IMG/VR virus record: IMGVR_UViG_3300030382_003857 | Length of the DNA stretch: 64,000 nt | DNA from: an uncultured virus (IMG/VR IMGVR_UViG_3300030382_003857) | Taxonomy: Duplodnaviria > Heunggongvirae > Uroviricota > Caudoviricetes | Reading direction: 5' to 3' (one strand) | Shown: one piece after another, positions 1 to 64,000 of the stretch | How the letters are laid out: every line of letters starts with the position of its first letter | Position numbering within the stretch: the stretch's first letter is position 1 | Notes under the pieces: model-generated | Told to the model about the DNA's origin: nothing | What the model saw: only the letters and a program-made list of their open reading frames with translations | Databases searched by the model: none | Translations under genes and position numbers: made by a program

Positions 1-140
1 TTTAAAACCTGTCTTTCTAACTTATCAACTTTATCTTCGTGTACTGCTTGAATTGTAGAGAGTTCAAAGGTACGAGAAAGACTCCAGCCACCCAGGGCTA
101 TGAGCAATCCAACTAAGAGTGTCATTAATTTATCCGCCAT
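1..140 (-). CDS. Partial membrane-anchored coiled-coil protein, runs off the left edge
   Basis: Manual translation MADKLMTLLVGLLIALGGWSLSRTFELSTIQAVHEDKVDKLERQVL; GAGGAG SD upstream. Confidence 0.7.
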   Translation of the reverse strand, partial: MADKLMTLLVGLLIALGGWSLSRTFELSTIQAVHEDKVDKLERQVL

Positions 141-157
141 AAAATCTCCTCAAACTA

Positions 158-182
158 AAACCGCCCTAAAGAAGGGCGGTTA
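158..182 (-). terminator. Hairpin, probable intrinsic terminator
   Basis: aaaccgccct-aaaga-agggcggttt inverted repeat. Confidence 0.6.
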
Positions 183-196
183 TAAGTTATTATTTC

Positions 197-301
197 TTAC
201 ACTGCTACGATAATAAGTATCACAATAACTGCACCTATACCGATCGTTAATTTTTTATGATCAGACCACAAATGCTTTATTGTATCTTTAATAAAGTCCA
301 T
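197..301 (-). CDS. 34-aa single-transmembrane peptide
   Basis: Manual translation MDFIKDTIKHLWSDHKKLTIGIGAVIVILIIVAV; AAGGAG SD; below the ORF-track cutoff. Confidence 0.7.
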   Translation of the reverse strand: MDFIKDTIKHLWSDHKKLTIGIGAVIVILIIVAV

Positions 302-313
302 AATTATCTCCTT

Positions 314-652
314 TTATTGCCAGATAACTTGTACAGAAGTAGTCGCTCCAAGTCCACCACCAGTTTGAAATTCGATATACATTCCTGCATCGAATTTAAT
401 TCCAGTTGCAGCTATATACTCTTGGTATACTTCATTTGCGGCAGCTAAACCTCTAAATTGATATCTTAAAGTTCCAGTATTATCAGAACCGTCAAATATT
501 TTTATTGAACAATTAGCTGCTCCTGCATTGATTGTAACACCTTTAAGCATACAAATGTTACTGACTACAGTAGACCCACCGGTAAGCGTTCTTAAAGTAG
601 AACTACCTTCTGTGTAAAATTGTTTTACTGGCGTTGCCATTCCATTATACAT
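314..652 (-). CDS. Putative virion structural or decoration protein
   Basis: 112 aa, beta-rich, downstream of capsid gene. Confidence 0.55.
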   Translation of the reverse strand: MYNGMATPVKQFYTEGSSTLRTLTGGSTVVSNICMLKGVTINAGAANCSIKIFDGSDNTGTLRYQFRGLAAANEVYQEYIAATGIKFDAGMYIEFQTGGGLGATTSVQVIWQ

Positions 653-666
653 ATTTTCTCCTATTA

Positions 667-690
667 AAAGTGCTCCCGAAGGAGCACTTT
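667..690 (-). terminator. Intrinsic terminator-like hairpin
   Basis: aaagtgctcc-cgaa-ggagcacttt; UUCG loop on the minus strand. Confidence 0.7.
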
Positions 691-699
691 AATTATTCA

Positions 700-1164
700 T
701 TAGCTTAAGTTTCTATTTTGTAAATACAAAACAGTAGCTGTAGCTGCACCAGCTGAAGCCGCAGATCCAGTTTGATTATATGTAGCTGTGACAGTAACGT
801 CAGAAGTACCTATATCAACCAGGTTTCCAATTTGAGAAACATCGGAAGTTGCAAGAACTCTAGCTTGAGCTCCTGCTGCTAAAGCATCCGCATATTTATC
901 CGCAGTTGTTCCATCTCCAAAATCAATAGTGTTAGTAGTGCCTGCATTAAACGCAGTTGTAACATCTAAAGTAATTTGGAAAATTTGACTATTGGCTGGT
1001 ATTGTTGCAATTTCAGTTGTAGTGCCATTAGCTGCATAAACAATGTTAGCTGATTGTGACATCAATACAAAACCTGTGTTTGCCACATTTGTACCAACTG
1101 TTGTACCAGTCGTATTTTTAATCGTTCCCGCTTTTATTGGGCCCGAAAATGTAGTTGTTGCCAT
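700..1164 (-). CDS. Putative head decoration or structural protein
   Basis: 154 aa, T/A/G-rich, starts MATTTFSGP; follows capsid gene. Confidence 0.6.
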   Translation of the reverse strand: MATTTFSGPIKAGTIKNTTGTTVGTNVANTGFVLMSQSANIVYAANGTTTEIATIPANSQIFQITLDVTTAFNAGTTNTIDFGDGTTADKYADALAAGAQARVLATSDVSQIGNLVDIGTSDVTVTATYNQTGSAASAGAATATVLYLQNRNLS

Positions 1165-1261
1165 GATTATAATCCTCCTAAGTTATATGATGTAGTCTTT
1201 AGGCCGTCGACTATACTCGTCTACATCAATTTAATAATTGTATAGTGGTTATATTATACAT

Positions 1262-1290
1262 AAAAAAAGGGCGGCCATAAAGACCGCCCT
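1262..1290 (-). terminator. Intrinsic terminator after major capsid gene
   Basis: Minus strand agggcggtc-ttta-tggccgccct followed by a U run. Confidence 0.8.
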
Positions 1291-1316
1291 AATTAATAGA
1301 TTCCTACTTAATTTAA

Positions 1317-2225
1317 TTAAGCAGCACCTGGAGTTCCGAAGATTCCTCTAGGGTCAGACCAGCCGAAGCTGTATCTTTCTCTAGCTTTAAATCTTACGTT
1401 TCCAGTGTCGAAATCTCCTTCAATAGCTGTTTTGATCGGTGCTCTAACGAAATGTTTTAGTCCGTTAGGTGCATCTGTCATCAAGAACCACGCATCTGTG
1501 TCATTAAGGTAATGATTTACTCTATACCCCTCTGGCACCATGCCCATGCTATAGATTGCGTTGATGTCATTATCAGCTGTTCCGACTCTTTGAGGAGATC
1601 TCATAATTCTTTCAGCAGTAAATTGTAATTCTTTTGGAATTATCATCTTTCTGCCTTGAAGAGCTATTTTTAATCCTCTTTCGTCTACGAACGCTGCAAT
1701 GTCGATCAATGCTTGTTCAAGAGATGTTTCGTTCAAATCTGCCGCTGTAGCTAAGATATTAGACACAGTACCACCAGTTGCAAGTGGGTGATCGTTAGCG
1801 CATAAAAATGAGCCATCTCCCCCAGTGCCTGATGTGAAAGCGTTATTCAAGATTGTAGCACCTTTCACTTGTTTAGTGTGTGCCATAGATCTTGCTAAAG
1901 CTCTTGTGTATCTACCCGCTAATCTGTCATACAGATTGTCTTCAATAGCTTCCTCTGTGATAGCAAAAGCGAGAGCGATTGTCTCGTTAGTGTATCTAGA
2001 AGTGTAGACTTCTTGTGCTTGATCATAAGTAACCATTGCACCTTCAGCCTTAGTAGCTGCTCCAGCGAAGCCGGATAGCATTACTTCTTCTTCGAAAGCT
2101 CTGTCTGAAGTTTCTGATCTGAAGATTTCAGCAGATTCGTTGTCGTATCTGTTATATTCCAAGCCGAATAGTGCATTCAAACCTGGTTCTAGTTCTTTAA
2201 CTAGCTGTGCTCGTGATATTGCCAT
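1317..2225 (-). CDS. Major capsid protein
   Basis: 302 aa, MAISRAQLVKELEPGLNALFGLEY...FKARERYSFGWSDPRG; after scaffold; strong SD and terminator. Confidence 0.9.
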   Translation of the reverse strand: MAISRAQLVKELEPGLNALFGLEYNRYDNESAEIFRSETSDRAFEEEVMLSGFAGAATKAEGAMVTYDQAQEVYTSRYTNETIALAFAITEEAIEDNLYDRLAGRYTRALARSMAHTKQVKGATILNNAFTSGTGGDGSFLCANDHPLATGGTVSNILATAADLNETSLEQALIDIAAFVDERGLKIALQGRKMIIPKELQFTAERIMRSPQRVGTADNDINAIYSMGMVPEGYRVNHYLNDTDAWFLMTDAPNGLKHFVRAPIKTAIEGDFDTGNVRFKARERYSFGWSDPRGIFGTPGAA

Positions 2226-2246
2226 GTTTTATTCTCCTATTCTAGC

Positions 2247-2822
2247 CTATACACCCGTACCTGTACGGTAAAAGTGATTGTTGATTCTAACTAGTACATC
2301 CGCATTTGCTGCAGAGACATCAGAGTTGTCAGGATCTTGCGATATATCAATGGCTCTCACCATGTATGTCGTATGAGTTCCTGAAACAGAAACGTCTAAT
2401 TGCATTTTGGATAGACCAGTCGTTGTGTTCCCTGTAACCGCAGTTAGAGAGAAGTTTTTAAAGATATCAGCGACTGCAAAAGTTGCGTCAGCATCTACTT
2501 TGCAAACTATATCTGGATCATCAATAACAAACGCTGTTATATCGCTTGCTACGATCGAACCTGGATAATAATTTTTCCAAGTAGCTTTCTGAGTCGTTGG
2601 ATCTGTATAGAAGCATCCATTAAAAACTCCCAAAACTGGGTTTGAAGTATTACCAACGTGTCGGATAATTGTTCCTGTCGTTGCTGGTCTTACTAAGTCA
2701 CCGTTAAATATAGCTGATGCGTAATTTGAAGCAATTCTATATTTGTTTTGAGCATTAATAAATGGACTACCGTCTATTTTACGTACAGGTTTTAGCCCGT
2801 ACTTTTCACTGACATTAGCCAT
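2247..2822 (-). CDS. Minor capsid or cement-like protein
   Basis: 191 aa immediately upstream of the capsid gene. Confidence 0.6.
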   Translation of the reverse strand: MANVSEKYGLKPVRKIDGSPFINAQNKYRIASNYASAIFNGDLVRPATTGTIIRHVGNTSNPVLGVFNGCFYTDPTTQKATWKNYYPGSIVASDITAFVIDDPDIVCKVDADATFAVADIFKNFSLTAVTGNTTTGLSKMQLDVSVSGTHTTYMVRAIDISQDPDNSDVSAANADVLVRINNHFYRTGTGV

Positions 2823-2874
2823 ATGTTTTTCTCCTTAGTTTAAACAAATAAAGTGATTGACTATTTCCAAAAAA

Positions 2875-3351
2875 TTATTCTGGTTTTCGTCCGCCACCAA
2901 AAGTTACCCGTGACTGTCTATCAATATTGATAGGCATCCCCGGTTGTTGCTCCTTCATAAGACTGTTATCAACGGCCGTAATTTGGTCTGCAGATATCTT
3001 TTTAAAATATTCTGCGCGTTGTTTTACTATCTCTTCTGGTATCCTTGCCAACACAAGGCCACTAACCCCAATCAAACCAGCGTATTTTCCTTCTGCAATT
3101 TTGGGAAATTCATTATCCCCGATTTCATTTTGCAATGTATCGGCTCTAAGGAATTCCCATCCTTCTCTTAGTTTTTTGGAAACATTAGCTGAATCCATAA
3201 AACCTTGACTCTCGACTCTAATCCATCTTTGACAAAAGCCGGTAGGCGCTGGTGGCGCATCGAGACTAGATGGTGGCGCCCAAGGTTGATTACGTTTATC
3301 TTTCGATCTCTCTTGTGACGCGCGTGAAGTTTTCTTTTCTTCTTTTCTCAT
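2875..3351 (-). CDS. Head-module hypothetical protein
   Basis: 158 aa, WAPPSSLDAPPAP...RWIR; between scaffold and capsid genes. Confidence 0.6.
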   Translation of the reverse strand: MRKEEKKTSRASQERSKDKRNQPWAPPSSLDAPPAPTGFCQRWIRVESQGFMDSANVSKKLREGWEFLRADTLQNEIGDNEFPKIAEGKYAGLIGVSGLVLARIPEEIVKQRAEYFKKISADQITAVDNSLMKEQQPGMPINIDRQSRVTFGGGRKPE

Positions 3352-4365
3352 TTATACATCCTCCTTCACGAATTTTGCGTATTCTTCTAGTGGCACCCCT
3401 AATTTTTTAGCAATAGCCACCTGTGACTTGGTGAGTTTCACGGTTCTGCGTCCTGACTGTTTTCTACCAGCTGAAGCTACAGTTTGGACGGGTCTCTTAG
3501 CTTCTCCTTTGTCGGTAGAATCAGATCCAAAGCGTTGAGGAAAGTATTCCTGCATCTTTGTATCAATACTATTATAGTATGTGTCGCTCTCCACATCAAT
3601 ACCACGTGCTACAAGGTCTTCGTGAATATTCCACGCAGCACCGGTCATGACTCGGTCATTGCCGAACCATTCATTTTTTTGAGCCCAAGCCTTAGCTTTT
3701 TCACTGATTTCAGGCATTGTTTCCGGAGCCCTTGCAGGTTCTTTTGTTTCTTTTTGCTTGATTTCAGCTTTAGTGTTTTTCTCACGCTCAGCAAGTTTGA
3801 TTCTTGCTTTCTCTTTTTCAACGGCAAGTTTTGTAAGTTCATCATTTGCTTCCATAATTTTGTCAGCATTTTGATCTTCAATGGCACCCCGTAATTTATT
3901 TTTTACTTGTTCACGTTGTGCATCAACTCTTGCGTCAAATTCTTTGATATATTTCTCATCAGCATCATCAAATTTAGCCATTGAATTATCAAATTTAGAT
4001 TGTAATCCTTTGGCATATTCTGTAGCTGCTTTTTCTCTTCGTTCAGCTTCGCGTGCTCGATAAGTTAATTTATCAATTCTTTTTTGAACATTATCTGTGA
4101 TCTTGCTCAAATCGTCTTTAGGTTGTGTTACAGGCTGAGGTTCTTCTATTTTTTCTTCTTTTTCCTCAACAACGATCTTTGCTTTTTCTTCTTTTTTCTC
4201 TACGTGATCGGTATAACCTAAATCCACTTCTCCAACATTTAAATTTGGAGCAGGTTCTTTTGTCTCCTTTGGTTCTTTGACCTCGACGTTTTCTGCTTTA
4301 ACATCGTCGGTGTCTAACTCAACCTCGGGAGTCTTTTTTGTTTCTTCGGCTTGTGTATCGGCCAT
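3352..4365 (-). CDS. Capsid scaffolding protein
   Basis: Acidic coiled coil; C-terminal IAKKLGVPLEEYAK helix; position. Confidence 0.75.
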   Translation of the reverse strand: MADTQAEETKKTPEVELDTDDVKAENVEVKEPKETKEPAPNLNVGEVDLGYTDHVEKKEEKAKIVVEEKEEKIEEPQPVTQPKDDLSKITDNVQKRIDKLTYRAREAERREKAATEYAKGLQSKFDNSMAKFDDADEKYIKEFDARVDAQREQVKNKLRGAIEDQNADKIMEANDELTKLAVEKEKARIKLAEREKNTKAEIKQKETKEPARAPETMPEISEKAKAWAQKNEWFGNDRVMTGAAWNIHEDLVARGIDVESDTYYNSIDTKMQEYFPQRFGSDSTDKGEAKRPVQTVASAGRKQSGRRTVKLTKSQVAIAKKLGVPLEEYAKFVKEDV

Positions 4366-4377
4366 ATTATTCTCCTT

Positions 4378-4833
4378 TTAAAATAAGTGGAGAATGTTTT
4401 CTGGCTTTTTGATTGTACCTATTATTTCGTCGTCATTAAGGATACGGTGTTCACCGTATTTAGTTTGAAATCGTGAACCGGCATAACGTCCATAAATAAT
4501 GAACTGTCCTTTTTTACACCAAGGGCCATCAGGAAATTTAATCTTATCTTTATAACAATCTGGCCCCATCTTAACAACTAAACCAACGACAGTAGTCATT
4601 TGCATTGTTTCTCGCGTTGTATCTGCGAGTATAACTCCACCTTTAGTTTTTTTGCTAGGTTGATATGGTCGAATTAACATTCGCCAACCAACAGGTTCTG
4701 GTATGATTTCAAGATATTCTTTAATGCCTTCGGGATCTCTTGGTATTTGATTACCTTCTGAGTCGTCATCTTTTTTGGGTGTATCCAAATTGATGAGCTT
4801 TTGTTTAGGTTTTATCAATGTTGCCATCGTCAT
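4378..4833 (-). CDS. groES: Co-chaperonin GroES (Cpn10)-like protein
   Basis: PVGWRMLI, KTKGGVIL mobile loop, YAGS, ILNDDEIIG. Confidence 0.85.
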   Translation of the reverse strand: MTMATLIKPKQKLINLDTPKKDDDSEGNQIPRDPEGIKEYLEIIPEPVGWRMLIRPYQPSKKTKGGVILADTTRETMQMTTVVGLVVKMGPDCYKDKIKFPDGPWCKKGQFIIYGRYAGSRFQTKYGEHRILNDDEIIGTIKKPENILHLF

Positions 4834-5020
4834 TCTCCGGTTGCAGGTTTTTTATATCCTGAAGCAGTGCTTCATAAGCACTGAGTTGTCCTCTACTATA
4901 CTGTAATTTTTCAATAGTGTCTACACTATAGCAAATGTGAGATTTAACGGCTGTTATTTCTTTATTAACATGCGCTCTTATGCTTTGAATTGTATAAGGA
5001 TCTAAATCAGTTAGTGCCAT
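4805..5020 (-). CDS. Hypothetical head-module protein
   Basis: 71 aa, helical, overlaps both neighbours. Confidence 0.6.
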   Translation of the reverse strand: MALTDLDPYTIQSIRAHVNKEITAVKSHICYSVDTIEKLQYSRGQLSAYEALLQDIKNLQPENDDGNIDKT

Positions 5021-5600
5021 TTTGTTTTTGTAGAACTATTTTATTTTCGCCTTTATCTAAAATTACAAAGTTATAATAAGTCTTTAATATAAATCCTATT
5101 AATTTCATATTATAAGTTTTATAGTCATCAAAAACAAATACACAATTTTCTTTAGCTCGTAAACTAAAAAATAAGGCTTCTTTTAGTACATCTTCTGTCG
5201 TATGAGGGCCGTCAAAATGAACTAAATCATACCCTTTCATAAGAATTTTACGTTCTCGATAGATAGGGACTCCATCACTAAAGCGTTTAAAAAACTCATC
5301 ATCTTCAAGTTGGAAAAGAGTAAAATTAGGAGAATCTAAATCTTTAACCAATTGAGATTTCATATTATTTGTATAATCGGCTTGGTAAGGTTTTTTGTTA
5401 TCATAGTGCTGATAATTTAAATTACCGTAAGGATCAATTCCAATATGCCAATGAGTCTTCTTTCTAAAAGATTCTAAAATAATTTTAGAACCTAATCCTT
5501 CACGCACACCAATTTCACAAGTAAAAAGATTGTCTGTTTTAATATAAGAACAAGCTTTAACTAATAAATCGTATTCTGAACTATCCCCTTGAATAGTCAC
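5007..5600 (-). CDS. Class I SAM-dependent methyltransferase
   Basis: CEIGVREG motif I, IGIDPY, DLVHFDGPH, VFDD. Confidence 0.8.
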   Translation of the reverse strand: MTIQGDSSEYDLLVKACSYIKTDNLFTCEIGVREGLGSKIILESFRKKTHWHIGIDPYGNLNYQHYDNKKPYQADYTNNMKSQLVKDLDSPNFTLFQLEDDEFFKRFSDGVPIYRERKILMKGYDLVHFDGPHTTEDVLKEALFFSLRAKENCVFVFDDYKTYNMKLIGFILKTYYNFVILDKGENKIVLQKQNGTN

Positions 5601-6007
5601 GGTCTGGGAGTTTTAGACTGTGATGATTTACCGTTCCTGAAGATTTGAGTTCCCTTAATTCCGAAAATACTTGCTACGACCAAAATCCAGAGATTAGTGA
5701 ACCATGACGGCAACGACTGAAAATACTCAAAAAAGAGTTTTACTTTTTCCATAGCTGCCGGATCGTCGGACATCACTGCCCACATTAACACAATGATTGG
5801 CGCCGAAATTATCACGAGGACGAATTCGTCCTTGTAGTCTGATTGACGGGCTTCTAAAAGTTTGCCCTGGTAAGATTCCTCACCTCGAGCTTGTCGCTCG
5901 GCATGTAATAACTGTGCATCAGACATAGCTACTTTTGCTCTTTGTCTATTCGAATATATTTTAGCTCCTGCTTGAAGAGCCATTTTTGCTAAACCAAACC
6001 AAGCCAT
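5597..6007 (-). CDS. Holin-like membrane protein
   Basis: Two hydrophobic helices after KDE, N-terminal amphipathic helix, basic tail. Confidence 0.6.
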   Translation of the reverse strand: MAWFGLAKMALQAGAKIYSNRQRAKVAMSDAQLLHAERQARGEESYQGKLLEARQSDYKDEFVLVIISAPIIVLMWAVMSDDPAAMEKVKLFFEYFQSLPSWFTNLWILVVASIFGIKGTQIFRNGKSSQSKTPRP

Positions 6008-6016
6008 TATTTACTC

Positions 6017-6079
6017 CTATTTCTTTTTTTTCTTTTTAGCTTTTTTCTTTTTTTTCTTAACTTTTTTCTTTTTAGCCAT
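6017..6079 (-). CDS. 20-aa poly-lysine peptide
   Basis: MAKKKKVKKKKKKAKKKKKK; AAGGAGG SD; TAATG coupling to the upstream gene. Confidence 0.7.
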   Translation of the reverse strand: MAKKKKVKKKKKKAKKKKKK

Positions 6080-6303
6080 TATGCCTCCTTAAATTTAGTC
6101 CCTTTAATAGCACATCCTCCGCCTCGACTCAACTTAATTGGAGGTACTTGTGGGTTGGGGCCTTTCTTGGGAGGAGGGCCAAATCTAACCCCTCCTGAAC
6201 TCGCTTTAACGGGTTTACTGCCGTAGGCATCTGTCCATTCTCGAGCAATTTTAGGTTCGTTTGCCCACATCCATTTTCTTTGTTTTTCTGATTGAAATGG
6301 CAT
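6079..6303 (-). CDS. Small basic virion-module protein with GG motifs
   Basis: MPFQSEKQRKWMWANEP; KASSGG and KLSRGG. Confidence 0.7.
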   Translation of the reverse strand: MPFQSEKQRKWMWANEPKIAREWTDAYGSKPVKASSGGVRFGPPPKKGPNPQVPPIKLSRGGGCAIKGTKFKEA

Positions 6304-6464
6304 TTTAATTACAATTATTTTTATCTAAATCTATTGGTTTATCCTTATAGAACCATACATAAGAGGATAACTTTGTTCCATCTTGTGTATAAGTACATTT
6401 TTTGCCTACCGAGCAGGCGCTCAAGGCGAATAACAAGGCTAATACTAAATAAAACTTATTCATA

Positions 6465-8855
6465 TTATTTCTCCTTTTTTGTCCGTTTATTTTCGGCTGA
6501 CTTTTTCATTCGTTCAACCTGTAATTTTGCCTCAGCTAAATCTCTTGTTTGATCTAATTTATCTTCGGCAATTCTAATCCTTTCAGCTGCTTGATCTTCA
6601 GCGCTTTCTAATTTCATTTTTTCAACATCAAGCTGTTCATCAAAATGTTCATCTCTAATTGAAAAGTCTTGTTGGGACTCTTGTGCTTTACGCTGAATAT
6701 CGACTGCTTTCAAATCTAATTCTCTTTGTTTTAATTGCACTAACGGATCCATTTTTTGATTACCTGCTTCTTCTTGAGCTAATCGAGTTGTAATTTGAGC
6801 AATACGTGCTGCAATCATAGCATCTACTCTAATTTTTGCTGCTTCGGGATCTGCTTCTAACATTTGTTGTAATTCAGGATTGTTTTGAATCTCAGCTCCA
6901 ACTTCACCTTGGGCTAATAAACTAACATGTTGAGAGACATGTCCTTGTAATAAGGCATAGACCATTGGATTAATTTGAACCATTCGGGTTCCTATATAAG
7001 CTCTATGAGCTTGAATATGTGCTTCATGATCTTGTTCTGGAAAAGCCACTGCAATTTTCATTTGTAATGATTCAGCATTTTCGATTGCTGGATCTTTTGG
7101 CATTGGTTTTTCTTCAGGTTTTAAAATATTATCAATTTCTTTAGTACCTAGAGCTTCATAAACTCTTCGATATGCTTCTCTCAAATTATGTAATTGAGGA
7201 TTAGACATTGCAATTTTTAAATTTTCATTTGCGAGTGTAACTCTTTGACTTAAACTGTAGATATTTGGATCTGCTACTGGAATAACATCTACTTGATCAT
7301 CAAAATCTTTTTCTTTGACCATACGATCTGCTCCATAAGTAGAATATGGATACACAGGTGGTAAATAGGTTTGAAAAACTTTAGCTAAGAGTCTAAATTC
7401 AACTCTCATTGCATAGTAACAACGCTTGTGAATAGCTGTCATGACTCTAGAACCACGTTCCAATAATGCCATTGTGCTACCAACATTACGATTTTGAGTG
7501 TCATTTCCGGTAGCCATATCGGTAATAGCAGCAAATCTTTGTCCCGCAGCTACTACAAAACCTAAAAGTTGGAATAATGTTGCAGAGGGTTCTTTAAAAG
7601 GCAACATTTGGAACTGATCTTTGATATTTCCTCCTGGAGCATCAACATCTCTAAATTCTCCTGGTTGAAAAGGCTGTTCATCGTCTCTAATTCGAATTCC
7701 TCGTGATTTAAAACCAGCAGGAAGATTTGAAAGTGTTCCAGCATCTAATAATTGTCTTAAAGCTTGAGTTGCTGTCTTAGAAAGACCTCCAATCGTGTGA
7801 ATTAAGCCTAATCCGTAAAATCCTAGTCCTGGTAAAAATTTATAATGAACAAAATACTCAATTCTTTTAAAAAATTCATCGTCTGGTAAGTAATTACGAT
7901 AAATTGACAAAATTTGGCCTGATCCTTCATCAACAGTTACAATATATGGGATTTTAACTTCTTTTTTAGAGTCTTTATTTTCAAATTCTTCTAAATTCAA
8001 ATCAACATGCATTTCTAAAATGTTATAATTGTCCGAACGATCAGCTGAAGGAGTAATTCCTTCTAATTCTTGGTATTTTTTTTCAATTCTATTGTCTTCA
8101 GGAGTAACCGGCTTTAGTTCAATGTCTCTATAAAAACCAGCTTTCTGTTTTTTTAAAATATCATTCTCACTCATTTTTAAAACATGAGTAATTCTTTCAC
8201 ATTCTAGTAAATCAGTTGTGTAATAAGGAACCACTAAATCTTCAGCGGGAATAAATTTAGCTACTGCTCTTTGTTGAAGTTCATCATAGTAAATTTTTTT
8301 AAATGCCGATCCTGCTAAAGGTAAATAAAATAATAATTGATCCATGTCCGGAGTATATTCTTCCATTTTCTCCGTGATCATATAATTCATAAAAGCTTGC
8401 ACCCGTTCTGCTTGATTAGTTTTCGCGTCGGTTTCATCTCCAACTACTTTACATTTTACAGGCCCATCAGGCGGTAATAATTCTTTATATGCTTGTGCTT
8501 GAAATTGTGTAACTGCTTCTGCTAATAAAGGGTGAGTTACATTAGCTGACCCTTTGAATGGTCTTGTTAATACGGTTTGTTTAAGTCCTAAAAGATCTAA
8601 GCCTATAGTATATCCCTGCTCCCAATCTTTTCTGGTAATTTTATCTTTTTTAAATTCTGTAACTAATGTTGAGGACAAACGTTGTAAAACACGTTCATCT
8701 AAATTCTCTGCAATGTTTTCGTAAAAGTCTACTGCTTGTTGTGGAGCTTCTTCAACAGGCTCCTCACTAGCTTTTTCCACTTCAACAGCAACTTCTTCTT
8801 CTGTCGTAGGGCCTTTTTCTTCCACGATTTCAGTTTGTCTCTCAACATCAGCCAT
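6465..8855 (-). CDS. Portal protein
   Basis: 796 aa with long coiled-coil C-terminus; HPLLAEAVTQFQA, GSAFKKIYYD; between terL and scaffold. Confidence 0.85.
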   Translation of the reverse strand: MADVERQTEIVEEKGPTTEEEVAVEVEKASEEPVEEAPQQAVDFYENIAENLDERVLQRLSSTLVTEFKKDKITRKDWEQGYTIGLDLLGLKQTVLTRPFKGSANVTHPLLAEAVTQFQAQAYKELLPPDGPVKCKVVGDETDAKTNQAERVQAFMNYMITEKMEEYTPDMDQLLFYLPLAGSAFKKIYYDELQQRAVAKFIPAEDLVVPYYTTDLLECERITHVLKMSENDILKKQKAGFYRDIELKPVTPEDNRIEKKYQELEGITPSADRSDNYNILEMHVDLNLEEFENKDSKKEVKIPYIVTVDEGSGQILSIYRNYLPDDEFFKRIEYFVHYKFLPGLGFYGLGLIHTIGGLSKTATQALRQLLDAGTLSNLPAGFKSRGIRIRDDEQPFQPGEFRDVDAPGGNIKDQFQMLPFKEPSATLFQLLGFVVAAGQRFAAITDMATGNDTQNRNVGSTMALLERGSRVMTAIHKRCYYAMRVEFRLLAKVFQTYLPPVYPYSTYGADRMVKEKDFDDQVDVIPVADPNIYSLSQRVTLANENLKIAMSNPQLHNLREAYRRVYEALGTKEIDNILKPEEKPMPKDPAIENAESLQMKIAVAFPEQDHEAHIQAHRAYIGTRMVQINPMVYALLQGHVSQHVSLLAQGEVGAEIQNNPELQQMLEADPEAAKIRVDAMIAARIAQITTRLAQEEAGNQKMDPLVQLKQRELDLKAVDIQRKAQESQQDFSIRDEHFDEQLDVEKMKLESAEDQAAERIRIAEDKLDQTRDLAEAKLQVERMKKSAENKRTKKEK

Positions 8856-8876
8856 GTTATTTTTTCTATTTCTAAA

Positions 8877-9413
8877 TTAGTAGGTTTCAGTACGCAAAGT
8901 GCCGTTTAATTTAGTTTTAATAAATGCACCACCGGAAGCTTTCTTAACATCTTTTTTCTTCCAGTCTTTGCTTCTTTTACCCCAATCTCCATAAGATTCA
9001 TCTCTTGCAACTTTTTTATCATGCTTGGTTTTTTTCTTACCAAGTCTCATTCCAATAGATTCATCTTCGTGAGCGTAGATACCTTGTTTAGCTTTGATAG
9101 ATCCACCCTTGTTCCAAAATTTGTACCAAGGCTCCTTCTTTTTCCAAACATCAGCACCTTCTTGAGATACTCCTCCTTGCTTAGCGATTTTACTTAAGCC
9201 TTTGTCCCATTTTGCAATATTTTCTGCAACTTTAGTTCCAGAAGGAAAAGTAATTTTTTCTCCAGGTTTGCTAGGAATTTTCCAACCAGTATATCTCTTT
9301 AACTTGGATGTTTTCCCTGCTGCACCTGCGCCTAACATTTTAGAAGCACCGTAAGCCACACCTGCAATAGCTGCCGCTTTACCAACTTTTTTTAATGTTT
9401 TTCTTAGACTCAT
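8877..9413 (-). CDS. Basic putative internal virion protein with GG motifs
   Basis: Lys-rich; WNKGGSI and KASGGAFI. Confidence 0.6.
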   Translation of the reverse strand: MSLRKTLKKVGKAAAIAGVAYGASKMLGAGAAGKTSKLKRYTGWKIPSKPGEKITFPSGTKVAENIAKWDKGLSKIAKQGGVSQEGADVWKKKEPWYKFWNKGGSIKAKQGIYAHEDESIGMRLGKKKTKHDKKVARDESYGDWGKRSKDWKKKDVKKASGGAFIKTKLNGTLRTETY

Positions 9414-9452
9414 GTTTTTCTCCTTATATATAAGTTCTTTCGAAGCCCTATC

Positions 9453-11699
9453 TTACCATTTAAAAAGGTTAACTACTAGACCACCCTCTTTTTTGTATAA
9501 TTTGAAAGGTTGTCCTAACATTTCTGGAGTGATTTTTAAAGCAAATACTTCATAATAATTTCGAACGTCATCTTTTGGAATATATTTCACAGTTTGCGTC
9601 GATGCTGCAAAAGCCTCGGCTTCAGCCTGGGTCTCAAATGCAGCTACATGCTCTTTAGATCCTTTTATATTCAATTCAGGTTTTCCTTTTCTTGTTTCAA
9701 TAACTTTATAAGGTTTGTTAGGATCTGACAAGGAAATTCTAATTGTTTTAGCTTCGGAATTATATTGTTTGGCTAGATCTATCATTCTTTGAGGTAAAAC
9801 AGCGGTTTGTTTAACATTAGTTTGTTTCCCTTTTAAAAGTAAGCCGGGAATACCCGCCTTTCCTTTAGCTGTACCATAAAATTCTAAATCTCCAAGTTTA
9901 ACTTCACGCTTTAAGCCGTGTAATTTTTCTACAGGATTAATAGCTACCCATTGGACATTACTTTCTGCTCCGGTTTTAGCCACATGTTTAATCATATGGT
10001 CTCCCCATTGATCTCTTTGAATCATAGGAAGATACCCTATCTCATCCGAGTGACTCGCTGCTCTTTTAGTCGCTAAGTTAATACTATTAATGGTGTTCAT
10101 TTTAATATCTCCATAGACTCGTCTTAATTCATTTAATTTTCTAAAATCCTTTTCTGTCATTTTAAGACCTTTATTCGTAAGTGCATTCATTTGTTCTCTT
10201 AGCGTTCTTAAACTAATATTGGCTTGTAAAAATTCTCCTTCTCGATTGAAAGGATTAAAACGTTCATTAGGTTCTGTAATGCCTTGCGTTTGTTTTCTAT
10301 TGCTTCGAATCGCTCTCATGGCGCTTTGAGCATAGTCCGCTTGTCCTTCATGAATCATAAAAACTTTTTCACCCCCGTCAGTTGTTCGTTGTCCATAACG
10401 TACATGATAAATTTGGTTATTAATTTCTTTGTTACCTACTCGTTCATAGTGAGAAGGTGAGATATTTTTACCCCAAGGCATACTTTTTGGATAAACAATA
10501 AGATCTTCAATATAACGCTCATCTCCATGCGTTCGATATTCCATACGATCTCCGTATCGAGTGGTTCTCTCACTTTTTTTGATTCGATTAACTTGTCTTA
10601 AATAATCTGTTACCTTTTGTTTTTGAAGATTGAGTGCAGTGGTATCTATAAAAGCTGGCACAGGAATCGCTTTATTTTTTGCACTAAAGGCATTTTTAAA
10701 TTGTGTACTGGTATGTAATAAATCTGTCAGACTTTCTTCTAAATTTTTAAGTTGTTCCTGCTGTTTACCTATTGATACGTTAGGACGATTAAAACTTTTT
10801 GATACAGTTAATAAATCATCTGTAATCTGACCTAAAGTATCATCAATGTTAGCTATTCCAGGTTCATTAACTAATTTTGCAACATTAGCTTTGGCATTTT
10901 TAATTTGGTTTAACGTTGATGTAATGACCGGTGCCATCTCTTTACCGGCTTGTACGGTATCTTCAAATCTAATGACTTTAAAATTAACCGCAGGGGATTT
11001 AACAACTTTGGTTAATAAATCTTCTTTAGATACAGGAATATTCATTTTTCTTGCATTAAAAAGATAACCTCCTACTAATTCATTGCTTTTATTAAAATTT
11101 GCAATATTAGCATCAAATAATTCTTCTCGATCAATTCTCATTTTAACTTTTTCAAAACCCGGTGCTGTGGATCTTAGTGTCGCCATTCGATTATGATTGG
11201 CAAATTCATTAATCCATTGTTGTGCCGATAAAGGTTTTTTAGAAGGATGGGTTGCAATAAAATCGTAGAGGGCTGATCCAAATCTTCCTTTTCCAGATCC
11301 TTGAGTTAAAGGAGTAGCTGCCGCTTTAGCTGAAAAAATATTACTAGCACTTTTAACATTAACCGGGGGAAGTTTCTCAACCGTTTGCATAGCATTAAAG
11401 GTTTCTGTTTTACCTGATTTAATAATTTCATCTACTTTGTCGATGACTTTAGGTTCCGTGATCCGTGGAGGAGGAACCAAAGCTTTACTTTTCCCTAAAG
11501 GTGTTTTTGTTAATTCAGGAACTAAGTTTAAAAAAGGAAATCTTTTTTTGAGTAAATACCCAACCCCCGCGATACCTCCTACAGTGACCGCGGCTCCCGG
11601 TACCCAAGAGTGATCTTTACGAGGTTTAGTAAGAATGCCATCTTTAGACTTACCAACCTTATATTGTTCAATAGCCTCTTCTAAATTTTTATTAGCCAT
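9453..11699 (-). CDS. Large putative internal (ejected) virion protein
   Basis: 748 aa; HVR...IHEGQAD segment; ends YKKEGGLVVNLFKW. Confidence 0.55.
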   Translation of the reverse strand: MANKNLEEAIEQYKVGKSKDGILTKPRKDHSWVPGAAVTVGGIAGVGYLLKKRFPFLNLVPELTKTPLGKSKALVPPPRITEPKVIDKVDEIIKSGKTETFNAMQTVEKLPPVNVKSASNIFSAKAAATPLTQGSGKGRFGSALYDFIATHPSKKPLSAQQWINEFANHNRMATLRSTAPGFEKVKMRIDREELFDANIANFNKSNELVGGYLFNARKMNIPVSKEDLLTKVVKSPAVNFKVIRFEDTVQAGKEMAPVITSTLNQIKNAKANVAKLVNEPGIANIDDTLGQITDDLLTVSKSFNRPNVSIGKQQEQLKNLEESLTDLLHTSTQFKNAFSAKNKAIPVPAFIDTTALNLQKQKVTDYLRQVNRIKKSERTTRYGDRMEYRTHGDERYIEDLIVYPKSMPWGKNISPSHYERVGNKEINNQIYHVRYGQRTTDGGEKVFMIHEGQADYAQSAMRAIRSNRKQTQGITEPNERFNPFNREGEFLQANISLRTLREQMNALTNKGLKMTEKDFRKLNELRRVYGDIKMNTINSINLATKRAASHSDEIGYLPMIQRDQWGDHMIKHVAKTGAESNVQWVAINPVEKLHGLKREVKLGDLEFYGTAKGKAGIPGLLLKGKQTNVKQTAVLPQRMIDLAKQYNSEAKTIRISLSDPNKPYKVIETRKGKPELNIKGSKEHVAAFETQAEAEAFAASTQTVKYIPKDDVRNYYEVFALKITPEMLGQPFKLYKKEGGLVVNLFKW

Positions 11700-11962
11700 T
11701 ATAGTAAATCCTTGTCTACGTTTTTACCGATGACAATTTCTCCCCCTTCGCTACGATTTGTAACTTGGCCTTTAAGATTTACTTTTAGTTTATATTTATC
11801 AATTAATTCTTTTCTAGCTGAGGTGTAAGCTGAATTTCTGCTCAAGCCGGCTGCTTGATTTTCTTTATAAAGATTTTCAAATATCTTTTGAGCTCTTTTC
11901 CCTACTCTAGCCTTTTTAAAGACCATATTTAAAACGGGAAGTCCAAATTTAAATATTGACAT
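11699..11962 (-). CDS. Small basic protein with C-terminal GKNVDKDLL tag
   Basis: Ends SEGGEIVIGKNVDKDLL. Confidence 0.7.
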   Translation of the reverse strand: MSIFKFGLPVLNMVFKKARVGKRAQKIFENLYKENQAAGLSRNSAYTSARKELIDKYKLKVNLKGQVTNRSEGGEIVIGKNVDKDLL

Positions 11963-11970
11963 GTGTTCTC

Positions 11971-13449
11971 CTAATAATAAACAAATTTTTTGTTTGCCTG
12001 TGCTTCTTTAATTTCGTCTTCATCCGTATAGGTCGAAACAAAATATCCTTGTCGATATCTTAACACAGCTTGGGTTGTACTATCTACATAGTCATCATAT
12101 TCTCCATGAGGAAAAGCAGCACATTCTTCAATCACTTCTTGAGCAAACCGAGCATTTGCTGGATACCAAACCTGACCCGATTCAAACACCGGGGATACTG
12201 CATTTACCCGTGAATGTTTATCTTTTCCTTTACTAGGAACAAAATCAATAACTGGAATTCCCATTCGTCTAAACTCTTGTAAAAGGGGCTGACCCGTGGC
12301 TTTTGCTTCAATAATCACGGACTCTGGTTGCCAGTATCTATATTGTTCTAAAGCAATAGCTTTTAATTCAGGAAAATCCCATTTTCCTCTCATAGCATCT
12401 AATAGGAGTAAAGCATCAGGTTGATTCTCATCAGGTTGAAAAACAGCCCAACTTGTAATAGCTGAATAATCTGCTGTTTCTTTTTTCGAAAATGCTGTAT
12501 CATAAGATTGAATAACATGTTTAAGTTTAGGTATGGCATATTTCCAAGGACGCCACCAATCTCGTTTAAGGATTGCTCCTTCTTCAGAAGTGGGTTCTTG
12601 CATATATTGAGCCGACCAGTTACGGATTGAAATTGAAGCCTTCACCTTTTCTAACTCATCTAAAGACCAGTATTCAGGCCATACCGGGGAACCTGATGGT
12701 AATATTGCTGGGAATGATATTTGTTTCCATTTGTCTGCTTTGGGTTCTGACTGCATACGTAATAGACGTCCTGTTAGATCATCTTCCGCCCATCTGGTCA
12801 TCACTAAAACGATGGATCCGCCGGGTTGTAAACGCTGTCTTGGGCCGCTAGTATACCATTCATAAGCTCGTTCCATTGCGTTCTCTGACCAAGAATCTTG
12901 TTCCGTGTGTGGATCATCAATAATCAACAAGTCCGCACCACGACCCGTGATTGCTCCACCAACACCAGCTGCAAAATATTCTCCGCCATAATTGGTTTCC
13001 CATTTTCCTTTTGCTTTTGCATCTTCTCTTAATCGAACATCTCCGAAGATTTGTTTGTATTCAGGAGTATCTAATAAGTTTCTAACCTTACTACCAAACC
13101 TAGTTGCTAATTCTGTATTGTGAGAAACCTGCATTAACTTCATCTTAGGATTTCGTCCCATAAGCCAAGCTGGAAAATAAACAGAAGCAAATTCAGATTT
13201 TGTATGACGCGGGGGCATATTTACAATTAAACGTTTTGCTCTATCTCTAGAAATAGAAGTAAACTCATTAGCTATAATTTGATGATGTCCCCACTTTGTT
13301 TTATCTTTTGTTTTTCTATAAATAAATTCAGGCCATACATTTTTTACAAAATATAAAAAATTATCTTGGCATAACTTAATATGTTCAATCCAAGTTTTCT
13401 CTACTCTATCCCGTAATTGATCTAAAGATAAAAGGTCAGTCTTATTCAT
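11971..13449 (-). CDS. terL: Terminase large subunit
   Basis: MPPRHTKS Walker A variant, LLIIDDP Walker B, SYDTA and DDYVD nuclease acids. Confidence 0.92.
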   Translation of the reverse strand: MNKTDLLSLDQLRDRVEKTWIEHIKLCQDNFLYFVKNVWPEFIYRKTKDKTKWGHHQIIANEFTSISRDRAKRLIVNMPPRHTKSEFASVYFPAWLMGRNPKMKLMQVSHNTELATRFGSKVRNLLDTPEYKQIFGDVRLREDAKAKGKWETNYGGEYFAAGVGGAITGRGADLLIIDDPHTEQDSWSENAMERAYEWYTSGPRQRLQPGGSIVLVMTRWAEDDLTGRLLRMQSEPKADKWKQISFPAILPSGSPVWPEYWSLDELEKVKASISIRNWSAQYMQEPTSEEGAILKRDWWRPWKYAIPKLKHVIQSYDTAFSKKETADYSAITSWAVFQPDENQPDALLLLDAMRGKWDFPELKAIALEQYRYWQPESVIIEAKATGQPLLQEFRRMGIPVIDFVPSKGKDKHSRVNAVSPVFESGQVWYPANARFAQEVIEECAAFPHGEYDDYVDSTTQAVLRYRQGYFVSTYTDEDEIKEAQANKKFVYY

Positions 13450-13569
13450 ATTGTTTTAAAATTTTAAAAAATTTTTTAGTAGGAGTCCCATATTGTTTTA
13501 TACCATACTGCGTGTCTATTTCTTGCTTAAATCCAGCCCGTCCGAAATACAACTTACACTAGAACGTCA

Positions 13570-13616
13570 CCACAACATATAGTAGTTATTAACTTATGTC
13601 TATCTACATCTTGGTA
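13570..13616. promoter_or_regulatory. Tandem NrdR-box-like sites
   Basis: ccACAACATATAGTag and taTCTACATCTTGGta, 31 bp apart. Confidence 0.5.
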
Positions 13617-13705
13617 CCTCTATGGATTGGTGACGACCTGCGATGGTGAGCTGCTGTGAGCTGCCTGTGAAGGATTCTATTGTGATTGTGTAGTATTTAC
13701 GTAAA

Positions 13706-13739
13706 GAAAAAGGCAAGGCGATGTTAATCGCCTTGCCTT
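13706..13739 (-). terminator. Intrinsic terminator ending the accessory transcripts
   Basis: Minus strand aaggcaaggcgat-taac-atcgccttgcctt then U run. Confidence 0.85.
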
Positions 13740-13749
13740 ATGTTATTTA

Positions 13750-13995
13750 TTATTCGCCAACTATTTGATTGATTAAAGGTTTTAAGTTGTTAATTACTTT
13801 AACCTTTAACTTCTCAACAACTGGGTCATTAGGATATTCAAGAAGTATTTCTTCAATAGCACTCTCAACTTGTTTATATAACAGTTGATAGTTTATCTTC
13901 TTCTCTACTAATGGTTTATCAGTTGCAACATCAACTTCATTTGAGTTAGCACGAGTTAGATTAGATTTAGCTAAAGTAATTAAACTATTGGTCAT
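13750..13995 (-). CDS. Hypothetical accessory protein
   Basis: 81 aa, overlaps the upstream gene, followed by a terminator. Confidence 0.7.
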   Translation of the reverse strand: MTNSLITLAKSNLTRANSNEVDVATDKPLVEKKINYQLLYKQVESAIEEILLEYPNDPVVEKLKVKVINNLKPLINQIVGE

Positions 13996-14356
13996 TACTT
14001 ACCACTTTATAATCAACCTTGATTTCAAGTGTAGGCATCTCAACTAAAAACTTCATATAGATTTTAGGATATGCTACCTTAAATGCACTAACATCAAAAC
14101 GTTTAGATGTCTTTTTTATCCTTTGAGCAAAACCCTCATACACTATACCATTGTGTTTAACACCAGCTAATATATGAGCATTTGTTTTTTCAAAGTATGG
14201 AAGTATTTCATTTTTTAACTGCACTTCCAATTTACCTTTTTCTCGTCTATCAGTTTTTATTATTCCATAGTTGAGTATTACTTCTTTTTCTTTAATACCA
14301 ACTTTTACTTTTTTGGAAATATCTGCTTTGACGATTTGCTTTGTTGCATTGGTCAT
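13985..14356 (-). CDS. Hypothetical accessory protein
   Basis: 123 aa; RFDVSAFK..YPKIY segment; purine-rich SD. Confidence 0.7.
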   Translation of the reverse strand: MTNATKQIVKADISKKVKVGIKEKEVILNYGIIKTDRREKGKLEVQLKNEILPYFEKTNAHILAGVKHNGIVYEGFAQRIKKTSKRFDVSAFKVAYPKIYMKFLVEMPTLEIKVDYKVVSNDQ

Positions 14357-14805
14357 TTGCTTTTTTCCCTTTCTACTTACATTAGTGTAAGTATCTAATT
14401 CGTATCATATCCCACGAATTTAGCAAGGATTAAAAACTAATAACTTCTGCAACCCACAATATATAAATTAATATAATTGGAGATATATAAACAATGAAAC
14501 TCATTTATTCTCAGGCACGGAAGCTTGGTAACTTGAACTTCGGCTGCGTAGAGCTGCAACCCAACCCAACGTAGCGTAAAACAACGAAGAACGAGGAACG
14601 AGAAACTATTTTTTATATTTCTTCTTATCATACTTTCTCTTTATCCAATAAAGATTGATTGATTTTCTAAAGCTGTTGCCTGATACTATCCTGAACTCTC
14701 TTGGCAATTCTCCTTTGCTTCTCTTAAATTGGGGACGAGAAGCACCAACCAGCGTGTTGCTGTTGTCTCTGAACTTTCTTCTAATCATCTCTTTGTGAAC
14801 GAGGA

Positions 14806-14832
14806 ACGTGCAACGGTATTGCCGTTGCACGT
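14806..14832. other. Perfect 11-bp hairpin just past the accessory gene stop
   Basis: acgtgcaacgg-tattg-ccgttgcacgt. Confidence 0.7.
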
Positions 14833-14843
14833 GTTGGCATTAA

Positions 14844-15413
14844 TCAACAAATCTCAAACCCACCACTTTGCTCACAAAACCGAGCGAACTCTTTAACGTT
14901 TGCCACGCTAAACGGATAATGCGAAGCAAATTGTTCTTTGTCTCGCATTGTATTCCACGTCTCGTAGTGATGTTTAGGATAATCACGAGGTGCAATATCT
15001 TTCAGCTTGTGTTTCTTCTGCCACGCTTCAATCTCTTTAGAGATTTTTTTATTATGCATTTCCATTTGCTTACGTTCTTTCTCATAACGGTCTGCATATT
15101 CTTTGGTGTGTCCAGATTTAATAAGATGAAACAACTGCTTTGCAATTTGTGTTGCTTCTTCGTCTGTCGCCCCGTGTCCACTATTCTCGTCCCAACCTTT
15201 TCCGTCTGTGACTTTCGTGAAACGTATCACGTAGTCAGCAAGAGGACGCCACCACCAAACGTTATTTCTAAAATAAAAGCCAACGTTTTCTTTTTCGAAC
15301 TTTGCCATTTCTTCGAAGTAGGTTTCTACTTCAGCTTTGTCATCAAAGTTAAGTGGTCTGATTGGTTTAGGACTTTTTAGTTTTGGATTTTTTCCATATA
15401 CGTCCATACCCAT
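14844..15413 (-). CDS. Hypothetical accessory protein, start moved to MGMDVYG
   Basis: YFRNNVWWWRPL, FCEQSGGFEIC; AAGGAG SD precedes ATG at 15413. Confidence 0.8.
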   Translation of the reverse strand: MGMDVYGKNPKLKSPKPIRPLNFDDKAEVETYFEEMAKFEKENVGFYFRNNVWWWRPLADYVIRFTKVTDGKGWDENSGHGATDEEATQIAKQLFHLIKSGHTKEYADRYEKERKQMEMHNKKISKEIEAWQKKHKLKDIAPRDYPKHHYETWNTMRDKEQFASHYPFSVANVKEFARFCEQSGGFEIC

Positions 15414-15433
15414 AATGTTCACACTCCTTTCAA

Positions 15434-15467
15434 CTCCCAACTTTATAAGATTATAAATTAAAGTCAA
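15434..15467 (-). promoter_or_regulatory. Sigma70-like promoter with degenerate operator
   Basis: TTGACT-N16-TAAAGT overlapping ATCTTA-N6-TGGGAG. Confidence 0.6.
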
Positions 15468-15717
15468 ACGGAATTTGGAATTAGTTCACAGGCACCACCC
15501 CCACCTGCCACGCAGCCCCCAGCACTCCTGACTGACGCCGCTTCCCGTGCGAAACTTAATAAACGGCGTGGCGTAGCTTGGGTGACAATAACGTAACGTG
15601 CCCGGCAGTCTGCAGCGGGGACTTACAAAATCATTATTATGACCAGAAGGGTGAGCAACGTAGCGTTCGGCTTCCAGAGAAGACTTCCAACAAACAGGAC
15701 GCTGAGCGTGAGGAAGC

Positions 15718-16035
15718 TCATGCGGCACTCCGATCTGCCAGGATCTCCTGAGCTCTGACCTCAACGGCATACCATGCCAGCTGGTTCTTCAGCTGCGTAA
15801 TGCTGCCGGCATCCTTCGCGATCCGAGCAACTAAATCCATAAGCTTGAGGCCTTCGTCCCGGGCGTGCTCATACAGCAGGTTCCAAATCTCTTCCTCGTG
15901 ATCATCATGGAATTCTACCGTCTCGCGGTAATAGATCAGGCCACCCACGCCTCCTGAGCAGCCGTGTTCGGCGACGTCTTTGATGAGGAAGATATCGTCT
16001 CCCTCTTGTTTGTATAACCATTCTTTAATTTTCAT
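15718..16035 (-). CDS. Hypothetical acidic accessory protein
   Basis: HGCSGGVGGLIYYRET motif; locally high GC. Confidence 0.75.
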   Translation of the reverse strand: MKIKEWLYKQEGDDIFLIKDVAEHGCSGGVGGLIYYRETVEFHDDHEEEIWNLLYEHARDEGLKLMDLVARIAKDAGSITQLKNQLAWYAVEVRAQEILADRSAA

Positions 16036-16301
16036 CAGTGCTGCCTCCCCAGTCGCGAGGTTACTGCAGGATGCTTCCGGCCCTCGAAATCAACATGCAA
16101 CATGTTAGCCTCATGTCGCGTGCACCAGGCTTGAAACCCCCATTGAGTCCAGCCCACTTCAATGGCTGCGTATTCTCTTGGGCTCGTGTTGTCAGGTAAT
16201 GAGTCGAGGCACTTCTTGCAATGTAAGAATGCAACGATATTGTTCTTGGCCATCGTGTCAACGGATGGCTGTTTCTTTCTTTTCAGATTTTTCTTTTTCA
16301 T
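16035..16301 (-). CDS. Hypothetical Cys/His (possibly Zn-binding) protein
   Basis: HCKKC and WCTRH; AAGGA SD. Confidence 0.75.
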   Translation of the reverse strand: MKKKNLKRKKQPSVDTMAKNNIVAFLHCKKCLDSLPDNTSPREYAAIEVGWTQWGFQAWCTRHEANMLHVDFEGRKHPAVTSRLGRQH

Positions 16302-16389
16302 AAAGTCCTTTCACTTCTAGAGGCCAAAGAATACAGGATTATGCAGCCCTCAAATCTGCTGCCCAGTTTGCTCTTTGGCCTCAAGGTCG

Positions 16390-16418
16390 ACTTTATCCCA
16401 CCCAGATGGGATTGTCAA
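16390..16418 (-). promoter_or_regulatory. Sigma70 promoter with palindromic operator
   Basis: TTGACA-N17-TAAAGT; perfect ATCCCA-N6-TGGGAT at 16395-16412. Confidence 0.75.
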
Positions 16419-16923
16419 ATGAATTAATTTTCACGAGAGCTTCCTGCTGCACAGGAGTCCAGATCCTGATGCTTAAAACACGGAAACTTCAACCTGTTTC
16501 CAACCTAAACGTAGCGTGAATACACAGAAGCCACGCCCACCACGCTGCTTCCCAGAGGATCTCCGGAAGATGGTACAAGCTTGGTGCGAGAAACGAGATA
16601 CGGGCGTAGAAAGGCGCGAGGCGTGTCGAAAGGAAATGATTACACGCCTCACGCAACCTTGTCATACCTAACAAACAGGCTGCAGTCAAGCGCACGGCTC
16701 TCCTGAGCCCCCAGCCCAGAAGACTCGCCGGGTCAGCTGTTCTTAACGTAGAACGTAGCGTAAAACGGAGGAGCTTCAACGAGGCAGCATGCTGCATCCT
16801 GAGTCCTTCCCAGAGCTCCGGGATCTTGGCCTTAAACGTAAGCGTGGAACGAGACGGGGGACGAGGAACGGCGCACGAGGTTCTGCCGGAGGCAGAACCT
16901 GCAGCTTCCCAGGGCTCGGGAGC

Positions 16924-17301
16924 CTAGAGGCCTGAGCGTAACATGCGTGAAACGAGGAGACGTAGCGTAGCCTCAGTGTCCTCTCCCTCTGCGAGAAGAG
17001 TCAAGGTTCTCGAATCACGGATCTCGAGAAGTTTAAGACCTCTCTGCAAGAGGGTCTTAACCAAGATAAATGCGTGACCACCCGCTGCATTATGATCTAA
17101 ATGCCAATTGATCTGAAACTTAGATAAGTTATAATTCTTGCGATCATTTGATTTCAATTCACACCAAAAAGATTTTCCATTTTTAATTCCATAAACATCA
17201 GGAATACCATTAATAGTATTAGATTCTACGCGAAATATTTGACCATCTTTAAAAACTTTTTTAAGTCTCAACCATAATTTACTCTCGCGATTTTTTGCCA
17301 T
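16924..17301 (-). CDS. VRR-NUC / PD-(D/E)XK resolvase-like nuclease
   Basis: E...GIPD...WCELK...LSKFQINW. Confidence 0.8.
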   Translation of the reverse strand: MAKNRESKLWLRLKKVFKDGQIFRVESNTINGIPDVYGIKNGKSFWCELKSNDRKNYNLSKFQINWHLDHNAAGGHAFILVKTLLQRGLKLLEIRDSRTLTLLAEGEDTEATLRLLVSRMLRSGL

Positions 17302-17306
17302 CTGAT

Positions 17307-17912
17307 TTAAGTCAAGTTATTTCTAAATCCATAATTAAAAGACATTGTTATTCGAGGTTTATCAGTCAAGTTAGGTTCCACATAATGAGTAGTATCAGAC
17401 CCAAACAAAAGATACACACCATTTTGAGGAGTATATATCCATTGACCAGAATTTAATGCATTGTGCTTAGTGACTTCATTTTTATAGAGCAGAGCACCTA
17501 AAACATTTGGATTTTCAAAAATAGTTCTTCCCTGTTGCTCTGTTGCTTGAATATAGTAAACACCTGAAAATATAATTCTATGATTGTCAAATAACATATG
17601 ATTATGAGGTTTATTCATATGTCCTTTACCATTAACATTAAACCAATAAGCCAAAAGATAAGGAGATTTTTTGAGATGAAGGAGACGCTGCAGGGACTTA
17701 GCATCTTCATCAATAGATTCAAACACAGGCTTCACAGACGCAACGGGTTTGTAATGTGTCTCACTTTGCCATCCCCCAATAGCAGAAATAATTTCTTGAA
17801 TCCCTTGTTTTTTTAAATTTAACGCATATCTAGCTGCGTTTTTTGATTCAACCTTATTAGTAACTAAATAACTTTTAAATATTTCATGAATCGTACTACT
17901 ATGCACTTTCAT
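17307..17912 (-). CDS. 2OG-Fe(II) oxygenase-like (HxH type)
   Basis: PHNH, SGVYY, THYVEPN, RITMSFN. Confidence 0.8.
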   Translation of the reverse strand: MKVHSSTIHEIFKSYLVTNKVESKNAARYALNLKKQGIQEIISAIGGWQSETHYKPVASVKPVFESIDEDAKSLQRLLHLKKSPYLLAYWFNVNGKGHMNKPHNHMLFDNHRIIFSGVYYIQATEQQGRTIFENPNVLGALLYKNEVTKHNALNSGQWIYTPQNGVYLLFGSDTTHYVEPNLTDKPRITMSFNYGFRNNLT

Positions 17913-18202
17913 ATCTTTTTAATTTTAGATATCACACAATTTGGAATAAGGGTAGCGTTTCCAATCTCATCAATCTCCCCAGACTTTTCATTCTTTAACG
18001 CATAGTCCCCAAAAATTCTAGTTAAGCCCTTAGACTGAGAAACTAAATGACCTTTAGTCACACAGGGAGCCAGCTTAGCATTCTTAAAAGCCTCAATGGA
18101 TTGCCAACCTGAATCAGACGTAATATCCACCCAATGTACTTCAACCATAGGATACTTATCTATTTCTCTTTTAGCCCGTTTATTTACAAATTTCTTTTTC
18201 AT
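17909..18202 (-). CDS. Hypothetical phage protein
   Basis: VEVHWVDITSDSGW; ATGA coupling. Confidence 0.7.
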   Translation of the reverse strand: MKKKFVNKRAKREIDKYPMVEVHWVDITSDSGWQSIEAFKNAKLAPCVTKGHLVSQSKGLTRIFGDYALKNEKSGEIDEIGNATLIPNCVISKIKKI

Positions 18203-18840
18203 TTAATCTCGTAACACATAAAACCATCCGACCATTGACCTTTAACCCACACATCAAACGCGATGGACAGTCTATCATCAGCAGCCAAATTTTGTTGAAC
18301 AGAATGTTTAAGAAAGGCAGGAAAGAAAATCAATGTTCCCTCTTTTTGTGGAAAGTTTATTGTTGGAGAATTACTTTCATTTGCCTTATCAAATAATATA
18401 CCAATTGTAGATTTAAAAACTCTTTCATTTTCGAATGGATCATGCAAAATTAAATTACCACATTGTGGAGGAGTCTGTAGATAATACACACCACTATAAA
18501 CTGCATTAGAATGATAATGCTTGGGTGCACCACTCTTTATGGGATGTCTGTTAACCCAACTACGCTGAATAAAAAATTTAAAGTTATTTTTAACACCAAG
18601 CTGATTGTACATTACGTCCTCTAAGTTTTTCATAATGACAGCTTTAAGATCTTTTAAACCTGAGATGCCCAAAATATTTCTATTGAGAGTAGTCAACCCA
18701 GTTTCATCTAGATTTCTAATTTCATTATTAACTGGATAGGGCTCATATTTTAATGTCTTAATAAGCTTTAGCCATTTAGGTTTAACCGGTATTTCATTAA
18801 CCGAAAGAGAAATTCCAAAAATATTAGTGTGTCTTAACAT
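18199..18840 (-). CDS. 2OG-Fe(II) oxygenase-like (HxH type)
   Basis: KHYH, SGVYY, FPAFLKHSV, RLSIAF. Confidence 0.8.
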   Translation of the reverse strand: MLRHTNIFGISLSVNEIPVKPKWLKLIKTLKYEPYPVNNEIRNLDETGLTTLNRNILGISGLKDLKAVIMKNLEDVMYNQLGVKNNFKFFIQRSWVNRHPIKSGAPKHYHSNAVYSGVYYLQTPPQCGNLILHDPFENERVFKSTIGILFDKANESNSPTINFPQKEGTLIFFPAFLKHSVQQNLAADDRLSIAFDVWVKGQWSDGFMCYEIK

Positions 18841-19012
18841 TTACATCCCCCACTGAAGTAACAAGATTAGAGTTATGTACCTCATTTAAGACCTGAATGA
18901 AAGAACCAAAATCACCCTGTTTTAGTAATTTTTTCTGGCGTGATGTTAATGATGTCTTTGCTTTCCCCGATTTTTTGTTCGAGCTCTGACAATCTTTTTT
19001 CCAACGCTTCAC
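18824..19012 (-). CDS. Possible small protein overlapping the 3' end of terS
   Basis: Fills the gap between terS and the oxygenase; SD-like GGAGG upstream. Confidence 0.45.
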   Translation of the reverse strand: MKRWKKDCQSSNKKSGKAKTSLTSRQKKLLKQGDFGSFIQVLNEVHNSNLVTSVGDVNVKTH

Positions 19013-19427
19013 GAGACATGCCCTCCAAACCTATGTGTTTAACTTCTCTTTTATCGACATAGAAACCAGCCATTTGGCCTTTTCTAAATTCAGCATTAAT
19101 TGCTGCAGTGTACTGTCCTTTATTAGCTGCAGACTTTTGAAGTTCTTCAAAGTTTTTATAACTCCTAAGTTTATCTTTCTCGTAAATTGCTAACTCTTGT
19201 TGTAATCGTTTCTCCATATATCTACATACATGTGGATTCAAAGCAGGATTCGTTAACCTACTAGCCGTCTCCATCGGGCCTTCTTTTTTCTTTGAGACAT
19301 ATCCAGCTTGTCGAGCTGCTTCAGTCTTAGAGATCTTACCCCAATTCTGTACCAAAATATCAACAAATGATTTTTGTTTTTGAGTAAGCTCCGTTATTGT
19401 TTTTAATTCATTTCTTTTTTTAGGCAT
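18912..19427 (-). CDS. terS: Terminase small subunit
   Basis: LTQKQKSFV...TEAARQAGY...ASRL HTH; AAINAE..RGQMAGFY. Confidence 0.8.
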   Translation of the reverse strand: MPKKRNELKTITELTQKQKSFVDILVQNWGKISKTEAARQAGYVSKKKEGPMETASRLTNPALNPHVCRYMEKRLQQELAIYEKDKLRSYKNFEELQKSAANKGQYTAAINAEFRKGQMAGFYVDKREVKHIGLEGMSREALEKRLSELEQKIGESKDIINITPEKITKTG

Positions 19428-20028
19428 ATTTCATTCTTAACCAAAACTGTATACTAAACCTTTGTTTAATAAAAGGTTGCTTCTTTCCTGTTAATCGTTT
19501 AACTGCATGCGAAATATAGCCTGGAAATAAAACCAAACTATTATGTTGCATCGGTATTTCTATTGTACCACTATCTTGGATTAGTAGACTACCCCCCTTT
19601 AAAGGGCAACGCTCAGAGATATTAAGATTAAAGGTAAACATCTCATTATCCTTATGCCAATTGTAATATTGCTCAGCATTATAAGCAATTATGTGGATTT
19701 TATGATCAAATCTTCTCTCATGTAAGAAGTTAAATACGTCATTATCATCATTACGTATAAAAGCAAAAAGTCCCTCATGCATAAACCATTCCCTTAATCC
19801 CTCGATAGCAGGTAAATCAATATGGGTATTATGATCCCAGCTTTTCCAGAAATCAGTTGCTCGACAGTATTGTTGTTTTCCCTTCATATTTCCATCTTTG
19901 TGACGCCAATGGGGTATACCAAACTGGTGCTGGTTGGCTTCTAGTTCGTCATAAAGTTGATTACAATATTCAGCTGGTAGAAAATCCGAACACCCTATAA
20001 CATTCGGAGAAATCGATTTGTATTCCAT
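19420..20028 (-). CDS. 2OG-Fe(II) oxygenase (HxD type)
   Basis: WHKD, GG, FPGYISHAV, RFSI. Confidence 0.8.
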   Translation of the reverse strand: MEYKSISPNVIGCSDFLPAEYCNQLYDELEANQHQFGIPHWRHKDGNMKGKQQYCRATDFWKSWDHNTHIDLPAIEGLREWFMHEGLFAFIRNDDNDVFNFLHERRFDHKIHIIAYNAEQYYNWHKDNEMFTFNLNISERCPLKGGSLLIQDSGTIEIPMQHNSLVLFPGYISHAVKRLTGKKQPFIKQRFSIQFWLRMKYA

Positions 20029-20029
20029 A

Positions 20030-20235
20030 TTCCTACATACCCTACTTCTAGAAAAAAGAAAAATATTTTTTCAATTTCTAAGTGAAAAGTTCCGGATTTT
20101 TCCTGAAAAATAGGAATTCTTCCTAGTTTTTTCCTAGTTATTTTCGTCTAGAAGTGTTGATATTACTGTGTTTTTCCTACTTTCCTAGAAATATTGTCCT
20201 TACAAAAAAAGATTTTATTTTTTATTTTTCTAAGT
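20030..20235. repeat. AT-rich segment with TTCCTA iterations
   Basis: TTCCTA at 20030, 20120, 20131, 20174, 20182; inverted TAGGAA at 20111; A/T tracts. Confidence 0.55.
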
Positions 20236-20269
20236 GACAGGTATTGGGAAACAGGATATAACTGAAATA

Positions 20270-20347
20270 GGATTCAGGCGACGGAGTTATTCGGATAAGT
20301 CCTGATAGGCTGGTGGATGGGAGACTTGAAGCCAGCCACCCTTTTTC
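20270..20347 (+). ncRNA. Candidate two-hairpin small RNA
   Basis: TATAAC -10 at 20257; stems tcag..gac/gtcctga and ggctgg/ccagcc; T run after. Confidence 0.35.
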
Positions 20348-20474
20348 TAACTATCAACCTGCCCACGGCAGGCCTCCCGTAGTTAGTTTTATTCATAGTT
20401 AGATCCGGAAGTTTAGGCTGCCGGGTCTAACTTGATTAGAATGATTCTAAACTAGCGCCGTGTTCCGTGATTCT

Positions 20475-20621
20475 TTACTCTGATGTATTATGTTCGTAAG
20501 TTTTATCTTCAGCTGCACCCTTATCACAGTCACAACTATTACAAGTACAAATATCTAAATACTCGTCTATATGTTCTGTTCCGCTGCAGTGACAGTCGTG
20601 GTTACAACTCTTACATTTCAT
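20475..20621 (-). CDS. 48-aa Cys/His-rich metallothionein-like protein
   Basis: Manual translation MKCKSCNHDCHCSGTEHIDEYLDICTCNSCDCDKGAAEDKTYEHNTSE. Confidence 0.7.
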   Translation of the reverse strand: MKCKSCNHDCHCSGTEHIDEYLDICTCNSCDCDKGAAEDKTYEHNTSE

Positions 20622-20655
20622 GATGGTTCTATTTTAACGCTTCACGAACCACGGA

Positions 20656-21126
20656 TCAACTGTAAGCCTGACAAATAATTGAAGTGACTAGAGCCGTGGT
20701 CGAATTAAAGACAGCATCTCGGGCCAATAACATCGCTTTCCTTAAATTAATGCGTTTTTCCTTATCTTTTTCATCTTTTAATACCAAATATTTCAAGTAA
20801 TATTCAATCCATTTTACCTGTCTCTGGGTAAAAGTAATCTTCTTTTCTTGAACTGCTTTTAAATACTGAGTTTTAACCTGCTCCGGATCCCAACCAGCCC
20901 ACCAACAGATATTAATAAAATCTTCTTCTTCTTTCGTAATCCAGTTATGAGCTTCCATTTTTATAATCGAAGACTTTCGATCTGAATGAATAATTCTGGC
21001 ATCTTCAAAAGCATTAATTAAAACATAACGCCATAATTTTTCTTCAGGACTCTGATGAGTTTCATTTACTAAATCTTCAGCAATATTAATGCCCATAAGT
21101 TCTAATAAGCTCGGTGAGTAGCTCAC
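20656..21126 (-). CDS. Hypothetical phage protein, possible regulator
   Basis: PEEKLWRYVLINAFEDA...FINICWWAG. Confidence 0.65.
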   Translation of the reverse strand: MSYSPSLLELMGINIAEDLVNETHQSPEEKLWRYVLINAFEDARIIHSDRKSSIIKMEAHNWITKEEEDFINICWWAGWDPEQVKTQYLKAVQEKKITFTQRQVKWIEYYLKYLVLKDEKDKEKRINLRKAMLLARDAVFNSTTALVTSIICQAYS

Positions 21127-21325
21127 GGTAGGTATCTTTCACTCCTCTTTTTACATTTAATTGAGAAGCGAACTCATAGGTTTGATGGATATCATCAATA
21201 AAAGATGTTATCTCTGCGCCTGACCATTTTTGTCGTCTAGGTTTCGTAATGTCTAAAATATCATCGTAATAAAAATCTGCTGCCATAGCAGATCTATTAT
21301 AACTTGGCTGTAACATTTTTTCCAC
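21086..21325 (-). CDS. Hypothetical protein, start possibly at MAADF
   Basis: In coupled gene array. Confidence 0.6.
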   Translation of the reverse strand: MEKMLQPSYNRSAMAADFYYDDILDITKPRRQKWSGAEITSFIDDIHQTYEFASQLNVKRGVKDTYRELLTELIRTYGH

Positions 21326-21572
21326 CCTGCACGACTTTTAATTGGACTACATTGTCGGTTGTTTGAATTGGTTTTCCAGAGTGAAGATCGTAGATGGCTT
21401 CTTTATCTTGAATAAATTTTGAACTTAAAGCTTCGTATCCATATTTAATACCATTCATTAATGCAAAACAGGTACTGCTTACTAAATCATATTCGCGTTT
21501 AGTTAATTTCTGAGCACAGACTCGAAGAGTCTTGGTTAACTCAGTGATACCGTCCTTTGGTTTCTTTTCCAT
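21297..21572 (-). CDS. Hypothetical protein
   Basis: 91 aa; NVVQLKVVQGGK tail. Confidence 0.65.
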   Translation of the reverse strand: MEKKPKDGITELTKTLRVCAQKLTKREYDLVSSTCFALMNGIKYGYEALSSKFIQDKEAIYDLHSGKPIQTTDNVVQLKVVQGGKNVTAKL

Positions 21573-21774
21573 TAATTAAATCCTCACACATTCTTAAAAT
21601 TGCCCAAAAGTTTTGATGCCTGATTCGTGATTGATGTCGATTAATGAGTCCTGTTCCTGCACAGAAGATACAAGTTCCGGTATTACCTAGAGATCCTCTA
21701 ACGTATCCATTTCCTGTACAGCTTGTGCAACTGTTTCTAATTTCATCCATAATATTTTGAAGACGCCTTGTCAA
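21541..21774 (-). CDS. DnaJ-type zinc-finger protein
   Basis: CTSCTGNG and CIFCAGTG (two CxxCxGxG). Confidence 0.75.
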   Translation of the reverse strand: MTRRLQNIMDEIRNSCTSCTGNGYVRGSLGNTGTCIFCAGTGLINRHQSRIRHQNFWAILRMCEDLINGKETKGRYH

Positions 21775-21775
21775 G

Positions 21776-21988
21776 TCAAGAACGTTTTTTAGCTTTCTCC
21801 CATGATAACTTTCCTGGACGTCTATATTTTTTCCATTTACAGTTTATCACAGTTAGACCGGTCTCTGCTAGAATACGAATCTGCCAACCATCCGGAGTAG
21901 CTTCTTCCCAATGCTTAATATAGGTAGGAATTTCCATAAAGGAATCACCTTTTTCATTGTATTCTCTAGGTTTTTTTCTATCACACAT
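21776..21988 (-). CDS. Hypothetical protein
   Basis: 70 aa in coupled array. Confidence 0.55.
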   Translation of the reverse strand: MCDRKKPREYNEKGDSFMEIPTYIKHWEEATPDGWQIRILAETGLTVINCKWKKYRRPGKLSWEKAKKRS

Positions 21989-22547
21989 AATTAATATTTA
22001 TATTTATCCTCCTGGGTGTTGTTGTACAATTGGTTGAATTGTGATGGGTCAGACCATCAAAAATTAACATTCTATTTGCGACGGAGCTGATCTCCACTGG
22101 TTCTCTATCCTTAGGGTAGAGTTGAGTGCACCCATCATTCGCATTCATATAAAATAAAGCTGTTTGGTGTGGAAATTTAAAATCAGTATGTTTGGGATGA
22201 AAATGCAAGAGATCTCCCTGGACATAACAATTTACTTTCATTCTAAGTAGCTGTTTATATTCAATATTTTTCAGAACAATATTAGAGATAAAATCGAAGT
22301 AAGGACTCCTAAACTCTTCTTCACGTCCTCCATTTTTAAGTTTGGCTGCTGAAAAAAGCAGATGAGTAAATTGAAAATGATGGGGAGCTGCGTCCTGCTC
22401 AGTTAACTTATGAGTAAAAGTCCAAGGAAAAGGTTGCTCAAAAATAACATCAAAAAGTTTATCGAAGTCATCTTGTTCAAGATAGTGATCTTTAATTTTA
22501 TAGTCTAATCTATCCCAGGGGGCTGTATTAAAAGTCATTTGATTCAA
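21981..22547 (-). CDS. 2OG-Fe(II) oxygenase-like (HxD type)
   Basis: KHTD, NRMLIFDG..HH, RININ. Confidence 0.75.
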   Translation of the reverse strand: MNQMTFNTAPWDRLDYKIKDHYLEQDDFDKLFDVIFEQPFPWTFTHKLTEQDAAPHHFQFTHLLFSAAKLKNGGREEEFRSPYFDFISNIVLKNIEYKQLLRMKVNCYVQGDLLHFHPKHTDFKFPHQTALFYMNANDGCTQLYPKDREPVEISSVANRMLIFDGLTHHNSTNCTTTPRRINININYV

Positions 22548-23127
22548 ACCTATCTCCTGCCAGGCCTTTAAACATTATATTAAATGCAATACTAATTCTT
22601 AAGTCCTCCTTTGTATAAGGCGGAACATAATGTTGCAACCAAGAAGGAAAAAAAATTATTCTATTTTCTTTTGCAGGAAAAGACCAAGCTGAAGAATTTT
22701 CTTTATTAAAATTTTTTACTTTAGGTCTAATCACCCCTGCTTGAGCTCTTGAATCAACAAAGGTTATAGAAGAATCATTACTTTGCACATAATAAACACC
22801 ACTTAAAAAATTATTAGCATGTGTGTGAGGGGTATGGGTCTCATTTTTTCTTAAAACATTAGCCCACATACCTGTTATTTTAAAGCTGCTATAGATTAAA
22901 TCAGAATTTTTAAAAATAATATTAGAGGATTCATTAACTTTATTTACTAAAGTTGAGTAGGGTTTTTCTTTTTGTAAAGAATCTTTAGACTGCCAATAAG
23001 GTTTTTTACTATCATATGATTTAAGAACACTTTTCTTTAGAGCTTTGTTTTCGGATTCTTTTAAAACATTATCACTTAACCATATGTTAGTTGGAAATAA
23101 TGCGTGATAGTTTAATTGTGTGGGCAT
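22528..23127 (-). CDS. 2OG-Fe(II) oxygenase-like (HxH type)
   Basis: LFPT, PHTH, SGVYY, FPSWLQHYV, RISIAFN. Confidence 0.85.
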   Translation of the reverse strand: MPTQLNYHALFPTNIWLSDNVLKESENKALKKSVLKSYDSKKPYWQSKDSLQKEKPYSTLVNKVNESSNIIFKNSDLIYSSFKITGMWANVLRKNETHTPHTHANNFLSGVYYVQSNDSSITFVDSRAQAGVIRPKVKNFNKENSSAWSFPAKENRIIFFPSWLQHYVPPYTKEDLRISIAFNIMFKGLAGDRFESNDF

Positions 23128-23294
23128 TTTTTATTTTTTTCAAATTTTGTCATTGCTGCCCCCAGTCTTTTTCCTGCACTGCGATGTTCTTTATCCATGC
23201 CCCCCGACAAAGCTCTTACAGTGAACAGATTTATAATACCTAAAATTTCGTCCCGAGTTAATTCAACCGGGATTAATGTTTTTTTTCTCGCCAT
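23112..23294 (-). CDS. Hypothetical protein
   Basis: 60 aa in coupled array. Confidence 0.55.
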   Translation of the reverse strand: MARKKTLIPVELTRDEILGIINLFTVRALSGGMDKEHRSAGKRLGAAMTKFEKNKKCPHN

Positions 23295-23500
23295 TTAATA
23301 AACCTTTCCTTTACTACCTTAAGTAACTCTTCAAATTTAAAATCTAAATCCACAACTTCCGGAGAGGTGACTGTGTTTCTTACCTCTCCATTAACTTTGA
23401 CAGTTAAACTCTTTTTAATTTGGTCGAGTTCAACACTAAAAGTTTCTTGTCCATGTTTGTGAAAGTTGATTCGTTCAATATCTGCTGCATGAAGTGACAT
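23273..23500 (-). CDS. Hypothetical protein
   Basis: 75 aa, TAATG coupling. Confidence 0.65.
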   Translation of the reverse strand: MSLHAADIERINFHKHGQETFSVELDQIKKSLTVKVNGEVRNTVTSPEVVDLDFKFEELLKVVKERFIKWREKKH

Positions 23501-23697
23501 TATAACCCTCCGTTTTTTAACTTCTTCATATAAACTTCTCTTGAAAGTCCTTTCTTCTTTGCTTGAAAGTCTACATAATCACTGACTAATTTAGAAATCA
23601 TCCCTGAGGGTGCTCTAAATTTAGTGCCACAAATTAATTTTAGTAAATCATAGTCCGGTTTTCTAACTGCTACACTTTTCCATTTTGATATATCCAT
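23500..23697 (-). CDS. Small ribbon-helix-helix-like DNA-binding protein
   Basis: KSVAV strand followed by two helices (DYDLLKLIC, PSGMISKLVSDY). Confidence 0.6.
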   Translation of the reverse strand: MDISKWKSVAVRKPDYDLLKLICGTKFRAPSGMISKLVSDYVDFQAKKKGLSREVYMKKLKNGGL

Positions 23698-23704
23698 ATG
23701 TCCT

Positions 23705-24043
23705 CTAGTTTGGTTGAATTATTTGTATACATTTTTTAATTGCATTTTTTAAAGCATCATACTTAAGCATTAAAACCTGCATTTTGTTCCGTGTTTCGTG
23801 TATCGTGGTTCCTTGTTCTTTCAGCTTGGATTGAAGAAACTGTTTTTGTTTCTGAAGAGCCAAATATTCCGGAGAATTGTAACCAATTCCCTTGAGTAAA
23901 GCTAATTCATTTTCTGCGGTTATAGCCCGTTCCTTCCATTTTAACCCTGACTGTCCTAATTGTACAATACCTTGTTCAATTTTTACAAATTTAGGGTCTT
24001 GCATAATCTTATTTTCGAGATCTTTTTTTTCTTGAGCACTCAT
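23705..24043 (-). CDS. Hypothetical coiled-coil protein
   Basis: 112 aa; GGAGG SD. Confidence 0.65.
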   Translation of the reverse strand: MSAQEKKDLENKIMQDPKFVKIEQGIVQLGQSGLKWKERAITAENELALLKGIGYNSPEYLALQKQKQFLQSKLKEQGTTIHETRNKMQVLMLKYDALKNAIKKCIQIIQPN

Positions 24044-24468
24044 TTATTTTTTCCTCCTAACCCAATTAATTTTTCTTCTAAGGTATTGACTATTCGTCTA
24101 ATTTCTTTGACACCTTTTAAGATAATATCGAGTTTTTTTAAAATTCGGTTTCGCTGCAGTTCTTTTAAATAATAAGGAGCTGTACCCACTTCTCCTTGCC
24201 CAAAACCTGCTTTACCGAATGGTTTGTTAATAGTCATTTTGGGATCTTTAATTTTGGAAGCTGCCTCTTTGGTTCTTTCTTCCACTTCACTCATTGGAAC
24301 TCCTACTCCTTTCTTACCGGAGTCTTGTTCTTGGGCCACCATCTGAGCAAATTCTTCCATATCTTTTTTATCAATCATAATATCCATCCAAATAATAGAA
24401 CTAAAAATATAAATGTTTTGGGTAATAATAAAACTCCTGCTAACACAGGAAGTAAAACCCAGAACCAT
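24040..24468 (-). CDS. Hypothetical protein, true start probably near 24378 (MIDKKD)
   Basis: Charged C-terminal two-thirds look coding; 5' part overlaps the 24375-24557 ORF. Confidence 0.55.
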   Translation of the reverse strand: MVLGFTSCVSRSFIITQNIYIFSSIIWMDIMIDKKDMEEFAQMVAQEQDSGKKGVGVPMSEVEERTKEAASKIKDPKMTINKPFGKAGFGQGEVGTAPYYLKELQRNRILKKLDIILKGVKEIRRIVNTLEEKLIGLGGKNK

Positions 24469-24557
24469 GATTGTTGATTTGCTGTTTCAGCTAAATCTTT
24501 ATCTTCGTCTATCGCTTTCATCTTTTTCTTCCTCTCGTTTATCTGATAGTTCATCAA
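24375..24557 (-). CDS. Small membrane protein
   Basis: Hydrophobic hairpin WFWVLLPVLAGVLLLPKTFIFLVLLFGWIL. Confidence 0.55.
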   Translation of the reverse strand: MMNYQINERKKKMKAIDEDKDLAETANQQSWFWVLLPVLAGVLLLPKTFIFLVLLFGWIL

Positions 24558-24780
24558 AAACCATTACGGTTGCCATTGTAGTCCCGAAGGGATAATGAAA
24601 AGTTCCTTTTTCATCTTTGACTTTATAATTCTTAATTGAATCAATATAAGAATCTAACATCATAGAATCTTCTAAAGTTACGCCTTCATGATCCATTAAA
24701 GGGATGTCATTTAAAAGAGCATCTACATCCTTTATAATAGTTTTGAAAAGTTTACTTTTACTTTTTATTTTAACTTGCAT
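24499..24780 (-). CDS. Hypothetical protein, probably on a leaderless mRNA
   Basis: ATG about 7 nt after the -10 element. Confidence 0.65.
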   Translation of the reverse strand: MQVKIKSKSKLFKTIIKDVDALLNDIPLMDHEGVTLEDSMMLDSYIDSIKNYKVKDEKGTFHYPFGTTMATVMVFDELSDKREEEKDESDRRR

Positions 24781-24781
24781 A

Positions 24782-24815
24782 ATCCCATATATATAGGATG
24801 CAATAATAAAGTCAA
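24782..24815 (-). promoter_or_regulatory. Sigma70-like promoter with operator at a divergent junction
   Basis: TTGACT -35; ATCCTA-tatata-TGGGAT flanking the -10. Confidence 0.65.
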
Positions 24816-24821
24816 GAAAAA

Positions 24822-25038
24822 TATGTCTAAATTTATACTGGTAATTACTATTTGTTCTTTCTTGGATAACAGCTGTATGGAACCTATGGAGGATCCTAAT
24901 ATCTATAATTCGTGGGCCGATTGTGTTGATAGTGCTTTACTAAAGTCATCAGAAGTGCTAAAAAAATGGCCACGAGAGGAGATAGATAGGCACAGATTAG
25001 CAACTAAATTTATGTGTTATCCCATTAAAGAAACGTGA
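24822..25038 (+). CDS. Small 4-Cys protein with hydrophobic N-terminus
   Basis: MSKFILVITICSFLDNSC...YNSWADC...FMC. Confidence 0.65.
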
Positions 25039-25277
25039 TTACAGGCTTCATTTTATTTGGCTATTTTTGTATAACTGATACGACCGATATTCTAGGTGTG
25101 AAGTGTCACCAGCTCTATAAACACCCTCCTAAGGTCTTTAAGAGCGTCAAGGAGTGCCATAAGAGGGGTACCCTAGTGGTGGAGGCCTTAAAGTACAAAG
25201 CTAAGCAATCTGAACGCTCTATAACCGAAATTGAGCTGCAATGTCTAGAGTACAATCCCCAAGAGAAAAAGTATTGA
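25035..25277 (+). CDS. Small 4-Cys protein, likely related to the previous gene
   Basis: FILFGYFC...C...FKSVKEC...LQC; GTGA coupling. Confidence 0.6.
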   Translation: MITGFILFGYFCITDTTDILGVKCHQLYKHPPKVFKSVKECHKRGTLVVEALKYKAKQSERSITEIELQCLEYNPQEKKY

Positions 25278-25303
25278 CAAAATAGGTCATTTTGTCTTAT
25301 AGT
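25274..25303 (+). promoter_or_regulatory. Sigma70 promoter with internal inverted repeat; leaderless transcript
   Basis: TTGACA-N18-TATAGT, ATG 5 nt later; gacaaaat-N5-attttgtc. Confidence 0.65.
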
Positions 25304-25308
25304 ATCTT

Positions 25309-25566
25309 ATGAAGCACTATCGTATCCGAGCAATAGTCAAAGGACAATTGTTTATTGGGACGGTTGAGGCTTCAGACCTCGAAGCAGCTTTTTTGGCATT
25401 TGCTAAAAAGATTGAATCGGGGGAAATAACAATCAAAGAGGGTAGAGGTTTTTACCAAGAAAAAAGAACCTTTATCACTTATGAGGAGTTAAATACTGAT
25501 GGCACTACAAGAGCTGATTCAGGAGAAGTTAAATCTCGAACACAAGTGGGCCAAGTCAGCGCGTGA
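25309..25566 (+). CDS. Hypothetical protein
   Basis: 85 aa after the promoter. Confidence 0.7.
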   Translation: MKHYRIRAIVKGQLFIGTVEASDLEAAFLAFAKKIESGEITIKEGRGFYQEKRTFITYEELNTDGTTRADSGEVKSRTQVGQVSA

Positions 25567-25672
25567 ATTAAAAGTTGACGACATGAAGTGGACAGATTTA
25601 AAACTGAAGACTTTAAAAACACAAGTTGAAAATCTTGTGGAACAGGAACAAAAGACGACTATCGCGAGTTAG
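25499..25672 (+). CDS. 57-aa helical hypothetical protein
   Basis: Manual translation MALQELIQEKLNLEHKWAKS...; GAGGAG SD. Confidence 0.65.
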   Translation: MALQELIQEKLNLEHKWAKSARELKVDDMKWTDLKLKTLKTQVENLVEQEQKTTIAS

Positions 25673-26105
25673 GTTTAACTATTCGTACGTCTTCTAGAAA
25701 AAGGTGCGTAACCTTGTCAGTAAATTTACGCATTTTCGGATCAATCCAACAAATCGAAAGATCCTTCACCGGATGATATTCTTTAACTTTTTGTTCAAGC
25801 TTTAAGAAGAATTCAATTTCGTCTTGGGTTTTAGTTTTATAACCAATGATACAATTTCCACACTTAGAAAGTTTATGAAACTGCAACTCATTGGATTTTA
25901 AATTTCCGTTTTGGTCAACCACAATAGGATAAAAATACTTTAGCTGCTGATCTTTCATCAAAGGATATTTATCAAATCCTTTAGACTTAATATCTTTAAA
26001 TTCCATTATCTCTAATCTATTTTTAAACATTTGATAATAAGGCCAGATAATTTTTTTCTTAACGCCTTGTATGATTTCTTCAGTAGTTAATAATTTTTTA
26101 CTCAT
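25659..26105 (-). CDS. Hypothetical protein
   Basis: 148 aa, last gene of the pol operon. Confidence 0.65.
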   Translation of the reverse strand: MSKKLLTTEEIIQGVKKKIIWPYYQMFKNRLEIMEFKDIKSKGFDKYPLMKDQQLKYFYPIVVDQNGNLKSNELQFHKLSKCGNCIIGYKTKTQDEIEFFLKLEQKVKEYHPVKDLSICWIDPKMRKFTDKVTHLFLEDVRIVKPNSR

Positions 26106-26646
26106 GTCCGTAATAATTAAAATTAATAACGACTCTTTGGTCGGTATCCGTTTGTGCTATAGCTTGATGTATTGTGTTGCTATCAAAAATTAGCATTTTA
26201 TTTTCCTCACATCTAATTTTTTTATCATTAATTAATGTATATCCATTATTGGTATTGATGTAAAGAATGGATGTAGTATGTTTAGGGCCACCATCGGTAT
26301 GAGGTACAGACTTATAGGACATATCTCGATTTACTAATAAATTAGCCCTTACTTGAATAGCAGTAAAACATTTTAATTTTGTAAGAATTGGTTCCATTAA
26401 ATGAAAAAACTCTGAGTTAGGTTTACCGTTCTGATAAAACATATGAAAAAAATAATAACTTTCATAGTTAACGCGTTTACCTTTATTATCAAACCAAAAT
26501 CTATCAATTTGTTTTCCTTCTTCTTCAACGGTTATGCTATTAGCTGCTAAATGATCGGTATAAAACCATGGAAAATTATTTCCCAGCATAATTGCTTGAA
26601 GAATTTTAAACTTATCTTTAGGCAGAAAGTTTTTGATTATTTTCAT
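26098..26646 (-). CDS. 2OG-Fe(II) oxygenase-like (HxD type), related to 21981-22547
   Basis: FPWF, PHTD, NKMLIFD..IH, RVVINFNY. Confidence 0.75.
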   Translation of the reverse strand: MKIIKNFLPKDKFKILQAIMLGNNFPWFYTDHLAANSITVEEEGKQIDRFWFDNKGKRVNYESYYFFHMFYQNGKPNSEFFHLMEPILTKLKCFTAIQVRANLLVNRDMSYKSVPHTDGGPKHTTSILYINTNNGYTLINDKKIRCEENKMLIFDSNTIHQAIAQTDTDQRVVINFNYYGHE

Positions 26647-26986
26647 AATGTAAAATCACTTGATTAAGAGCTTCTTTTTTAACTTTAGAATAGGGAGCTA
26701 ACATTTTTGCAAATTTTAAACAGTTACGGTACCCACAACACCATCTCCATTGAGGTTTCCAATGAGGTTTATTGTGGTATCGTTTAGGAGCACACCAACC
26801 AAAGCCTAATGTTTGATGCAACCATTTAATAGTTGATTCATTTGCCATAGCGACTTCAGCTCTAATATACCAGGTATTGTAAACTTTGCCTGTAGGAGGT
26901 TTTGCTCTAGGGTATTGTTTACACATAACATTACCTTCTCCATCAAATAAACCTGCGATATAAGCTAATGTTATTTCACTTGGCAT
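26618..26986 (-). CDS. Free-standing single-motif LAGLIDADG endonuclease
   Basis: LAYIAGLFDGEG. Confidence 0.8.
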   Translation of the reverse strand: MPSEITLAYIAGLFDGEGNVMCKQYPRAKPPTGKVYNTWYIRAEVAMANESTIKWLHQTLGFGWCAPKRYHNKPHWKPQWRWCCGYRNCLKFAKMLAPYSKVKKEALNQVILHYENNQKLSA

Positions 26987-28841
26987 ATCCCCATGAATCT
27001 CCTATTTTAGCATCGACTACAAAAGGTACTTTAAATTCTATACAGTTTTCCATAATAGTTTTAATTTGATCAATGTCTTTGTCGTGAACATTAAAACATA
27101 ATTCATCATGTATTTGTAAAATAGGTAAGTAGCCTGCATCTGCACAAGCTAACATCGCTTGTTTTGTTTGGTCAGCTGAAGAACCTTGAATTAAACGATT
27201 TAAAGCCTTGTAAGTAAAGGCTCTTTTAATATTATCTCGTCCATACTTAGCTACAGCATTATCAAATATCTCAGCAGTATGTATTCCAAAATCTTTAGGT
27301 TCCCATCTTTCAAATCTACATTTTCTACCTTTTTTTGTACGAATCACTCCTTTATCATTTGCGGTTTGCATACAACGATCGGATAGTAATTTTACAAAAG
27401 GTACTTTACGATTGTATTTAGAGATTAAAACATCAGCTTCTTCTTTAGAAACTCCTAATGATTGAGCTAATTTATTCTTACCCATTCCATACATCAATCC
27501 TAAGCCAATTGTTTTGGCTTGAACCCTTTCTATTCCTACTAAATCTGCTACTGTTTGGTGAAAATCGGCGCTAGCCTGTTGATAAGCATCTACCAATTCA
27601 TTACTTCCTTCATACCCATCACCGATTGAAGCTGCGTAGTGTACTGTCATTCGTGGCTCTTGTTGTGAATAATCAAAGGATCCCCACTTGTATCCTTTAT
27701 CAGGAATAAATAAAGATCTTATTAAGGGGCCAAATTCTTTATTCCGAGCCGGAACTTGTTGAAGGTTTGGATGGGACATACTTAATCGTCCTGAGACTGT
27801 TCCCCCATTGTCGGATCGAAGTTGATTTATTTCTGCATGTATTCTTCCATTGACCTGGTACTTCATGATAGAAGATAAGAACGTATTATGAAATTTATTT
27901 ATTTCCCTAGCCTGTACAATCAATTTTGCAATCTTATGTTTGCAATTAATCAACCAGTTTTGTGTAAATGACGGTTCACCAGATTTTGGAGTACGTGGAT
28001 ACTCAATCTTCAACTTATCAAAAGCTTTGGCGATCTGGCGTGCTGCCCAAATGTCTATATCTAGTCCTGATTCTTTTCGTATTCCCAACAATTTTTCTTT
28101 TTCTTGGGTCTGCATTTTTAGCCTTAATTTTTCAGCTAATTCTACCTCAACTCTTACACCTCGTTGACGCATTTTTATTAATACTGGGAGTAAGTTAGAT
28201 TCTAATTCCCATATAGTTCCTAAGCTTTGTTGAACTATTTCTTTTTTTAGTTGTTGCCACAAAAGGTACGTGAGTCGTGCATCTTGTTCCGCATAAAATC
28301 CAACATGTTCTGCAGGTAATTTCCACATTTCAGCTTTAGGATCTACTCCATGTTCTTTCGCTGCAATAATCAAATCGGTTTCTGCTTTAATCTCGCCTAA
28401 ATAATCTTTGGCTAAAGCATTAAGAGAATAAGAAAATCTATTTTCATCAACCAAGGCTGCCGCAACCATAGTATCAATAATATCTCCATTAACTTTGAAG
28501 CCTTCTTTTTCTAACCAACCTACATCGTATTGTGCATTATGAAAAATTTTAGGACAAGGTAATTCACAAATCTTTTTCATGTATTTTTTAACTTGAGAAG
28601 GAATCATGTTTCCACCACCAAAGTGAGCAAAAGGATAATAACCTTGCCAACCTTCTACTGCGACTGCAAATCCTATAATATTTCCTTTACCGGTTGCCCA
28701 ACCCGCACCGTGTCCGGAACTAATTCCTTCATCACGGGTTTCTAGATCAATGGCTATTTCTTTGGCGTGGGATAAGTCTTTATATTCAGCCGGGCACGAC
28801 CAAATATGTTTTTTAAAATTCATTGAAAGCTGTAAGCTCAT
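26976..28841 (-). CDS. polA: Family A DNA polymerase with 3'-5' exonuclease
   Basis: DLET, HNAQYD, DYSQQEPR (motif A), KTIGLGLMYG (B), QIHDEL (C). Confidence 0.95.
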   Translation of the reverse strand: MSLQLSMNFKKHIWSCPAEYKDLSHAKEIAIDLETRDEGISSGHGAGWATGKGNIIGFAVAVEGWQGYYPFAHFGGGNMIPSQVKKYMKKICELPCPKIFHNAQYDVGWLEKEGFKVNGDIIDTMVAAALVDENRFSYSLNALAKDYLGEIKAETDLIIAAKEHGVDPKAEMWKLPAEHVGFYAEQDARLTYLLWQQLKKEIVQQSLGTIWELESNLLPVLIKMRQRGVRVEVELAEKLRLKMQTQEKEKLLGIRKESGLDIDIWAARQIAKAFDKLKIEYPRTPKSGEPSFTQNWLINCKHKIAKLIVQAREINKFHNTFLSSIMKYQVNGRIHAEINQLRSDNGGTVSGRLSMSHPNLQQVPARNKEFGPLIRSLFIPDKGYKWGSFDYSQQEPRMTVHYAASIGDGYEGSNELVDAYQQASADFHQTVADLVGIERVQAKTIGLGLMYGMGKNKLAQSLGVSKEEADVLISKYNRKVPFVKLLSDRCMQTANDKGVIRTKKGRKCRFERWEPKDFGIHTAEIFDNAVAKYGRDNIKRAFTYKALNRLIQGSSADQTKQAMLACADAGYLPILQIHDELCFNVHDKDIDQIKTIMENCIEFKVPFVVDAKIGDSWGYAK

Positions 28842-29014
28842 TTGTTTTCCCTTTCTTTTTTATTTGCTAAAGATTGTTTATAGGAAGCCGTAAGTTCTTC
28901 CTGTTCTTTGTGTCCATATCTTTCTTCTTTGTTTTTTTTCTTCCATTTTTTAAAATTATCGTCAGCTGCTTTAATTGCATTATCAATTTGTTTTTGATTA
29001 GTAAAAATGCTCAC
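28838..29014 (-). CDS. 58-aa charged hypothetical protein
   Basis: Manual translation from GTG; coupled at both ends (GTGA, ATGA). Confidence 0.6.
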   Translation of the reverse strand: MSIFTNQKQIDNAIKAADDNFKKWKKKNKEERYGHKEQEELTASYKQSLANKKERENK

Positions 29015-29250
29015 GAATAATCTCTTTCTAGTATCATTTCTAAATAGTGAATTGCCTTTTTGACGTCTTCTTCCTTTCCTTTAATCGCATGTCTACAAAT
29101 ATATTTAATAGCATTCCCTTCAGCAAAAGGCAATTTATTTTCATTAATAAATTCCGCTGGCTGAATTTTCATATTTTTGTAGTGTTTGCCACCGACCTGC
29201 TTTTCTAAGGACGCATATGTTGTTCCTTTAAATAAATCTTTATGTGTCAT
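29011..29250 (-). CDS. DUF3310-like protein (T7 gp1.7-related family)
   Basis: QVGGKHY, EGNAIKYICR...KG..EDVKKAIHYL. Confidence 0.85.
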   Translation of the reverse strand: MTHKDLFKGTTYASLEKQVGGKHYKNMKIQPAEFINENKLPFAEGNAIKYICRHAIKGKEEDVKKAIHYLEMILERDYS

Positions 29251-29485
29251 AATGTATAAACCTATTTGAGTTTTGAATATTTAAGTTGTCGTTATATTCT
29301 TGTTTACAATAGTTTTTATGTTTGTTTTCATAATATTTTTTTCGTGCTTTTAACTTCACGGAAGGACGTTGGTAATATGCGTGATCCCAGGCTTTTCCTT
29401 TAACACTTTGTCTCCAACGTTTACGTGCAGCTTTTCTATTTTCTTTGTTTATTCTGTCAGCAATTTCTCGTGTAGCGTAGGTCAT
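29240..29485 (-). CDS. Basic hypothetical protein
   Basis: 81 aa, ATGA coupling. Confidence 0.6.
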   Translation of the reverse strand: MTYATREIADRINKENRKAARKRWRQSVKGKAWDHAYYQRPSVKLKARKKYYENKHKNYCKQEYNDNLNIQNSNRFIHYDT

Positions 29486-31125
29486 TTTTTTCTTTCCTGA
29501 ATATAAATTAAATAGTCAGATCCTAACGGATAGTTATACTTATAATCTGAGCTTAAAAGATGCAAGGTTTTTCTTGCCCTAGTTGCACCTGTGTACCAAA
29601 CTTTTTTCTCATTAGCTTTTTCTTGTTTAGATTTAGTATGATAGTTAGCAGGATAATTGGCTTTACTATACATCACAACATTTTCAGCTTCTCCTCCTTT
29701 TACAGAATGAAAAGTATCAATAATAATATAAGGATCCTTGTCTAATTCTTTTTGGCCATAACGTCTTAATAATCTAAGAAAGTAAATTGTTTGTCTTGGT
29801 GAAAAATTTCTTTTTAAAATCCACCACCATTGTTTTTTCTGAGCTGCTTGGGTCAAGTCTAAGCCACACCATTCAATAAGATAAGAAAAATTATATTCCC
29901 TTAAGTCAGGTTCATTGTTCCAAAATTTATCAGTTCGATAATCAGAATCTTTTAGTTCTCTAATATACTTATACATTTTCTGTGCTTGTCGTTTATCAAT
30001 TGTTTTTCCATTTGAAAGTCTTGTCCATGCTTTAATAGCTTCCCATTGATTTTGGTCAAAACATTTAGTTCCTTCATTATCCGAAAAATATAAACCAGCA
30101 TCTTTTGCTAACATTCTTAATTCGTTAACTGTATTGTTTACTCTTCCTAAAATATACCAACTTCCTTCTAATGAATGAAAAGGAATCTCTTTAAAATTTA
30201 AGTAACGCTTTACGTATCCTTCTTTTTTAGTATAGTCATATTCTTTTTCTTCGCTATCTAAAATCCCTCTTCTAATAATTTGAGAAAACTGATGAATAGC
30301 TTCACCAAATCTACGAGTTTTTCTTAACTTAACTTTTCTACCTGGAAAAAACGTAGTAAAATATTTAGGATCTGCTCCGTTCCATTTATAAATACCTTGG
30401 TCGTCATCACCTGCTAAATAAATTCTATCTATCTTAGCTGCCATTTTATAAACCACACTCCATTGAAGAGGAGTGCAATCTTGTGCTTCATCAAGAATTA
30501 AAACTTTTAAAGAAGGAAAATCAACTTCTTCAATTGCTCTTTCAATCATGTCATCAAAATCTATAAAGGATCGTTCTCCTCCTGATTTTTTATAGTGTTC
30601 ATAGGTTCTAATCTTTCTTAAAAAAACATCCAAGGTATCCTTTTTATAACTTTCATTTTTGTAAGTTTCTGTAGGCTGGGCTAACAAATTTCTAGACTTG
30701 CTATAAATTCCTAGAGACCAATCTTTATATGTAAAATTATCGTCTGCTAATCTACTATCACTTCGTTTGACAATTTTAGTTTGTAATGCAAAATCAATCA
30801 TACAATCTTTAGGATCAAAGACCTCTTCATTAAAATAACGTCTACAATATTTGTGAAGAGTTTTAAAACGTTCAAAATCTTTATCCGAATATTTTGGAAA
30901 AGCACTTAAAGCTCTTTCCATAGCAGTGTTAACAGCTTTGTTAGTAAAAGAAATAAAAGCAATTTGTTGAGGATTCACACCTTTACTAAGATATTTTTTA
31001 AGAACACGTTCAATTAAAGTATGGGTTTTTCCAGTTCCAGGTGGCCCAAATATTTTAATTGTCTTCCGGTAAAGGCTTTTCAGAGTTTTTAGTTCTGAAT
31101 TTGCCGGTATGGAATTCATCATCAA
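29482..31125 (-). CDS. SF1 (UvrD/Rep-like) helicase
   Basis: GPPGTGKT, DEAQD, GDDDQ, TFHSVKGGE, YTGATRA. Confidence 0.9.
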   Translation of the reverse strand: MMMNSIPANSELKTLKSLYRKTIKIFGPPGTGKTHTLIERVLKKYLSKGVNPQQIAFISFTNKAVNTAMERALSAFPKYSDKDFERFKTLHKYCRRYFNEEVFDPKDCMIDFALQTKIVKRSDSRLADDNFTYKDWSLGIYSKSRNLLAQPTETYKNESYKKDTLDVFLRKIRTYEHYKKSGGERSFIDFDDMIERAIEEVDFPSLKVLILDEAQDCTPLQWSVVYKMAAKIDRIYLAGDDDQGIYKWNGADPKYFTTFFPGRKVKLRKTRRFGEAIHQFSQIIRRGILDSEEKEYDYTKKEGYVKRYLNFKEIPFHSLEGSWYILGRVNNTVNELRMLAKDAGLYFSDNEGTKCFDQNQWEAIKAWTRLSNGKTIDKRQAQKMYKYIRELKDSDYRTDKFWNNEPDLREYNFSYLIEWCGLDLTQAAQKKQWWWILKRNFSPRQTIYFLRLLRRYGQKELDKDPYIIIDTFHSVKGGEAENVVMYSKANYPANYHTKSKQEKANEKKVWYTGATRARKTLHLLSSDYKYNYPLGSDYLIYIQERKK

Positions 31126-32647
31126 GCTCCGTAGTTGTTTTACTTGTATTAGTTGTCGTACTTTTTATATTTGTGTGATCTACAAAGTCAGGCATTTGAA
31201 CATACCAAATATTTTTTTCACCTTCATGATACTCATGTCTTTCACATCCTAAATAATGTAAAGCATCCATTGTATTATTAAAAACTTGCTTACGTTTCTT
31301 TAAATGATTTTCCAAAGTAGATTTTTTAAAATAACATATTTTAGTTTTGGAATCTAAAACTACATAGCCATCTTTTAATTTACTAAAATCATCTTCTTCA
31401 AGAGTTTCTTCAAAGAAAGCTTTTAAAATAATATATTTTTCTTCTTCTATAGTGTCGGTAAATTTTAATTTTTCATTTTCTACTGCTCGGTTTGTTAGTT
31501 CTTTTAATAATAATTCAAAGGCAGGTAGACCACCTTTAGCTTTGGGAAGAGTTAACCAAAAAATACCATATCGTAATAATCTAACACGCCAAGACTTTTC
31601 ATCTTTCATGTCTTCAGGTTGAACCGTGATCCGATGATCTTGATAATCGAAACTATAGAAAATAGTTTTAGGATCTCTAGTAAAAGCTATATTTTGAAAA
31701 TCATCAATCATATCCGGTACTTGAGGCCCAATACCCAGTTTTCTTAATTTACATAAATCTTTATTACAAATAGGACTAAGCTCTGAATGTTTTGGTGGAC
31801 ATTTATATTGATACCCTTTTGCTTTAACTGACTTGGCTACATTTTTAGCTTCTGAAATTTTCATTGGAGTAGCAAAGCATGCTTTATTTCGTTCAACCGC
31901 AACCTCTTGAAATGTTTTATTATCTATATTTCCTTCGCTCTTCTTATTTTCCAGCACCATAATATTAAAAAGAAAGTTATTTCGATTGTTTCCATGCCAA
32001 GGTTCTTGTATAAGTTTTTGTACACAAGGAGGGTACTGATTCCAATCCGTTTCCGGTTCATATGCTGTTGTTTTTAAATTATATAATTCTTGTATTGTTA
32101 ATGCTTTTGATTCTGCTAAATCTAGAAAACCTCCTATCATCAAAGGACTGGAGTTATCATCAAAGGCGTATTCTATTGTGGCATTCATGTTGTAGTATGG
32201 CATTGTTACTGCTTTATTCATGGGGAATACTTCATTAGCCATAAAGAATGTATTATTCCATTCATCTAATTTTTTTCTAATCTGCTGCACAGGTGCCCAA
32301 TCTTTTAAAAATAAAAATAAATGCAAACCCCCGGATTTTGATCGAACTGGAACTAAAGGAAGTTTATAATTTTTAATAATATCAATATATTTTTTGGAAG
32401 AATAATTTTTATAAGTGGAAGGATCAACATCAATACACCCCCATTTTGCTTTCTCATCTTTTTCAGGTCTTAAACCAATTCTAGTTTTACCTTCTAAATG
32501 TCTTTCCCACACTTTGGCTGTGACTTTTTGTTGGAGTGTAACGTACTCGGCTTGTTTTTTACCACGCTCATCGACCTCGCCGGTAAGCGAGGTCGTGATG
32601 AACTGGTCTAAATCGCCGTTAAAAAGATTTAGTAAACGTTTATGCAT
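31055..32647 (-). CDS. AEP-type primase(-polymerase)
   Basis: CIDVD, RSKSGGLH, PPC...RNNFLFN C-terminal domain, Cys cluster. Confidence 0.8.
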   Translation of the reverse strand: MHKRLLNLFNGDLDQFITTSLTGEVDERGKKQAEYVTLQQKVTAKVWERHLEGKTRIGLRPEKDEKAKWGCIDVDPSTYKNYSSKKYIDIIKNYKLPLVPVRSKSGGLHLFLFLKDWAPVQQIRKKLDEWNNTFFMANEVFPMNKAVTMPYYNMNATIEYAFDDNSSPLMIGGFLDLAESKALTIQELYNLKTTAYEPETDWNQYPPCVQKLIQEPWHGNNRNNFLFNIMVLENKKSEGNIDNKTFQEVAVERNKACFATPMKISEAKNVAKSVKAKGYQYKCPPKHSELSPICNKDLCKLRKLGIGPQVPDMIDDFQNIAFTRDPKTIFYSFDYQDHRITVQPEDMKDEKSWRVRLLRYGIFWLTLPKAKGGLPAFELLLKELTNRAVENEKLKFTDTIEEEKYIILKAFFEETLEEDDFSKLKDGYVVLDSKTKICYFKKSTLENHLKKRKQVFNNTMDALHYLGCERHEYHEGEKNIWYVQMPDFVDHTNIKSTTTNTSKTTTELDDEFHTGKFRTKNSEKPLPEDN

Positions 32648-33480
32648 TAAAACGGTACTGCCTGTTTAACTGACTGATTTGGTGCCTGATTTATTTCATC
32701 AGTAAAATTAACTTTACCAAAGATATCACTCTTCATAGCTGATTGGTAAAACTCTCGAGTTGCCTCTAAAGCTTTTAAATGAGTGTCAGTTGATAAGTAT
32801 TTATCAAATTCCACTATCCAACCATACCAAGAATTTTGTGAGTTTGATTCTTTAGTAGTAGTTAATCTATAAGATGTCGACCATGTTGGTGGTCGGAAGT
32901 ACCCTTTAGATCCTTGGATTCTTCTAGATTGCATCATCGAGTTCCAAGTTTTAGATTTTTTCTTTTGGGTAGACTTCATGGCAATCAATGCTTGTTCTAT
33001 TGGTAAATAATTTTTATCCAATAAAAAAACAAAATGATTACCGGTGTCTTCTATGTAGTTTCCATTAGGGAGTCTATCTTTATTATCGTCTCCTCTTTTG
33101 GTTTCACTCATAATACTGGGATCTGTATGTATTTTTACAGGTCTCCCAGGACTATCTCCTCTATCTTTCCATTCATTAAATGTATTAATGTAAAGACAAG
33201 GTACTACAAGTACACCTTCTTTTCCTTTCCACAAACTTCCAGTAACTTCATTATAGATGTCACCTTGTTTTGCGTTCGCGATATATTTACCATCACTTTC
33301 ATCTAATACCGGTGAATTGGCATAGAGAATTTTAAGTATTGGTAACTTTTGGTCACGAGCTGTTACAAACTCTTGACCTTGTCCTGCTGAAGATTCAAGA
33401 TCAATCTTTGCAGGAACTTTTGCATTAGTCTTTTTTTCTAGGTCTTTTGCCTGACCTTTTGCTTGTTGCGCTTGCTGCAT
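32647..33480 (-). CDS. Putative single-stranded DNA-binding protein
   Basis: Replication-module position; C-terminal ...VPF tail. Confidence 0.6.
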   Translation of the reverse strand: MQQAQQAKGQAKDLEKKTNAKVPAKIDLESSAGQGQEFVTARDQKLPILKILYANSPVLDESDGKYIANAKQGDIYNEVTGSLWKGKEGVLVVPCLYINTFNEWKDRGDSPGRPVKIHTDPSIMSETKRGDDNKDRLPNGNYIEDTGNHFVFLLDKNYLPIEQALIAMKSTQKKKSKTWNSMMQSRRIQGSKGYFRPPTWSTSYRLTTTKESNSQNSWYGWIVEFDKYLSTDTHLKALEATREFYQSAMKSDIFGKVNFTDEINQAPNQSVKQAVPF

Positions 33481-33483
33481 GTT

Positions 33484-34026
33484 TTACTCCTTCGTTGTTA
33501 TTTTAGTTTTATTTGCAACATAAACACCAAAAAGATCTGCCGGAACATTTTTACCATTTGTAATTTGTTCTCTTACAAATGCCTTTAATGTCATAGGCTC
33601 AACCTTTTCAGCTTGTTTAACATTATGACCTTTTTGACGTAAATCTTCAGCAACCGATTTTGCCTGGTTGTCTTGATTACGTCCGAAAGTAACCATAATA
33701 TTATTTTTAATTAAATCCCCATGCCCATTACCGCGAAGCCATGTAAATGCTTCTTCAGTTTTGGAAACAGGAATCTTCGCTGCGTAGTAAGGTTTTACTT
33801 CAACCGCGGAACCATCCGCGAGTTTGATAAAACTTATACCAGCCTGTTGCATTAAGTTTGGAATTGTTTGCTCAGAAAGTGTTGTTTCGGTTGCTTTCAA
33901 CTTTTTTAATTGTTCGTCAATCGCTTCCATTTGTTTCTGAGTTTCCAATAACTTATTGCAAGATTTTGCGATGTCGGAGGACATCGCAGTATCGACCTGT
34001 ATGACCGATTCTGCTTCTAAGTCCAT
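33484..34026 (-). CDS. Replication-module hypothetical protein
   Basis: AFTWLR..GHGDLIK, VEPMTLKAFVRE. Confidence 0.7.
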   Translation of the reverse strand: MDLEAESVIQVDTAMSSDIAKSCNKLLETQKQMEAIDEQLKKLKATETTLSEQTIPNLMQQAGISFIKLADGSAVEVKPYYAAKIPVSKTEEAFTWLRGNGHGDLIKNNIMVTFGRNQDNQAKSVAEDLRQKGHNVKQAEKVEPMTLKAFVREQITNGKNVPADLFGVYVANKTKITTKE

Positions 34027-34097
34027 AAGAACCTCCTGGGTTGGTCTTATAATTTATCTACTTGTTAATGTAAAGAAAAAAGTATAAAAAGAAAGTA

Positions 34098-35531
34098 ATG
34101 AATTTTTCGGAAATTTATGAAACCGATCCATTTAAGCACCAAGAGACCGCTTTAGAAGAAGGGTGGGATAAAACTAATTTTGCCTATTTTATGGAAATGG
34201 GAACAGGCAAAACAAAAGTTGCTATAGATAATGTAAGCTCTTTATATCACCAAAAGAAGATAAAACAAGCAGTAGTTGTAGCTCCTAATTCAGTATATTT
34301 GAATTGGTTTGATGAGATTCGGCTGCATTCGAAGTATTCCGCTGATATTTTTGTCTGGAAAAAAAGTAAAATAAAATTATTTAATAAATACCAATATAAT
34401 AATTTATTGTACGTTTTAATGAATGTAGAAGCTTTATCACATGCTAGTGGCGTTAAATTCTTGGGTGAATGGTTAAAAAAGCATGGAGATACTACGATGT
34501 TTATTCTTGACGAATCAACAACAATAAAAAACAAATCAGCACTACGAACAAAAGCAATTTGTAAATTAGGTAAATGGGCAAAATACCGCCGATTACTAAC
34601 AGGATCCCCAATAACAAAATCTCCATTAGACCTTTATACACAATGTGAGTTTTTAAGTAAAGATTTACTAGGTTTTAGTTCTTTTTATACTTATAGAAAT
34701 CATTATGCAGTTATGCACCCCATTCAAGTGCAAAATAGAACCATTCAAATACCTGTTAAATATATTAATTTAGAAGAGTTAGAGCATAAAATCAAAAGTT
34801 TTTCTTATCGGGTAACAAAAGATGTCTGTCTTGATTTACCAGAAAAACTATATATTGAACGAAAAATAGAATTAACTGGGGAACAAAAAAGAGTATACGA
34901 AAAATTAAGAAGAGAAGCTCGAGTTATTATTAATGATGATAAAGTTTCATTTGATAATAAACTAACGGAAATTATTAAATTACAGCAAGTGGTAAGTGGT
35001 TTTGTTAAAACAGATAAAGGAGAAATTACTGTTTTTGAAAACGATGCTAAATTAAAAGATCTCACACAGTTATTGGAGGAGGTAGAAGGTAAGTGTATAA
35101 TTTGGGCGACGTATGTACATAATATTAAGGTTATAAAGCAGATGATCGGGGAGAAATATGGAAAAGAGACCGTGGCTACCTTATACGGAGAAGACGATAT
35201 CGATAGTCGTAAACGCACTGTGGACGATTTTCAAAATAGTGATAGATTGCGTTTCCTCGTTGGTAATCCTACTGTTGGTGGTTACGGTCTCACCCTTACT
35301 GCTGCTAGGACTGTTATATATTACAATAATTCGTACAACATGGAGGTTCGTTATCAAAGTGAAGACCGTTGTCATAGAATTGGTCAAGCAAGAAACGTAA
35401 CTTATATAGATCTTTTAGGTTTGCATACTATTGATGAATTAATTAAAGCTTCTCTTCATCGTAAAATTTCTATCAGCCATCAAATTATGGGGGATAAACT
35501 TAAAAAGTATTTTAATGATCCGATGCCTTAA
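34098..35531 (+). CDS. SF2 (SNF2-like) helicase
   Basis: MGTGKT, DEST, TGSP, GLTLT, QSEDRCHRIGQ. Confidence 0.9.
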   Translation: MNFSEIYETDPFKHQETALEEGWDKTNFAYFMEMGTGKTKVAIDNVSSLYHQKKIKQAVVVAPNSVYLNWFDEIRLHSKYSADIFVWKKSKIKLFNKYQYNNLLYVLMNVEALSHASGVKFLGEWLKKHGDTTMFILDESTTIKNKSALRTKAICKLGKWAKYRRLLTGSPITKSPLDLYTQCEFLSKDLLGFSSFYTYRNHYAVMHPIQVQNRTIQIPVKYINLEELEHKIKSFSYRVTKDVCLDLPEKLYIERKIELTGEQKRVYEKLRREARVIINDDKVSFDNKLTEIIKLQQVVSGFVKTDKGEITVFENDAKLKDLTQLLEEVEGKCIIWATYVHNIKVIKQMIGEKYGKETVATLYGEDDIDSRKRTVDDFQNSDRLRFLVGNPTVGGYGLTLTAARTVIYYNNSYNMEVRYQSEDRCHRIGQARNVTYIDLLGLHTIDELIKASLHRKISISHQIMGDKLKKYFNDPMP

Positions 35532-36529
35532 TGAATGTTTTGGATTTATTTAGTGGAATAGGTGGATTTTCTGTTGGACTAGAACGTGCTGGGTTTAAAA
35601 CCATTGCTTTTTGTGAAATAGATAAATATTGTCAGGAAGTATTAAAACAGCATTGGAAGGGCGTTAAAATCTATAAGGATGTCAAAGAAGTTACCAAACA
35701 AAAACTTAAAGAAGACGGAATTGAGTCGCCAGCAATTATTACGGGTGGCGTTCCCTGTCAACCCTTTAGTGTCGCAGGAAGAAAAAAAGGAACTGCAGAC
35801 TCCAGATATCTCTGGCCAGAAATGTTTAGAATTATTAAAGATTTCAAAACTCCGTGGGTCATTATTGAGAATGTCAGAGGCCTTATTAGCATCCAAGACG
35901 GCATGGTCTTCGAACGTGTGTGCACTGACTTGGAAAGCCAAAACTACCAAGTACAAACGTTTAATATTCCAGCTGCAGGCGTCGGTGCTCCCCATAAAAG
36001 AGAAAGAGTCTGGGTGGTGGGCTACTCCGAACACAATGGATTACTTGCCCCCAAGATCAAAAGAAGGAACTATGAGGATGAGACAGACACACAAAAAGGG
36101 CAGAAGCAGACCTTCAAACCTACGAGAACAAGTAGACCCAACTACAATGAGATTATGGAGAACTCCAGACGCAGTAGCAGGAGGCAGCAATCTACCTGGA
36201 ATAAAAAAAGCCCTGGATCAGGGACATCTCAAGAGACCGAGTGGTCAACCGATTCAAATAAGATTACACGATCAAATAAGAGAGCCAAGACTATGGCCGA
36301 CACCGAGAGCATCCAATCCAGGAAGTCGCCCGAATCAAAAAGGTGGGAAGATACTTCAAGAAGAAGCGAAAAAAAGTCAGCCCACAATTGGTGGAACGTT
36401 GAACCCAGTGTGGGTAGAGTGGTTAATGGGGTTCAAGGAAGGACACACCGACTTAAAGGATTGGGAAATGCTATTATCCCGCAAATCGCGGAAGAAATTG
36501 GCAATGCCATCATCAAAGCAGAAGGATAA
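35531..36529 (+). CDS. C5-cytosine DNA methyltransferase, catalytic (alpha) frame
   Basis: FSGIGG (I), PCQPFS (IV), ENV (VI), PHKRER (VIII), LGNAI (X). Confidence 0.9.
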   Translation: MNVLDLFSGIGGFSVGLERAGFKTIAFCEIDKYCQEVLKQHWKGVKIYKDVKEVTKQKLKEDGIESPAIITGGVPCQPFSVAGRKKGTADSRYLWPEMFRIIKDFKTPWVIIENVRGLISIQDGMVFERVCTDLESQNYQVQTFNIPAAGVGAPHKRERVWVVGYSEHNGLLAPKIKRRNYEDETDTQKGQKQTFKPTRTSRPNYNEIMENSRRSSRRQQSTWNKKSPGSGTSQETEWSTDSNKITRSNKRAKTMADTESIQSRKSPESKRWEDTSRRSEKKSAHNWWNVEPSVGRVVNGVQGRTHRLKGLGNAIIPQIAEEIGNAIIKAEG

Positions 36530-36539
36530 AAGTGAGTAA
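35679..36539 (+). CDS. Overlapping +1-frame methyltransferase partner (beta) with target-recognition-like repeats and motif IX
   Basis: 286 stop-free codons; three WxTP repeats; LNPVWVEWLMGF. Confidence 0.7.
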   Translation: MSKKLPNKNLKKTELSRQQLLRVAFPVNPLVSQEEKKELQTPDISGQKCLELLKISKLRGSLLRMSEALLASKTAWSSNVCALTWKAKTTKYKRLIFQLQASVLPIKEKESGWWATPNTMDYLPPRSKEGTMRMRQTHKKGRSRPSNLREQVDPTTMRLWRTPDAVAGGSNLPGIKKALDQGHLKRPSGQPIQIRLHDQIREPRLWPTPRASNPGSRPNQKGGKILQEEAKKSQPTIGGTLNPVWVEWLMGFKEGHTDLKDWEMLLSRKSRKKLAMPSSKQKDKSE

Positions 36540-37041
36540 AGGTCATTTAAATCTTTTAGCTGCCCATAATACTTACGGAAAAAGAAAGACATTGAGAATG
36601 GAGTATATTAGAACTCCAAAAGAAATATGGAAAAATTTATCTCAAGAATTTAATTTTACCGTTGATGCGTGTGCTTCTGATAAAAGTCATTTAGTTGATA
36701 AGTATTGGACGAAAGAAAATTCAGCCTTAACTAAAAATTGGGATGGAGAGATTGTTTATTGTCATCCCATGTATGATATGAAGATTCCTAAATTTGTTAA
36801 AAAGGCTTTTGATCATAAATGTCTTACAGTTTTTTTACTACCAGCTTCTACTAATAGTGTATACTTTCATACTTATTTTTGGGATGAGCATACTCACAGA
36901 TCTAGAAAGAATGTACAAATTCGATTTTTACCCGTAATCGATCGACAGCTTGGGTATTTAATGGCAACTGACGATGGTAAGCTACCTAAGAGAGGATACT
37001 TAAGACCTTTAATGATTGTAAGGGTAGATACTAGATATTAG
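36532..37041 (+). CDS. Phage Dam-family N6-adenine methyltransferase-like protein
   Basis: RTPKE, FTVDACAS, W.GE.VYCHPMY (NPPY variant), FLLPAST. Confidence 0.7.
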   Translation: MSKGHLNLLAAHNTYGKRKTLRMEYIRTPKEIWKNLSQEFNFTVDACASDKSHLVDKYWTKENSALTKNWDGEIVYCHPMYDMKIPKFVKKAFDHKCLTVFLLPASTNSVYFHTYFWDEHTHRSRKNVQIRFLPVIDRQLGYLMATDDGKLPKRGYLRPLMIVRVDTRY

Positions 37042-37083
37042 TATGGGAGATAATGGGATAAGAAGTTTTACCCCTAAAAAATT

Positions 37084-37806
37084 TTAGGAGCCTTTTTTCA
37101 AAGATTTTTCGTAGCGTTCGATTCGTTCAAACCACTTGTTTTCGTACTCATCCAGTTTTCGGGCATCCATTTTAAATTCTTGGTACTGACCATCTTTTGT
37201 ACAAATACAAATAAGTCCTTGATCAATAGGGCCGTGTTGTTCTTGGTGAGCTAAAGAATAAGCAGCTATCTGAAAGTAATAATCATCCACCCACTCTTCT
37301 CTTTTTAATTTATTACTTTGTTTAAAGTCTATGATTGTAGGTAAATCATTATAAACTCCTACCACATCCGTTGAACCGGCCCATCGATCTCGATAAGCTA
37401 AGTTAACTTCATTACCATAAATAATTTTTAAAGGTTCAAGGTGAGTAATAATTTCATGAGCCATCATTCTTGCTTTACCACCATCCTCAGAAAGATTTAA
37501 ATAACCGGTGCCATTTAAATATTGTTCTAAGACGTAATGCATTTCTGTCCCTCGTAAAGCTGCTTTCTTAGTGATAGCTTGAGCTTCTTGATATCCTACG
37601 CGTGCACGCCAGGCATCTAAACTTTTTCTTTTTTCTTCAGGTTGGGTAGCAGAAAGAATAGTAGTTACGCTGGGAACTTTTTTATCTTTAACCGCATAGG
37701 TTCGTGGCCCGTGCTCATCGTCTCTTGTGTACTCAGCATATGTATATTTATTTTCTCTCTTGAAATCAGTGACTTTAAATTTATCTTTTTCTTTAATTAG
37801 TTGCAC
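37084..37806 (-). CDS. PD-(D/E)XK exonuclease (MGME1/Cas4-like)
   Basis: PSVTTIL, RGTEMH, AGSTD, IIDFK, QIAAY. Confidence 0.85.
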   Translation of the reverse strand: MQLIKEKDKFKVTDFKRENKYTYAEYTRDDEHGPRTYAVKDKKVPSVTTILSATQPEEKRKSLDAWRARVGYQEAQAITKKAALRGTEMHYVLEQYLNGTGYLNLSEDGGKARMMAHEIITHLEPLKIIYGNEVNLAYRDRWAGSTDVVGVYNDLPTIIDFKQSNKLKREEWVDDYYFQIAAYSLAHQEQHGPIDQGLICICTKDGQYQEFKMDARKLDEYENKWFERIERYEKSLKKGS

Positions 37807-37814
37807 GCATTCTT

Positions 37815-38030
37815 TTACAAGAATCTAAACAATAATGCAACAATAATTCCGACCATCGAACTTAATAAAAACCCCGTTGAAGTTAATAAAATTTTTTCTA
37901 AACGGTCAATTTTATTATGTAATTTATTAATCTGACTTTGAGTTTGTTTCTGCATGATTCGACAAAGCTTTTCGTGATCCGTGATTCGTTGATGTGCTAA
38001 CACATCTTTTTGATTAGGCTTGTTGGGCAT
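37815..38030 (-). CDS. Coiled-coil protein with C-terminal TM helix (possible lysis accessory)
   Basis: HEKLC, KIDRLE, hydrophobic tail. Confidence 0.6.
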   Translation of the reverse strand: MPNKPNQKDVLAHQRITDHEKLCRIMQKQTQSQINKLHNKIDRLEKILLTSTGFLLSSMVGIIVALLFRFL

Positions 38031-38244
38031 TTCGAGTCGCTATCATTTGACCCAAAGGATCATTAGGAAAGGCTGCCGCATAGTTTTGTGCTCCAACATT
38101 TGTTTGGTTTGGATTCATTCCTGGTGGAATTGGATTACCCGGTGCCCCTGGAGGAGCTTGTTGAACTCCTGCTACTGGACTTATGTTCGGAGTTATTTTA
38201 GGAACCCCCAATTTTTTTAATATCTTTTTGATTTGCTTCTTCAA
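38014..38244 (-). CDS. Probable frameshifted C-terminus of the upstream ejection protein
   Basis: TTG start; +1 overlap across A7/G5 runs; YAAAFPNDPLGQMIA. Confidence 0.55.
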   Translation of the reverse strand: MKKQIKKILKKLGVPKITPNISPVAGVQQAPPGAPGNPIPPGMNPNQTNVGAQNYAAAFPNDPLGQMIATRNAQQA

Positions 38245-41191
38245 TTTCTTCTTTACCTTCCAGTGCTCCTGTATAAAAATCAGTTGCTCTTTTAACGGCA
38301 GCAGGGTGGTAGTTCATTAAGGTTTGTAATCTGATAGGTTCATAATAAGCTCTTTTACGATCTTCATTATTATAGATTGCCGCTTTATTAAATTTTACAT
38401 TAGGTACTTTCGTTGGGTTTTCTAATAAATACTTATGAACTGCATCAAAATCAATATTATTAGGATCAACTCTTGGAAAATCTTTATTTTCATCATGAGC
38501 GGCATTAAATAATTGTGCATACAATTTATTAATTTGTCTTCCTCTTACTGTATTTCTGAATGGAGATGTAAACAAAGCGTTAAAACCTTCTGGGCCAAGT
38601 TCATCAAGGAATTTTGCTTCCTTTGTCATCGTATCATACATAAGTTTTAAATTTTTAGGATTTCCTAAATAAGTTCCTGACATTCTTGCTAACAAAAGAA
38701 AAGTTGCTAAGGGTATAAATGAACCTGATAGAAACGAAGCTGTACTCGCACCACCAAATCCTACTAAACCCCCCATTACAGATCCACCTCTTCCTTGACT
38801 TAACATTATTCTTCTTGTTAAAAACTGAGAAGGATCTCTTAATTTAACATCTTGTTGGGCGTTAACAATTCTAGTTATTCCTTGTAAAAATTTAACTGAT
38901 TCTTCTCCCTGTTTTCCTCCCCCATACATCTCAACGAATTTACTTTGTACTGCCTGGTTGTTTGTCATATCTTCTGAGAAGCCTAGCTTTTTTAAAAATG
39001 TAGCGGAATCAAATTCTAATACTTCTCCAACTGGAACTTGTAAGTCTCGGTAAGGACGAGTTCCTAGTCCTGATTTTGCTAATTGTTCTGGATCGAATCC
39101 TTGTTTAACAAAGTCATCACTAATCATATTATTATTAAAATCGTCAATCCATTTACCACTGTTTAACATTCCTTTTTGATCTGCTTTGGCAAGTAAATCA
39201 AAAATACTTTCTCCTCCTTTAGCAAAAGGAGTGGGTGCTTTTTTGTAAGAGGAATTAAATGCGTTAAACAAATATAAATTTCTCATTCGATCAAAAAGCT
39301 GGGTACCTGCTCCTCCCTTATCATACCCAAGGAAATGTTTTAAATCTTTTATGGTAAACGCATCATTTGATTCAAAAACTTGCTTTAAAGTTTTATTCCA
39401 TAACATATTAGGATTAATAGTTCCCGGGCCGGTTACTCCCATCAAAGATTGATTGGTTAAAAACTGCCTATCATGAGTTTTTAGTGCTCTCGACAAAGGA
39501 CTTTGAGTATATGGCATCACATTGTCATGAAAAAATTTATTTGCTTGGCTTAAATTTTTATTCCACGCTAAGACATCATCGTAAAGAGTTTTAAGATAGG
39601 TGTCGGCTGCTTCTTTACCTTCTCCTTTTAATAAGTTATCATAATTTTCTTTAACTGCAGGAGTTTTTAAAATATTTGAAATACCCTCTGGGCCTGCCAC
39701 TGCATTTAAATCTTTTTTTAAAGCTTCTCTGAGAGTTCCTACTATTCTTCTTGGATCTCTGATAGCAGATTGTTTCATTACATCCGTAAGAATTTGATTT
39801 AAGGATGAATAATTTGCAGGAGTCATTAAGGATCCATCCATATGTCTTTTTAAACTTTGGTAAAATCTAACTAATGGATCTGAAATAATACCAAGCTCGA
39901 CTCCTTTTAAATCTTGTTGTACATACTCCATGAATTTAGGCATACTATCTACGATGTCTGCCAAGGAAGCATTTAAAGCCGCATTTGTATGCTTGGTAGG
40001 AATCATTGGTAGTCCGATTGCATTGGCATCAGCCATAACGTTATCATATTTAGTTCCAATAATTCTGTGCATTTTTGCAAAATTTTTATGAATCTGTCCA
40101 ATAACATTTAAGCCTAATAATTCTGCTTGTTCGATAGGAGCGGTCTCATCTAAATGTTTAAGCATTCTATTATACCATTGAGTTTCTTGTGCTAGTCTTT
40201 GCTTTCTTGCACCACCTCCAATGATTGGGATAACACCTACTGTTCCCATTAAATCTTTTGTAAATCGTGCAAACATTCCTTTGTTTCTATTGATAGCTGC
40301 CCCTACACTAGCATCAAAACCATACTCAGCAGACTCTTTTGCTAATGCTTTAGATTGAGGTGCTCCTAATCCTAAAACATTTTGAGTTCCTCTTCCTAAG
40401 GCACCTAGCATACCAATTAATCCTATACCACCGGCGTTAAAATAAGCCGCCCACTGCATAGCCTTCGCAGCATGATAAACTTCTTGTTGAAGATAATTCA
40501 TTTTATCTACATCTTGATTACTTACTTCTCCAAGATCTTGTGATAAAGCCGCGGGTAAGTCGGTTAGGGTTTCAGCGGCACCATATAATAAAGAACCAGC
40601 ACCCGCTCCCCCCATACCAGCTACTTGAGCTTTAGCTTCTGTAAACATTAATCCACTAGGTTTATAAATTTGTTTTCCCGTTGCTGCTTGTTTTCCTACA
40701 GTCCAAATAGTATCTCCTACTTTTCCTAATAATCTACCTACTCTCGGAAGAAAACCTACACCTCTCATTAGAGGTAACTGGCTAATCAATTTACTGAAAC
40801 CTTTACTTTTTTGTCCCACTTTTTCAATAGAAAAATCAGCTCGTCCTTGTCCTAAATTTAATGTATTTACGGTTTTGTTAATATCATTAGCATAAACAAA
40901 CATACTGGCACCTACATCTCCAGCCATTTCAAAATCACTTCGTCTAATTCCTTTTGGAAACACACTACTTTGAGTAGCGGCCGCAAAAGGTCTAAGTCTT
41001 GTTTCTGCAGTCTTTGCAATATCTTTGGCTGCCTCTCCTTGTTCTATTAAAACTTCGTCAGCACTTTTATAACCTTTTAATTTTCCAGTTTTAAATAATT
41101 GATCAATGGCTCCATACTCTTCACCGGAAAGCGTTCTCATATTAACTGATTTGTTATCAAACGCTTTTTGTAATTCTTTTAAAGTTGCCAT
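38198..41191 (-). CDS. Large internal virion / DNA ejection protein
   Basis: 997 aa, helical with Gly/Ala hydrophobic segments; last of the ejection cluster. Confidence 0.7.
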   Translation of the reverse strand: MATLKELQKAFDNKSVNMRTLSGEEYGAIDQLFKTGKLKGYKSADEVLIEQGEAAKDIAKTAETRLRPFAAATQSSVFPKGIRRSDFEMAGDVGASMFVYANDINKTVNTLNLGQGRADFSIEKVGQKSKGFSKLISQLPLMRGVGFLPRVGRLLGKVGDTIWTVGKQAATGKQIYKPSGLMFTEAKAQVAGMGGAGAGSLLYGAAETLTDLPAALSQDLGEVSNQDVDKMNYLQQEVYHAAKAMQWAAYFNAGGIGLIGMLGALGRGTQNVLGLGAPQSKALAKESAEYGFDASVGAAINRNKGMFARFTKDLMGTVGVIPIIGGGARKQRLAQETQWYNRMLKHLDETAPIEQAELLGLNVIGQIHKNFAKMHRIIGTKYDNVMADANAIGLPMIPTKHTNAALNASLADIVDSMPKFMEYVQQDLKGVELGIISDPLVRFYQSLKRHMDGSLMTPANYSSLNQILTDVMKQSAIRDPRRIVGTLREALKKDLNAVAGPEGISNILKTPAVKENYDNLLKGEGKEAADTYLKTLYDDVLAWNKNLSQANKFFHDNVMPYTQSPLSRALKTHDRQFLTNQSLMGVTGPGTINPNMLWNKTLKQVFESNDAFTIKDLKHFLGYDKGGAGTQLFDRMRNLYLFNAFNSSYKKAPTPFAKGGESIFDLLAKADQKGMLNSGKWIDDFNNNMISDDFVKQGFDPEQLAKSGLGTRPYRDLQVPVGEVLEFDSATFLKKLGFSEDMTNNQAVQSKFVEMYGGGKQGEESVKFLQGITRIVNAQQDVKLRDPSQFLTRRIMLSQGRGGSVMGGLVGFGGASTASFLSGSFIPLATFLLLARMSGTYLGNPKNLKLMYDTMTKEAKFLDELGPEGFNALFTSPFRNTVRGRQINKLYAQLFNAAHDENKDFPRVDPNNIDFDAVHKYLLENPTKVPNVKFNKAAIYNNEDRKRAYYEPIRLQTLMNYHPAAVKRATDFYTGALEGKEEIEEANQKDIKKIGGS

Positions 41192-43494
41192 TAGTTTCCT
41201 CCCGTGATTTTAGTAATATCTATATTGTCAATCACGGTGCTTACATCTACTGCACCTCGTTTTTGAAGTTGTTTTTCATTCCATTGAATAATAAAAGGCA
41301 TTTTATATCCAATACTTGCTAAATATTCATCATCGCCACCTTCCCAGACATATCTTTTACTTAACTGTATAAACTGGTTATTCATATTGGTCATTAAAGT
41401 TTCCATTCTCGCATTAATAGTAGTAGGATCTCTTCCCCCTTTGCTAAGTGGAATCCAGCCCATAACCTCTGTACTTCCCGCTGCGTTTTCAATATCTTTT
41501 TGGGTTAGTCTGTCTTCTGCTTTATTAGCATTGGCCACAGCATACTTCATTCTTAATTGATAAAGGATGGCTTTTACAGCTTGAGCTTCTAACTCGTCTT
41601 CACTAAAGTCTGAGTCATAGTATTTTCGGGTATTCTTAATTGCTCTCTTAGCGTGTGAGACTGCGTCTTTTTTATCTTCATTATATTGTTTTATAGCTTT
41701 GTCTAATTCCTGTTGTGCTGTAGTTCCTTTTTCAGGATCACCTTCGAATCGATTTAGAACTAGAATATCTTCTTCAACATATTTATTTAAATTTTTACCA
41801 TTGTGTCCTTTTTCGCCGAAATACGTTAGAGTATTAAAAACACCTCTTATTTGGTGTAAACCAAATCTAAGACCCCCTGGTAATCCTTTATTCTCATCAC
41901 CCATTTTGTATCTTACCCAATTTGCATATTCATATGCGGTAGTTGTTGAGGCTAGACTTGATCTTATTTTCGCTTGTTGAGCTGCTGTGCCCTGACTTTC
42001 TACTGGCATTCCTGCACCTGGTGGTACTTGATATGGGATCGGCGCTATCGTACCATTAGGCATAACCCCCATTTGAATCCATTGTTGATTATTAGTATCA
42101 TAATCTAATGCAACATTTCTATATCCTGTAATGGAGTTTGGATCTGCAATTCTGTAAGTTTTAGCTGATCCTTTTGCTTTAATACCTCCCACTCCTTTAG
42201 CTTTGGCATCTGCTTTTAAGAAAGCCGTAGCTAAAGCAATCTCATTTTTCTTATCATTAGCTCGTAAAGCCATAGCTGTATCAACTACTGGCCCAATAGA
42301 TTGACCAGCAATATCGACTAAGCCTCTTAAACCTTGATGTGGACTTCGCCCAGACATTAAACCAGCACCAAGCTTAGCTAATAATAAATCTGCATTACTA
42401 CCAGTTTCTCCTGTTAATGATTCAATAGATTCTCTAAATTGCATGTATCTTAATTTTTGGCTATTAGAACCTTCGTTATATTCTTTGTTATATAAATTTG
42501 TAGCTGCTTCTTTATTTTTTTCTTTGTCTGCTGCTAGCACATTAGCTTCGTCAATGGTTAATTCATCTGTACCAGTCATGTTTGGAGTAGTTTCTCCTAT
42601 TAATGTTGAATCCTCTCCTTCAGTTACATCTTTAATAACTTTTTTATCGGAAGGTGGAACTGGAAATTCTATAGCTTTACCTGGGCCAACTTGAATAGTT
42701 TCAGTTTCTTCTTTAACTTTTACATCTTTTGCTGGTACAGGTTCAGATAAAACTTTTTGTTCCTCTAAACTTTCAATAATCTTATCTTTATTTTTTTTGT
42801 AATAATCAATGACTATATCCCATTCTTGAGGAACTATTTGATCTGGGTTTTTTCCTATGATTGAAGGTGCAATAAGTTCCATGATTCTTACATCATCAGA
42901 TGTAAATTCAATACCCTCATTACTCAAACCTAATTTTTCTAATCCAAAACCAGCTCCAAGACCCCCTATACCTACTGCTGTAGACTTAGGTAGAGCCACC
43001 TCATCTATTTTTCCGGCTAGTTGTGCTCCTTTTATTTTTAAAGGAGTGGGTTTTCCTGCTTGCATTAAACTTTTTATACCCGTTCCAGCCCAAGGTACTC
43101 CAAAGGCCATAGTTCCTATACCATATGCTAAGTCAGATGGACTAAAAACATTATCTCTACCTATACCAAGACCTTTACCTACTTCTTGTGCTCCAGTGTA
43201 AGTCAAATAACCTCCTGCACCAGTTTTTCCTGCAGCCATTGTTTTTGGCCATTTTGCAAGTTCCGGAGCAATCTTTCTTTGATATATTGAAGGAGGCTGA
43301 GCTTTTCTAGCTTCTCTATAAGTTTGAAATCCTTTTTTAGCAGCAGGCCATAGTCTTCTGCCTTTGTCTAGTATATTTCCCATACTAAAAAGTGCACTCC
43401 CATATGCTTTAGGAATTTGATCGGTGTTAATTTGGTGATAATGTCGAGCTCTAGTTCTGAACATAGGACGATCAAGTACAGTATTTTTTTTCAT
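41191..43494 (-). CDS. Internal virion / ejection protein
   Basis: 767 aa; starts VLDRPMFR; Gly-rich hydrophobic stretches. Confidence 0.7.
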   Translation of the reverse strand: MKKNTVLDRPMFRTRARHYHQINTDQIPKAYGSALFSMGNILDKGRRLWPAAKKGFQTYREARKAQPPSIYQRKIAPELAKWPKTMAAGKTGAGGYLTYTGAQEVGKGLGIGRDNVFSPSDLAYGIGTMAFGVPWAGTGIKSLMQAGKPTPLKIKGAQLAGKIDEVALPKSTAVGIGGLGAGFGLEKLGLSNEGIEFTSDDVRIMELIAPSIIGKNPDQIVPQEWDIVIDYYKKNKDKIIESLEEQKVLSEPVPAKDVKVKEETETIQVGPGKAIEFPVPPSDKKVIKDVTEGEDSTLIGETTPNMTGTDELTIDEANVLAADKEKNKEAATNLYNKEYNEGSNSQKLRYMQFRESIESLTGETGSNADLLLAKLGAGLMSGRSPHQGLRGLVDIAGQSIGPVVDTAMALRANDKKNEIALATAFLKADAKAKGVGGIKAKGSAKTYRIADPNSITGYRNVALDYDTNNQQWIQMGVMPNGTIAPIPYQVPPGAGMPVESQGTAAQQAKIRSSLASTTTAYEYANWVRYKMGDENKGLPGGLRFGLHQIRGVFNTLTYFGEKGHNGKNLNKYVEEDILVLNRFEGDPEKGTTAQQELDKAIKQYNEDKKDAVSHAKRAIKNTRKYYDSDFSEDELEAQAVKAILYQLRMKYAVANANKAEDRLTQKDIENAAGSTEVMGWIPLSKGGRDPTTINARMETLMTNMNNQFIQLSKRYVWEGGDDEYLASIGYKMPFIIQWNEKQLQKRGAVDVSTVIDNIDITKITGGN

Positions 43495-43503
43495 GTCGTC
43501 CTC

Positions 43504-44388
43504 CTATTGAACCATTTGAATTTTCTGTGGTTTATTAGCCATGTTATACGCAGCATAAGCAGAAATTCCGGTACCAATTCCTTGTGCTAATGGATTAGTT
43601 CCAGGTGCCGTTGTTTGAGTTAACGTACTTGCTTGTGTTGGTAATTGTGTCATTATACCCTTTAAGAATTCTGCTCTTTGATATGGTTCGTATGCTCTAG
43701 CCATTTCTGTTGCACGTTGAGCTCCTAATGCTTGTTGACCAAGTTGCCTTTGAATGCCTCCTGCTTGTAATAAACTTTGAACATCTCTTTGAGCCATACC
43801 TTGTTGAACTTGTCCAGCTCCAATTAAACCTTGTCCTGCCATTTGTTGCATTTGTTGTTGTCGTTGAGCTGCATTTAAAGCCATACCATAACCCGCTGCT
43901 TGTGCTTGGCCTACATTAGCAAGTCTGGCTCGTTCTAATTCAGCCTGTGCAACACCTTCTCTTGCACCTCCAAAAGCACCAGCTCCTACAGCATTAGCTG
44001 AGAGTTGATTAGATGCCATTTGAGATTGTCGATTAATTTCATCAACAACATAACTTTGATAGGGATTAAAAAATTGATTTATATTTGGAGTACCTGAAGC
44101 TAACAAAGATCCTATACCAGCACCCACTGTGGGAGCTCCGAGACCCGTGGTTCCTGCTTGTCCAAATCCTAATTGTTCTAAAGGACTTGGAGGAGCAACT
44201 TGATAAGCTGGAATACTAATTGGCTGAGTCGCTAATTGTTTTGCCGAATCATATAAGGCTAGTTTTCGTGCTTCAATCTCTGGTGCTTCTCTAGAGATAA
44301 CTGTTTGTGTTCCTGATGTAGGGCCTGAGCTGCCGCCTCCGCCGCCTCCTCCGCCGCTACCAAAAATTGCACCTACTACTCCACCCAT
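43504..44388 (-). CDS. Ejection / pilot-like protein
   Basis: Q/G/A-rich; FFNPYQSYV, GAFGGAREG. Confidence 0.7.
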   Translation of the reverse strand: MGGVVGAIFGSGGGGGGGGSSGPTSGTQTVISREAPEIEARKLALYDSAKQLATQPISIPAYQVAPPSPLEQLGFGQAGTTGLGAPTVGAGIGSLLASGTPNINQFFNPYQSYVVDEINRQSQMASNQLSANAVGAGAFGGAREGVAQAELERARLANVGQAQAAGYGMALNAAQRQQQMQQMAGQGLIGAGQVQQGMAQRDVQSLLQAGGIQRQLGQQALGAQRATEMARAYEPYQRAEFLKGIMTQLPTQASTLTQTTAPGTNPLAQGIGTGISAYAAYNMANKPQKIQMVQ

Positions 44389-44846
44389 TATTTTAACTCC
44401 TTCTCATATACAACTTTACGCATTTTCCAACCAAATGGTTCAAATGCTTTTTTCCATCCTAGTCTTGCTAAGATGTATAATTTTTTACAACCAAATTGAA
44501 CGGCTACATGTTCAATCGTTTCCATGGCTTCTTTTTGCCATAGTTGCCTTTTTTCCCCTTTCAACAACAAGACTTCTAGTTGTTTAAAATTTGGCAATTG
44601 TGTGACCTGAGTCACAAAAGTACCAAATACTTTATTTTTTTCTCCATCGTCAGAACCAAACATAATAAATAATTGTAAGGTTCCTTTTTTGGCCTTATTT
44701 CTGACATCTTCTTTAGACATCGGATTACCTTCATACTGTAAACCTTGGGTAACCATAAACTCAACCAATGGCCAAAATTCGTCTACTTTTGGAGGCTCAA
44801 TATATAAAACATTAACCTCTTTTCTAATTGTCTTTTCTGCTTGCAT
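44388..44846 (-). CDS. GNAT-like protein of the ejection module
   Basis: GCKKL...ARLGWKK; typical podovirus position. Confidence 0.55.
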   Translation of the reverse strand: MQAEKTIRKEVNVLYIEPPKVDEFWPLVEFMVTQGLQYEGNPMSKEDVRNKAKKGTLQLFIMFGSDDGEKNKVFGTFVTQVTQLPNFKQLEVLLLKGEKRQLWQKEAMETIEHVAVQFGCKKLYILARLGWKKAFEPFGWKMRKVVYEKELK

Positions 44847-45789
44847 CGATCAAATCAAAAACTCTTTTAAATTTTTTCTGTTGGCCATAGAAAAAGGCAG
44901 CTCCTTTTTTTCTCATATCAGATTGAGATTTTGGATCTGCCCCTTCGATGATGCCTGCACCTAAAATCGCATCGGCTCTAGAAACAAATTCTCCGTCAGC
45001 TAATTGTGCTAACATAGTATCTTCATCTTTGTCTCCAGTTCCTGATCCATCTTCTACATAACCTTGTGCTCTAATATAGTTGTGCGGATCTTTTTCATCA
45101 TGACTTATTTTGGATGGAAGATAACTCACTCCACCTTCTTTAAATTTTTGTACCGCGACTAAGCCCCCTTGATTATAAGCTGTTGCAAATTTATCGTACA
45201 CGGCTTGGTCAGTATATAAACCTCTGTTAGGGTATTTTGCATAGGATGATAATCCTTCTAAGCTTTTCATTTGTTCATCATATGCTTTTTTATAATCTTC
45301 TTTAGACCATTTATTAATTCCTACTTTATCAAATTCTTCTTCTCCACCTAAGAGTTCGGCTCCTAATACTGTTGCCCCTAAACCAGTTCCGAGTTTTGCT
45401 CCAGGACTCATGTTAGACCATACGCCGTCTTTACCAAAAAAACCGCCTACTCTTTCTCCTGGATTAGGAATTACTCCTGATTCTTTTCCCATTAACATGT
45501 TGTATGCTTGAGATTGTTGTGGGCCAAGACCAAAGAATTTTCCAATTCCAGTCTGTTGCATTTGTCCCCACATGTTTTGATTAGCTGCTCCACCTAAAAA
45601 ATTACCGCTCTGAAACATTGCAGGCATTGAACTTGCTTTACCAAAGGCTTGCATACCAGGCACACCTGCCATACCCCCTAATTGGCCTAGGCCACCGATC
45701 ATAAAAGCATCACGTAGGGAACGACCCGTGGATTTACCACGTAGTTTTTGAATACCGAATGTAGCTACTGCAAGTGTTAATGGATCCAT
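44824..45789 (-). CDS. Internal virion protein with GG motifs
   Basis: YNQGGLV, FKEGGV, LADGEFV. Confidence 0.7.
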   Translation of the reverse strand: MDPLTLAVATFGIQKLRGKSTGRSLRDAFMIGGLGQLGGMAGVPGMQAFGKASSMPAMFQSGNFLGGAANQNMWGQMQQTGIGKFFGLGPQQSQAYNMLMGKESGVIPNPGERVGGFFGKDGVWSNMSPGAKLGTGLGATVLGAELLGGEEEFDKVGINKWSKEDYKKAYDEQMKSLEGLSSYAKYPNRGLYTDQAVYDKFATAYNQGGLVAVQKFKEGGVSYLPSKISHDEKDPHNYIRAQGYVEDGSGTGDKDEDTMLAQLADGEFVSRADAILGAGIIEGADPKSQSDMRKKGAAFFYGQQKKFKRVFDLIDASRKDN

Positions 45790-45815
45790 AATATATATAT
45801 ATTTCTGTATCTTTT

Positions 45816-45844
45816 ATTTTACCTTGATTAGTGGCTTTGATCAA
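45816..45844 (-). promoter_or_regulatory. Sigma70-like promoter for the ejection operon
   Basis: TTGATC-N17-TAAAAT. Confidence 0.55.
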
Positions 45845-45846
45845 TA

Positions 45847-46722
45847 TCAGCGGATTTTTATAGGAGACTTACCCTTGATCGATTTAAGAGGTGGTTTAAC
45901 TTCTTTTGGTGGTGTTTTCTTATCCTTATCTTCATTTCCTATACGATGAAACTCTTGAAGAAGCTTACCTTGATAAGGATATTCTCCCATATGTTGGATA
46001 GGTTCATCAACTAATGCATATATTTCGCCTCCTAACTTAGTCCACAATTTACAAAAGTAAAAGTCTTCACCAGTATAAGTTTTAGTTTCAGGATCATGAT
46101 ATGAATCAAAGAAATTATAATAGTTCGGACGGGTTGCCATTTTACCATTAATAATAGTATGTTGAGTAATACTTAATTCAGGATATGCCTTTTTCATTTT
46201 TTCAAATGCAGATCGTTTAATCATCATACAGCCTGCAGGGCCACGTTTAATTTTCATAAACCCCTCTTTTAAAGTAAAGCTATCAGGATTTTCTAATTCA
46301 ACTGGAAAGATTAAACCCATTGATTCAACATTATCTTCTTGTCTTTTTTTATAATCAACATCAAATTTGGTACGGTTAAGTGTTTTCATAGGGTATGGAA
46401 CAACAGTTACTTCATGGGGGCTTTCATACATTCTATAAATAGAACGTGTATTAAAACAAATATCCGCATCAATAAAACACATCTGTTTAGCATCTGATTC
46501 TAAAAAAGCAGATACACATAAATTACGTCCTTGTGTAACTAAACTACTTTGCATTAATTGAAAGGTAATATTTAAGTTATTAAAAAGACAATCTTTTTGA
46601 AGATCTAAACAAGACTTCATATAATGTAAACTAACTTGAGAATGAACAGGAGTTGCTACAAACAAAGACTCATTACTATTCGCTACTTCTTTAACTTTTT
46701 TGTCGTTTCGTTTCATATTCAT
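45847..46722 (-). CDS. GT-A fold glycosyltransferase-like protein
   Basis: VATP, GRN, FIDAD (DxD), GEDFYFC. Confidence 0.8.
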   Translation of the reverse strand: MNMKRNDKKVKEVANSNESLFVATPVHSQVSLHYMKSCLDLQKDCLFNNLNITFQLMQSSLVTQGRNLCVSAFLESDAKQMCFIDADICFNTRSIYRMYESPHEVTVVPYPMKTLNRTKFDVDYKKRQEDNVESMGLIFPVELENPDSFTLKEGFMKIKRGPAGCMMIKRSAFEKMKKAYPELSITQHTIINGKMATRPNYYNFFDSYHDPETKTYTGEDFYFCKLWTKLGGEIYALVDEPIQHMGEYPYQGKLLQEFHRIGNEDKDKKTPPKEVKPPLKSIKGKSPIKIR

Positions 46723-47647
46723 AAATTGCTCCTTTTAAAAAGTTAGTCCAATATGTTCCTATTTGTTTCCAATCATAAAATTTACGATAGTAATCTTGTT
46801 GAAATTTAATTTCATTTCCTACTTTTAAATTAAAAATATGGTTTTTACAATCTAAGATTGTATTGGCAGTAAGCTGAGTTAACGCCTTTTTATCCTTATT
46901 ATAAGGCATATAGACTGGAAACTCTGCACAGGTTTCAGGTAAAGCGCCGAGATCCGTGGTTATTACAATCAAACCTGCAGCTAATGATTCCAGAGCTGAG
47001 ATACAAAAAGTTTCTTCCCATGTCGAAGGGTGACAATTCACATGGTATTTAGGAAGCTCTTGTAATAATGCTTTGTGATCACAATAACCTTTATAATTAA
47101 CATTAGGTAAAGCCTTAGCTTTTTTATAAAGATCTAAATAATGATTATCATTAGATTCTTTAAAAGCATCTCCATAAATTTGGGTACTAGAAAAAACATC
47201 TAAAACAATATCCTTTTCTTTTTTTAATATTTCCATAGCTCCTAATAAAACATCTAAACCACGCCAGGGGGTAGATAGATAAACTATTTTTAAAGGAGGA
47301 TTAATATCTAGTTCTTCTTTAATAACTAATTCATCATAATCAATTCCATTTTTAATTATTAAGCATCGATCATGTGGAATATCAAATGCATATCTATATT
47401 TTTCATAAGACCAATGTGAATTAAAAACATAGTAATCATATTTTTTATGATTACTTTTCTTTTGAAACCAAGGATTAACATTAGGTTGATCATATGAATT
47501 CTTTAACCATAAAATATTTGGTTTCATAGGATGCAAAGGTTCTTTTTCTGGAATAGAAGTTGTAATTTGAACCTTATCTAAAAATTTATAAGGAACATAT
47601 TTGCGTAAATAATCTAACTGTATTTCTGTGCCACCGTATGCTTGCAT
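46691..47647 (-). CDS. GT-B (GT4-like) glycosyltransferase
   Basis: GGTE, RGLDVLL, ETFCISALE, GALPE. Confidence 0.85.
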   Translation of the reverse strand: MQAYGGTEIQLDYLRKYVPYKFLDKVQITTSIPEKEPLHPMKPNILWLKNSYDQPNVNPWFQKKSNHKKYDYYVFNSHWSYEKYRYAFDIPHDRCLIIKNGIDYDELVIKEELDINPPLKIVYLSTPWRGLDVLLGAMEILKKEKDIVLDVFSSTQIYGDAFKESNDNHYLDLYKKAKALPNVNYKGYCDHKALLQELPKYHVNCHPSTWEETFCISALESLAAGLIVITTDLGALPETCAEFPVYMPYNKDKKALTQLTANTILDCKNHIFNLKVGNEIKFQQDYYRKFYDWKQIGTYWTNFLKGAIYEYETKRQKS

Positions 47648-48288
47648 TAATTATTCCATAATTTTATATTACCAGCGATAGTTATACGATAATTATTGCT
47701 AGTATAAAAGGGGTAAACACAATGAAGCATTGAGGCAGGAAAAATGTAGATAAAACCTTCATAACTTTTATCAACAGGAATATCTTGTGTTTTGATGCCC
47801 CCAAAAGAATCAAGATAAAAAAATTGAAGATGACTTACTAAATTACTATTCGCTTGTTTACCCGGGCCTTTCTCTAATTCTTCTTTCAAATCATATGGAA
47901 TTTTCATAAAAATAACAAAAGAAAATAATCCTGAATGATCATGAGCCGGATTAAACTCAGTCTTTTTTTGAAAATTAACCCATAAAGAGTGAAGATAAAG
48001 TCGAGCATCTAATCTAAGAAAAGTGCTTCTTTTTAAATATTTTACAAAGACAGGAGAGTTTGCAATTTGACTTGTTAAAAATTGTTCAAGTTCCGGATAC
48101 ACTGGATCTAAATGATATTCATTAACAATATTACCTGCTAAAGTTTTTTGTGCACCTTTTAACTTTTTTTTATTTTTAATTAATGCTTTAAGATGTGTAA
48201 AGATTGTATCCGGAAGTTTTGTATCATGGATTCCAATATGCCTACAATCAATCATTCTTTGTTTTACCAAATACTTGCAGAGATGCAA
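47647..48288 (-). CDS. 2OG-Fe(II) oxygenase-like (HxH type)
   Basis: WVNFQ...NPAHDH, FPASMLHCVYPF, RITIAGN. Confidence 0.8.
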   Translation of the reverse strand: MHLCKYLVKQRMIDCRHIGIHDTKLPDTIFTHLKALIKNKKKLKGAQKTLAGNIVNEYHLDPVYPELEQFLTSQIANSPVFVKYLKRSTFLRLDARLYLHSLWVNFQKKTEFNPAHDHSGLFSFVIFMKIPYDLKEELEKGPGKQANSNLVSHLQFFYLDSFGGIKTQDIPVDKSYEGFIYIFPASMLHCVYPFYTSNNYRITIAGNIKLWNN

Positions 48289-48469
48289 CTGTTATTTCTA
48301 CATCTTGTTGTAAATCTGCATTAGTTGTATCTGTATTTGGATTAGCAACATCTTGATCAAATTCTTCTTTTGAAGCATAAACGTGTCCTGTTCTTTTATG
48401 CTTAACAATTTCTTTGGCTTTAGCAGGTAAGACAGGTACCTCTTTACCATCTACAATAATTTTTTTCAT
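48248..48469 (-). CDS. Hypothetical protein
   Basis: 73 aa, ATGA coupling. Confidence 0.65.
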   Translation of the reverse strand: MKKIIVDGKEVPVLPAKAKEIVKHKRTGHVYASKEEFDQDVANPNTDTTNADLQQDVEITVASLQVFGKTKND

Positions 48470-48609
48470 TTTTTTCTTACTCCTTGTCCTCTATTTCTAC
48501 CACGTTTGGGGATGCGCTTTCCATAACTTTTTGCATGACGCCCCGGTCTTTTTTTAGGTGTTCGTTTTTTATAACTAGATACACCATATTTTGGTTTTTT
48601 TCTAGCCAT
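48466..48609 (-). CDS. 47-aa highly basic protein
   Basis: Manual translation MARKKPKYGVSSYKKRTPKKRPGRHAKSYGKRIPKRGRNRGQGVRKK; coupled at both ends. Confidence 0.7.
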   Translation of the reverse strand: MARKKPKYGVSSYKKRTPKKRPGRHAKSYGKRIPKRGRNRGQGVRKK

Positions 48610-48943
48610 TTTCTTGTGATCGATCTATTTGCGCATAGCTTATAATTCCTTGTATTTTATTAATTGTACCACAAGTCATTTTTATTACGTCGCTTTCTTC
48701 TAAAACTAAAGTGTTAATAACAACATCTGTTGTGCTGTTAGCTCCAATACTTTTATTACTAATTCTATAAGTAGCAGGTGCTGAACTATCTGTTACTTCT
48801 ACAGTGACAGCAAGAGCCCCCGAGTCTATATTGGATAATTGCATTTGTTTAACTAACAGTCTTGCATTAGCAGGAGATGTTAAAACACTTACCGTGTTTG
48901 TAGTTGTTAAACTTATACCTTGATTTTTATATTGAATTGTCAT
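48602..48943 (-). CDS. Beta-rich tail-module structural protein (start MTIQY)
   Basis: LVLEESD motif; ATGA coupling. Confidence 0.65.
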   Translation of the reverse strand: MTIQYKNQGISLTTTNTVSVLTSPANARLLVKQMQLSNIDSGALAVTVEVTDSSAPATYRISNKSIGANSTTDVVINTLVLEESDVIKMTCGTINKIQGIISYAQIDRSQENG

Positions 48944-49104
48944 GAAATAAACCAATTAAAAAGTTGTTGATCTTGCATTAAATCATGTTGATAAGATGTA
49001 TTTAATTGTTGTTTAATAGTCGTTAATGATTCTTGAATCTGTCTTTGATTCGAAGGATCATATTGTGGTGCCGGTTCAGGAATTATTGCATCTATTTTAG
49101 CCAT
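48940..49104 (-). CDS. 54-aa tail-module protein
   Basis: Manual translation MAKIDAIIPEPAPQYDPSNQRQI...FNWFIS; coupled at both ends. Confidence 0.7.
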   Translation of the reverse strand: MAKIDAIIPEPAPQYDPSNQRQIQESLTTIKQQLNTSYQHDLMQDQQLFNWFIS

Positions 49105-51020
49105 TATCTCATTCCATCTGGTTGTGAATCAAATCTAAATAAACCGAAACGCCAATTACCATCCATATCATTTGATTCTATTTTTAAACTTGCTTGACGA
49201 CTTCTGGCTCTCGTGTCTACTTTAGTTGTTGAGGAACTAATTGTAAAGGGGCCTAAAGGTGAACTCACTTGAGTTTGCGATGGATATTTTCTAAGATTAA
49301 TAGTGACGTTTGCAGTTCCATTTAAATATTTAAAGTCAGGTATAAATCTTCTTACACTCATAAAATATTCACCATCTCCATCTACATCTAAATCAAAATC
49401 TCCTGAACTAATAGAAGAACTAATGACCGAAGAAACATATCCAGTAGTATAAAATCTTACTTCGTTTGTTCCTCTTTCGTGTTCATACAAAATAGAAGAA
49501 TTATAAGAAGCTTTGACGCCGGTAATAGTAGGAAAGTTTGGAGTTACATTTGATAACAAATCCGTGGCAAGTGGAAATGCTTCTACACCAGAGTCAACCC
49601 AAACGGTTCGATCTAAAGTTCCTGTTGTCCAAATATTTCCATCATAATTATAAGTCACGACTCGATCAATATTACTACTTCCATTTTTTGCATAGAACCA
49701 CATCACTTCACTATAAAGGTTGTTATGACCAGCATAAATAATATCACTAGCTGTTGCAGAATTTAATCCTAAATTATTTCCATTAGTTGTAAAAACAAAA
49801 TCTTCAACTAAGCATGGAAGTGATTTAACTGTTCCATCAAAGACGAAGAATCCTCCTGAGACTCCCATCCAAAATACTTTACCATTAGCATAGATTGCAC
49901 TATGTGCACTCATACATCCACAATCGGAGCCAACTTGTCGAATAGAAAATGTATAAGGTGGCCCTACAAATTGCATAATGTAAGCGGCTTTATCCGTTAA
50001 AATTAAAGTATAATCTTTTCCATGAACGGCGGCGACAATACTTGTTCCTTGATCAATTCTCATAGATCCTGCAGTGTTAGTTGATTTAGCGGTATACTCA
50101 CTAATATCTTCTTGGTCAGAAAATCTAATAAACATTTTATCTTGTGTAGTAGGACTACCAATTACAGTTTCAGTTCCTAAAAAAATTAAATGTCTGTCTT
50201 TATCTGATACAATTGTTGACACACTAGCTGTCGGAGCATTACTTACAAGTGTGGCTCGTGTGGAAAGAGCTGCACCTGCTGAAGGATCCCATTGAAATGT
50301 TTTACCATTATGGATAGTTGCAATTAAGTTTTCTCCATAATTATCTAATGACCATTGTGCAGCATCGAGAACCGTGCTTGTTGAAGGCCGTGCTGTGCCC
50401 CATGTTGATAAGTTCCAGGTACTCGTACCCCAACCATAAGCAAAAGTTTGAATACTTGGGCCGATAAATTCATAAGGTTTAATATCTACATTCCCTGCAG
50501 CAGTGACTCCGGCTCCCGTTTCCGTAGTTGGCATTTTAATTTCAAAAGTGTTGGTTGCTACAGTTTGAATAGCAAACGTTGTGCCTGTAAAATTGGCTGC
50601 AGTAAAATTGGATCCTGCTGGAATAGTAATATTAGAAAATAAAATTAACCGATCATCATTTAAAGCATGAGAAGTTTTATTAATTGTAACAGTGCTGGAT
50701 CCTGTTGTTGACGTGTAAGTACACGTAGCTATTGTGGTTCCTAATGGAGTAATATCATAGCATGCTCCTCCGGTATAAATTGCTAAAACTTTATCTGTGC
50801 CAAAGGCAGCGAGTTTAGTCCCAGCTAAATCTGTCCATGAATGACCTGCTCTAGCTGAACCAACTATTTTTGTGCTATTCGGTTGATACCATCCACCAAT
50901 CTTTTCTGGAACAGCGTATCGAAAGCGTACATTATCTCCATCGATCCATTGCCCTTCTGCTTGGGTAGGAGTATCTTGTTTATTAAATCCGGGTACAAAT
51001 GCTACTTTTTTTAAAGGCAT
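49104..51020 (-). CDS. Tail nozzle / stabilisation protein (beta-propeller-like)
   Basis: 638 aa, beta-rich; WIDGDNVRFR, IRFSDQE; precedes the ejection module. Confidence 0.7.
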   Translation of the reverse strand: MPLKKVAFVPGFNKQDTPTQAEGQWIDGDNVRFRYAVPEKIGGWYQPNSTKIVGSARAGHSWTDLAGTKLAAFGTDKVLAIYTGGACYDITPLGTTIATCTYTSTTGSSTVTINKTSHALNDDRLILFSNITIPAGSNFTAANFTGTTFAIQTVATNTFEIKMPTTETGAGVTAAGNVDIKPYEFIGPSIQTFAYGWGTSTWNLSTWGTARPSTSTVLDAAQWSLDNYGENLIATIHNGKTFQWDPSAGAALSTRATLVSNAPTASVSTIVSDKDRHLIFLGTETVIGSPTTQDKMFIRFSDQEDISEYTAKSTNTAGSMRIDQGTSIVAAVHGKDYTLILTDKAAYIMQFVGPPYTFSIRQVGSDCGCMSAHSAIYANGKVFWMGVSGGFFVFDGTVKSLPCLVEDFVFTTNGNNLGLNSATASDIIYAGHNNLYSEVMWFYAKNGSSNIDRVVTYNYDGNIWTTGTLDRTVWVDSGVEAFPLATDLLSNVTPNFPTITGVKASYNSSILYEHERGTNEVRFYTTGYVSSVISSSISSGDFDLDVDGDGEYFMSVRRFIPDFKYLNGTANVTINLRKYPSQTQVSSPLGPFTISSSTTKVDTRARSRQASLKIESNDMDGNWRFGLFRFDSQPDGMR

Positions 51021-51033
51021 AATCCATAGTATA

Positions 51034-51600
51034 TCACACTAACTTTGGCCCTGTTAACCATAGTGTAAGAGTATTTCTAGTACCTTTAGTAACGGGTGTT
51101 ACTTTATGACATAGGAAGCTAGAAAACATAACCATATTACCAGGAGTTAATTCCTTTATTAGTGTTTTTCCTCCTCCCATATTAATACATAAGTCGCCTC
51201 CTTGATAGTCCTTCTCTGATAAATTTAAAAGGCACGTTAATTTGATATCGGACACTGCGTTTTTTTCAGGTATCCCATCTAGATGCCATCCATACTCAGA
51301 CTTTTTACCAGCTGAATAAGTATTATAATTTAAATATTCTCCGTCTAATAAAGGATATAGATGATACCCCCAATTTAAAAAATTAGTATAGAGAGATTTA
51401 TTAAAAAATTCTTTGAGAATAACTTCTATATGTCGATAAGGAATCATTCTAACGGTAGAAGTTTTAAGCACATTAGAAGCGGGATTATCTTTTGCCTTAA
51501 TTAAATGTTTATTAATATGTTTATTAATATCTTTAATTTGCTGTGGTGTATAAACTTTCCACCAATAATAGGCATGTCTTTTAACTGCTTTAGGATCCAT
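51034..51600 (-). CDS. 2OG-Fe(II) oxygenase (PKHD/prolyl-hydroxylase-like)
   Basis: WHLD, KLT, YQGGDL, HKVTPVTKGTR. Confidence 0.88.
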   Translation of the reverse strand: MDPKAVKRHAYYWWKVYTPQQIKDINKHINKHLIKAKDNPASNVLKTSTVRMIPYRHIEVILKEFFNKSLYTNFLNWGYHLYPLLDGEYLNYNTYSAGKKSEYGWHLDGIPEKNAVSDIKLTCLLNLSEKDYQGGDLCINMGGGKTLIKELTPGNMVMFSSFLCHKVTPVTKGTRNTLTLWLTGPKLV

Positions 51601-53140
51601 GTATCTTTTTTAAATATTCATATAAGGTTGGGTATTGTAAAACAGCTTTATTCCATAGTTCTTTACGTTTGTTCATTCGTTCTATAGGTTTTTTCCATGA
51701 ATCATATAGTAGCTGTGGATCACTGACTAAATTCTCATGCATTAAACTGACTAGGTCTGTAGGCCCCCAATTAAAACCAGCTGAAATACAGGTTAAACCT
51801 GAAGTAGGAGGATGAGTAAATTCCCATTCTCTATCAAATACAAATCGAGTAAAACCTGAATGAAGATAAGCTTTTAAATCTAATAATTCTTTAGACCATA
51901 CTCGATTAAAATTTGCTTTCCAATAAGGAGTATCTTGTCGATGAGATAAGGCATAATGCATAGCAACAAATTGAGAAAAAGAATGAAAGAAAGCTTTACA
52001 AGTAGCATTATAATTATCTTTATCCCATTGGGATATTTCTCCTCTATCTAAATTACGACATAGTCGCCATAAAAATTCATGAACGGATAATAATCCATTA
52101 CTTTCTAAAGGTTCAATAAACCCTGCTGATAATCCAATGGCACATACATTTTTTACAAAGAGTCTACGATGTAAGCCAACTCTCATTTTAATATTTTTAA
52201 ATTCTAAATCTTCTCTTCCTAAATGGTTTTTAAATTCTTTTAAGGCATCTTCATCAGAAACAAATTTATCTGAATAAACATACCCAGTTCCAATACGGCT
52301 CCATAAAGGAATATTCCAGACCCATCCATTTTCAATAGCAGTACAATTGGTATAAGGAACTAATTGTTTTTTCTTATCCGTGTAGGGAACACGAGTTGCC
52401 CACGCTGAATTATTAGGTAACATGTCTGTGTAACTATCAAATGGTTCTTTTAATGCTCCTCCTAAAAGGAGAGATCTAAAACCAGTACAATCAATATATA
52501 AATCTGCTTTATGCTTATGATTTAATGATACGATTCCTTCTTTATTTTGTTCTATGGTTGTGATTTCTTCTTTAATATGCTTAACCCCTTTTGGAATAGC
52601 ATAATGATCTCTCAGCCATAATCCAAATTTAGTGGCATCAAAATGAAAAGCACTATCACGATGATATTTAAAAGGAACAGAGCTTATTCTATTGGTAATT
52701 CTATTATTATTAACAAAGGCCATTTGAGGAAATATACAGTCAGCAAAATCATTAAGTGGAGTATCAGGTTGACTAATCTTTTTAAACCACCAATCATTCG
52801 TTTGAGATACATTTTCATCAATAAATGGTCTACCAAAAGGAAAATGAAAGAATTGATTTTTTTTATAGAAATCAGTAAAGCGGATACTTAATTTAATACT
52901 CGCATCCGTATGAGGAATAAAATCATTATCTTGAATTCCGAGCATGCCTGTCCATCCTCTAATTTGACCTAAGGTACTTTCTCCTACTCCTACTGTAGGA
53001 ATCTTGGGGGATTCAATTAAAGTAATATCATAATGAGGAAAAAAACGAATTAAGGTTGCTGCGGACATCCAGCCCGCTGATCCCCCTCCCACAATCATAA
53101 TCTTTTTTTTAATAGACCCAGCCGGCATGTACACTTTCAT
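51590..53140 (-). CDS. Flavin-dependent (tryptophan-halogenase-family) halogenase A
   Basis: GGGSAG, GVGEST, ASIKL (catalytic Lys position), WVWNIP, FIEPLES. Confidence 0.9.
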   Translation of the reverse strand: MKVYMPAGSIKKKIMIVGGGSAGWMSAATLIRFFPHYDITLIESPKIPTVGVGESTLGQIRGWTGMLGIQDNDFIPHTDASIKLSIRFTDFYKKNQFFHFPFGRPFIDENVSQTNDWWFKKISQPDTPLNDFADCIFPQMAFVNNNRITNRISSVPFKYHRDSAFHFDATKFGLWLRDHYAIPKGVKHIKEEITTIEQNKEGIVSLNHKHKADLYIDCTGFRSLLLGGALKEPFDSYTDMLPNNSAWATRVPYTDKKKQLVPYTNCTAIENGWVWNIPLWSRIGTGYVYSDKFVSDEDALKEFKNHLGREDLEFKNIKMRVGLHRRLFVKNVCAIGLSAGFIEPLESNGLLSVHEFLWRLCRNLDRGEISQWDKDNYNATCKAFFHSFSQFVAMHYALSHRQDTPYWKANFNRVWSKELLDLKAYLHSGFTRFVFDREWEFTHPPTSGLTCISAGFNWGPTDLVSLMHENLVSDPQLLYDSWKKPIERMNKRKELWNKAVLQYPTLYEYLKKIHGS

Positions 53141-54575
53141 TGTTACGAATTAAATTAATTAAATTTTTATGTTTAAATTTTTGATAAGAGCTTCTATTAG
53201 CTAAATAACGTTTAATATTGGTAGCTATTTCAATTTGATCAACATCAGGTAATAATTGAAATTCGTTTTTAATTTCATTCTTCTTGAGTAAACCTAAAGC
53301 GTGTAATTTCACAATAAAGTTAGGGGCATCAAATAATAAATAAGAACTAAAAAAAGGAAAATCAAAACCACTCGGTAAACGTGTTTGCCATTTTTTTAAA
53401 TTAGTTTTTAAACTATCAGTCAAAGAAGTTTTTTTAATCATTTTCCAAAACGGTGTATCTCCTTTTTTAATATAATAACTTAATGATACAAAATCTAAAA
53501 TATTTTGATTAATTTCTTTTACCATATTATTATAAGTTTGGATACTTTCTTCATTATAATTAGATAATAAATGCATGAGAATGAAACTTTGAGTAATGGT
53601 TTGTGAAATAGCAGTGGCTTCCAAAGGTTCTATAAAGCTAGAACTTAATCCAATACACGCACAATTTTTAATCCAATTAGTTTTATTTTGACCTGAGTTA
53701 AATTTAATATCTTTAAAGATTTCTACCTTCTGTTTTAATAATTGTTCACATTCTTTTTGAGCTGCTTTAGCAGAAATAAAGTTGTCATTAAAAACGTATC
53801 CATTTCCCCATCTACCCCAAACAGGAATACGCCACAACCAACCTGCTTTCATTCGAATAGCTGAAGTGTAAGCGGGGTACTCAGAAGTGTCCGGTGTTGG
53901 AAAAGCAATCGCGTGGTTTACTTTTAAATATTTTTCATAACTTTCCCACTCTCCTCCTTGTTTTTTATTAATTAAACGATGAAGTCCTGACACATCAATA
54001 TAGAAATCAAACTTATATTTTTTTGTTCCTTGTAACCATTTAACGCTTTTGTCTTTATGAATTTGAACATCAGTTAATGTATCTTCAATAATACGAATTC
54101 CTCTTTTTTTACATTGTTCGAGTAAAAACTTATTGGTTAATTCCGCATTAAGATGAAATTGATGAGGTTGGAGATTAGTATCCAGGGTATTATTTTTTAT
54201 ATTGTCAAAACTAACTATCTCTTGATTAGTATAATTATGACCGATTAAATAACCAAAACCTCCTAAATAATGAGTGATTTTATAAGTATAGAAATAGTCT
54301 TCAAGGGAATGATAATAATCTTTCTCTGTCCATCCTTGAAATTTAACTGCTGTTTTAAAAGTCGCTCCGCAATGTTTAATAATCTCTGCGGGAGTAATTC
54401 CAACAAACTTAATAAATTCCATAAAATGTTCAGTGGTACTTTCTCCTACACCAATGATACCAATTTTGTTTGATTTAATGATATGGATTTTAAGTTTTTC
54501 TTGAAAGCGTTGTTGTAAAATAAGAGCACAGATTAAACCGCTTGTTCCTCCTCCTACAATCCCAATTGTTTTCAT
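53109..54575 (-). CDS. Flavin-dependent (tryptophan-halogenase-family) halogenase B (start MKTIG)
   Basis: GGGTSG, GVGEST, ATFK, WLWRIP, FIEPLEA. Confidence 0.9.
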   Translation of the reverse strand: MKTIGIVGGGTSGLICALILQQRFQEKLKIHIIKSNKIGIIGVGESTTEHFMEFIKFVGITPAEIIKHCGATFKTAVKFQGWTEKDYYHSLEDYFYTYKITHYLGGFGYLIGHNYTNQEIVSFDNIKNNTLDTNLQPHQFHLNAELTNKFLLEQCKKRGIRIIEDTLTDVQIHKDKSVKWLQGTKKYKFDFYIDVSGLHRLINKKQGGEWESYEKYLKVNHAIAFPTPDTSEYPAYTSAIRMKAGWLWRIPVWGRWGNGYVFNDNFISAKAAQKECEQLLKQKVEIFKDIKFNSGQNKTNWIKNCACIGLSSSFIEPLEATAISQTITQSFILMHLLSNYNEESIQTYNNMVKEINQNILDFVSLSYYIKKGDTPFWKMIKKTSLTDSLKTNLKKWQTRLPSGFDFPFFSSYLLFDAPNFIVKLHALGLLKKNEIKNEFQLLPDVDQIEIATNIKRYLANRSSYQKFKHKNLINLIRNNESVHAGWVY

Positions 54576-55174
54576 CGAATCCCAAATTCCACCCAACCTG
54601 TCAAAAGATACTTATCATTTTCTAAAGGAGGATTTCCCCGATGAACATGTGTATATGCTGTTGGAAATATCAGAAGGCTATTACGTTTAGGTTTATAGCG
54701 TTGGTTCTGATGAAGAAATTCTGTTTCTCCTCCTTCTTCAACAGTATTTAAAAATAAACTAAAGGCAGCGATCCGACGAATGACTTTAGGAGCAGCATCT
54801 TCCGTGTGCCAGACATGATAACCTTCTCCTGGACGCGTCTTTTGAATTTTAAGATCGTAAATGGTATGTTGACTATAGTTGTATAAAATAGGATATCTAT
54901 CACAGTATTCTTTCCAATGAGTTCCAAAAAAGATTTCAAGAAATTTATCATCTGCAGCTAAGTGAAGGGTATCTAATTTTTTCCCCGCAATTCTACCCCA
55001 CGTTAAAGAAATGGCATGATCACTCTTTTGTAAAGGATCTGATTTTTCCCATTTTTGTCGTTGAATGGTTCGTCCTGTTTTTTCAGCTAATTTATAATAG
55101 CTTAAAAATCCATCAATAACTTCTTCAGGAAAAGCATTTTCGACTAAAGCAATATGATCCTTAACATTCATCAT
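54572..55174 (-). CDS. 2OG-Fe(II) oxygenase (HxE type)
   Basis: WHTE, GGETEF, HVHRGNPP, KYLLTGW. Confidence 0.85.
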   Translation of the reverse strand: MMNVKDHIALVENAFPEEVIDGFLSYYKLAEKTGRTIQRQKWEKSDPLQKSDHAISLTWGRIAGKKLDTLHLAADDKFLEIFFGTHWKEYCDRYPILYNYSQHTIYDLKIQKTRPGEGYHVWHTEDAAPKVIRRIAAFSLFLNTVEEGGETEFLHQNQRYKPKRNSLLIFPTAYTHVHRGNPPLENDKYLLTGWVEFGIR

Positions 55175-55776
55175 TTAAAAGGTTCTCCTAAATACCATTG
55201 AACTAAAGATTTTCGACACCCTGTAGTCACTGGAGTTACTCTATGCCATAAAAAAGAAGGAAAAACAACCACAGTTCCTGCTGATTTTTCCAGAGTAATG
55301 GTATGAATATTATGTGCGTATTGCCATGAAATTTCAAAATCCCCTCCTTTATAATCTTTTTCATCGGAGAGTTGTACAGTTACAGATAGTTTACGCATTA
55401 AACCAATATGATTTAAAGACTTCGTATCATTAATGGTATTGGCTTGAGTATGACAATCTTGATGCCAGTCATAGTGGCCTTGTTGTTGATATTCTGTATA
55501 TTGAATAGGTTCAGCTCGATGAAATTCATAGTTCCAGTTACAAGTTTCATTTGCTCGTGTAACAATTTTATTAATTTTATTGATAAGCCAAGAATCTTTT
55601 AACCATTTAACATTTGATTTTCGATAACGATTATCTTCGTCTGGATGATGAGATATAGTTCCTTTTTTAAAAGGTAATTTCCCAGCACTTTGTAAAATTT
55701 TCTTAATTTCTTTTGGAGTAAAAGCGTCTTTAATTTTAAAATATTTATAATTATTTCGACCAGAATCCTGCTGCAT
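55171..55776 (-). CDS. 2OG-Fe(II) oxygenase (PKHD/prolyl-hydroxylase-like)
   Basis: YDWHQD, RKLS, YKGGDF, HRVTPVTTGCRKSLV. Confidence 0.88.
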   Translation of the reverse strand: MQQDSGRNNYKYFKIKDAFTPKEIKKILQSAGKLPFKKGTISHHPDEDNRYRKSNVKWLKDSWLINKINKIVTRANETCNWNYEFHRAEPIQYTEYQQQGHYDWHQDCHTQANTINDTKSLNHIGLMRKLSVTVQLSDEKDYKGGDFEISWQYAHNIHTITLEKSAGTVVVFPSFLWHRVTPVTTGCRKSLVQWYLGEPFK

Positions 55777-55799
55777 ACCTAAACTTGGTATACACTAAA

Positions 55800-56267
55800 T
55801 TAGACGTCTTTCCAAGTTGAAGTTTCGGGATCCCAATATTTATTATAAGTTCCAACACCTTGTATAGGATCATTCTCTCCAGTCGCACTTAACCATCTTT
55901 GATTTGCTTCATCCCATTTATACATATAAAAAGGAATGCTTGGATCTTCTGGATCATAAGCTGGTTCTGCTACAGGAGGTTGCCATCTATAATTAGCATC
56001 TAATGTCCAAGAGGCATATGGTTTTGCATTAACAAATGCTTGGTTGCTTGGATCCCAATAACCCCCAGTTGCTGGTGGATTATATCTTTTATCTGCTTGA
56101 CCCACTGGATCTTCAGCACTGAAATATCCTTGTGCCCAATTAGTAGACGCTCCATAAACACCTTGTAAAAAGCTGATACCTGCTGCTTCTGTAGGTGCAT
56201 CTGAATCTGCTACCTTGATTACATCAAGAACAATATTATTTTCATCTATTTTTGCGAAAGTTGCCAT
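55800..56267 (-). CDS. Fibre-associated protein
   Basis: MATFAKIDENN, KPYASW.L...WQPPV; follows the Gly-rich fibre gene. Confidence 0.55.
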   Translation of the reverse strand: MATFAKIDENNIVLDVIKVADSDAPTEAAGISFLQGVYGASTNWAQGYFSAEDPVGQADKRYNPPATGGYWDPSNQAFVNAKPYASWTLDANYRWQPPVAEPAYDPEDPSIPFYMYKWDEANQRWLSATGENDPIQGVGTYNKYWDPETSTWKDV

Positions 56268-57049
56268 TATGCGTTAAATGTCCCCGATGTGTTAAATGTG
56301 TGAATAGTGTCTGACCCATCTGTTGATGCTTGTCCTGCAGTAGATGTTGACTTTGCTGTTTCTCTTCTAAGAATTACAACACCTGATCCGCCCGATTGTC
56401 CAGTTGTATTGTGTCCTCCGGCTCCGCCTCCGCCACCACGGTTGGCTGTTGAGCCCCCGCCTTGGCCGTTTCCAGCGTTTCCAGTATTGTGACCTGCACC
56501 TCCGCCACCACCACCATAATTAACAGATGAACCGGTAATTGTTGATGCTCTTCCTTGCCCACCTACGTGAGATCCAGATTGACCATAACCTGCATTTTGT
56601 GTTCCTCCGCCACCTGGTGATCTATGCTCAGGGCCTCCGGAACTTCCTTGTCCACCATCCGTTCCTTCAGCTGGTGTATAGCCTCCTCGGTTTCCTTCAT
56701 AACCTCCGGCTCCACAACCCCCAATTCCTTCATTAGGTGTTAGTGTTTGTGGCTCGTGTGACATTCCACCAAAAGATGCTGGGTAAGTTGAAAAGCCAGA
56801 AGGATTACTCATTGCACCCGTATTGGTGTAATTTGCAACGCCACCTGAACCTACGGTTACAGCATGACTGTCTCCTCCATAAACTTTGATAGTTTTAGTA
56901 GTTGAGTATCGAAGACCTCCGCCACCGCCACCTGGGCTGTGTCTTGAGCCTCCGCCACCACCGCCACCTTGTACTACGTATTCAAGCAAGTAGTTGGGTC
57001 TAACTCCACCACCGAATCCTAAGATCCCGTATCCAAAATATTCTGACAT
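56267..57049 (-). CDS. Glycine-rich tail / receptor-binding protein
   Basis: GGGGG tracts, GGSGVVILR, IHTFNTSGTF. Confidence 0.7.
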   Translation of the reverse strand: MSEYFGYGILGFGGGVRPNYLLEYVVQGGGGGGGSRHSPGGGGGGLRYSTTKTIKVYGGDSHAVTVGSGGVANYTNTGAMSNPSGFSTYPASFGGMSHEPQTLTPNEGIGGCGAGGYEGNRGGYTPAEGTDGGQGSSGGPEHRSPGGGGTQNAGYGQSGSHVGGQGRASTITGSSVNYGGGGGGAGHNTGNAGNGQGGGSTANRGGGGGAGGHNTTGQSGGSGVVILRRETAKSTSTAGQASTDGSDTIHTFNTSGTFNA

Positions 57050-57066
57050 TTATTACCTCGCCTTTA

Positions 57067-58155
57067 TTAACTATCGTTTTTAGCGTTTGTTGTCCAGGTA
57101 ATTAATATTCCTAATAATTTTGCATCTACGGTTAAAGTGTCTGCGCCATCAGATACATCCCTGTACAATCTAAACCAACAAGCGTCTTGTTCAGCCGGTG
57201 TACCAGCAATCGTAATTGCTGCTGATGTTGCTGTGACTGCTAATTGATTCGCAGTTCCAGAAGCTGTGTCAGTTACTCCAACTGCTGTCCCATACGTTGC
57301 TGAAATATTTTCTGCATTAGAAACTGCAGCACCTGATAAAAACCATGCGACGCCGTTTGTTTCTGTTGAAGCATTTGTCCAATAAGCTCTAAACGTTACA
57401 GTACCTTCATTCCATGATTTTGGAAAAGAGACCATAAATTGAGCATGCTCGTCAGAACTTGCATCAAAATCTAATGATCTAAAATCTGGAGTTCCAGCAC
57501 TAATTTCTGTTTGTGCTATATCTGCACAGCCAGCTGTCGTTGTAGCTGTCATTGATGCAGCTGGTATCCACATGTCTGTAGAACCTGCCGCTCGAATAGC
57601 ATCTCCACTAACTTGAGCTACTCCAGTTCCGTTAGGAGCAATGTTAATATTACCGTTTGATACAGAAACAATATTGTTTCCATTAACATCTAATGCTCCG
57701 CCTAATTGTGGAGTTGTGTCTTCGACTAAGTTTACTAATGCGTCTGATTTGAAACCAGTGTCTACTACATTTGTACCATCAGAAAAAACTAAATTTGTTT
57801 GAGCAGCTGTCATCGCTACCCCAGTTCCACTCACTGTTTTAACAGTTAATGAGTAACCATTTCTTGTTGTTCCATCTACTACTACGTAGACTTTTTCAAT
57901 AGAGTCAGGAACTTTAACTGCTCTGTTGCCTGTTAAGCTACCAGTAAGTTTAAGAACCATATTTCTAGCGTTAGAAATTGTTGCATTAGTCATTGCTAAT
58001 GTAACATCTGCTCCCGCTACGTCTATCGCTTCATAACCTGCGACAGCTTGTTGAATTAATTTTAAATTGGTATTTGTTTTATCGCCCCATGTGCCCGAGT
58101 TTTCACCCGTTAGCATTAGTTCGAGTTTTAAATCCGTTGAATAACTTGATGCCAT
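57067..58155 (-). CDS. Tail fibre-like structural protein
   Basis: GENSGTWGDKTN anchor, DTTPQLGGALD, INIAPNGTG. Confidence 0.7.
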   Translation of the reverse strand: MASSYSTDLKLELMLTGENSGTWGDKTNTNLKLIQQAVAGYEAIDVAGADVTLAMTNATISNARNMVLKLTGSLTGNRAVKVPDSIEKVYVVVDGTTRNGYSLTVKTVSGTGVAMTAAQTNLVFSDGTNVVDTGFKSDALVNLVEDTTPQLGGALDVNGNNIVSVSNGNINIAPNGTGVAQVSGDAIRAAGSTDMWIPAASMTATTTAGCADIAQTEISAGTPDFRSLDFDASSDEHAQFMVSFPKSWNEGTVTFRAYWTNASTETNGVAWFLSGAAVSNAENISATYGTAVGVTDTASGTANQLAVTATSAAITIAGTPAEQDACWFRLYRDVSDGADTLTVDAKLLGILITWTTNAKNDS

Positions 58156-58200
58156 AATAAAATCCTTTTATTTATATTTTCGTTATAGTCATATTTTACG

Positions 58201-59952
58201 CTACGCAGCTATCTCTGTCCATACCATCGATACATTTGGATCGATTTCTGTCCATATCACTGGATGTAAAGTTCCTGTAGATATTGACATAGTAACCCCA
58301 GTAGGAATTACATCTATTTTTGCTCCCCCGAAGACTGTTCCGACATATGGAGTTAAAGATACTCCTGTTGGGATAACTGTTACGTCTCCAACCATACTTT
58401 CATTACCGAGTGCTATAGTCGCAGATACACCTGTTGCAGAGACCGCAACACCGCCTTCACCCCAGTAACCATATCCCCAAGTTTGTCTACCCCAGCCTAG
58501 ATTAACTTCAGATTCAGCCGTTTCACTACCTAAAGTAGCTGTCATGGCTATACCACTAACTAGAGATCCTGAATTGATTGATTCACCCCAGAAATCATCT
58601 CCCCATTCTCTTCGACCCCATCCAGTATTAACTTCAGCAACTGTAGAAACACTTGCTAAACTTAAACTCATAGATTGGCTGTTTGCTAATGCTTGGCCTT
58701 GAATACCCCAAGCGAATGATCCAAACGTTGATCTACCCCAACCTACATTAATTTCGTTAGTAATTGATGGTGTGCCCAAAGAAGAACTTAAAGCATTTCC
58801 AGTAGCAATTGGTTGAACTTGAGCTCTAACACCCCAAGCATTAGTCCCCCATGTACTTCTACCCCAACCTAAATTAACTTCTGCAGAAATTGTTGGTGTG
58901 CCTAAAGCTGAAGATATAACTTGTCCTGTTGGTGCTGCCGCTTCGTTTGGTGTACCCCAAACTTGGTAGCCCCATTTGTTTCGACCCCAACCTAACATTA
59001 CTTCACCTTCAGCTACAACGTTTGCTAAAGTGGCTGTTAAAGATTGACCATTGGCTAATGCATCGCCAGCAATACCCCATGCGTCGGTATTCCATCCAGC
59101 TCTACCCCAACCTAAATTAACTTCTGCGGAAACAGTCGGTGTTCCAGTTGCTAAAGTTGCTGTTACACCTGATGGTGCTGCCGCTTCATCATTATCGCCC
59201 CAAACTTGATTTCCCCAGTAACCTCTACCCCAACCTAATCCCACAGTGGTAGTAACATTAATTCCAGAATTATTAAGTGTGGCTGTAAGACCTTCTCCAG
59301 TTACATAATGACCAGACATTCCCCAATCTGAGTAACCCCAGGTTTGAGCGCCCCAGCCAACTACTAATTCAGCAGTAACTGAAAGACTAGAATAAACTCG
59401 ACCCCAAACATTATAGCCATACGTTTCATTTCCCCATCCTGGTGGCTGAATTTTTGCTTCTAAAGATTGACCTTCAAGAGTAACTCCATTACTATTTTGT
59501 TCATTCCAGGCTCCATAACCCCAAGCCCCTGCAGCATAAGCATCTGCACTAATGTCCATAACACCACCCATACCGACTCCATGAACCCAACAACCATAGT
59601 AAAAATTAGCTGAGGATGCTGGAGCAATTTCAATATAACGGGTAGTTTTAGAATTGAAAAAAGTTGGGTTGGTATAATTAGATTGAGTAACCGCTCCATC
59701 GGCATAATACGTTACACCTGATGTAATTAATCCAGCTTGAAACGTGGAAAGAGTGGTACTATTGGAAGTCGAAAAAATAATTGGATGACCGTCATTACTT
59801 GAATCACTTTGATCTAATCGTAATGTTGCGGTTGGAATCCAGTTATAAGTATAAGCAACTCGAGAGCTATCAAAAAAATAAACACTCCCCGAGCTACCAC
59901 TAGGATACTGGGCACCGGTTGCTACGGTGACAGTTATGGTACGATCAGCCAT
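58201..59952 (-). CDS. Virion structural protein with N-terminal cupredoxin-like domain and Trp-Gly repeats
   Basis: GHP...YYGCWVHGVGMGG; nine GWGxxx(W/F/Y)(G/N)xxxWG units. Confidence 0.7.
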   Translation of the reverse strand: MADRTITVTVATGAQYPSGSSGSVYFFDSSRVAYTYNWIPTATLRLDQSDSSNDGHPIIFSTSNSTTLSTFQAGLITSGVTYYADGAVTQSNYTNPTFFNSKTTRYIEIAPASSANFYYGCWVHGVGMGGVMDISADAYAAGAWGYGAWNEQNSNGVTLEGQSLEAKIQPPGWGNETYGYNVWGRVYSSLSVTAELVVGWGAQTWGYSDWGMSGHYVTGEGLTATLNNSGINVTTTVGLGWGRGYWGNQVWGDNDEAAAPSGVTATLATGTPTVSAEVNLGWGRAGWNTDAWGIAGDALANGQSLTATLANVVAEGEVMLGWGRNKWGYQVWGTPNEAAAPTGQVISSALGTPTISAEVNLGWGRSTWGTNAWGVRAQVQPIATGNALSSSLGTPSITNEINVGWGRSTFGSFAWGIQGQALANSQSMSLSLASVSTVAEVNTGWGRREWGDDFWGESINSGSLVSGIAMTATLGSETAESEVNLGWGRQTWGYGYWGEGGVAVSATGVSATIALGNESMVGDVTVIPTGVSLTPYVGTVFGGAKIDVIPTGVTMSISTGTLHPVIWTEIDPNVSMVWTEIAA

Positions 59953-59968
59953 AGCAACCTATACCTCC

Positions 59969-60400
59969 TTATGAAATTCTTAAAATCGCCGCCGCTGTTG
60001 TGAACGAAGGGAACTGTACTGTAAAAGTTCCAGACGTCGCTGTTTTATCCGCGCCAAAATCTAATATACATACTGCAGGATCTCCTGAAGCTGTATCATT
60101 ATAAATCATTGCGCCTCTAGCTGTTAGCGTCACACCTGTAAAAGATCTGTTCGCAAAATCAACTATAGCTACTCCACTTGCAACTGACGTTTGTTGGCTA
60201 GCTAATGCTCCACCACCAGACGCATACTGACCAGAAACTGATGCTTGTCCTGTTGTCGTAAACGAAGTTGTGGCTGCACTTAACGTTGCCGTTGAAATAT
60301 ACAGTGCTAGTTTGAAACTATTTCCTCCACTAGCGAAATTATGAGTTCCTCCTAAGAGTTCTTTTTTGAATGAATTACATACTGCTTGACTTATTGCCAT
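59969..60400 (-). CDS. Virion structural protein
   Basis: NSFKKELL.G.HNF, FKLALY, LDFGADK. Confidence 0.7.
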   Translation of the reverse strand: MAISQAVCNSFKKELLGGTHNFASGGNSFKLALYISTATLSAATTSFTTTGQASVSGQYASGGGALASQQTSVASGVAIVDFANRSFTGVTLTARGAMIYNDTASGDPAVCILDFGADKTATSGTFTVQFPSFTTAAAILRIS

Positions 60401-60420
60401 GTTTTTTTTCTCCTATAAAT

Positions 60421-61125
60421 TTATTTAATTCGTGCCGATGGAGATGGGATTGGTAATCTCATAGTTCCATCAGTATACTCACCTCGTCTTCTTCTTCCCA
60501 TTTGTTCTAAAGCAAAGGTTTGTATTTCTTTATTATACTTATCTTCATAGACCTTGTACATAGCCTCGGGGCCTTTGAGGAATGAGTAAGCTTCACACAT
60601 CACTGCATAAAATAAGAGCTCTTGAGCCTTATTACTTAGATAAGTAACCGTCTTTTTATTAGGAACACTTCCCGGATCATTGGAGCTATATAGGTGTTCA
60701 GGGTATTTGATATAGTTAATCTGACAGGTATCAGCAGACGCAGCCAAAGGGGCTATAATGATATACTGATTTCCATCGGATTTATCCCAATTTGCATAAT
60801 ATTTCGGAGTGCCTGTGGCATCCGTACTATTATACTCACTAATAAAACTTAAATCTCTTTTTTGTAAAAATGACCTAACACCACCTGAAGTAATATGTTG
60901 AACGGATCTGACTATCAATAAATCATCAGGCATAAGTACATATCGACTACTTGCTTGAAATGTTGATGTCGCTTGTTTTCGACAATAATCTCCATCGACT
61001 TCTCTATAGATTCTTGCTTCTGAATCTAAAATAAATCCATCAATAATCGAATCAGTTAAAACATTACTATCGACTTCTGTGTAATCTCTAATTTTAGTTA
61101 ATAAAGCTGAATATGAAATTGCCAT
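60421..61125 (-). CDS. Head-tail adaptor-like protein
   Basis: AEARIYRE, GTPKYYA, LLFYA. Confidence 0.6.
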   Translation of the reverse strand: MAISYSALLTKIRDYTEVDSNVLTDSIIDGFILDSEARIYREVDGDYCRKQATSTFQASSRYVLMPDDLLIVRSVQHITSGGVRSFLQKRDLSFISEYNSTDATGTPKYYANWDKSDGNQYIIIAPLAASADTCQINYIKYPEHLYSSNDPGSVPNKKTVTYLSNKAQELLFYAVMCEAYSFLKGPEAMYKVYEDKYNKEIQTFALEQMGRRRRGEYTDGTMRLPIPSPSARIK

Positions 61126-61484
61126 TATGTTATCGCCACCGTTACTGTTCCAAGATATAATCTTGCTAATCTTTTTTTATTTGCTTCATTAGCTGTTTCT
61201 GGAGGAGCCATACTATAGGTTCCACTAGAAGGACTATTTATTGCCCACCATAGTTGTGGTTCTAGACTTGCTATGATTCCACTTTTATGTGAAGGTCTAG
61301 GATGTTGTAATGCAATTGGATCTGCTCCAATATAAGGAGGATCTAATTGTGGTTGCTTAGGTTCATATTCACTAATGTGAACTAAAGCTCCATTCCATTC
61401 CTTTACCATTTCAAGATAAGGAAACTGCATTCCGCTTCGATCGGAAATAGAAAGTGCATATTTACCTGACGCCCATTTAGCCAT
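61125..61484 (-). CDS. Tail-module hypothetical protein
   Basis: ISDRSG..FPY.EM.KEWNG, EPKQPQL. Confidence 0.65.
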   Translation of the reverse strand: MAKWASGKYALSISDRSGMQFPYLEMVKEWNGALVHISEYEPKQPQLDPPYIGADPIALQHPRPSHKSGIIASLEPQLWWAINSPSSGTYSMAPPETANEANKKRLARLYLGTVTVAIT

Positions 61485-62182
61485 TATGATCCTTGTGGGT
61501 AATAAGAAGCTGGAGTAATGTACGCTGATGTACGTTGCCCATCTTCAGTTAATGCTCTAGACATTTCATCTTCATAGAGCTGTTTTAACATTTGTATTCT
61601 TTGTGGAGCATATTTGATTGCTAAGTAATATGCTAGTCCAGCACACATTGCTGGAATGAAACGATAAACCACGTCTGCGGTATTAGTATAAGCTCCAGAA
61701 TCTTCTATTTTTTTAACATAGTAATATTTTAAATGAGTATAGGTACTCGCGTCTGGAGTTAAATATAAAGTAATTTTAGGTGTTGTTAATCTTTCTACAT
61801 AATATTTAGAAGGAGATCCTGTTGCTCCTTTATTTGGCAAAGCAGCATATTCAGATCTAGAAATTTTTGTAATAGATACATCTTGGGTGCTTGATGCGGG
61901 ATCTACAATAGAGGCATTATTAGAAACGTATGCTTCTAAAATATCTGCTGTTGAAGAAGGGCTTGTATAACTTGAAGTTCCACTTGTTAAAGCTTGAGCA
62001 TATAAAGCAACCTTCCATAAATGAACACCTCGATTACCCCATTCAGAAAATAAAATATTTAGACTTCGTCTAGCAGTTCTTAAATCATAACCACTATTGG
62101 TTTGAATCCCACATCTTTCGTAGGCTTCTTCTACAATTTCGTCTATTGCTAAATCGAATGTTGTTGTTCCAGATGTTGCCAT
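61484..62182 (-). CDS. Tail tubular / adaptor protein
   Basis: EEAYERCG, ARRSLN, GLAYYLA. Confidence 0.65.
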   Translation of the reverse strand: MATSGTTTFDLAIDEIVEEAYERCGIQTNSGYDLRTARRSLNILFSEWGNRGVHLWKVALYAQALTSGTSSYTSPSSTADILEAYVSNNASIVDPASSTQDVSITKISRSEYAALPNKGATGSPSKYYVERLTTPKITLYLTPDASTYTHLKYYYVKKIEDSGAYTNTADVVYRFIPAMCAGLAYYLAIKYAPQRIQMLKQLYEDEMSRALTEDGQRTSAYITPASYYPQGS

Positions 62183-62188
62183 AATTCA

Positions 62189-62404
62189 TTATAATAAATC
62201 TTTATCAACATTTTTGCCGATAACGATTTGACCTTCCTTTGCTTTAATCATTTTTCCTTTGCTCCATAATCCAAGACCTTTTCCAACTAGATCAATTCCA
62301 GCTCCGTACCAACCTAAATCACTACCTCGACGAAACCAACCTTTACCCTTAGCAAATGGATTCATATTATACCAAGAATATCCCTTTTTGGCTTTACTAG
62401 CCAT
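62189..62404 (-). CDS. Small basic protein with C-terminal GKNVDKDLL tag
   Basis: Ends AKEGQIVIGKNVDKDLL. Confidence 0.7.
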   Translation of the reverse strand: MASKAKKGYSWYNMNPFAKGKGWFRRGSDLGWYGAGIDLVGKGLGLWSKGKMIKAKEGQIVIGKNVDKDLL

Positions 62405-62835
62405 TACAATAAATCCTTATCAACATTTTTGCCAACAACAATTTCACCACCGGATTTGTATTCTGCTTCCATATCCCTTGGGTTTAATTTTTCAACTGCT
62501 TGTGCAATAATGTAATCCCCCATATTAGCTTTCTTAATTCCACCTTTGTTAGCTTTCTTAACAGATAGCTGAGGTTTCCATCCTGGAGTAAAACCTTGTC
62601 CACCTTTCCCTATAGTTATGCGAGCTTTGTTTTTTGCAAGTTCTTTAGCCAAACTATCTTTCTTACGTAATGTAGCTAATTTTCCTGAATTGAAATGATG
62701 GGTATGAACTTTTTTTGTAATCCATTTTTTTGGTTTCTCTTTTTTTGTAATCCATTTTTTTGGTTTCTCTTTTTTCTCAATCCACTGAATATTCTCAGAG
62801 GTGTTTTTATCTTTTACTGTAATATAATCACTCAT
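62404..62835 (-). CDS. Basic protein with GG motifs and C-terminal GKNVDKDLL tag
   Basis: ANKGGI; ends YKSGGEIVVGKNVDKDLL. Confidence 0.7.
   Translation of the reverse strand: MSDYITVKDKNTSENIQWIEKKEKPKKWITKKEKPKKWITKKVHTHHFNSGKLATLRKKDSLAKELAKNKARITIGKGGQGFTPGWKPQLSVKKANKGGIKKANMGDYIIAQAVEKLNPRDMEAEYKSGGEIVVGKNVDKDLL
62711..62770. repeat. Exact 30-bp tandem duplication encoding KEKPKKWITK
   Basis: 62711-62740 equals 62741-62770; degenerate partial third copy follows. Confidence 0.9.
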
Positions 62836-63248
62836 TTTAACATTCCTTTATAATATTTTCTGTAAGTTGCGTTGGAACCACCAGGGCCACCTGAAATAAA
62901 TTTCCCAAGATAGGCTTGTTGTACTTTACCACCTTGGTTAAATTTTTTAGAAAAATTAAATCCAACATATTTATTTTTCCCAACTTTTGTTGCTTCTACT
63001 CCAACATGGCCTTTGTCACTTTCTCTTATAAGATTTATTCCTATTTCACTATTGATATTTCGTTTATCGATTTTACTAAAGCCTTTGGCAAGACTTGCTC
63101 CTACCGTTGTTTTTCCTTTAGTTAAATTTAAGTCGGCTCGTGGTTTGGTATACCATTCAGTGTCTTCTATACCTATACCTCCACCAATAGTGGTATCACT
63201 CAAAAGTTTCTTCATCACTGAAGATTTTATTTTCTCTTTATCTGCCAT
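62832..63248 (-). CDS. Amphipathic beta-strand protein with GG motif
   Basis: Alternating strands; VGFNFSKKFNQGGKV. Confidence 0.65.
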   Translation of the reverse strand: MADKEKIKSSVMKKLLSDTTIGGGIGIEDTEWYTKPRADLNLTKGKTTVGASLAKGFSKIDKRNINSEIGINLIRESDKGHVGVEATKVGKNKYVGFNFSKKFNQGGKVQQAYLGKFISGGPGGSNATYRKYYKGMLK

Positions 63249-63264
63249 TTAGGGCGCCCCTTGT

Positions 63265-63444
63265 CTATGTTAGTTGATTAGACCTTTTTCGGTTGTACAA
63301 CTTCTTAGATTTTATCACTTTTGGGGAGTATAGTCTAGATTCCAAGAGTTTGGCATAAGGGTCACGTTTCCACTTTTTATCAGTTCGTGCACCTTTTAAT
63401 TTACCATCAATTTCAGCTGGTAATTGAGAACGAGTAATAGCCAT
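63265..63444 (-). CDS. 59-aa basic protein
   Basis: Manual translation MAITRSQLPAEIDGKLKGARTDKKWKRDPYAKLLESRLYSPKVIKSKKLYNRKRSNQLT; TAATG coupling. Confidence 0.7.
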   Translation of the reverse strand: MAITRSQLPAEIDGKLKGARTDKKWKRDPYAKLLESRLYSPKVIKSKKLYNRKRSNQLT

Positions 63445-63941
63445 TATTCAATAACCTCATTTCCCATCTTATCATATTTATATTTCATTTCGGGAAGGCC
63501 ATTCTCGTACGATTTGCCGTCGAAAGTCAGAGCTATTTTTCTATTTGCTCCTTTTTCATTATAACTTACGTGGATCCATCCCGCGTTTTTTAAATGTGGT
63601 TGGTAGAATTCTAAAATGAGCTGATCGTAGTCGCAGTTATCTTTGACCCAATGAGCAACTTTTAAATTATGAATACCAGCAATTTCAAAATCAACCGCCT
63701 GGCCTTTGCAATGTTGACTCGAGTCACTGCTGCCCAATTTACGATTTACCTCCAAGGAACGGAATCCCGAGTTGATTAAAACTGGCTTACCAAACTTGGC
63801 TCGTACGGGTTCTAAAATTTCATAACAAACATTTTCTAAATTCTTAACCTCTCCCGGCCCTGGAATATTAGCTAATCCGTTTCGAGCTGCAACTTGACTT
63901 TTAGTCATTTCTTCTAATGTGAAGTGTTTACTTAGTCTCAT
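63444..63941 (-). CDS. Peptidase M15A-type endolysin
   Basis: LSKHFTLEE, NSGFR, SQH..GQAVD, WIHVSY. Confidence 0.88.
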   Translation of the reverse strand: MRLSKHFTLEEMTKSQVAARNGLANIPGPGEVKNLENVCYEILEPVRAKFGKPVLINSGFRSLEVNRKLGSSDSSQHCKGQAVDFEIAGIHNLKVAHWVKDNCDYDQLILEFYQPHLKNAGWIHVSYNEKGANRKIALTFDGKSYENGLPEMKYKYDKMGNEVIE

Positions 63942-64000
63942 CTTTGTCCTCCCTTATAATTCCCCATGAATTTTCTTTCACTTCATAAAACATTTGGTCA

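What the first reader, a model, noticed from the sequence alone, without database searches (positions are those of the whole stretch)
35531..36539. Dual-coded C5-methyltransferase: about 850 nt read in two frames with complementary motifs
Seen: frame A (35531-36529) has motifs I, IV, VI, VIII and X, but between VIII and X it is low-complexity S/R/K/T sequence with no motif IX. The +1 frame (35679-36539) stays open for 286 codons in an AT-rich genome. It carries three repeats WxTP...L(R/H/Q)(E/D)(Q/E) (WATP, WRTP, WPTP) and LNPVWVEWLMGF, which fits motif IX. Established: M.EcoHK31I needs a beta polypeptide from an alternative frame that supplies motif IX. Inference: a heterodimeric or frameshift-assembled enzyme whose repeated target-recognition modules can be added or lost in-frame in both frames, possibly giving multi-specific methylation.
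Basis: partly seen in the sequence, partly recalled or inferred. Interest (0 to 1): 0.75.

Follow-up and report, generated by a model that had tools for sequence, protein, structure and literature searches.

The report
Two-frame two-subunit phage cytosine methylase
One 1-kb gene of this marine phage is kept open in two overlapping reading frames that most likely give the catalytic chain and the DNA-recognition chain of one DNA cytosine methyltransferase, a layout first shown for a single E. coli enzyme but shared here by a very large phage and bacterial family.

Summary
Frame A (35531-36529, 332 aa) is a C5 cytosine methyltransferase with motifs I-VIII and X. Between VIII and X it has a 120-residue polar stretch predicted to be disordered. 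The +1 frame B (35679-36539, 286 aa) overlaps it for 851 nt. It encodes a conserved protein: a docking domain, three WxTP cassettes and an LNPVWVEWLMGF box placed where motif IX belongs.

Both frames stay open in 80 of 80 viral and 78 of 78 metagenomic relatives. A profile of frame B finds 41,673 protein clusters. Substitution counts show that constraint passes from A, to A plus B, to B alone in the cassettes (A 1.13, B 0.30), and back to A. B has a conserved ATG. A strong Shine-Dalgarno core precedes it in 53 of 81 loci, though not in this window. Co-folding scores 0.89 against 0.01 for the best control.

My reading is an alpha/beta heterodimer of the M.EcoHK31I kind, with the recognition part on beta. 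Assembly by frameshifting is disfavoured, multi-specificity is untested, and no experiment bears on this gene.

This scan noted the same layout in at least eight other genomes. Novelty: new variant of a known kind.

The parts
35531..36529 (+). alpha gene (frame A, 332 aa): C5-MTase large domain with motifs I-VIII and X
   Evidence: ORF. PF00145 7e-53. TIGR00675 2e-45. The profile aligns to M.HhaI residues 13-174 only. AF2 gives residues 1-170 folded and helices 305-331.
35679..36539 (+). beta gene (frame B, +1, 286 aa), nested in alpha; its stop lies 10 nt beyond alpha's stop
   Evidence: ORF. phrog_1008 8.6e-20. 41,673 representative clusters match its profile. No Pfam, NCBIfam or PDB sequence match.
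35679..35681 (+). probable beta start codon (ATG inside alpha's Asp-Val codons)
   Evidence: It is the first in-frame ATG, 11 codons after the upstream stop. The ATG is kept in all 22 clade sequences shown, in two of them one codon upstream. Database beta-type proteins start at the equivalent profile position 24-30. The window has no usable SD core: AAGG lies at 0 nt.
35679..35807 (+). beta leader, residues 1-43, overlapping alpha between motifs II and IV
   Evidence: Stop-free but weakly constrained: omega_B 0.61 [0.43-0.82], omega_A 0.17. pLDDT below 50 for residues 8-42.
35808..36017 (+). beta docking (N) domain, residues 44-113, overprinted on alpha motifs IV-VIII; both frames are selected
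   Evidence: omega_A 0.13 and omega_B 0.30 [0.19-0.40]. The rate of A-synonymous/B-changing substitutions is 0.127, against 0.364 synonymous in the alpha-only part. Beta 57-101 contacts alpha 140-156 in the complex model. Site 35972 is T in 69 of 70 genes; it is the middle base of beta Leu99.
36018..36155 (+). beta cassette 1 (WATP..., residues 114-159, type T1)
   Evidence: type T1 has 63 members, usually placed first after the docking domain.
36156..36293 (+). beta cassette 2 (WRTP..., residues 160-205, type T3)
   Evidence: type T3 has 38 members, found in at least 12 different neighbour contexts.
36294..36398 (+). beta cassette 3 (WPTP..., residues 206-240, type T19)
   Evidence: type T19 has 2 members. 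The architecture T1-T3-T19 is seen once among 101 segmented betas.
36399..36455 (+). beta motif-IX-like box (LNPVWVEWLMGFKEGHTDL, residues 241-259)
   Evidence: It is the most constrained part of beta: omega_B 0.08 [0.05-0.13]. It is found in the +1 frame in 63 of 80 viral loci (strict pattern) and 72 of 78 metagenome loci. Beta 238-265 packs on alpha 306-331 in the complex model. The Pfam HMM does not recognise it.
36026..36385 (+). alpha linker (frame A residues 166-285): the frame-A reading of beta's cassettes
   Evidence: omega_A 1.13 [0.96-1.36]. 91 of 120 residues are polar or charged. pLDDT is 22-38 with no secondary structure. It is nonetheless stop-free in 73 of 74 complete viral genes.
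36461..36484 (+). alpha motif X (LGNAIIPQ, residues 311-318), overlapped by beta's tail
   Evidence: Invariant L311 G312 N313 P317 Q318. omega_A 0.24 and omega_B 0.54.

Best explanation
The locus encodes two polypeptides from one stretch of DNA, and together they form one DNA cytosine-5 methyltransferase.

Alpha (frame A) is the complete large, AdoMet-binding and catalytic domain. It holds motifs I-VIII, then a disordered, selectively neutral linker, then the motif X helix.

Beta is started independently at the internal ATG at 35679 in the +1 frame. It is the small, DNA-recognition domain. It has an unconstrained leader, then a helix-plus-hairpin docking domain that pairs with the alpha strand before motif VIII, then three roughly 35-46-residue WxTP cassettes that presumably read the target sequence, then the motif IX box that packs on alpha's motif X helix.

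The linker of alpha exists only because ribosomes in frame A must read through beta's cassettes to reach motif X. Selection there acts on beta and on the absence of frame-A stops.

The phage has no restriction partner nearby. The enzyme would therefore act as an orphan methylase that protects phage DNA, next to a Dam-like N6 methylase.

Shown by computation: both frames are conserved, the selection pattern holds, the start signals exist in relatives, and the model predicts an interface.

Inferred: translation of beta, heterodimer formation, activity, the role of the cassettes, and the biological role.
For: (1) Both frames are open in every relative examined: 80 of 80 viral loci (+1 frame 124-457 codons against 24-74 in the +2 frame) and 78 of 78 metagenome loci with motif I (+1 frame at least 79% of gene length, median 88%; +2 median 13%).

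(2) Starting from beta instead, 65 of 80 bacterial or archaeal loci from many phyla carry motifs IV, VI, VIII and X in the -1 frame across beta's motif IX.

(3) Synonymous shuffles of 69 genes expect 5.1 frame-B stops and 7.1 frame-A stops. Only 0.2% and 0.5% of shuffles are stop-free.

(4) Selection was measured on 44 disjoint pairs. Cassettes: omega_A 1.13 [0.96-1.36], omega_B 0.30 [0.24-0.37]. Motif IX: omega_B 0.08. Docking domain: omega_A 0.13 and omega_B 0.30. Motif X: omega_A 0.24. Per-position entropy gives the same switch of constraint.

(5) Population variants in 4 marine DNA runs show no indels. In the middle region, 4 of 6 SNPs are silent in B and change A: P to L, R to G, W to R, V to I.

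(6) Independent initiation is indicated. AGGAG or AGGAGG lies within 20 nt upstream of beta's first ATG in 53 of 81 viral loci and 28 of 78 metagenome loci. An ATG is kept in all 22 clade sequences shown. Database beta proteins begin at that position. Beta runs far past alpha's stop in L031, L040, L066, L067, L070 and L079.

(7) Complex model: score 0.89, best of 3 controls 0.01. That mark was reached by 116 of 157 solved complexes and 2 of 215 mismatched pairs. The runs agree in at least 64% of contacts and the partner's pLDDT is at least 58. My own alignments were used, so the counts hold only roughly.

(8) Alpha alone folds as a catalytic domain plus a disordered stretch at 172-313.

(9) Experimental precedent: M.EcoHK31I needs an alpha and a nested alternative-frame beta (PMC2836561, PMC3404938; passages read).
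Against: There is no experimental evidence for this gene: no proteomics, ribosome profiling or methylation data.

In the window and its clade, beta's ATG has no Shine-Dalgarno core at usable spacing. 26 of 56 ORF starts of this phage lack one too.

The motif IX assignment rests on pattern, position and the complex model. Pfam finds nothing in beta even at E up to 10, and a PDB profile search finds 0 hits at E up to 1.

Beta alone models poorly (mean pLDDT 59, pTM 0.25), and its fold search gave nothing (best E 0.44).

The complex pass may come partly from the model's memory of single-chain C5 methyltransferase structures.

The four-fold-site test for beta's constraint over the N-terminal overlap was not significant (mean entropy 1.45 against 1.68-1.74, p = 0.12).

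The omega estimates are simple counts without multiple-hit correction. The window itself is in none of the 44 pairs, because it has no relative between 80% nucleotide identity and identical copies.

Exceptions exist. Alpha is interrupted in L043. L122 and L148 are frame-swapped copies, and L159 carries motif X in beta's frame.
Confidence: 0.8

Rival explanations
1. Frameshift-assembled single chain. Ribosomes start in frame A, shift +1 after motif VIII to read the cassettes and motif IX, then shift back -1 to read motif X. The product would be an ordinary single-chain methyltransferase.
For: The order of motifs across frames (I-VIII in A, IX in B, X in A) is that of a single-chain enzyme. In many loci frame B stops right after the motif IX box, just before motif X in A. 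Rare database proteins are A-B chimeras: P0237, P0210, P0300, P0340 and P0369.
Against: Frame B is kept stop-free for about 110 codons upstream of the needed shift point: 5.1 stops are expected and 0 are observed in 69 of 69 genes. That stretch is under purifying selection (omega_B 0.30).

Beta has a conserved ATG with an SD core in 53 of 81 loci.

Beta continues hundreds of codons beyond alpha's stop in six loci.

Frame A would not need to stay open through the cassettes, yet it does.

No known frameshift RNA element is present.

The chimeric proteins switch frames at scattered points, as indel errors or mutations would.

I did not run a systematic search for slippery sites.
Confidence: 0.06
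2. Beta is made but is not a methyltransferase subunit. It could be a separate DNA-binding regulator or inhibitor, with alpha working alone or with another partner.
For: No family library names beta's function from experiment. phrog_1008 is only labelled 'DNA methyltransferase'. Beta has no solved relative.
Against: Alpha lacks any folded segment between motifs VIII and X. It therefore has no small domain and no motif IX of its own.

The complex model places beta's conserved box on alpha's motif X helix, and beta's hairpin on the alpha strand before motif VIII.

Beta and alpha co-occur in one DNA stretch across phyla.

EcoHK31I's beta is required for activity.
Confidence: 0.06
3. Only frame A is functional. 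The open +1 frame is a by-product of alpha's composition or codon usage.
For: Gene callers and NCBI-style annotation usually record only frame A. Beta has no Pfam family.
Against: In the cassette region frame A evolves neutrally (omega 1.13) while frame B is constrained (0.30). Shuffles that keep alpha's protein and codon usage give stop-free B frames in 0.2% of trials. Start signals are present. 41,673 clusters match beta's profile.
Confidence: 0.02

Closest known systems
M.EcoHK31I (E. coli HK31, YGGCCR), the alpha/beta C5 methyltransferase of Lee, Kam and Shaw 1995, as described in PMC2836561 and PMC3404938 (passages read; the 1995 paper itself could not be opened)
   Same: Alpha carries motifs I-VIII and X. 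Beta is encoded in another reading frame inside the alpha gene and carries motif IX. In EcoHK31I both chains are needed for activity, and beta's N-terminal part is needed for association with alpha. Here the predicted interface likewise uses beta's N-domain.
   Different: The papers place the predicted target-recognition domain of EcoHK31I on alpha. Here alpha's segment between VIII and X is neutral and disordered, and the recognition cassettes are on beta.

Beta here is 286 aa, overlaps 851 nt, and ends 10 nt beyond alpha's stop, so it is not wholly inside alpha.

Sequence relatedness to EcoHK31I could not be tested because no sequence is held.
M.AquI (CYCGRG), a two-polypeptide C5 methyltransferase (PMC3404938, passage read)
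   Same: The enzyme is split in the variable region into a catalytic chain and a chain that carries motif IX.
   Different: In M.AquI the small chain carries motifs IX and X. Here motif X is on alpha. One bacterial relative, L159, does have motif X in beta's frame.
Nested 'DNA cytosine methyltransferase' gene pairs annotated in Paenibacillus larvae phages (e.g. phage Bloom MH454077, BLOOM_56 and BLOOM_57)
   Same: The family and layout are the same. tblastn with beta hits 48 such phages at 33% identity. In Bloom the 234-aa CDS lies in the +1 frame inside the 351-aa CDS.
   Different: The records give both CDSs the same product name. PMC6070908 lists two methyltransferase genes without comment on nesting (passages read). 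Their cassette content differs.
Multispecific methyltransferases of Bacillus phages (SPR, phi3T, rho11s; recalled, not checked in any call)
   Same: Several short recognition modules of about 40 residues lie in tandem between motifs VIII and IX.
   Different: Those are single chains in one frame with demonstrated multiple specificities. Here the modules are on a separate overlapping-frame chain, and their specificities are unknown.
Rz/Rz1 spanin genes of phage lambda (recalled, not checked in any call)
   Same: A gene is nested in the +1 frame of another, and the two products bind each other.
   Different: The function is unrelated, the nested gene is much shorter, and no shared enzyme is formed.

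Membership tests
C5 cytosine DNA methyltransferase (PF00145 / TIGR00675) | Motif I (AdoMet-binding FxGxG loop) | tested here: met
   LDLFSGIGGF at alpha residues 4-13, invariant in 14 of 14 aligned sequences. PF00145 7e-53.
C5 cytosine DNA methyltransferase (PF00145 / TIGR00675) | Motif IV catalytic Pro-Cys, plus motifs VI (ENV) and VIII (xRxR) | tested here: met
   P75 C76 Q77, E113 N114 V115 and H155 R157 R159 are invariant. The region aligns to M.HhaI 13-174. Motif VIII starts with His where HhaI has Gln.
C5 cytosine DNA methyltransferase (PF00145 / TIGR00675) | Motif IX and a folded small domain on the same chain | tested here: not met
   Alpha 172-313 has pLDDT below 50 and no secondary structure. 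The PDB profile alignment ends at motif VIII. The motif-IX-like box is in frame B.
C5 cytosine DNA methyltransferase (PF00145 / TIGR00675) | Motif X (GNA/S-V/I-P) | tested here: met
   L311 G312 N313 P317 Q318 are invariant.
EcoHK31I-type alpha/beta C5 methyltransferase | Beta is encoded in an alternative frame within the alpha gene | tested here: met
   35679-36539 is in the +1 frame of 35531-36529. Beta's stop lies 10 nt past alpha's.
EcoHK31I-type alpha/beta C5 methyltransferase | Beta supplies motif IX | tested here: inconclusive
   The pattern LNPVWVEWLMGF sits at the right place. It is the most constrained part of beta (omega_B 0.08) and packs on the motif X helix in the model. The Pfam HMM and PDB profile do not recognise it.
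EcoHK31I-type alpha/beta C5 methyltransferase | Both polypeptides are required for activity | not testable with these tools
   Only a co-fold is available: 0.89 against 0.01 for the best control.
EcoHK31I-type alpha/beta C5 methyltransferase | The target-recognition domain is on alpha (as the papers describe EcoHK31I) | tested here: not met
   Alpha's linker is neutral (omega_A 1.13) and disordered. The cassettes are in beta.
EcoHK31I-type alpha/beta C5 methyltransferase | Sequence homology to M.EcoHK31I alpha and beta | not testable with these tools
   No EcoHK31I sequence is held, and the 1995 paper is not readable.
AquI-type split C5 methyltransferase | The small chain carries motifs IX and X | tested here: not met
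   Motif X is in frame A. Only relative L159 has this form.
Programmed ribosomal frameshift gene | The downstream frame is needed only from the shift site, and a stimulatory element or slippery site is present | tested here: not met
   Frame B is open and selected about 110 codons upstream. It has its own ATG and SD core. No Rfam element is found. A systematic slippery-site scan was not done.
Multispecific phage C5 methyltransferase | Several target sequences are methylated by one enzyme through tandem recognition modules | not testable with these tools
   Tandem, exchangeable cassettes are present. Their specificities are unknown.

The most novel reading that the evidence does not exclude
Most 'single-gene' phage and prophage Dcm-like methylases of this large family are in fact obligate heterodimers, and their whole DNA-recognition subunit is written in the +1 frame.

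That subunit's docking domain was born by overprinting on the most conserved catalytic motifs (IV-VIII).

Its target specificity is set combinatorially by exchangeable cassettes of about 40 residues. Each cassette must stay stop-free in two frames, so one enzyme may read several sites.

The 120-residue alpha linker would be a translated but functionless shadow. The textbook placing of the EcoHK31I recognition domain on alpha would need revisiting.
Probability: 0.35. Interest if true: 0.85.

Novelty: new variant of a known kind. Interest (0 to 1): 0.62.

Why it matters
Annotation pipelines record only alpha, or give both nested ORFs the same name. The chain that most likely decides which DNA sequence is methylated is therefore missing from protein catalogues, and predictions of specificity from alpha alone would be blind.

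The papers read here treat two-chain C5 methyltransferases as rare exceptions: M.AquI and M.EcoHK31I (PMC3404938). Here the nested layout is found in every relative examined, and a profile of the nested protein matches 41,673 clusters at 50% identity.

The locus is also a clean natural case for studying long same-strand overlaps, with 851 nt under measurable dual constraint. It shows a neutral 'shadow' peptide that is still translated. It shows a structured domain apparently created by overprinting. And it shows cassette exchange that must respect two frames at once.

Naturally split methyltransferases are also used as scaffolds for targeted methylation tools (PMC2836561).

Tried and rejected
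- DNA search of GenBank phages with the locus: 1 weak 98-nt hit.
- Pfam on beta, whole and C-terminal parts, up to E 10: nothing.
- NCBIfam on beta: nothing.
- PDB profile search with beta: 0 hits at E up to 1.
- Foldseek of the low-confidence beta model against PDB: best E 0.44, meaningless.
- ESM Atlas: only unnamed, mostly viral clusters.
- Plasmid tblastn: 1 hit.
- The window's own assembly is not held. The nearest record, G001, is a 13.8-kb fragment without the locus.
- The Lee 1995 paper is not held.
- Direct DNA repeats among cassettes: none.
- Rfam: one chance-level match, E 0.2.
- Promoter and terminator scan: 7 promoter-like sites against 12 expected. One lies at 35642-35670 just before beta's ATG but is not above chance.
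- Conservation of the SNF2 and Dam neighbours: each is found in only 6 of 158 related loci, so the methylase moves on its own.
- A search for single-frame relatives among the 120 best beta hits gave only 3 proteins with PF00145. All three are irregular A/B chimeras.
- Literature searches for a family-wide description of nested-frame C5 methyltransferases found none (PMC12350097 checked). Subscription journals and REBASE are outside the library.
Full report
**What is in the sequence.** Two long ORFs share the + strand. Frame A runs 35531-36529 (332 aa). Frame B runs 35679-36539 (286 aa), is +1 relative to A, and is open from 35646. They overlap for 851 nt. The third frame's longest open stretch inside the gene is 40 codons.

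Frame A matches PF00145 end to end (7e-53) and TIGR00675 (2e-45). It shows motifs I, IV, VI, VIII and X. A profile of A and 13 homologues aligns to M.HhaI only over residues 13-174, that is motifs I-VIII.

Residues 166-285 of A are 91 of 120 S/R/K/T/E/N/Q/D. AlphaFold2 gives residues 1-170 folded, 172-313 with pLDDT below 50 and no secondary structure, and helices 305-331.

Frame B has no Pfam, NCBIfam or PDB sequence match. It does match phrog_1008, which is labelled 'DNA methyltransferase' (8.6e-20). It carries WATP, WRTP and WPTP at residues 114, 160 and 206, and LNPVWVEWLMGF at 241-252.

**Context.** The window is a tailed marine phage with terminase, portal, major head protein, DNA polymerase, primase, helicase and endolysin. 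Two metagenome contigs carry an identical copy of the gene.

The methylase sits in a three-gene + strand island: an SNF2-type helicase at 34098-35531, the alpha/beta gene, and a Dam-like gene at 36532-37041. Every other ORF of 130 aa or more that drew a PHROG match lies on the - strand. GC skew is positive only in this island.

No restriction enzyme gene is adjacent. The neighbours are not conserved among relatives: SNF2 and Dam are each found in 6 of 158 loci.

**Both frames are kept across the family.** A search with frame A found thousands of homologues. The top 120 have 45-67% identity and show the same polar middle.

In 80 of 80 IMG/VR loci the +1 frame is open for 124-457 codons, against 24-74 for the +2 frame. 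A strict motif-IX pattern is in the +1 frame in 63 of 80. The other 17 have variants of the pattern or are cut by contig ends.

In an independent metagenome sample, 78 of 80 loci had motif I. In all 78 the +1 frame is open for at least 79% of the gene (median 88%). The +2 frame has a median of 13% and a maximum of 31%. Motif IX is in the +1 frame in 72 of 78.

Of 11 viral loci where my motif X pattern failed, 7 end at the contig edge, 3 have a GNT variant, and 1 (L043) has frame A interrupted.

I also started from beta instead. A scan of species-representative genomes confirmed 430 of 600 candidates. Of the best 80 loci, 65 carry motifs IV, VI, VIII and X in the -1 frame across beta's motif IX, and 43 also match my crude motif I pattern. 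These loci come from Clostridia, Bacteroidota, Proteobacteria, Actinomycetes, Planctomycetota, Verrucomicrobiota, candidate phyla and one Methanoregula MAG.

A profile of 40 frame-B translations matches 41,673 representatives at E up to 1e-3, 26,219 at 1e-10 and 3,698 at 1e-30. Most matches begin at residue 1 of the database protein and at profile positions 24-30. Where these proteins are named at all, they are 'hypothetical protein'.

**Is the openness selected?** I shuffled synonymous codons within each of 69 genes, 200 times each.
- Over the N-terminal overlap, 5.1 frame-B stops are expected when alpha's codons are shuffled. Only 0.2% of shuffles are stop-free.
- In the middle, 7.1 frame-A stops are expected when beta's codons are shuffled. 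Only 0.5% of shuffles are stop-free.
- For the window itself the figures are 4.1 stops with 0.5% stop-free, and 6.7 stops with 0% stop-free.

Frame A's openness was partly a condition of my selection of complete genes. Frame B's openness was not.

**Which frame is constrained where.** Per-position entropy on 70 codon-aligned genes shows three phases. Third positions of A are freest before 35679 and after 36464. First positions of A, which are third positions of B, are freest from 36020 to 36460. Third-position freedom is reduced over 35783-36019.

I then counted substitutions by their joint effect in both frames. I used 44 disjoint pairs at 81-97% nucleotide identity, drawn from 133 distinct complete genes, and bootstrapped over pairs.

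| Region | omega_A | omega_B | Notes |
|---|---|---|---|
| Alpha-only N-terminus | 0.13 [0.10-0.16] | not applicable | synonymous rate 0.364 |
| Beta leader (res 1-43) | 0.17 | 0.61 [0.43-0.82] | |
| Beta docking domain (res 44-113, over alpha motifs IV-VIII) | 0.13 [0.09-0.17] | 0.30 [0.19-0.40] | A-silent/B-changing rate 0.127 [0.10-0.15] |
| Cassettes | 1.13 [0.96-1.36] | 0.30 [0.24-0.37] | |
| Motif IX box | 0.58 [0.30-1.07] | 0.08 [0.05-0.13] | |
| Motif X / beta tail | 0.24 [0.19-0.31] | 0.54 [0.37-0.78] | |

Three caveats apply. These are plain counts without multiple-hit correction. Only columns present in the window and ungapped in both members of a pair were used. The window itself is in no pair.

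A cruder test on conserved four-fold sites of alpha gave mean third-position entropy of 1.45 in the N-terminal overlap, against 1.68 and 1.74 outside it. That difference is not significant (p = 0.12). Single sites stand out, however: 35972 is T in 69 of 70 genes and is the middle base of beta Leu99.

**Natural variants of this very phage.** Contigs of four marine DNA runs laid on 35400-36700 show no insertions or deletions and 19 single-letter differences within the gene. Classified:
- In the alpha-only part, 3 of 4 are silent in A.
- In the N-terminal overlap, 2 of 2 are silent in A and change B.
- In the middle, 4 of 6 are silent in B while changing A (P to L, R to G, W to R, V to I), 1 is silent in A, and 1 changes both.
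- After 36456, 4 of 7 are silent in A.

The numbers are small, and some high-depth variants probably come from other relatives.

**How beta is started.** The first in-frame ATG of B follows the upstream stop by 5 codons or fewer in most viral loci. AGGAG or AGGAGG lies within 20 nt upstream in 53 of 81 and in 28 of 78 metagenome loci.

In the window and its clade an ATG is kept in all 22 sequences shown. In 20 of them, the window included, it is the ATG formed inside alpha's Asp-Val codons. In L168 and L170 it lies one codon upstream. No usable SD core is present in this clade. 26 of 56 ORF starts of this phage also lack one. How beta initiates here is therefore open.

Beta runs hundreds of codons beyond alpha's stop, with an extra C-terminal domain, in L031, L040, L066, L067, L070 and L079. 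That cannot be reconciled with a return to frame A.

The few A-B chimeric proteins in the databases switch frames at scattered points, as indels would.

**Do the two products fit together?** Co-folding alpha (alignment A1) with beta (A2) gave a score of 0.89 in three runs. The best of 3 controls scored 0.01. That mark was reached by 116 of 157 solved complexes and 2 of 215 mismatched pairs. The runs agree in at least 64% of contacts and the partner's pLDDT is at least 58. My own alignments were used, so the counts hold only roughly.

The confident interface joins beta 57-101 to alpha 140-156 and 163-167, with strand-to-strand contacts such as alpha 143-147 with beta 96-99. It also joins beta 238-265, the motif IX box, to alpha 286-331, which includes the motif X helix.

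Single-chain C5 methyltransferases are solved, so part of this pass may reflect likeness to them. Beta itself has no detectable sequence relative in the PDB.

Beta alone models poorly (mean pLDDT 59), and its fold search was empty.

**Cassettes.** I segmented 101 of 144 distinct betas; 43 did not fit my boundary patterns. This gave 320 cassettes with a median of 41 residues, 45 types and 66 architectures.

The window's T1-T3-T19 architecture is seen once. T1 (63 members) usually comes first. T3 (38 members) occurs in at least 12 neighbour contexts. The cassettes are not DNA-level repeats in the window.

Whether they set one composite target or several targets is unknown.

**Comparison with what is known.** PMC2836561 and PMC3404938 (passages read) describe M.EcoHK31I. 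Its beta lies entirely in another frame of alpha. Its alpha holds motifs I-VIII, X and the predicted recognition domain. Its beta holds motif IX. Both chains are needed, and beta's N-terminus is needed for association. PMC3404938 describes two-chain enzymes as exceptions.

The present gene works like that enzyme but differs in where the recognition part lies. Here it is on beta, and alpha's counterpart is a neutral, disordered shadow. Membership by sequence could not be tested.

GenBank records of Paenibacillus larvae phages annotate both nested CDSs as cytosine methyltransferases. The paper that lists them does not comment on it (PMC6070908, passages read).

Six literature searches found no description of the family-wide layout. 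The library lacks most subscription journals and REBASE.

This scan's own notes record the same layout in at least eight other genomes. I reached my reading before that look-up and tested it independently here.

**Verdict.** The mechanism rests on strong comparative and modelling evidence and on an experimental precedent, but on no experiment with this gene. Novelty: a new variant of a known kind.

Noticed in passing
window 34098-37041: A three-gene + strand island holds an SNF2-type helicase, the alpha/beta methylase and a Dam-like gene. Every other ORF of 130 aa or more with a PHROG match is on the - strand. GC skew is positive only here (+0.154 at 34001-36000). The helicase stop and alpha start share one base (TAATG at 35529-35533).
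   Followed up: partly
window 36527-36539: All three + frames are in use within 13 nt. Alpha's stop is at 36527-36529. The candidate GTG start of the Dam-like ORF is at 36532. Beta's stop is at 36537-36539.
   Followed up: no
window 36532-37041: The Dam-like ORF matches only profile positions 12-106 of 169 of PF05869 (4.5e-14). It is below the NCBIfam cut-off for TIGR01712 (40.3 against 97 bits). It may be a short or divergent N6 methylase.
   Followed up: no
window 35642-36034 (- strand): A 130-aa antisense ORF is also open across the doubly coding N-terminal overlap. It is possibly a by-product of the constraint on the + strand. I did not examine it.
   Followed up: no
window 17307-23127, 47647-48288, 51034-55776: There are at least eight 2OG-Fe(II) oxygenase-like paralogues, two tryptophan-halogenase-like genes (51590-54596) and three phrog_274 'endonuclease V' matches. 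That is an unusual load of oxygenase genes for a phage of roughly 65 kb.
   Followed up: no
L159:952-2539: This is a variant layout in a Gammaproteobacteria MAG. Alpha (motifs I-VIII, 252 aa) stops soon after VIII. Motif X follows motif IX in beta's own frame (beta 510 aa). Beta's frame is still open across about 700 nt of alpha. It looks like an AquI-type intermediate.
   Followed up: partly
L156:1104-2737: An HNH-endonuclease-like segment sits in one 500-aa frame between alpha's motif I region and beta. Motifs IV-X lie in another frame (290 aa). It resembles the earlier scan note on a nested HNH gene.
   Followed up: partly
L070:2658-4166, L079:2658-3839 (also L031, L040, L066, L067; P0121, P0122): In some relatives beta continues 130-200 residues past motif IX and past alpha's stop, into an extra conserved C-terminal domain of unknown function. 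Sometimes further WPTP cassettes follow.
   Followed up: no
L122:1769-3399, L148:1517-2574, L043:679-1468: These copies appear broken or frame-swapped. In L122 and L148 an indel inside the cassette region exchanges the two frames. In L043 alpha is interrupted after motif VIII. The cause could be decay or assembly error.
   Followed up: partly
L161 (MH454077 32447-33502): GenBank annotates both nested CDSs (BLOOM_56 of 351 aa, BLOOM_57 of 234 aa in the +1 frame) as 'DNA cytosine methyltransferase'. This holds for many Paenibacillus larvae phages.
   Followed up: yes
window 35642-35670: A promoter-like site (TTAAAA, 17 nt, TAAAAT; 9 of 12) ends 9 nt before beta's ATG. It could give a near-leaderless beta mRNA. 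Such sites are not enriched in the region (7 found, 12 expected).
   Followed up: no

Follow-up and report, generated by a model that had tools for sequence, protein, structure and literature searches.

Three small proteins encoded on the minus strand of the window, by which we mean the whole 64,000-nucleotide stretch analysed here, share the same C-terminal end, G(G)[EQ]IV[IV]GKNVDKDLL, followed directly by a stop codon. This tag is strictly terminal wherever it recurs, and our best reading, which we hold at about even confidence, is that it is a portable docking (address) peptide. The ends of the three proteins are SEGGEIVIGKNVDKDLL in ORF A, AKEGQIVIGKNVDKDLL in ORF B and KSGGEIVVGKNVDKDLL in ORF C. 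When the window is translated in all six frames, GKNVDKDLL turns up in three places only, which are the three ORF ends, and a profile HMM of the tag run over 900 window ORFs matches the three tagged ORFs alone. The coordinates of these and other features are given in Table 1.

The window is an HTVC023P-type pelagiphage. The contig, 64,992 bp long, carries its genes in the order of HTVC023P after circular permutation. A sequence-only reading of this DNA had placed the tag loci 50 kb apart, which holds in window coordinates only: given the permutation, the loci would be about 14 kb apart if the contig is circular, flanking the head-assembly genes. Most structural-module genes in the HTVC023P-type group are unannotated.

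Table 1 Location of the tag copies, their carrier genes and neighbouring genes in the window
Feature	Position	Strand	Description
Major capsid protein	1317..2225	-	Phage_capsid_4
Probable scaffolding protein	3352..4365	-	Acidic, coiled-coil; C-terminus ...KSQVAIAKKLGVPLEEYAKFVKEDV, unlike the tag
GroES-like co-chaperonin	4378..4833	-	Loop KTKGGVILAD; the only Cpn10 match among it and ORFs A, B and C (E 4.9e-10)
p74	6079..6303	-	N-terminus MPFQSEKQrKWMWAN, that of relatives' long tagged proteins; different tail SRGGGCAIKGTKFKEA
Portal protein	6465..8855	-	
p178	8877..9413	-	Small, basic, between p748 and portal; conserved GG-tail GG....TKLNGTLrTxT[YWF]
p748	9453..11699	-	748 aa, basic; always follows the last tagged gene
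ORF A	11699..11962	-	87 aa, pI 10.1, directly after terL
Tag copy A	11702..11746	-	Last 15 codons of ORF A, GGEIVIGKNVDKDLL; stop 11699-11701 overlaps p748 ATG (TAATG)
Large terminase (terL)	11971..13449	-	Bounds the first tag slot upstream; 76% identity with HTVC023P terL
Adaptor	61484..62182	-	SU10-adaptor family; directly downstream of second tag slot
ORF B	62189..62404	-	71 aa, pI 10.1, Gly/Trp/Lys-rich
Tag copy B	62192..62236	-	Last 15 codons of ORF B, EGQIVIGKNVDKDLL; adaptor ATG 6 nt after stop
ORF C	62404..62835	-	143 aa, pI 10.0
Tag copy C	62407..62451	-	Last 15 codons of ORF C, GGEIVVGKNVDKDLL; stop overlaps ORF B ATG (TAATG)
p138	62832..63248	-	Body of a family tagged in relatives (115 aa, ...NTGGDVQINRKGVVDKDLL)

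The three tag copies form one 47-nt repeat family (D3) with 79-87% identity in a repeat search of the window. Over the 15 codons, copies A and B are identical at 33/45 nucleotides, and their codons differ synonymously at nine positions and non-synonymously at two. The corresponding values are 34/45, eight and one for A and C, and 37/45, three and three for B and C. The codons quoted in the sequence-only reading (GGT AAA AAC GTA GAC AAG versus GGC AAA AAT GTT GAT AAA; final Leu CTA, TTA, TTG) are as stated there, and it had rightly excluded a fresh DNA duplication, since the differences are mostly at synonymous sites. In a set of 32 different DNA versions of the tag, three to four codons are in use at each of the invariant Gly, Val and Ile positions. 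This variety, together with the eight to nine synonymous differences among 15 codons in the A-B and A-C comparisons, shows selection on the tag at the peptide level.

The tag recurs in related viruses. A degenerate DNA pattern of the tag, with no stop codon required, gives 26 distinct matches in IMG/VR, all 26 with a stop directly after the match, and the same pattern has no match in 596 Gb of genome sequence from bacteria and archaea; the comparison of these two counts excludes a chance origin. Among 1,835,955,588 representative proteins, a tag profile finds 69 hits at E<=0.001, of which 66 end exactly in the tag; the remaining three are one protein with one extra residue, one cut fragment and one false hit. 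The recurrence that the earlier reading had proposed to check is thus present, strictly at the C-terminus and on many unrelated bodies. The profile has 0 hits at E<=10 among PDB chain sequences, a library without chains shorter than 20 residues in which bound peptides would be missed. Searches with ORF C, ORF A and p748 (tblastn) against 50,697 GenBank phage records gave no match, under a low-complexity filter that may hide hits to the tag alone. The motif strings NVDKDLL, GKNVDKD, VIGKNVD and GRGVDLDLL were not found in any paper. The main text of the HTVC023P-type pan-genome paper (PMC9599517) contains nothing on a C-terminus, an internal virion protein or a scaffold, and its sole 'motif' passage concerns CsgG. 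We also considered mimicry of a structural-protein segment and rejected it, as no other protein of the window, the scaffold included, has a tag-like terminus or internal stretch.

The bodies that carry the tag are diverse. Without the tag, the bodies of ORFs A, B and C have no blastp match to one another, and profile-profile comparison (hhalign) gives a probability of 0.1% for every pair; full-length homology, which the earlier reading had set as its own refuting test, was not found. That reading was also correct that the three proteins are small and basic (pI about 10 each). ORFs A, B and C have no match in PHROGs or Pfam, Cpn10 included. About 10 homologues of ORF A are found in IMG/VR contigs, with an identical position in all of them. 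The 90%-identity cluster of ORF B has six members, which are unnamed or 'hypothetical', and the middle segment of ORF C, GQGFTPGWKPQLSV, is common to long tagged proteins (up to 459 aa) that precede the adaptor gene in relatives. Single-linkage blastp clustering sorts 126 distinct tagged proteins into at least 15 unrelated groups. The tagged bodies have a median length of 124 aa and a pI above 9 in 96% of cases, and only one of the 51 scanned tagged proteins reaches a Pfam cut-off (P0010, likely a chimera).

Several proteins carry a body known from one context with a tail known from another. P0068 has the body of HTVC023P gp32, with this tag replacing the tail of gp32. In the window, p138 continues after FNQGGKVQ into the last 27 residues of the neighbouring 74-aa ORF family, a tail swap at the GG hinge. 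The tail type of p74 is also present on HTVC023P gp32 and gp51. In tag-less relatives with the same host genus, homologous bodies carry quite different tails of the type RGGGAAVRGxxFxGV. Comparisons of bodies and tails thus show a tag that is portable across unrelated bodies, which supports the interchangeable passengers of the earlier reading as far as portability is concerned; their loading is a separate matter.

Tagged genes are confined to slots in the head/neck gene module. The first slot holds arrays of one to five tagged genes between terL and p748, and the second, bounded by the M15 peptidase and the adaptor, holds up to three. A further tagged gene follows two large ejection-like proteins. 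A 37-kb record carries four tags, all of them within its initial 1.9 kb, and its replication region has none. The number of tagged cassettes ranges from one to five even among close relatives.

The distribution of the tag follows that of p748. Upstream sequence of 200 nt or more is available at 25 p748 loci; of these, 20 have the strict tag and four more the variant GGMIIGKGKDYIKDLL. Both p748 and the tag are absent from four complete or nearly complete IMG/VR relatives, with capsid proteins 72-81% identical, and from the four closest GenBank records, which were checked for the tag by regular expression (HTVC027P, 023Pt_psg01 and DSL-LC04 over their first 50 kb). The tag and p748 are therefore co-distributed. 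We note that every contig with the tag comes from a single clade; this co-occurrence is therefore not phylogenetically independent, and shared ancestry could explain it. The p748 protein has an invariant tail of its own, KLYKKEGGLVVN[LMI]FKW. Its AF2 model, built from 22 sequences, has a mean pLDDT of 55.6 and matches nothing in the PDB at E<=0.001 by Foldseek, and its matches in the ESM Atlas are viral hypothetical clusters only. An assignment of p748 as YacP-like was not accepted, the best profile match to PDB sequences being at E 0.018 over 64 residues. A complex prediction of p748 residues 143-748 with the capsid protein and a 30-residue tag alignment gave a score of 0.00 (mark 0.32), from a run without controls that used three chains with custom alignments, unlike the calibration of the method, and counts neither for nor against such a complex.

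The 3' end of the tag has a second role. In 64/64 distinct tag contexts, an ATG overlaps the stop codon (TAATG in 49, ATGA in 15). Codons 12-13 are AAG-GAT in 30 of these contexts and AGG-AGT in 18. At codon 12, Lys is encoded by AAG 31 times and by AAA once, and Arg by AGG in all 21 cases, whereas the other Lys position shows no such preference (AAA to AAG 12:14). Through this choice of AAG-GAT or AGG-AGT, an AGGA core is kept 6-9 nt before the next start when the peptide varies from KD to RS. These patterns demonstrate that the last five codons together with the stop double as the translation-initiation region of the gene that follows, holding its ribosome-binding site and its overlapping start. 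Each cassette therefore carries the coupling signal for its successor. Part of the conservation of D-[KR]-[DS]-L-L-stop can be attributed to this RNA-level constraint and not to the peptide. The earlier statement that conservation is at the peptide level therefore stands for the synonymous codon variation and needs amendment for the last five codons, which are also constrained as RNA.

These features raise the question of whether the 3' end is primarily a nucleic-acid cassette junction, combining a Shine-Dalgarno core, an overlapping start and recombination homology, with the peptide as a by-product. The universal overlapping ATG, the AGGA core kept through peptide variation, the codon bias at codon 12 that the other Lys position lacks, the variable cassette number and the fusion of p138 at the hinge would all fit such a junction. 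However, codons 1-11 (GGEIVIGKNVD) precede the AGGA core with its spacer and keep their residues with three to four synonymous codons each, which an RNA or DNA signal does not allow. Copies within one genome, at 73-82% identity over 45 nt, or the slightly higher values over the 47-nt repeat, are also a poor recombination substrate, and ordinary gene overlaps elsewhere in the window manage without a 45-nt element. We consider the junction a very unlikely account of the tag.

Two other explanations differ in what the peptide would bind. The tail may be a self-association module, a mini-foldon-like hairpin that bundles the tagged proteins, perhaps with p748 and p178, into hetero-oligomers. This would suit the several tag copies per genome, the alignment pattern of a strand, a G-K-N / G-R-G / N-R-K-G turn and a strand, which fits a hairpin, and the GG-plus-hydrophobic tail found on all proteins encoded between terL and portal, but the tail has no structure in the AF2 monomer model and 15 residues are short for an autonomous oligomerisation domain, so that we give this explanation little chance. 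Alternatively, the tail may be a linear motif for a host protein, either a mimic of the GroES mobile loop that binds GroEL, a C-terminal degron or a ligand of a PDZ-type protease. The C-terminus of the tag, -D-L-L-COOH, is free and hydrophobic, and a [K]-x-x-G-G-hydrophobic3 pattern is also present in the GroES-like loop KTKGGVILAD, in KKEGGLVVNLF of p748 and in the variant tag GGMIIGKG; we take the tag pattern to resemble the E. coli and human GroES/Hsp10 loops as well. Against this, the canonical tag departs from the pattern by a Glu inserted after GG, before the three hydrophobic residues, tagged genes are found in head/neck slots only, and the tag profile found no PDB match. The different tails in tag-less relatives of the same host genus are unexpected for a very conserved host groove, and we have down-weighted GroEL-loop mimicry as a general account of the GG-tails for this reason. 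ORFs A, B and C are also not loops within a Cpn10 fold, since the GroES-like ORF alone has a Cpn10 match. A host-directed motif is, in our view, unlikely.

We thus return to the docking peptide. Its consensus would be G-G-E-[IV]-[IV]-[IV]-G-[KR]-[NG]-V-D-x-[DS]-L-L-COOH, placed behind a basic linker and a Gly-Gly hinge. The tag alone is probably disordered, and its pattern of a strand, a G-K-N turn and a strand suggests that a short beta-hairpin may form on binding. In the AF2 model of ORF A, the body consists of three helices and the tail from residue 60 has pLDDT below 50; a tail predicted to be unstructured behind a helical body is as expected of a fold-on-binding motif. We infer that the tag binds a partner and that the tagged proteins are packaged. 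Small, very basic proteins that are otherwise unrelated, and whose set changes fast, would all be tethered by the tag to a single partner encoded by the clade, most plausibly during head assembly, and would end up inside the virion. For the partner, the capsid shell or scaffold is possible, and something else is just as possible; p748 is a somewhat doubtful candidate, and the portal a distinctly doubtful one. The capsid, portal, scaffold and GroES-like proteins are 57-81% identical in tag-less HTVC023P, which speaks neither for nor against a receptor among them. A virion proteome of an HTVC023P-type phage was not found in the papers searched. No tag-bearing phage of this type is in culture yet, HTVC023P and HTVC027P being without the tag.

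Known systems offer partial parallels. In phage T4, as described in parts of PMC9024508 and PMC3012670, the N-terminal capsid targeting sequence (CTS) of the internal proteins IPI-III and Alt brings these basic, polymorphic, otherwise unrelated small proteins into the head, from which they are delivered together with the DNA; the prohead protease cleaves the peptide off. Our tag is likewise a short terminal peptide on unrelated, variable small basic proteins encoded near head genes, with at least 15 groups among the 126 proteins and arrays of one to five genes. Unlike the CTS, it is C-terminal (26/26 DNA matches, 66/69 profile hits), and it belongs to a podovirus whose scaffold is a protein of its own, with no prohead protease gene recognised in the head module by PHROGs or Pfam. 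In P1 DarB, an N-terminal segment is sufficient to send a reporter into the capsid, according to parts of PMC9024508; unlike our tag, this signal spans about 30 residues at the N-terminus of a single large protein and is not shared by many proteins.

C-terminal precedents also exist. The cargo-loading peptides of family 1 encapsulins, as presented in parts of PMC8229669, consist of the last 10 or so residues of unrelated cargo proteins, set off by a flexible linker, and dock into a pocket on the luminal side of a shell with the HK97 fold. Some of this cargo is encoded at distant loci. The tag is similar in being a 15-residue C-terminal end, shared by different proteins, behind a Gly-Gly hinge and basic linker, with a tail modelled as disordered. 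It differs in that encapsulin cargo consists of enzymes, whereas the tagged proteins are small, basic and without known domains, and in that nothing links the tag to the capsid protein, which is 81% identical in tag-less relatives. The pattern G-G-[DE]-hydrophobic-x-hydrophobic-G/R-K presumably resembles a Thermotoga encapsulin cargo peptide. In another case, described in parts of PMC5644958, the 80alpha scaffold and SaPI1 CpmB are unrelated and share 16 C-terminal residues (a 'helix-and-hook' with an RIIK motif) that bind the capsid protein. There too, unrelated proteins share one short C-terminal end. The end shared by 80alpha and CpmB is a helical copy of the C-terminus of the scaffold itself, whereas here the scaffold ends in ...KKLGVPLEEYAKFVKEDV; since the tag resembles neither the scaffold C-terminus nor any segment of the window, the scaffold-copying logic does not apply.

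A more specific form of the docking reading, which we put forward tentatively, is C-terminal cargo loading as in encapsulins. A 15-residue hairpin would dock fast-turnover basic proteins inside the head, with p748 or the HK97-fold shell as receptor, for delivery into SAR11 cells with the DNA, and the coupling signals would make the array freely extensible. Counted in this way, the cargo would number three in this genome, and up to five in one slot and up to three in the other in relatives.

Besides those of encapsulins, address peptides for loading into phage heads have, to our knowledge, been established by experiment only in a handful of model phages (in T4 and P1, at the N-terminus in both). 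If our reading is true, podoviruses would have a C-terminal one. The double use of the last tag codons is an example of overlapping protein and RNA constraints, and the portable 15-residue tag might find use in engineering as a handle for packaging. The HTVC023P-type group is reported, in the parts of a preprint that we cite (bioRxiv 10.1101/2019.12.14.876532), as the most abundant in marine viromes. In this group, at least 66 otherwise dark protein clusters gain a probable location from a simple sequence criterion, the tag. The tag also points to p748 as a linked protein and makes testable which proteins a SAR11 phage injects with its DNA.

Three minus-strand ORFs in the window, A, B and C, end in a shared C-terminal peptide of 15 residues, the tag. 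In a six-frame translation of the window, GKNVDKDLL occurs only three times, at the ends of A, B and C, which bears out the coordinates and shared ends in the sequence-only reading; its quoted tag codons also agree with the sequence. Over the 15 tag codons, A and B are identical at 33/45 nt (differing codons: 9 synonymous, 2 non-synonymous), A and C at 34/45 nt (8 and 1), and B and C at 37/45 nt (3 and 3), and a repeat search of the window places the copies in one 47-nt repeat family of 79-87% identity. The three proteins were said to be unrelated apart from the tag, small and basic, and this holds: their bodies (the proteins without the tag) gave no blastp match to each other, hhalign of small family alignments gave a probability of 0.1% for each pair, and the pI is near 10 for each. 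ORF C also contains a perfect 30-nt tandem duplication (62709-62768) encoding the peptide KKEKPKKWIT twice.

Features of the window discussed in the text
Feature	Position	Strand	Description
Capsid protein	1317-2225		PHROGs/Pfam
Probable scaffold	3352-4365		PHROGs/Pfam
GroES-like protein	4378-4833		PHROGs/Pfam
p74	6079-6303		ends ...SRGGGCAIKGTKFKEA
Portal	6465-8855		PHROGs/Pfam
p178	8877-9413		
p748	9453-11699		large, basic
ORF A	11699-11962	minus	87 aa, ends ...SEGGEIVIGKNVDKDLL
terL (large terminase)	11971-13449		
Probable ejection protein	38198-41191		997 aa
Probable ejection protein	41191-43494		767 aa
Halogenase-/oxygenase-like cluster	51034-55776		within tail-fibre region
SU10-type adaptor	60421-61125		PHROGs/Pfam
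SU10-type adaptor	61484-62182		PHROGs/Pfam
ORF B	62189-62404	minus	71 aa, ends ...AKEGQIVIGKNVDKDLL
ORF C	62404-62835	minus	143 aa, ends ...KSGGEIVVGKNVDKDLL
p138	62832-63248		
M15 peptidase	63444-63941		PHROGs/Pfam

The terL protein shares 76% identity with its counterpart in Pelagibacter phage HTVC023P; HTVC027P, 023Pt_psg01 and DSL-LC04 follow as the next relatives. The gene order is a circular permutation of the HTVC023P map, and on the minus strand it reads terL, A, p748, p178, portal ... capsid, the window ends, then M15 peptidase, p59, p138, C, B and adaptor. The contig carrying A, B and C is 64,992 bp long; given the permuted order, the tagged loci would lie ~14 kb apart and flank the head genes if this contig is circular, and not 50 kb apart as initially stated. 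In the tail-fibre region, two tryptophan-halogenase-like and three 2OG-Fe(II) oxygenase-like genes are clustered, and these are putative auxiliary or modification genes.

The tag recurs in relatives and is C-terminal there. The motif I-[IV]-[IV]-G-x-x-V-D-x-D-L-L-stop, written as a degenerate DNA pattern, was scanned in IMG/VR and found in 35 stretches, yielding 28 further distinct tagged ORF ends beyond the three in the window. When a G-G-E prefix was added and the stop was not required, there were 26 distinct IMG/VR matches, and a stop codon directly followed in 26/26. The G-G-E pattern had 0 matches in genomes of 185,579 bacterial and archaeal species (one per species), which serves as a null for chance and as evidence for the viral nature of the tag. 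A search of 1.84 billion representative proteins with a profile of 34 C-terminal 30-mers (alignment A1; E<=0.001) gave 69 matches, 66 of which end exactly in the tag; P0066 carries one extra Trp at the end, and P0059 is cut inside the tag. P0024 (1,571 aa) was rejected as a false match, as its alignment covers only the basic linker columns. Variants include ...GGEIIIGRGVD[LMI]DLL, ...GGEVVIGKNVDRSLL, ...GGDVQINRKGVVDKDLL and ...GGMIIGKGKDYIKDLL, and A1 is invariant at the second Gly, at Val-Asp and at Leu-Leu.

All sources pooled, there are 126 distinct tagged proteins, whose bodies fall into 15 groups by single-linkage blastp clustering, with A, B and C in three different groups. Single linkage chains mosaic proteins to one another, which makes this a conservative count. 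The bodies have a median length of 124 aa (range 36-459), and the pI is above 9 in 96%. Only P0010 among 51 scanned tagged proteins passed the Pfam curated cut-off, and the epimerase N-terminus of this protein seems to be a chimeric product of assembly or gene calling. Tails are exchanged at the Gly-Gly or just after it. P0068 joins the body of HTVC023P gp32, which itself ends ...RGVGAAIRGHKFIGVK, to this tag, and p74 has the N-terminus MPFQSEKQ.KWMWAN of long tagged proteins with another tail. The p138 protein matches a tagged 115-aa family as far as FNQGGKVQ and then the neighbouring 74-aa family over its final 27 residues; judging from these matches, it looks like a fusion of two genes adjacent in relatives, joined within what was the tag, immediately behind GG-x-VQ. 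A second common tail, (R)GGGAA[IV]RGxKFxGV / SRGGGCAIKGTKFKEA, is found in several small basic HTVC023P proteins and one window protein (carriers: p74, and HTVC023P gp32 and gp51 at L006 21655-22392 and L007 1481-1864). This tail type may be a parallel tag system.

The tag codons also bear on translation of the next gene. Besides the window sites 11699-11720, 62189-62210 and 62404-62425, we compared 64 distinct tag contexts from loci L011-L110, and an ATG overlaps the tag stop in 64/64 (TAATG 49, ATGA 15). In 10 of the 49 TAATG cases, as with B/adaptor, this ATG leads into just a short frame, with the true start a few bases downstream. Codons 12-13 are AAG-GAT in 30/64 contexts and AGG-AGT in 18/64; at these codons Lys is AAG 31 times versus AAA once and Arg is AGG in 21/21, while AAA and AAG are balanced at the other Lys of the tag (12:14). 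Either version retains AGGA as a core 6-9 nt ahead of the next start, and the best reading of the KD/RS alternation is therefore that it preserves a Shine-Dalgarno sequence. The last five tag codons are thus dual-coded, each cassette supplying the initiation region of the following gene. In the first eleven codons, residues are fixed and synonymous sites vary freely, which indicates that the peptide itself is under selection.

Tagged genes occupy three slots. In slot 1, terL is followed by 1-5 tagged genes and then p748, p178 and portal; in slot 2, up to three tagged genes lie between M15 peptidase plus p59 and the adaptor. Slot 3 is represented by one case (L065), directly behind two large proteins ~30% identical to the 767-aa and 997-aa ejection-like proteins of the window. 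In a 37-kb record spanning the replication region, 4/4 tags are within the first 1.9 kb. The 997-aa and 767-aa proteins, the two largest of the window, end in ...GG[SN], and tblastn found no HTVC023P counterpart for them. The p178 protein and its homologues are basic at the N-terminus, where they have an Ala/Gly-rich helix, and keep a conserved tail, GG....TKLNGTL[KR]T.T[YWF]; this type of N-terminus (MS.KK.LKK.GKAA.AAGAAYG.SK) is common to several tagged families.

In the tagged tails, a basic linker leads into a Gly-Gly hinge, a strand-turn-strand pattern comes next, and the carboxy-terminus is free and hydrophobic; the tail from linker to end is disordered in a monomer model. Judged by this anatomy together with its portability and strict terminal position, the tag looks like a docking peptide. 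Of the portable C-terminal docking peptide proposed from the sequence, the portable peptide-level module stands, and the docking role and partner remain putative. Basic, domain-less passengers and head/neck slots would fit putative internal virion proteins comparable to the internal proteins of T4 and the ejection proteins of podoviruses.

One candidate partner is p748, favoured by co-distribution and constant adjacency. Among p748 loci whose upstream sequence spans 200 nt or more, the strict tag lies upstream of p748 in 20/25; four of the five exceptions (L099-L102) form one subclade with the divergent GGMIIGKGKDYIKDLL, and for the fifth the upstream sequence is just 234 nt long. Both p748 and the tag are absent from HTVC023P, from the first 50 kb of HTVC027P, 023Pt_psg01 and DSL-LC04, and from four (near-)complete IMG/VR genomes with 72-81% identity to the window in the capsid protein. 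This co-distribution is striking, yet it is not phylogenetically independent. PHROG, Pfam, PDB-sequence, Foldseek and Atlas searches gave no assignment for p748, and AF2 modelled it poorly (pLDDT 55.6). Its homologues are 36-45% identical to the window protein and all keep the tail KLYK..GGLVV..F(KW); this C-terminal tail (KLYKKEGGLVVNLFKW) does not vary, although the homologues share only about 40% identity. Around residues 35-50 there may be a hydrophobic Gly/Ala-rich segment, and many His/Asp/Glu positions are invariant. A high-copy partner, shell or scaffold, would instead be favoured by the number and basicity of the passengers and by a tag far more conserved than the p748 body. Core proteins are, however, present at 57-81% identity in the tag-less HTVC023P, which counts against a core protein as the specific receptor. 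Among the window ORFs searched, neither the scaffold nor any other protein has a tag-like segment.

The HK97 protease tail has a C-terminal capsid-targeting role. The tag motif strings did not occur in the literature searched. A search of the HTVC023P-type pan-genome paper (PMC9599517) turned up nothing on C-termini, internal virion proteins or scaffold, its sole 'motif' passage concerns CsgG, and neither it nor the isolate paper includes a virion proteome. The nearest counterparts are the capsid targeting sequence of T4 and the DarB signal of P1, which are N-terminal in the passages of PMC9024508, unlike the tag; encapsulin cargo-loading peptides, described in excerpts of PMC8229669 as C-terminal, about 10 residues long after a flexible linker and common to cargo from distant loci; and the 16 residues at the C-terminus which 80alpha scaffold and SaPI1 CpmB have in common, according to part of PMC5644958. 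The tag is a candidate address peptide at the C-terminus in a podovirus clade, whereas the T4 and P1 signals are N-terminal.
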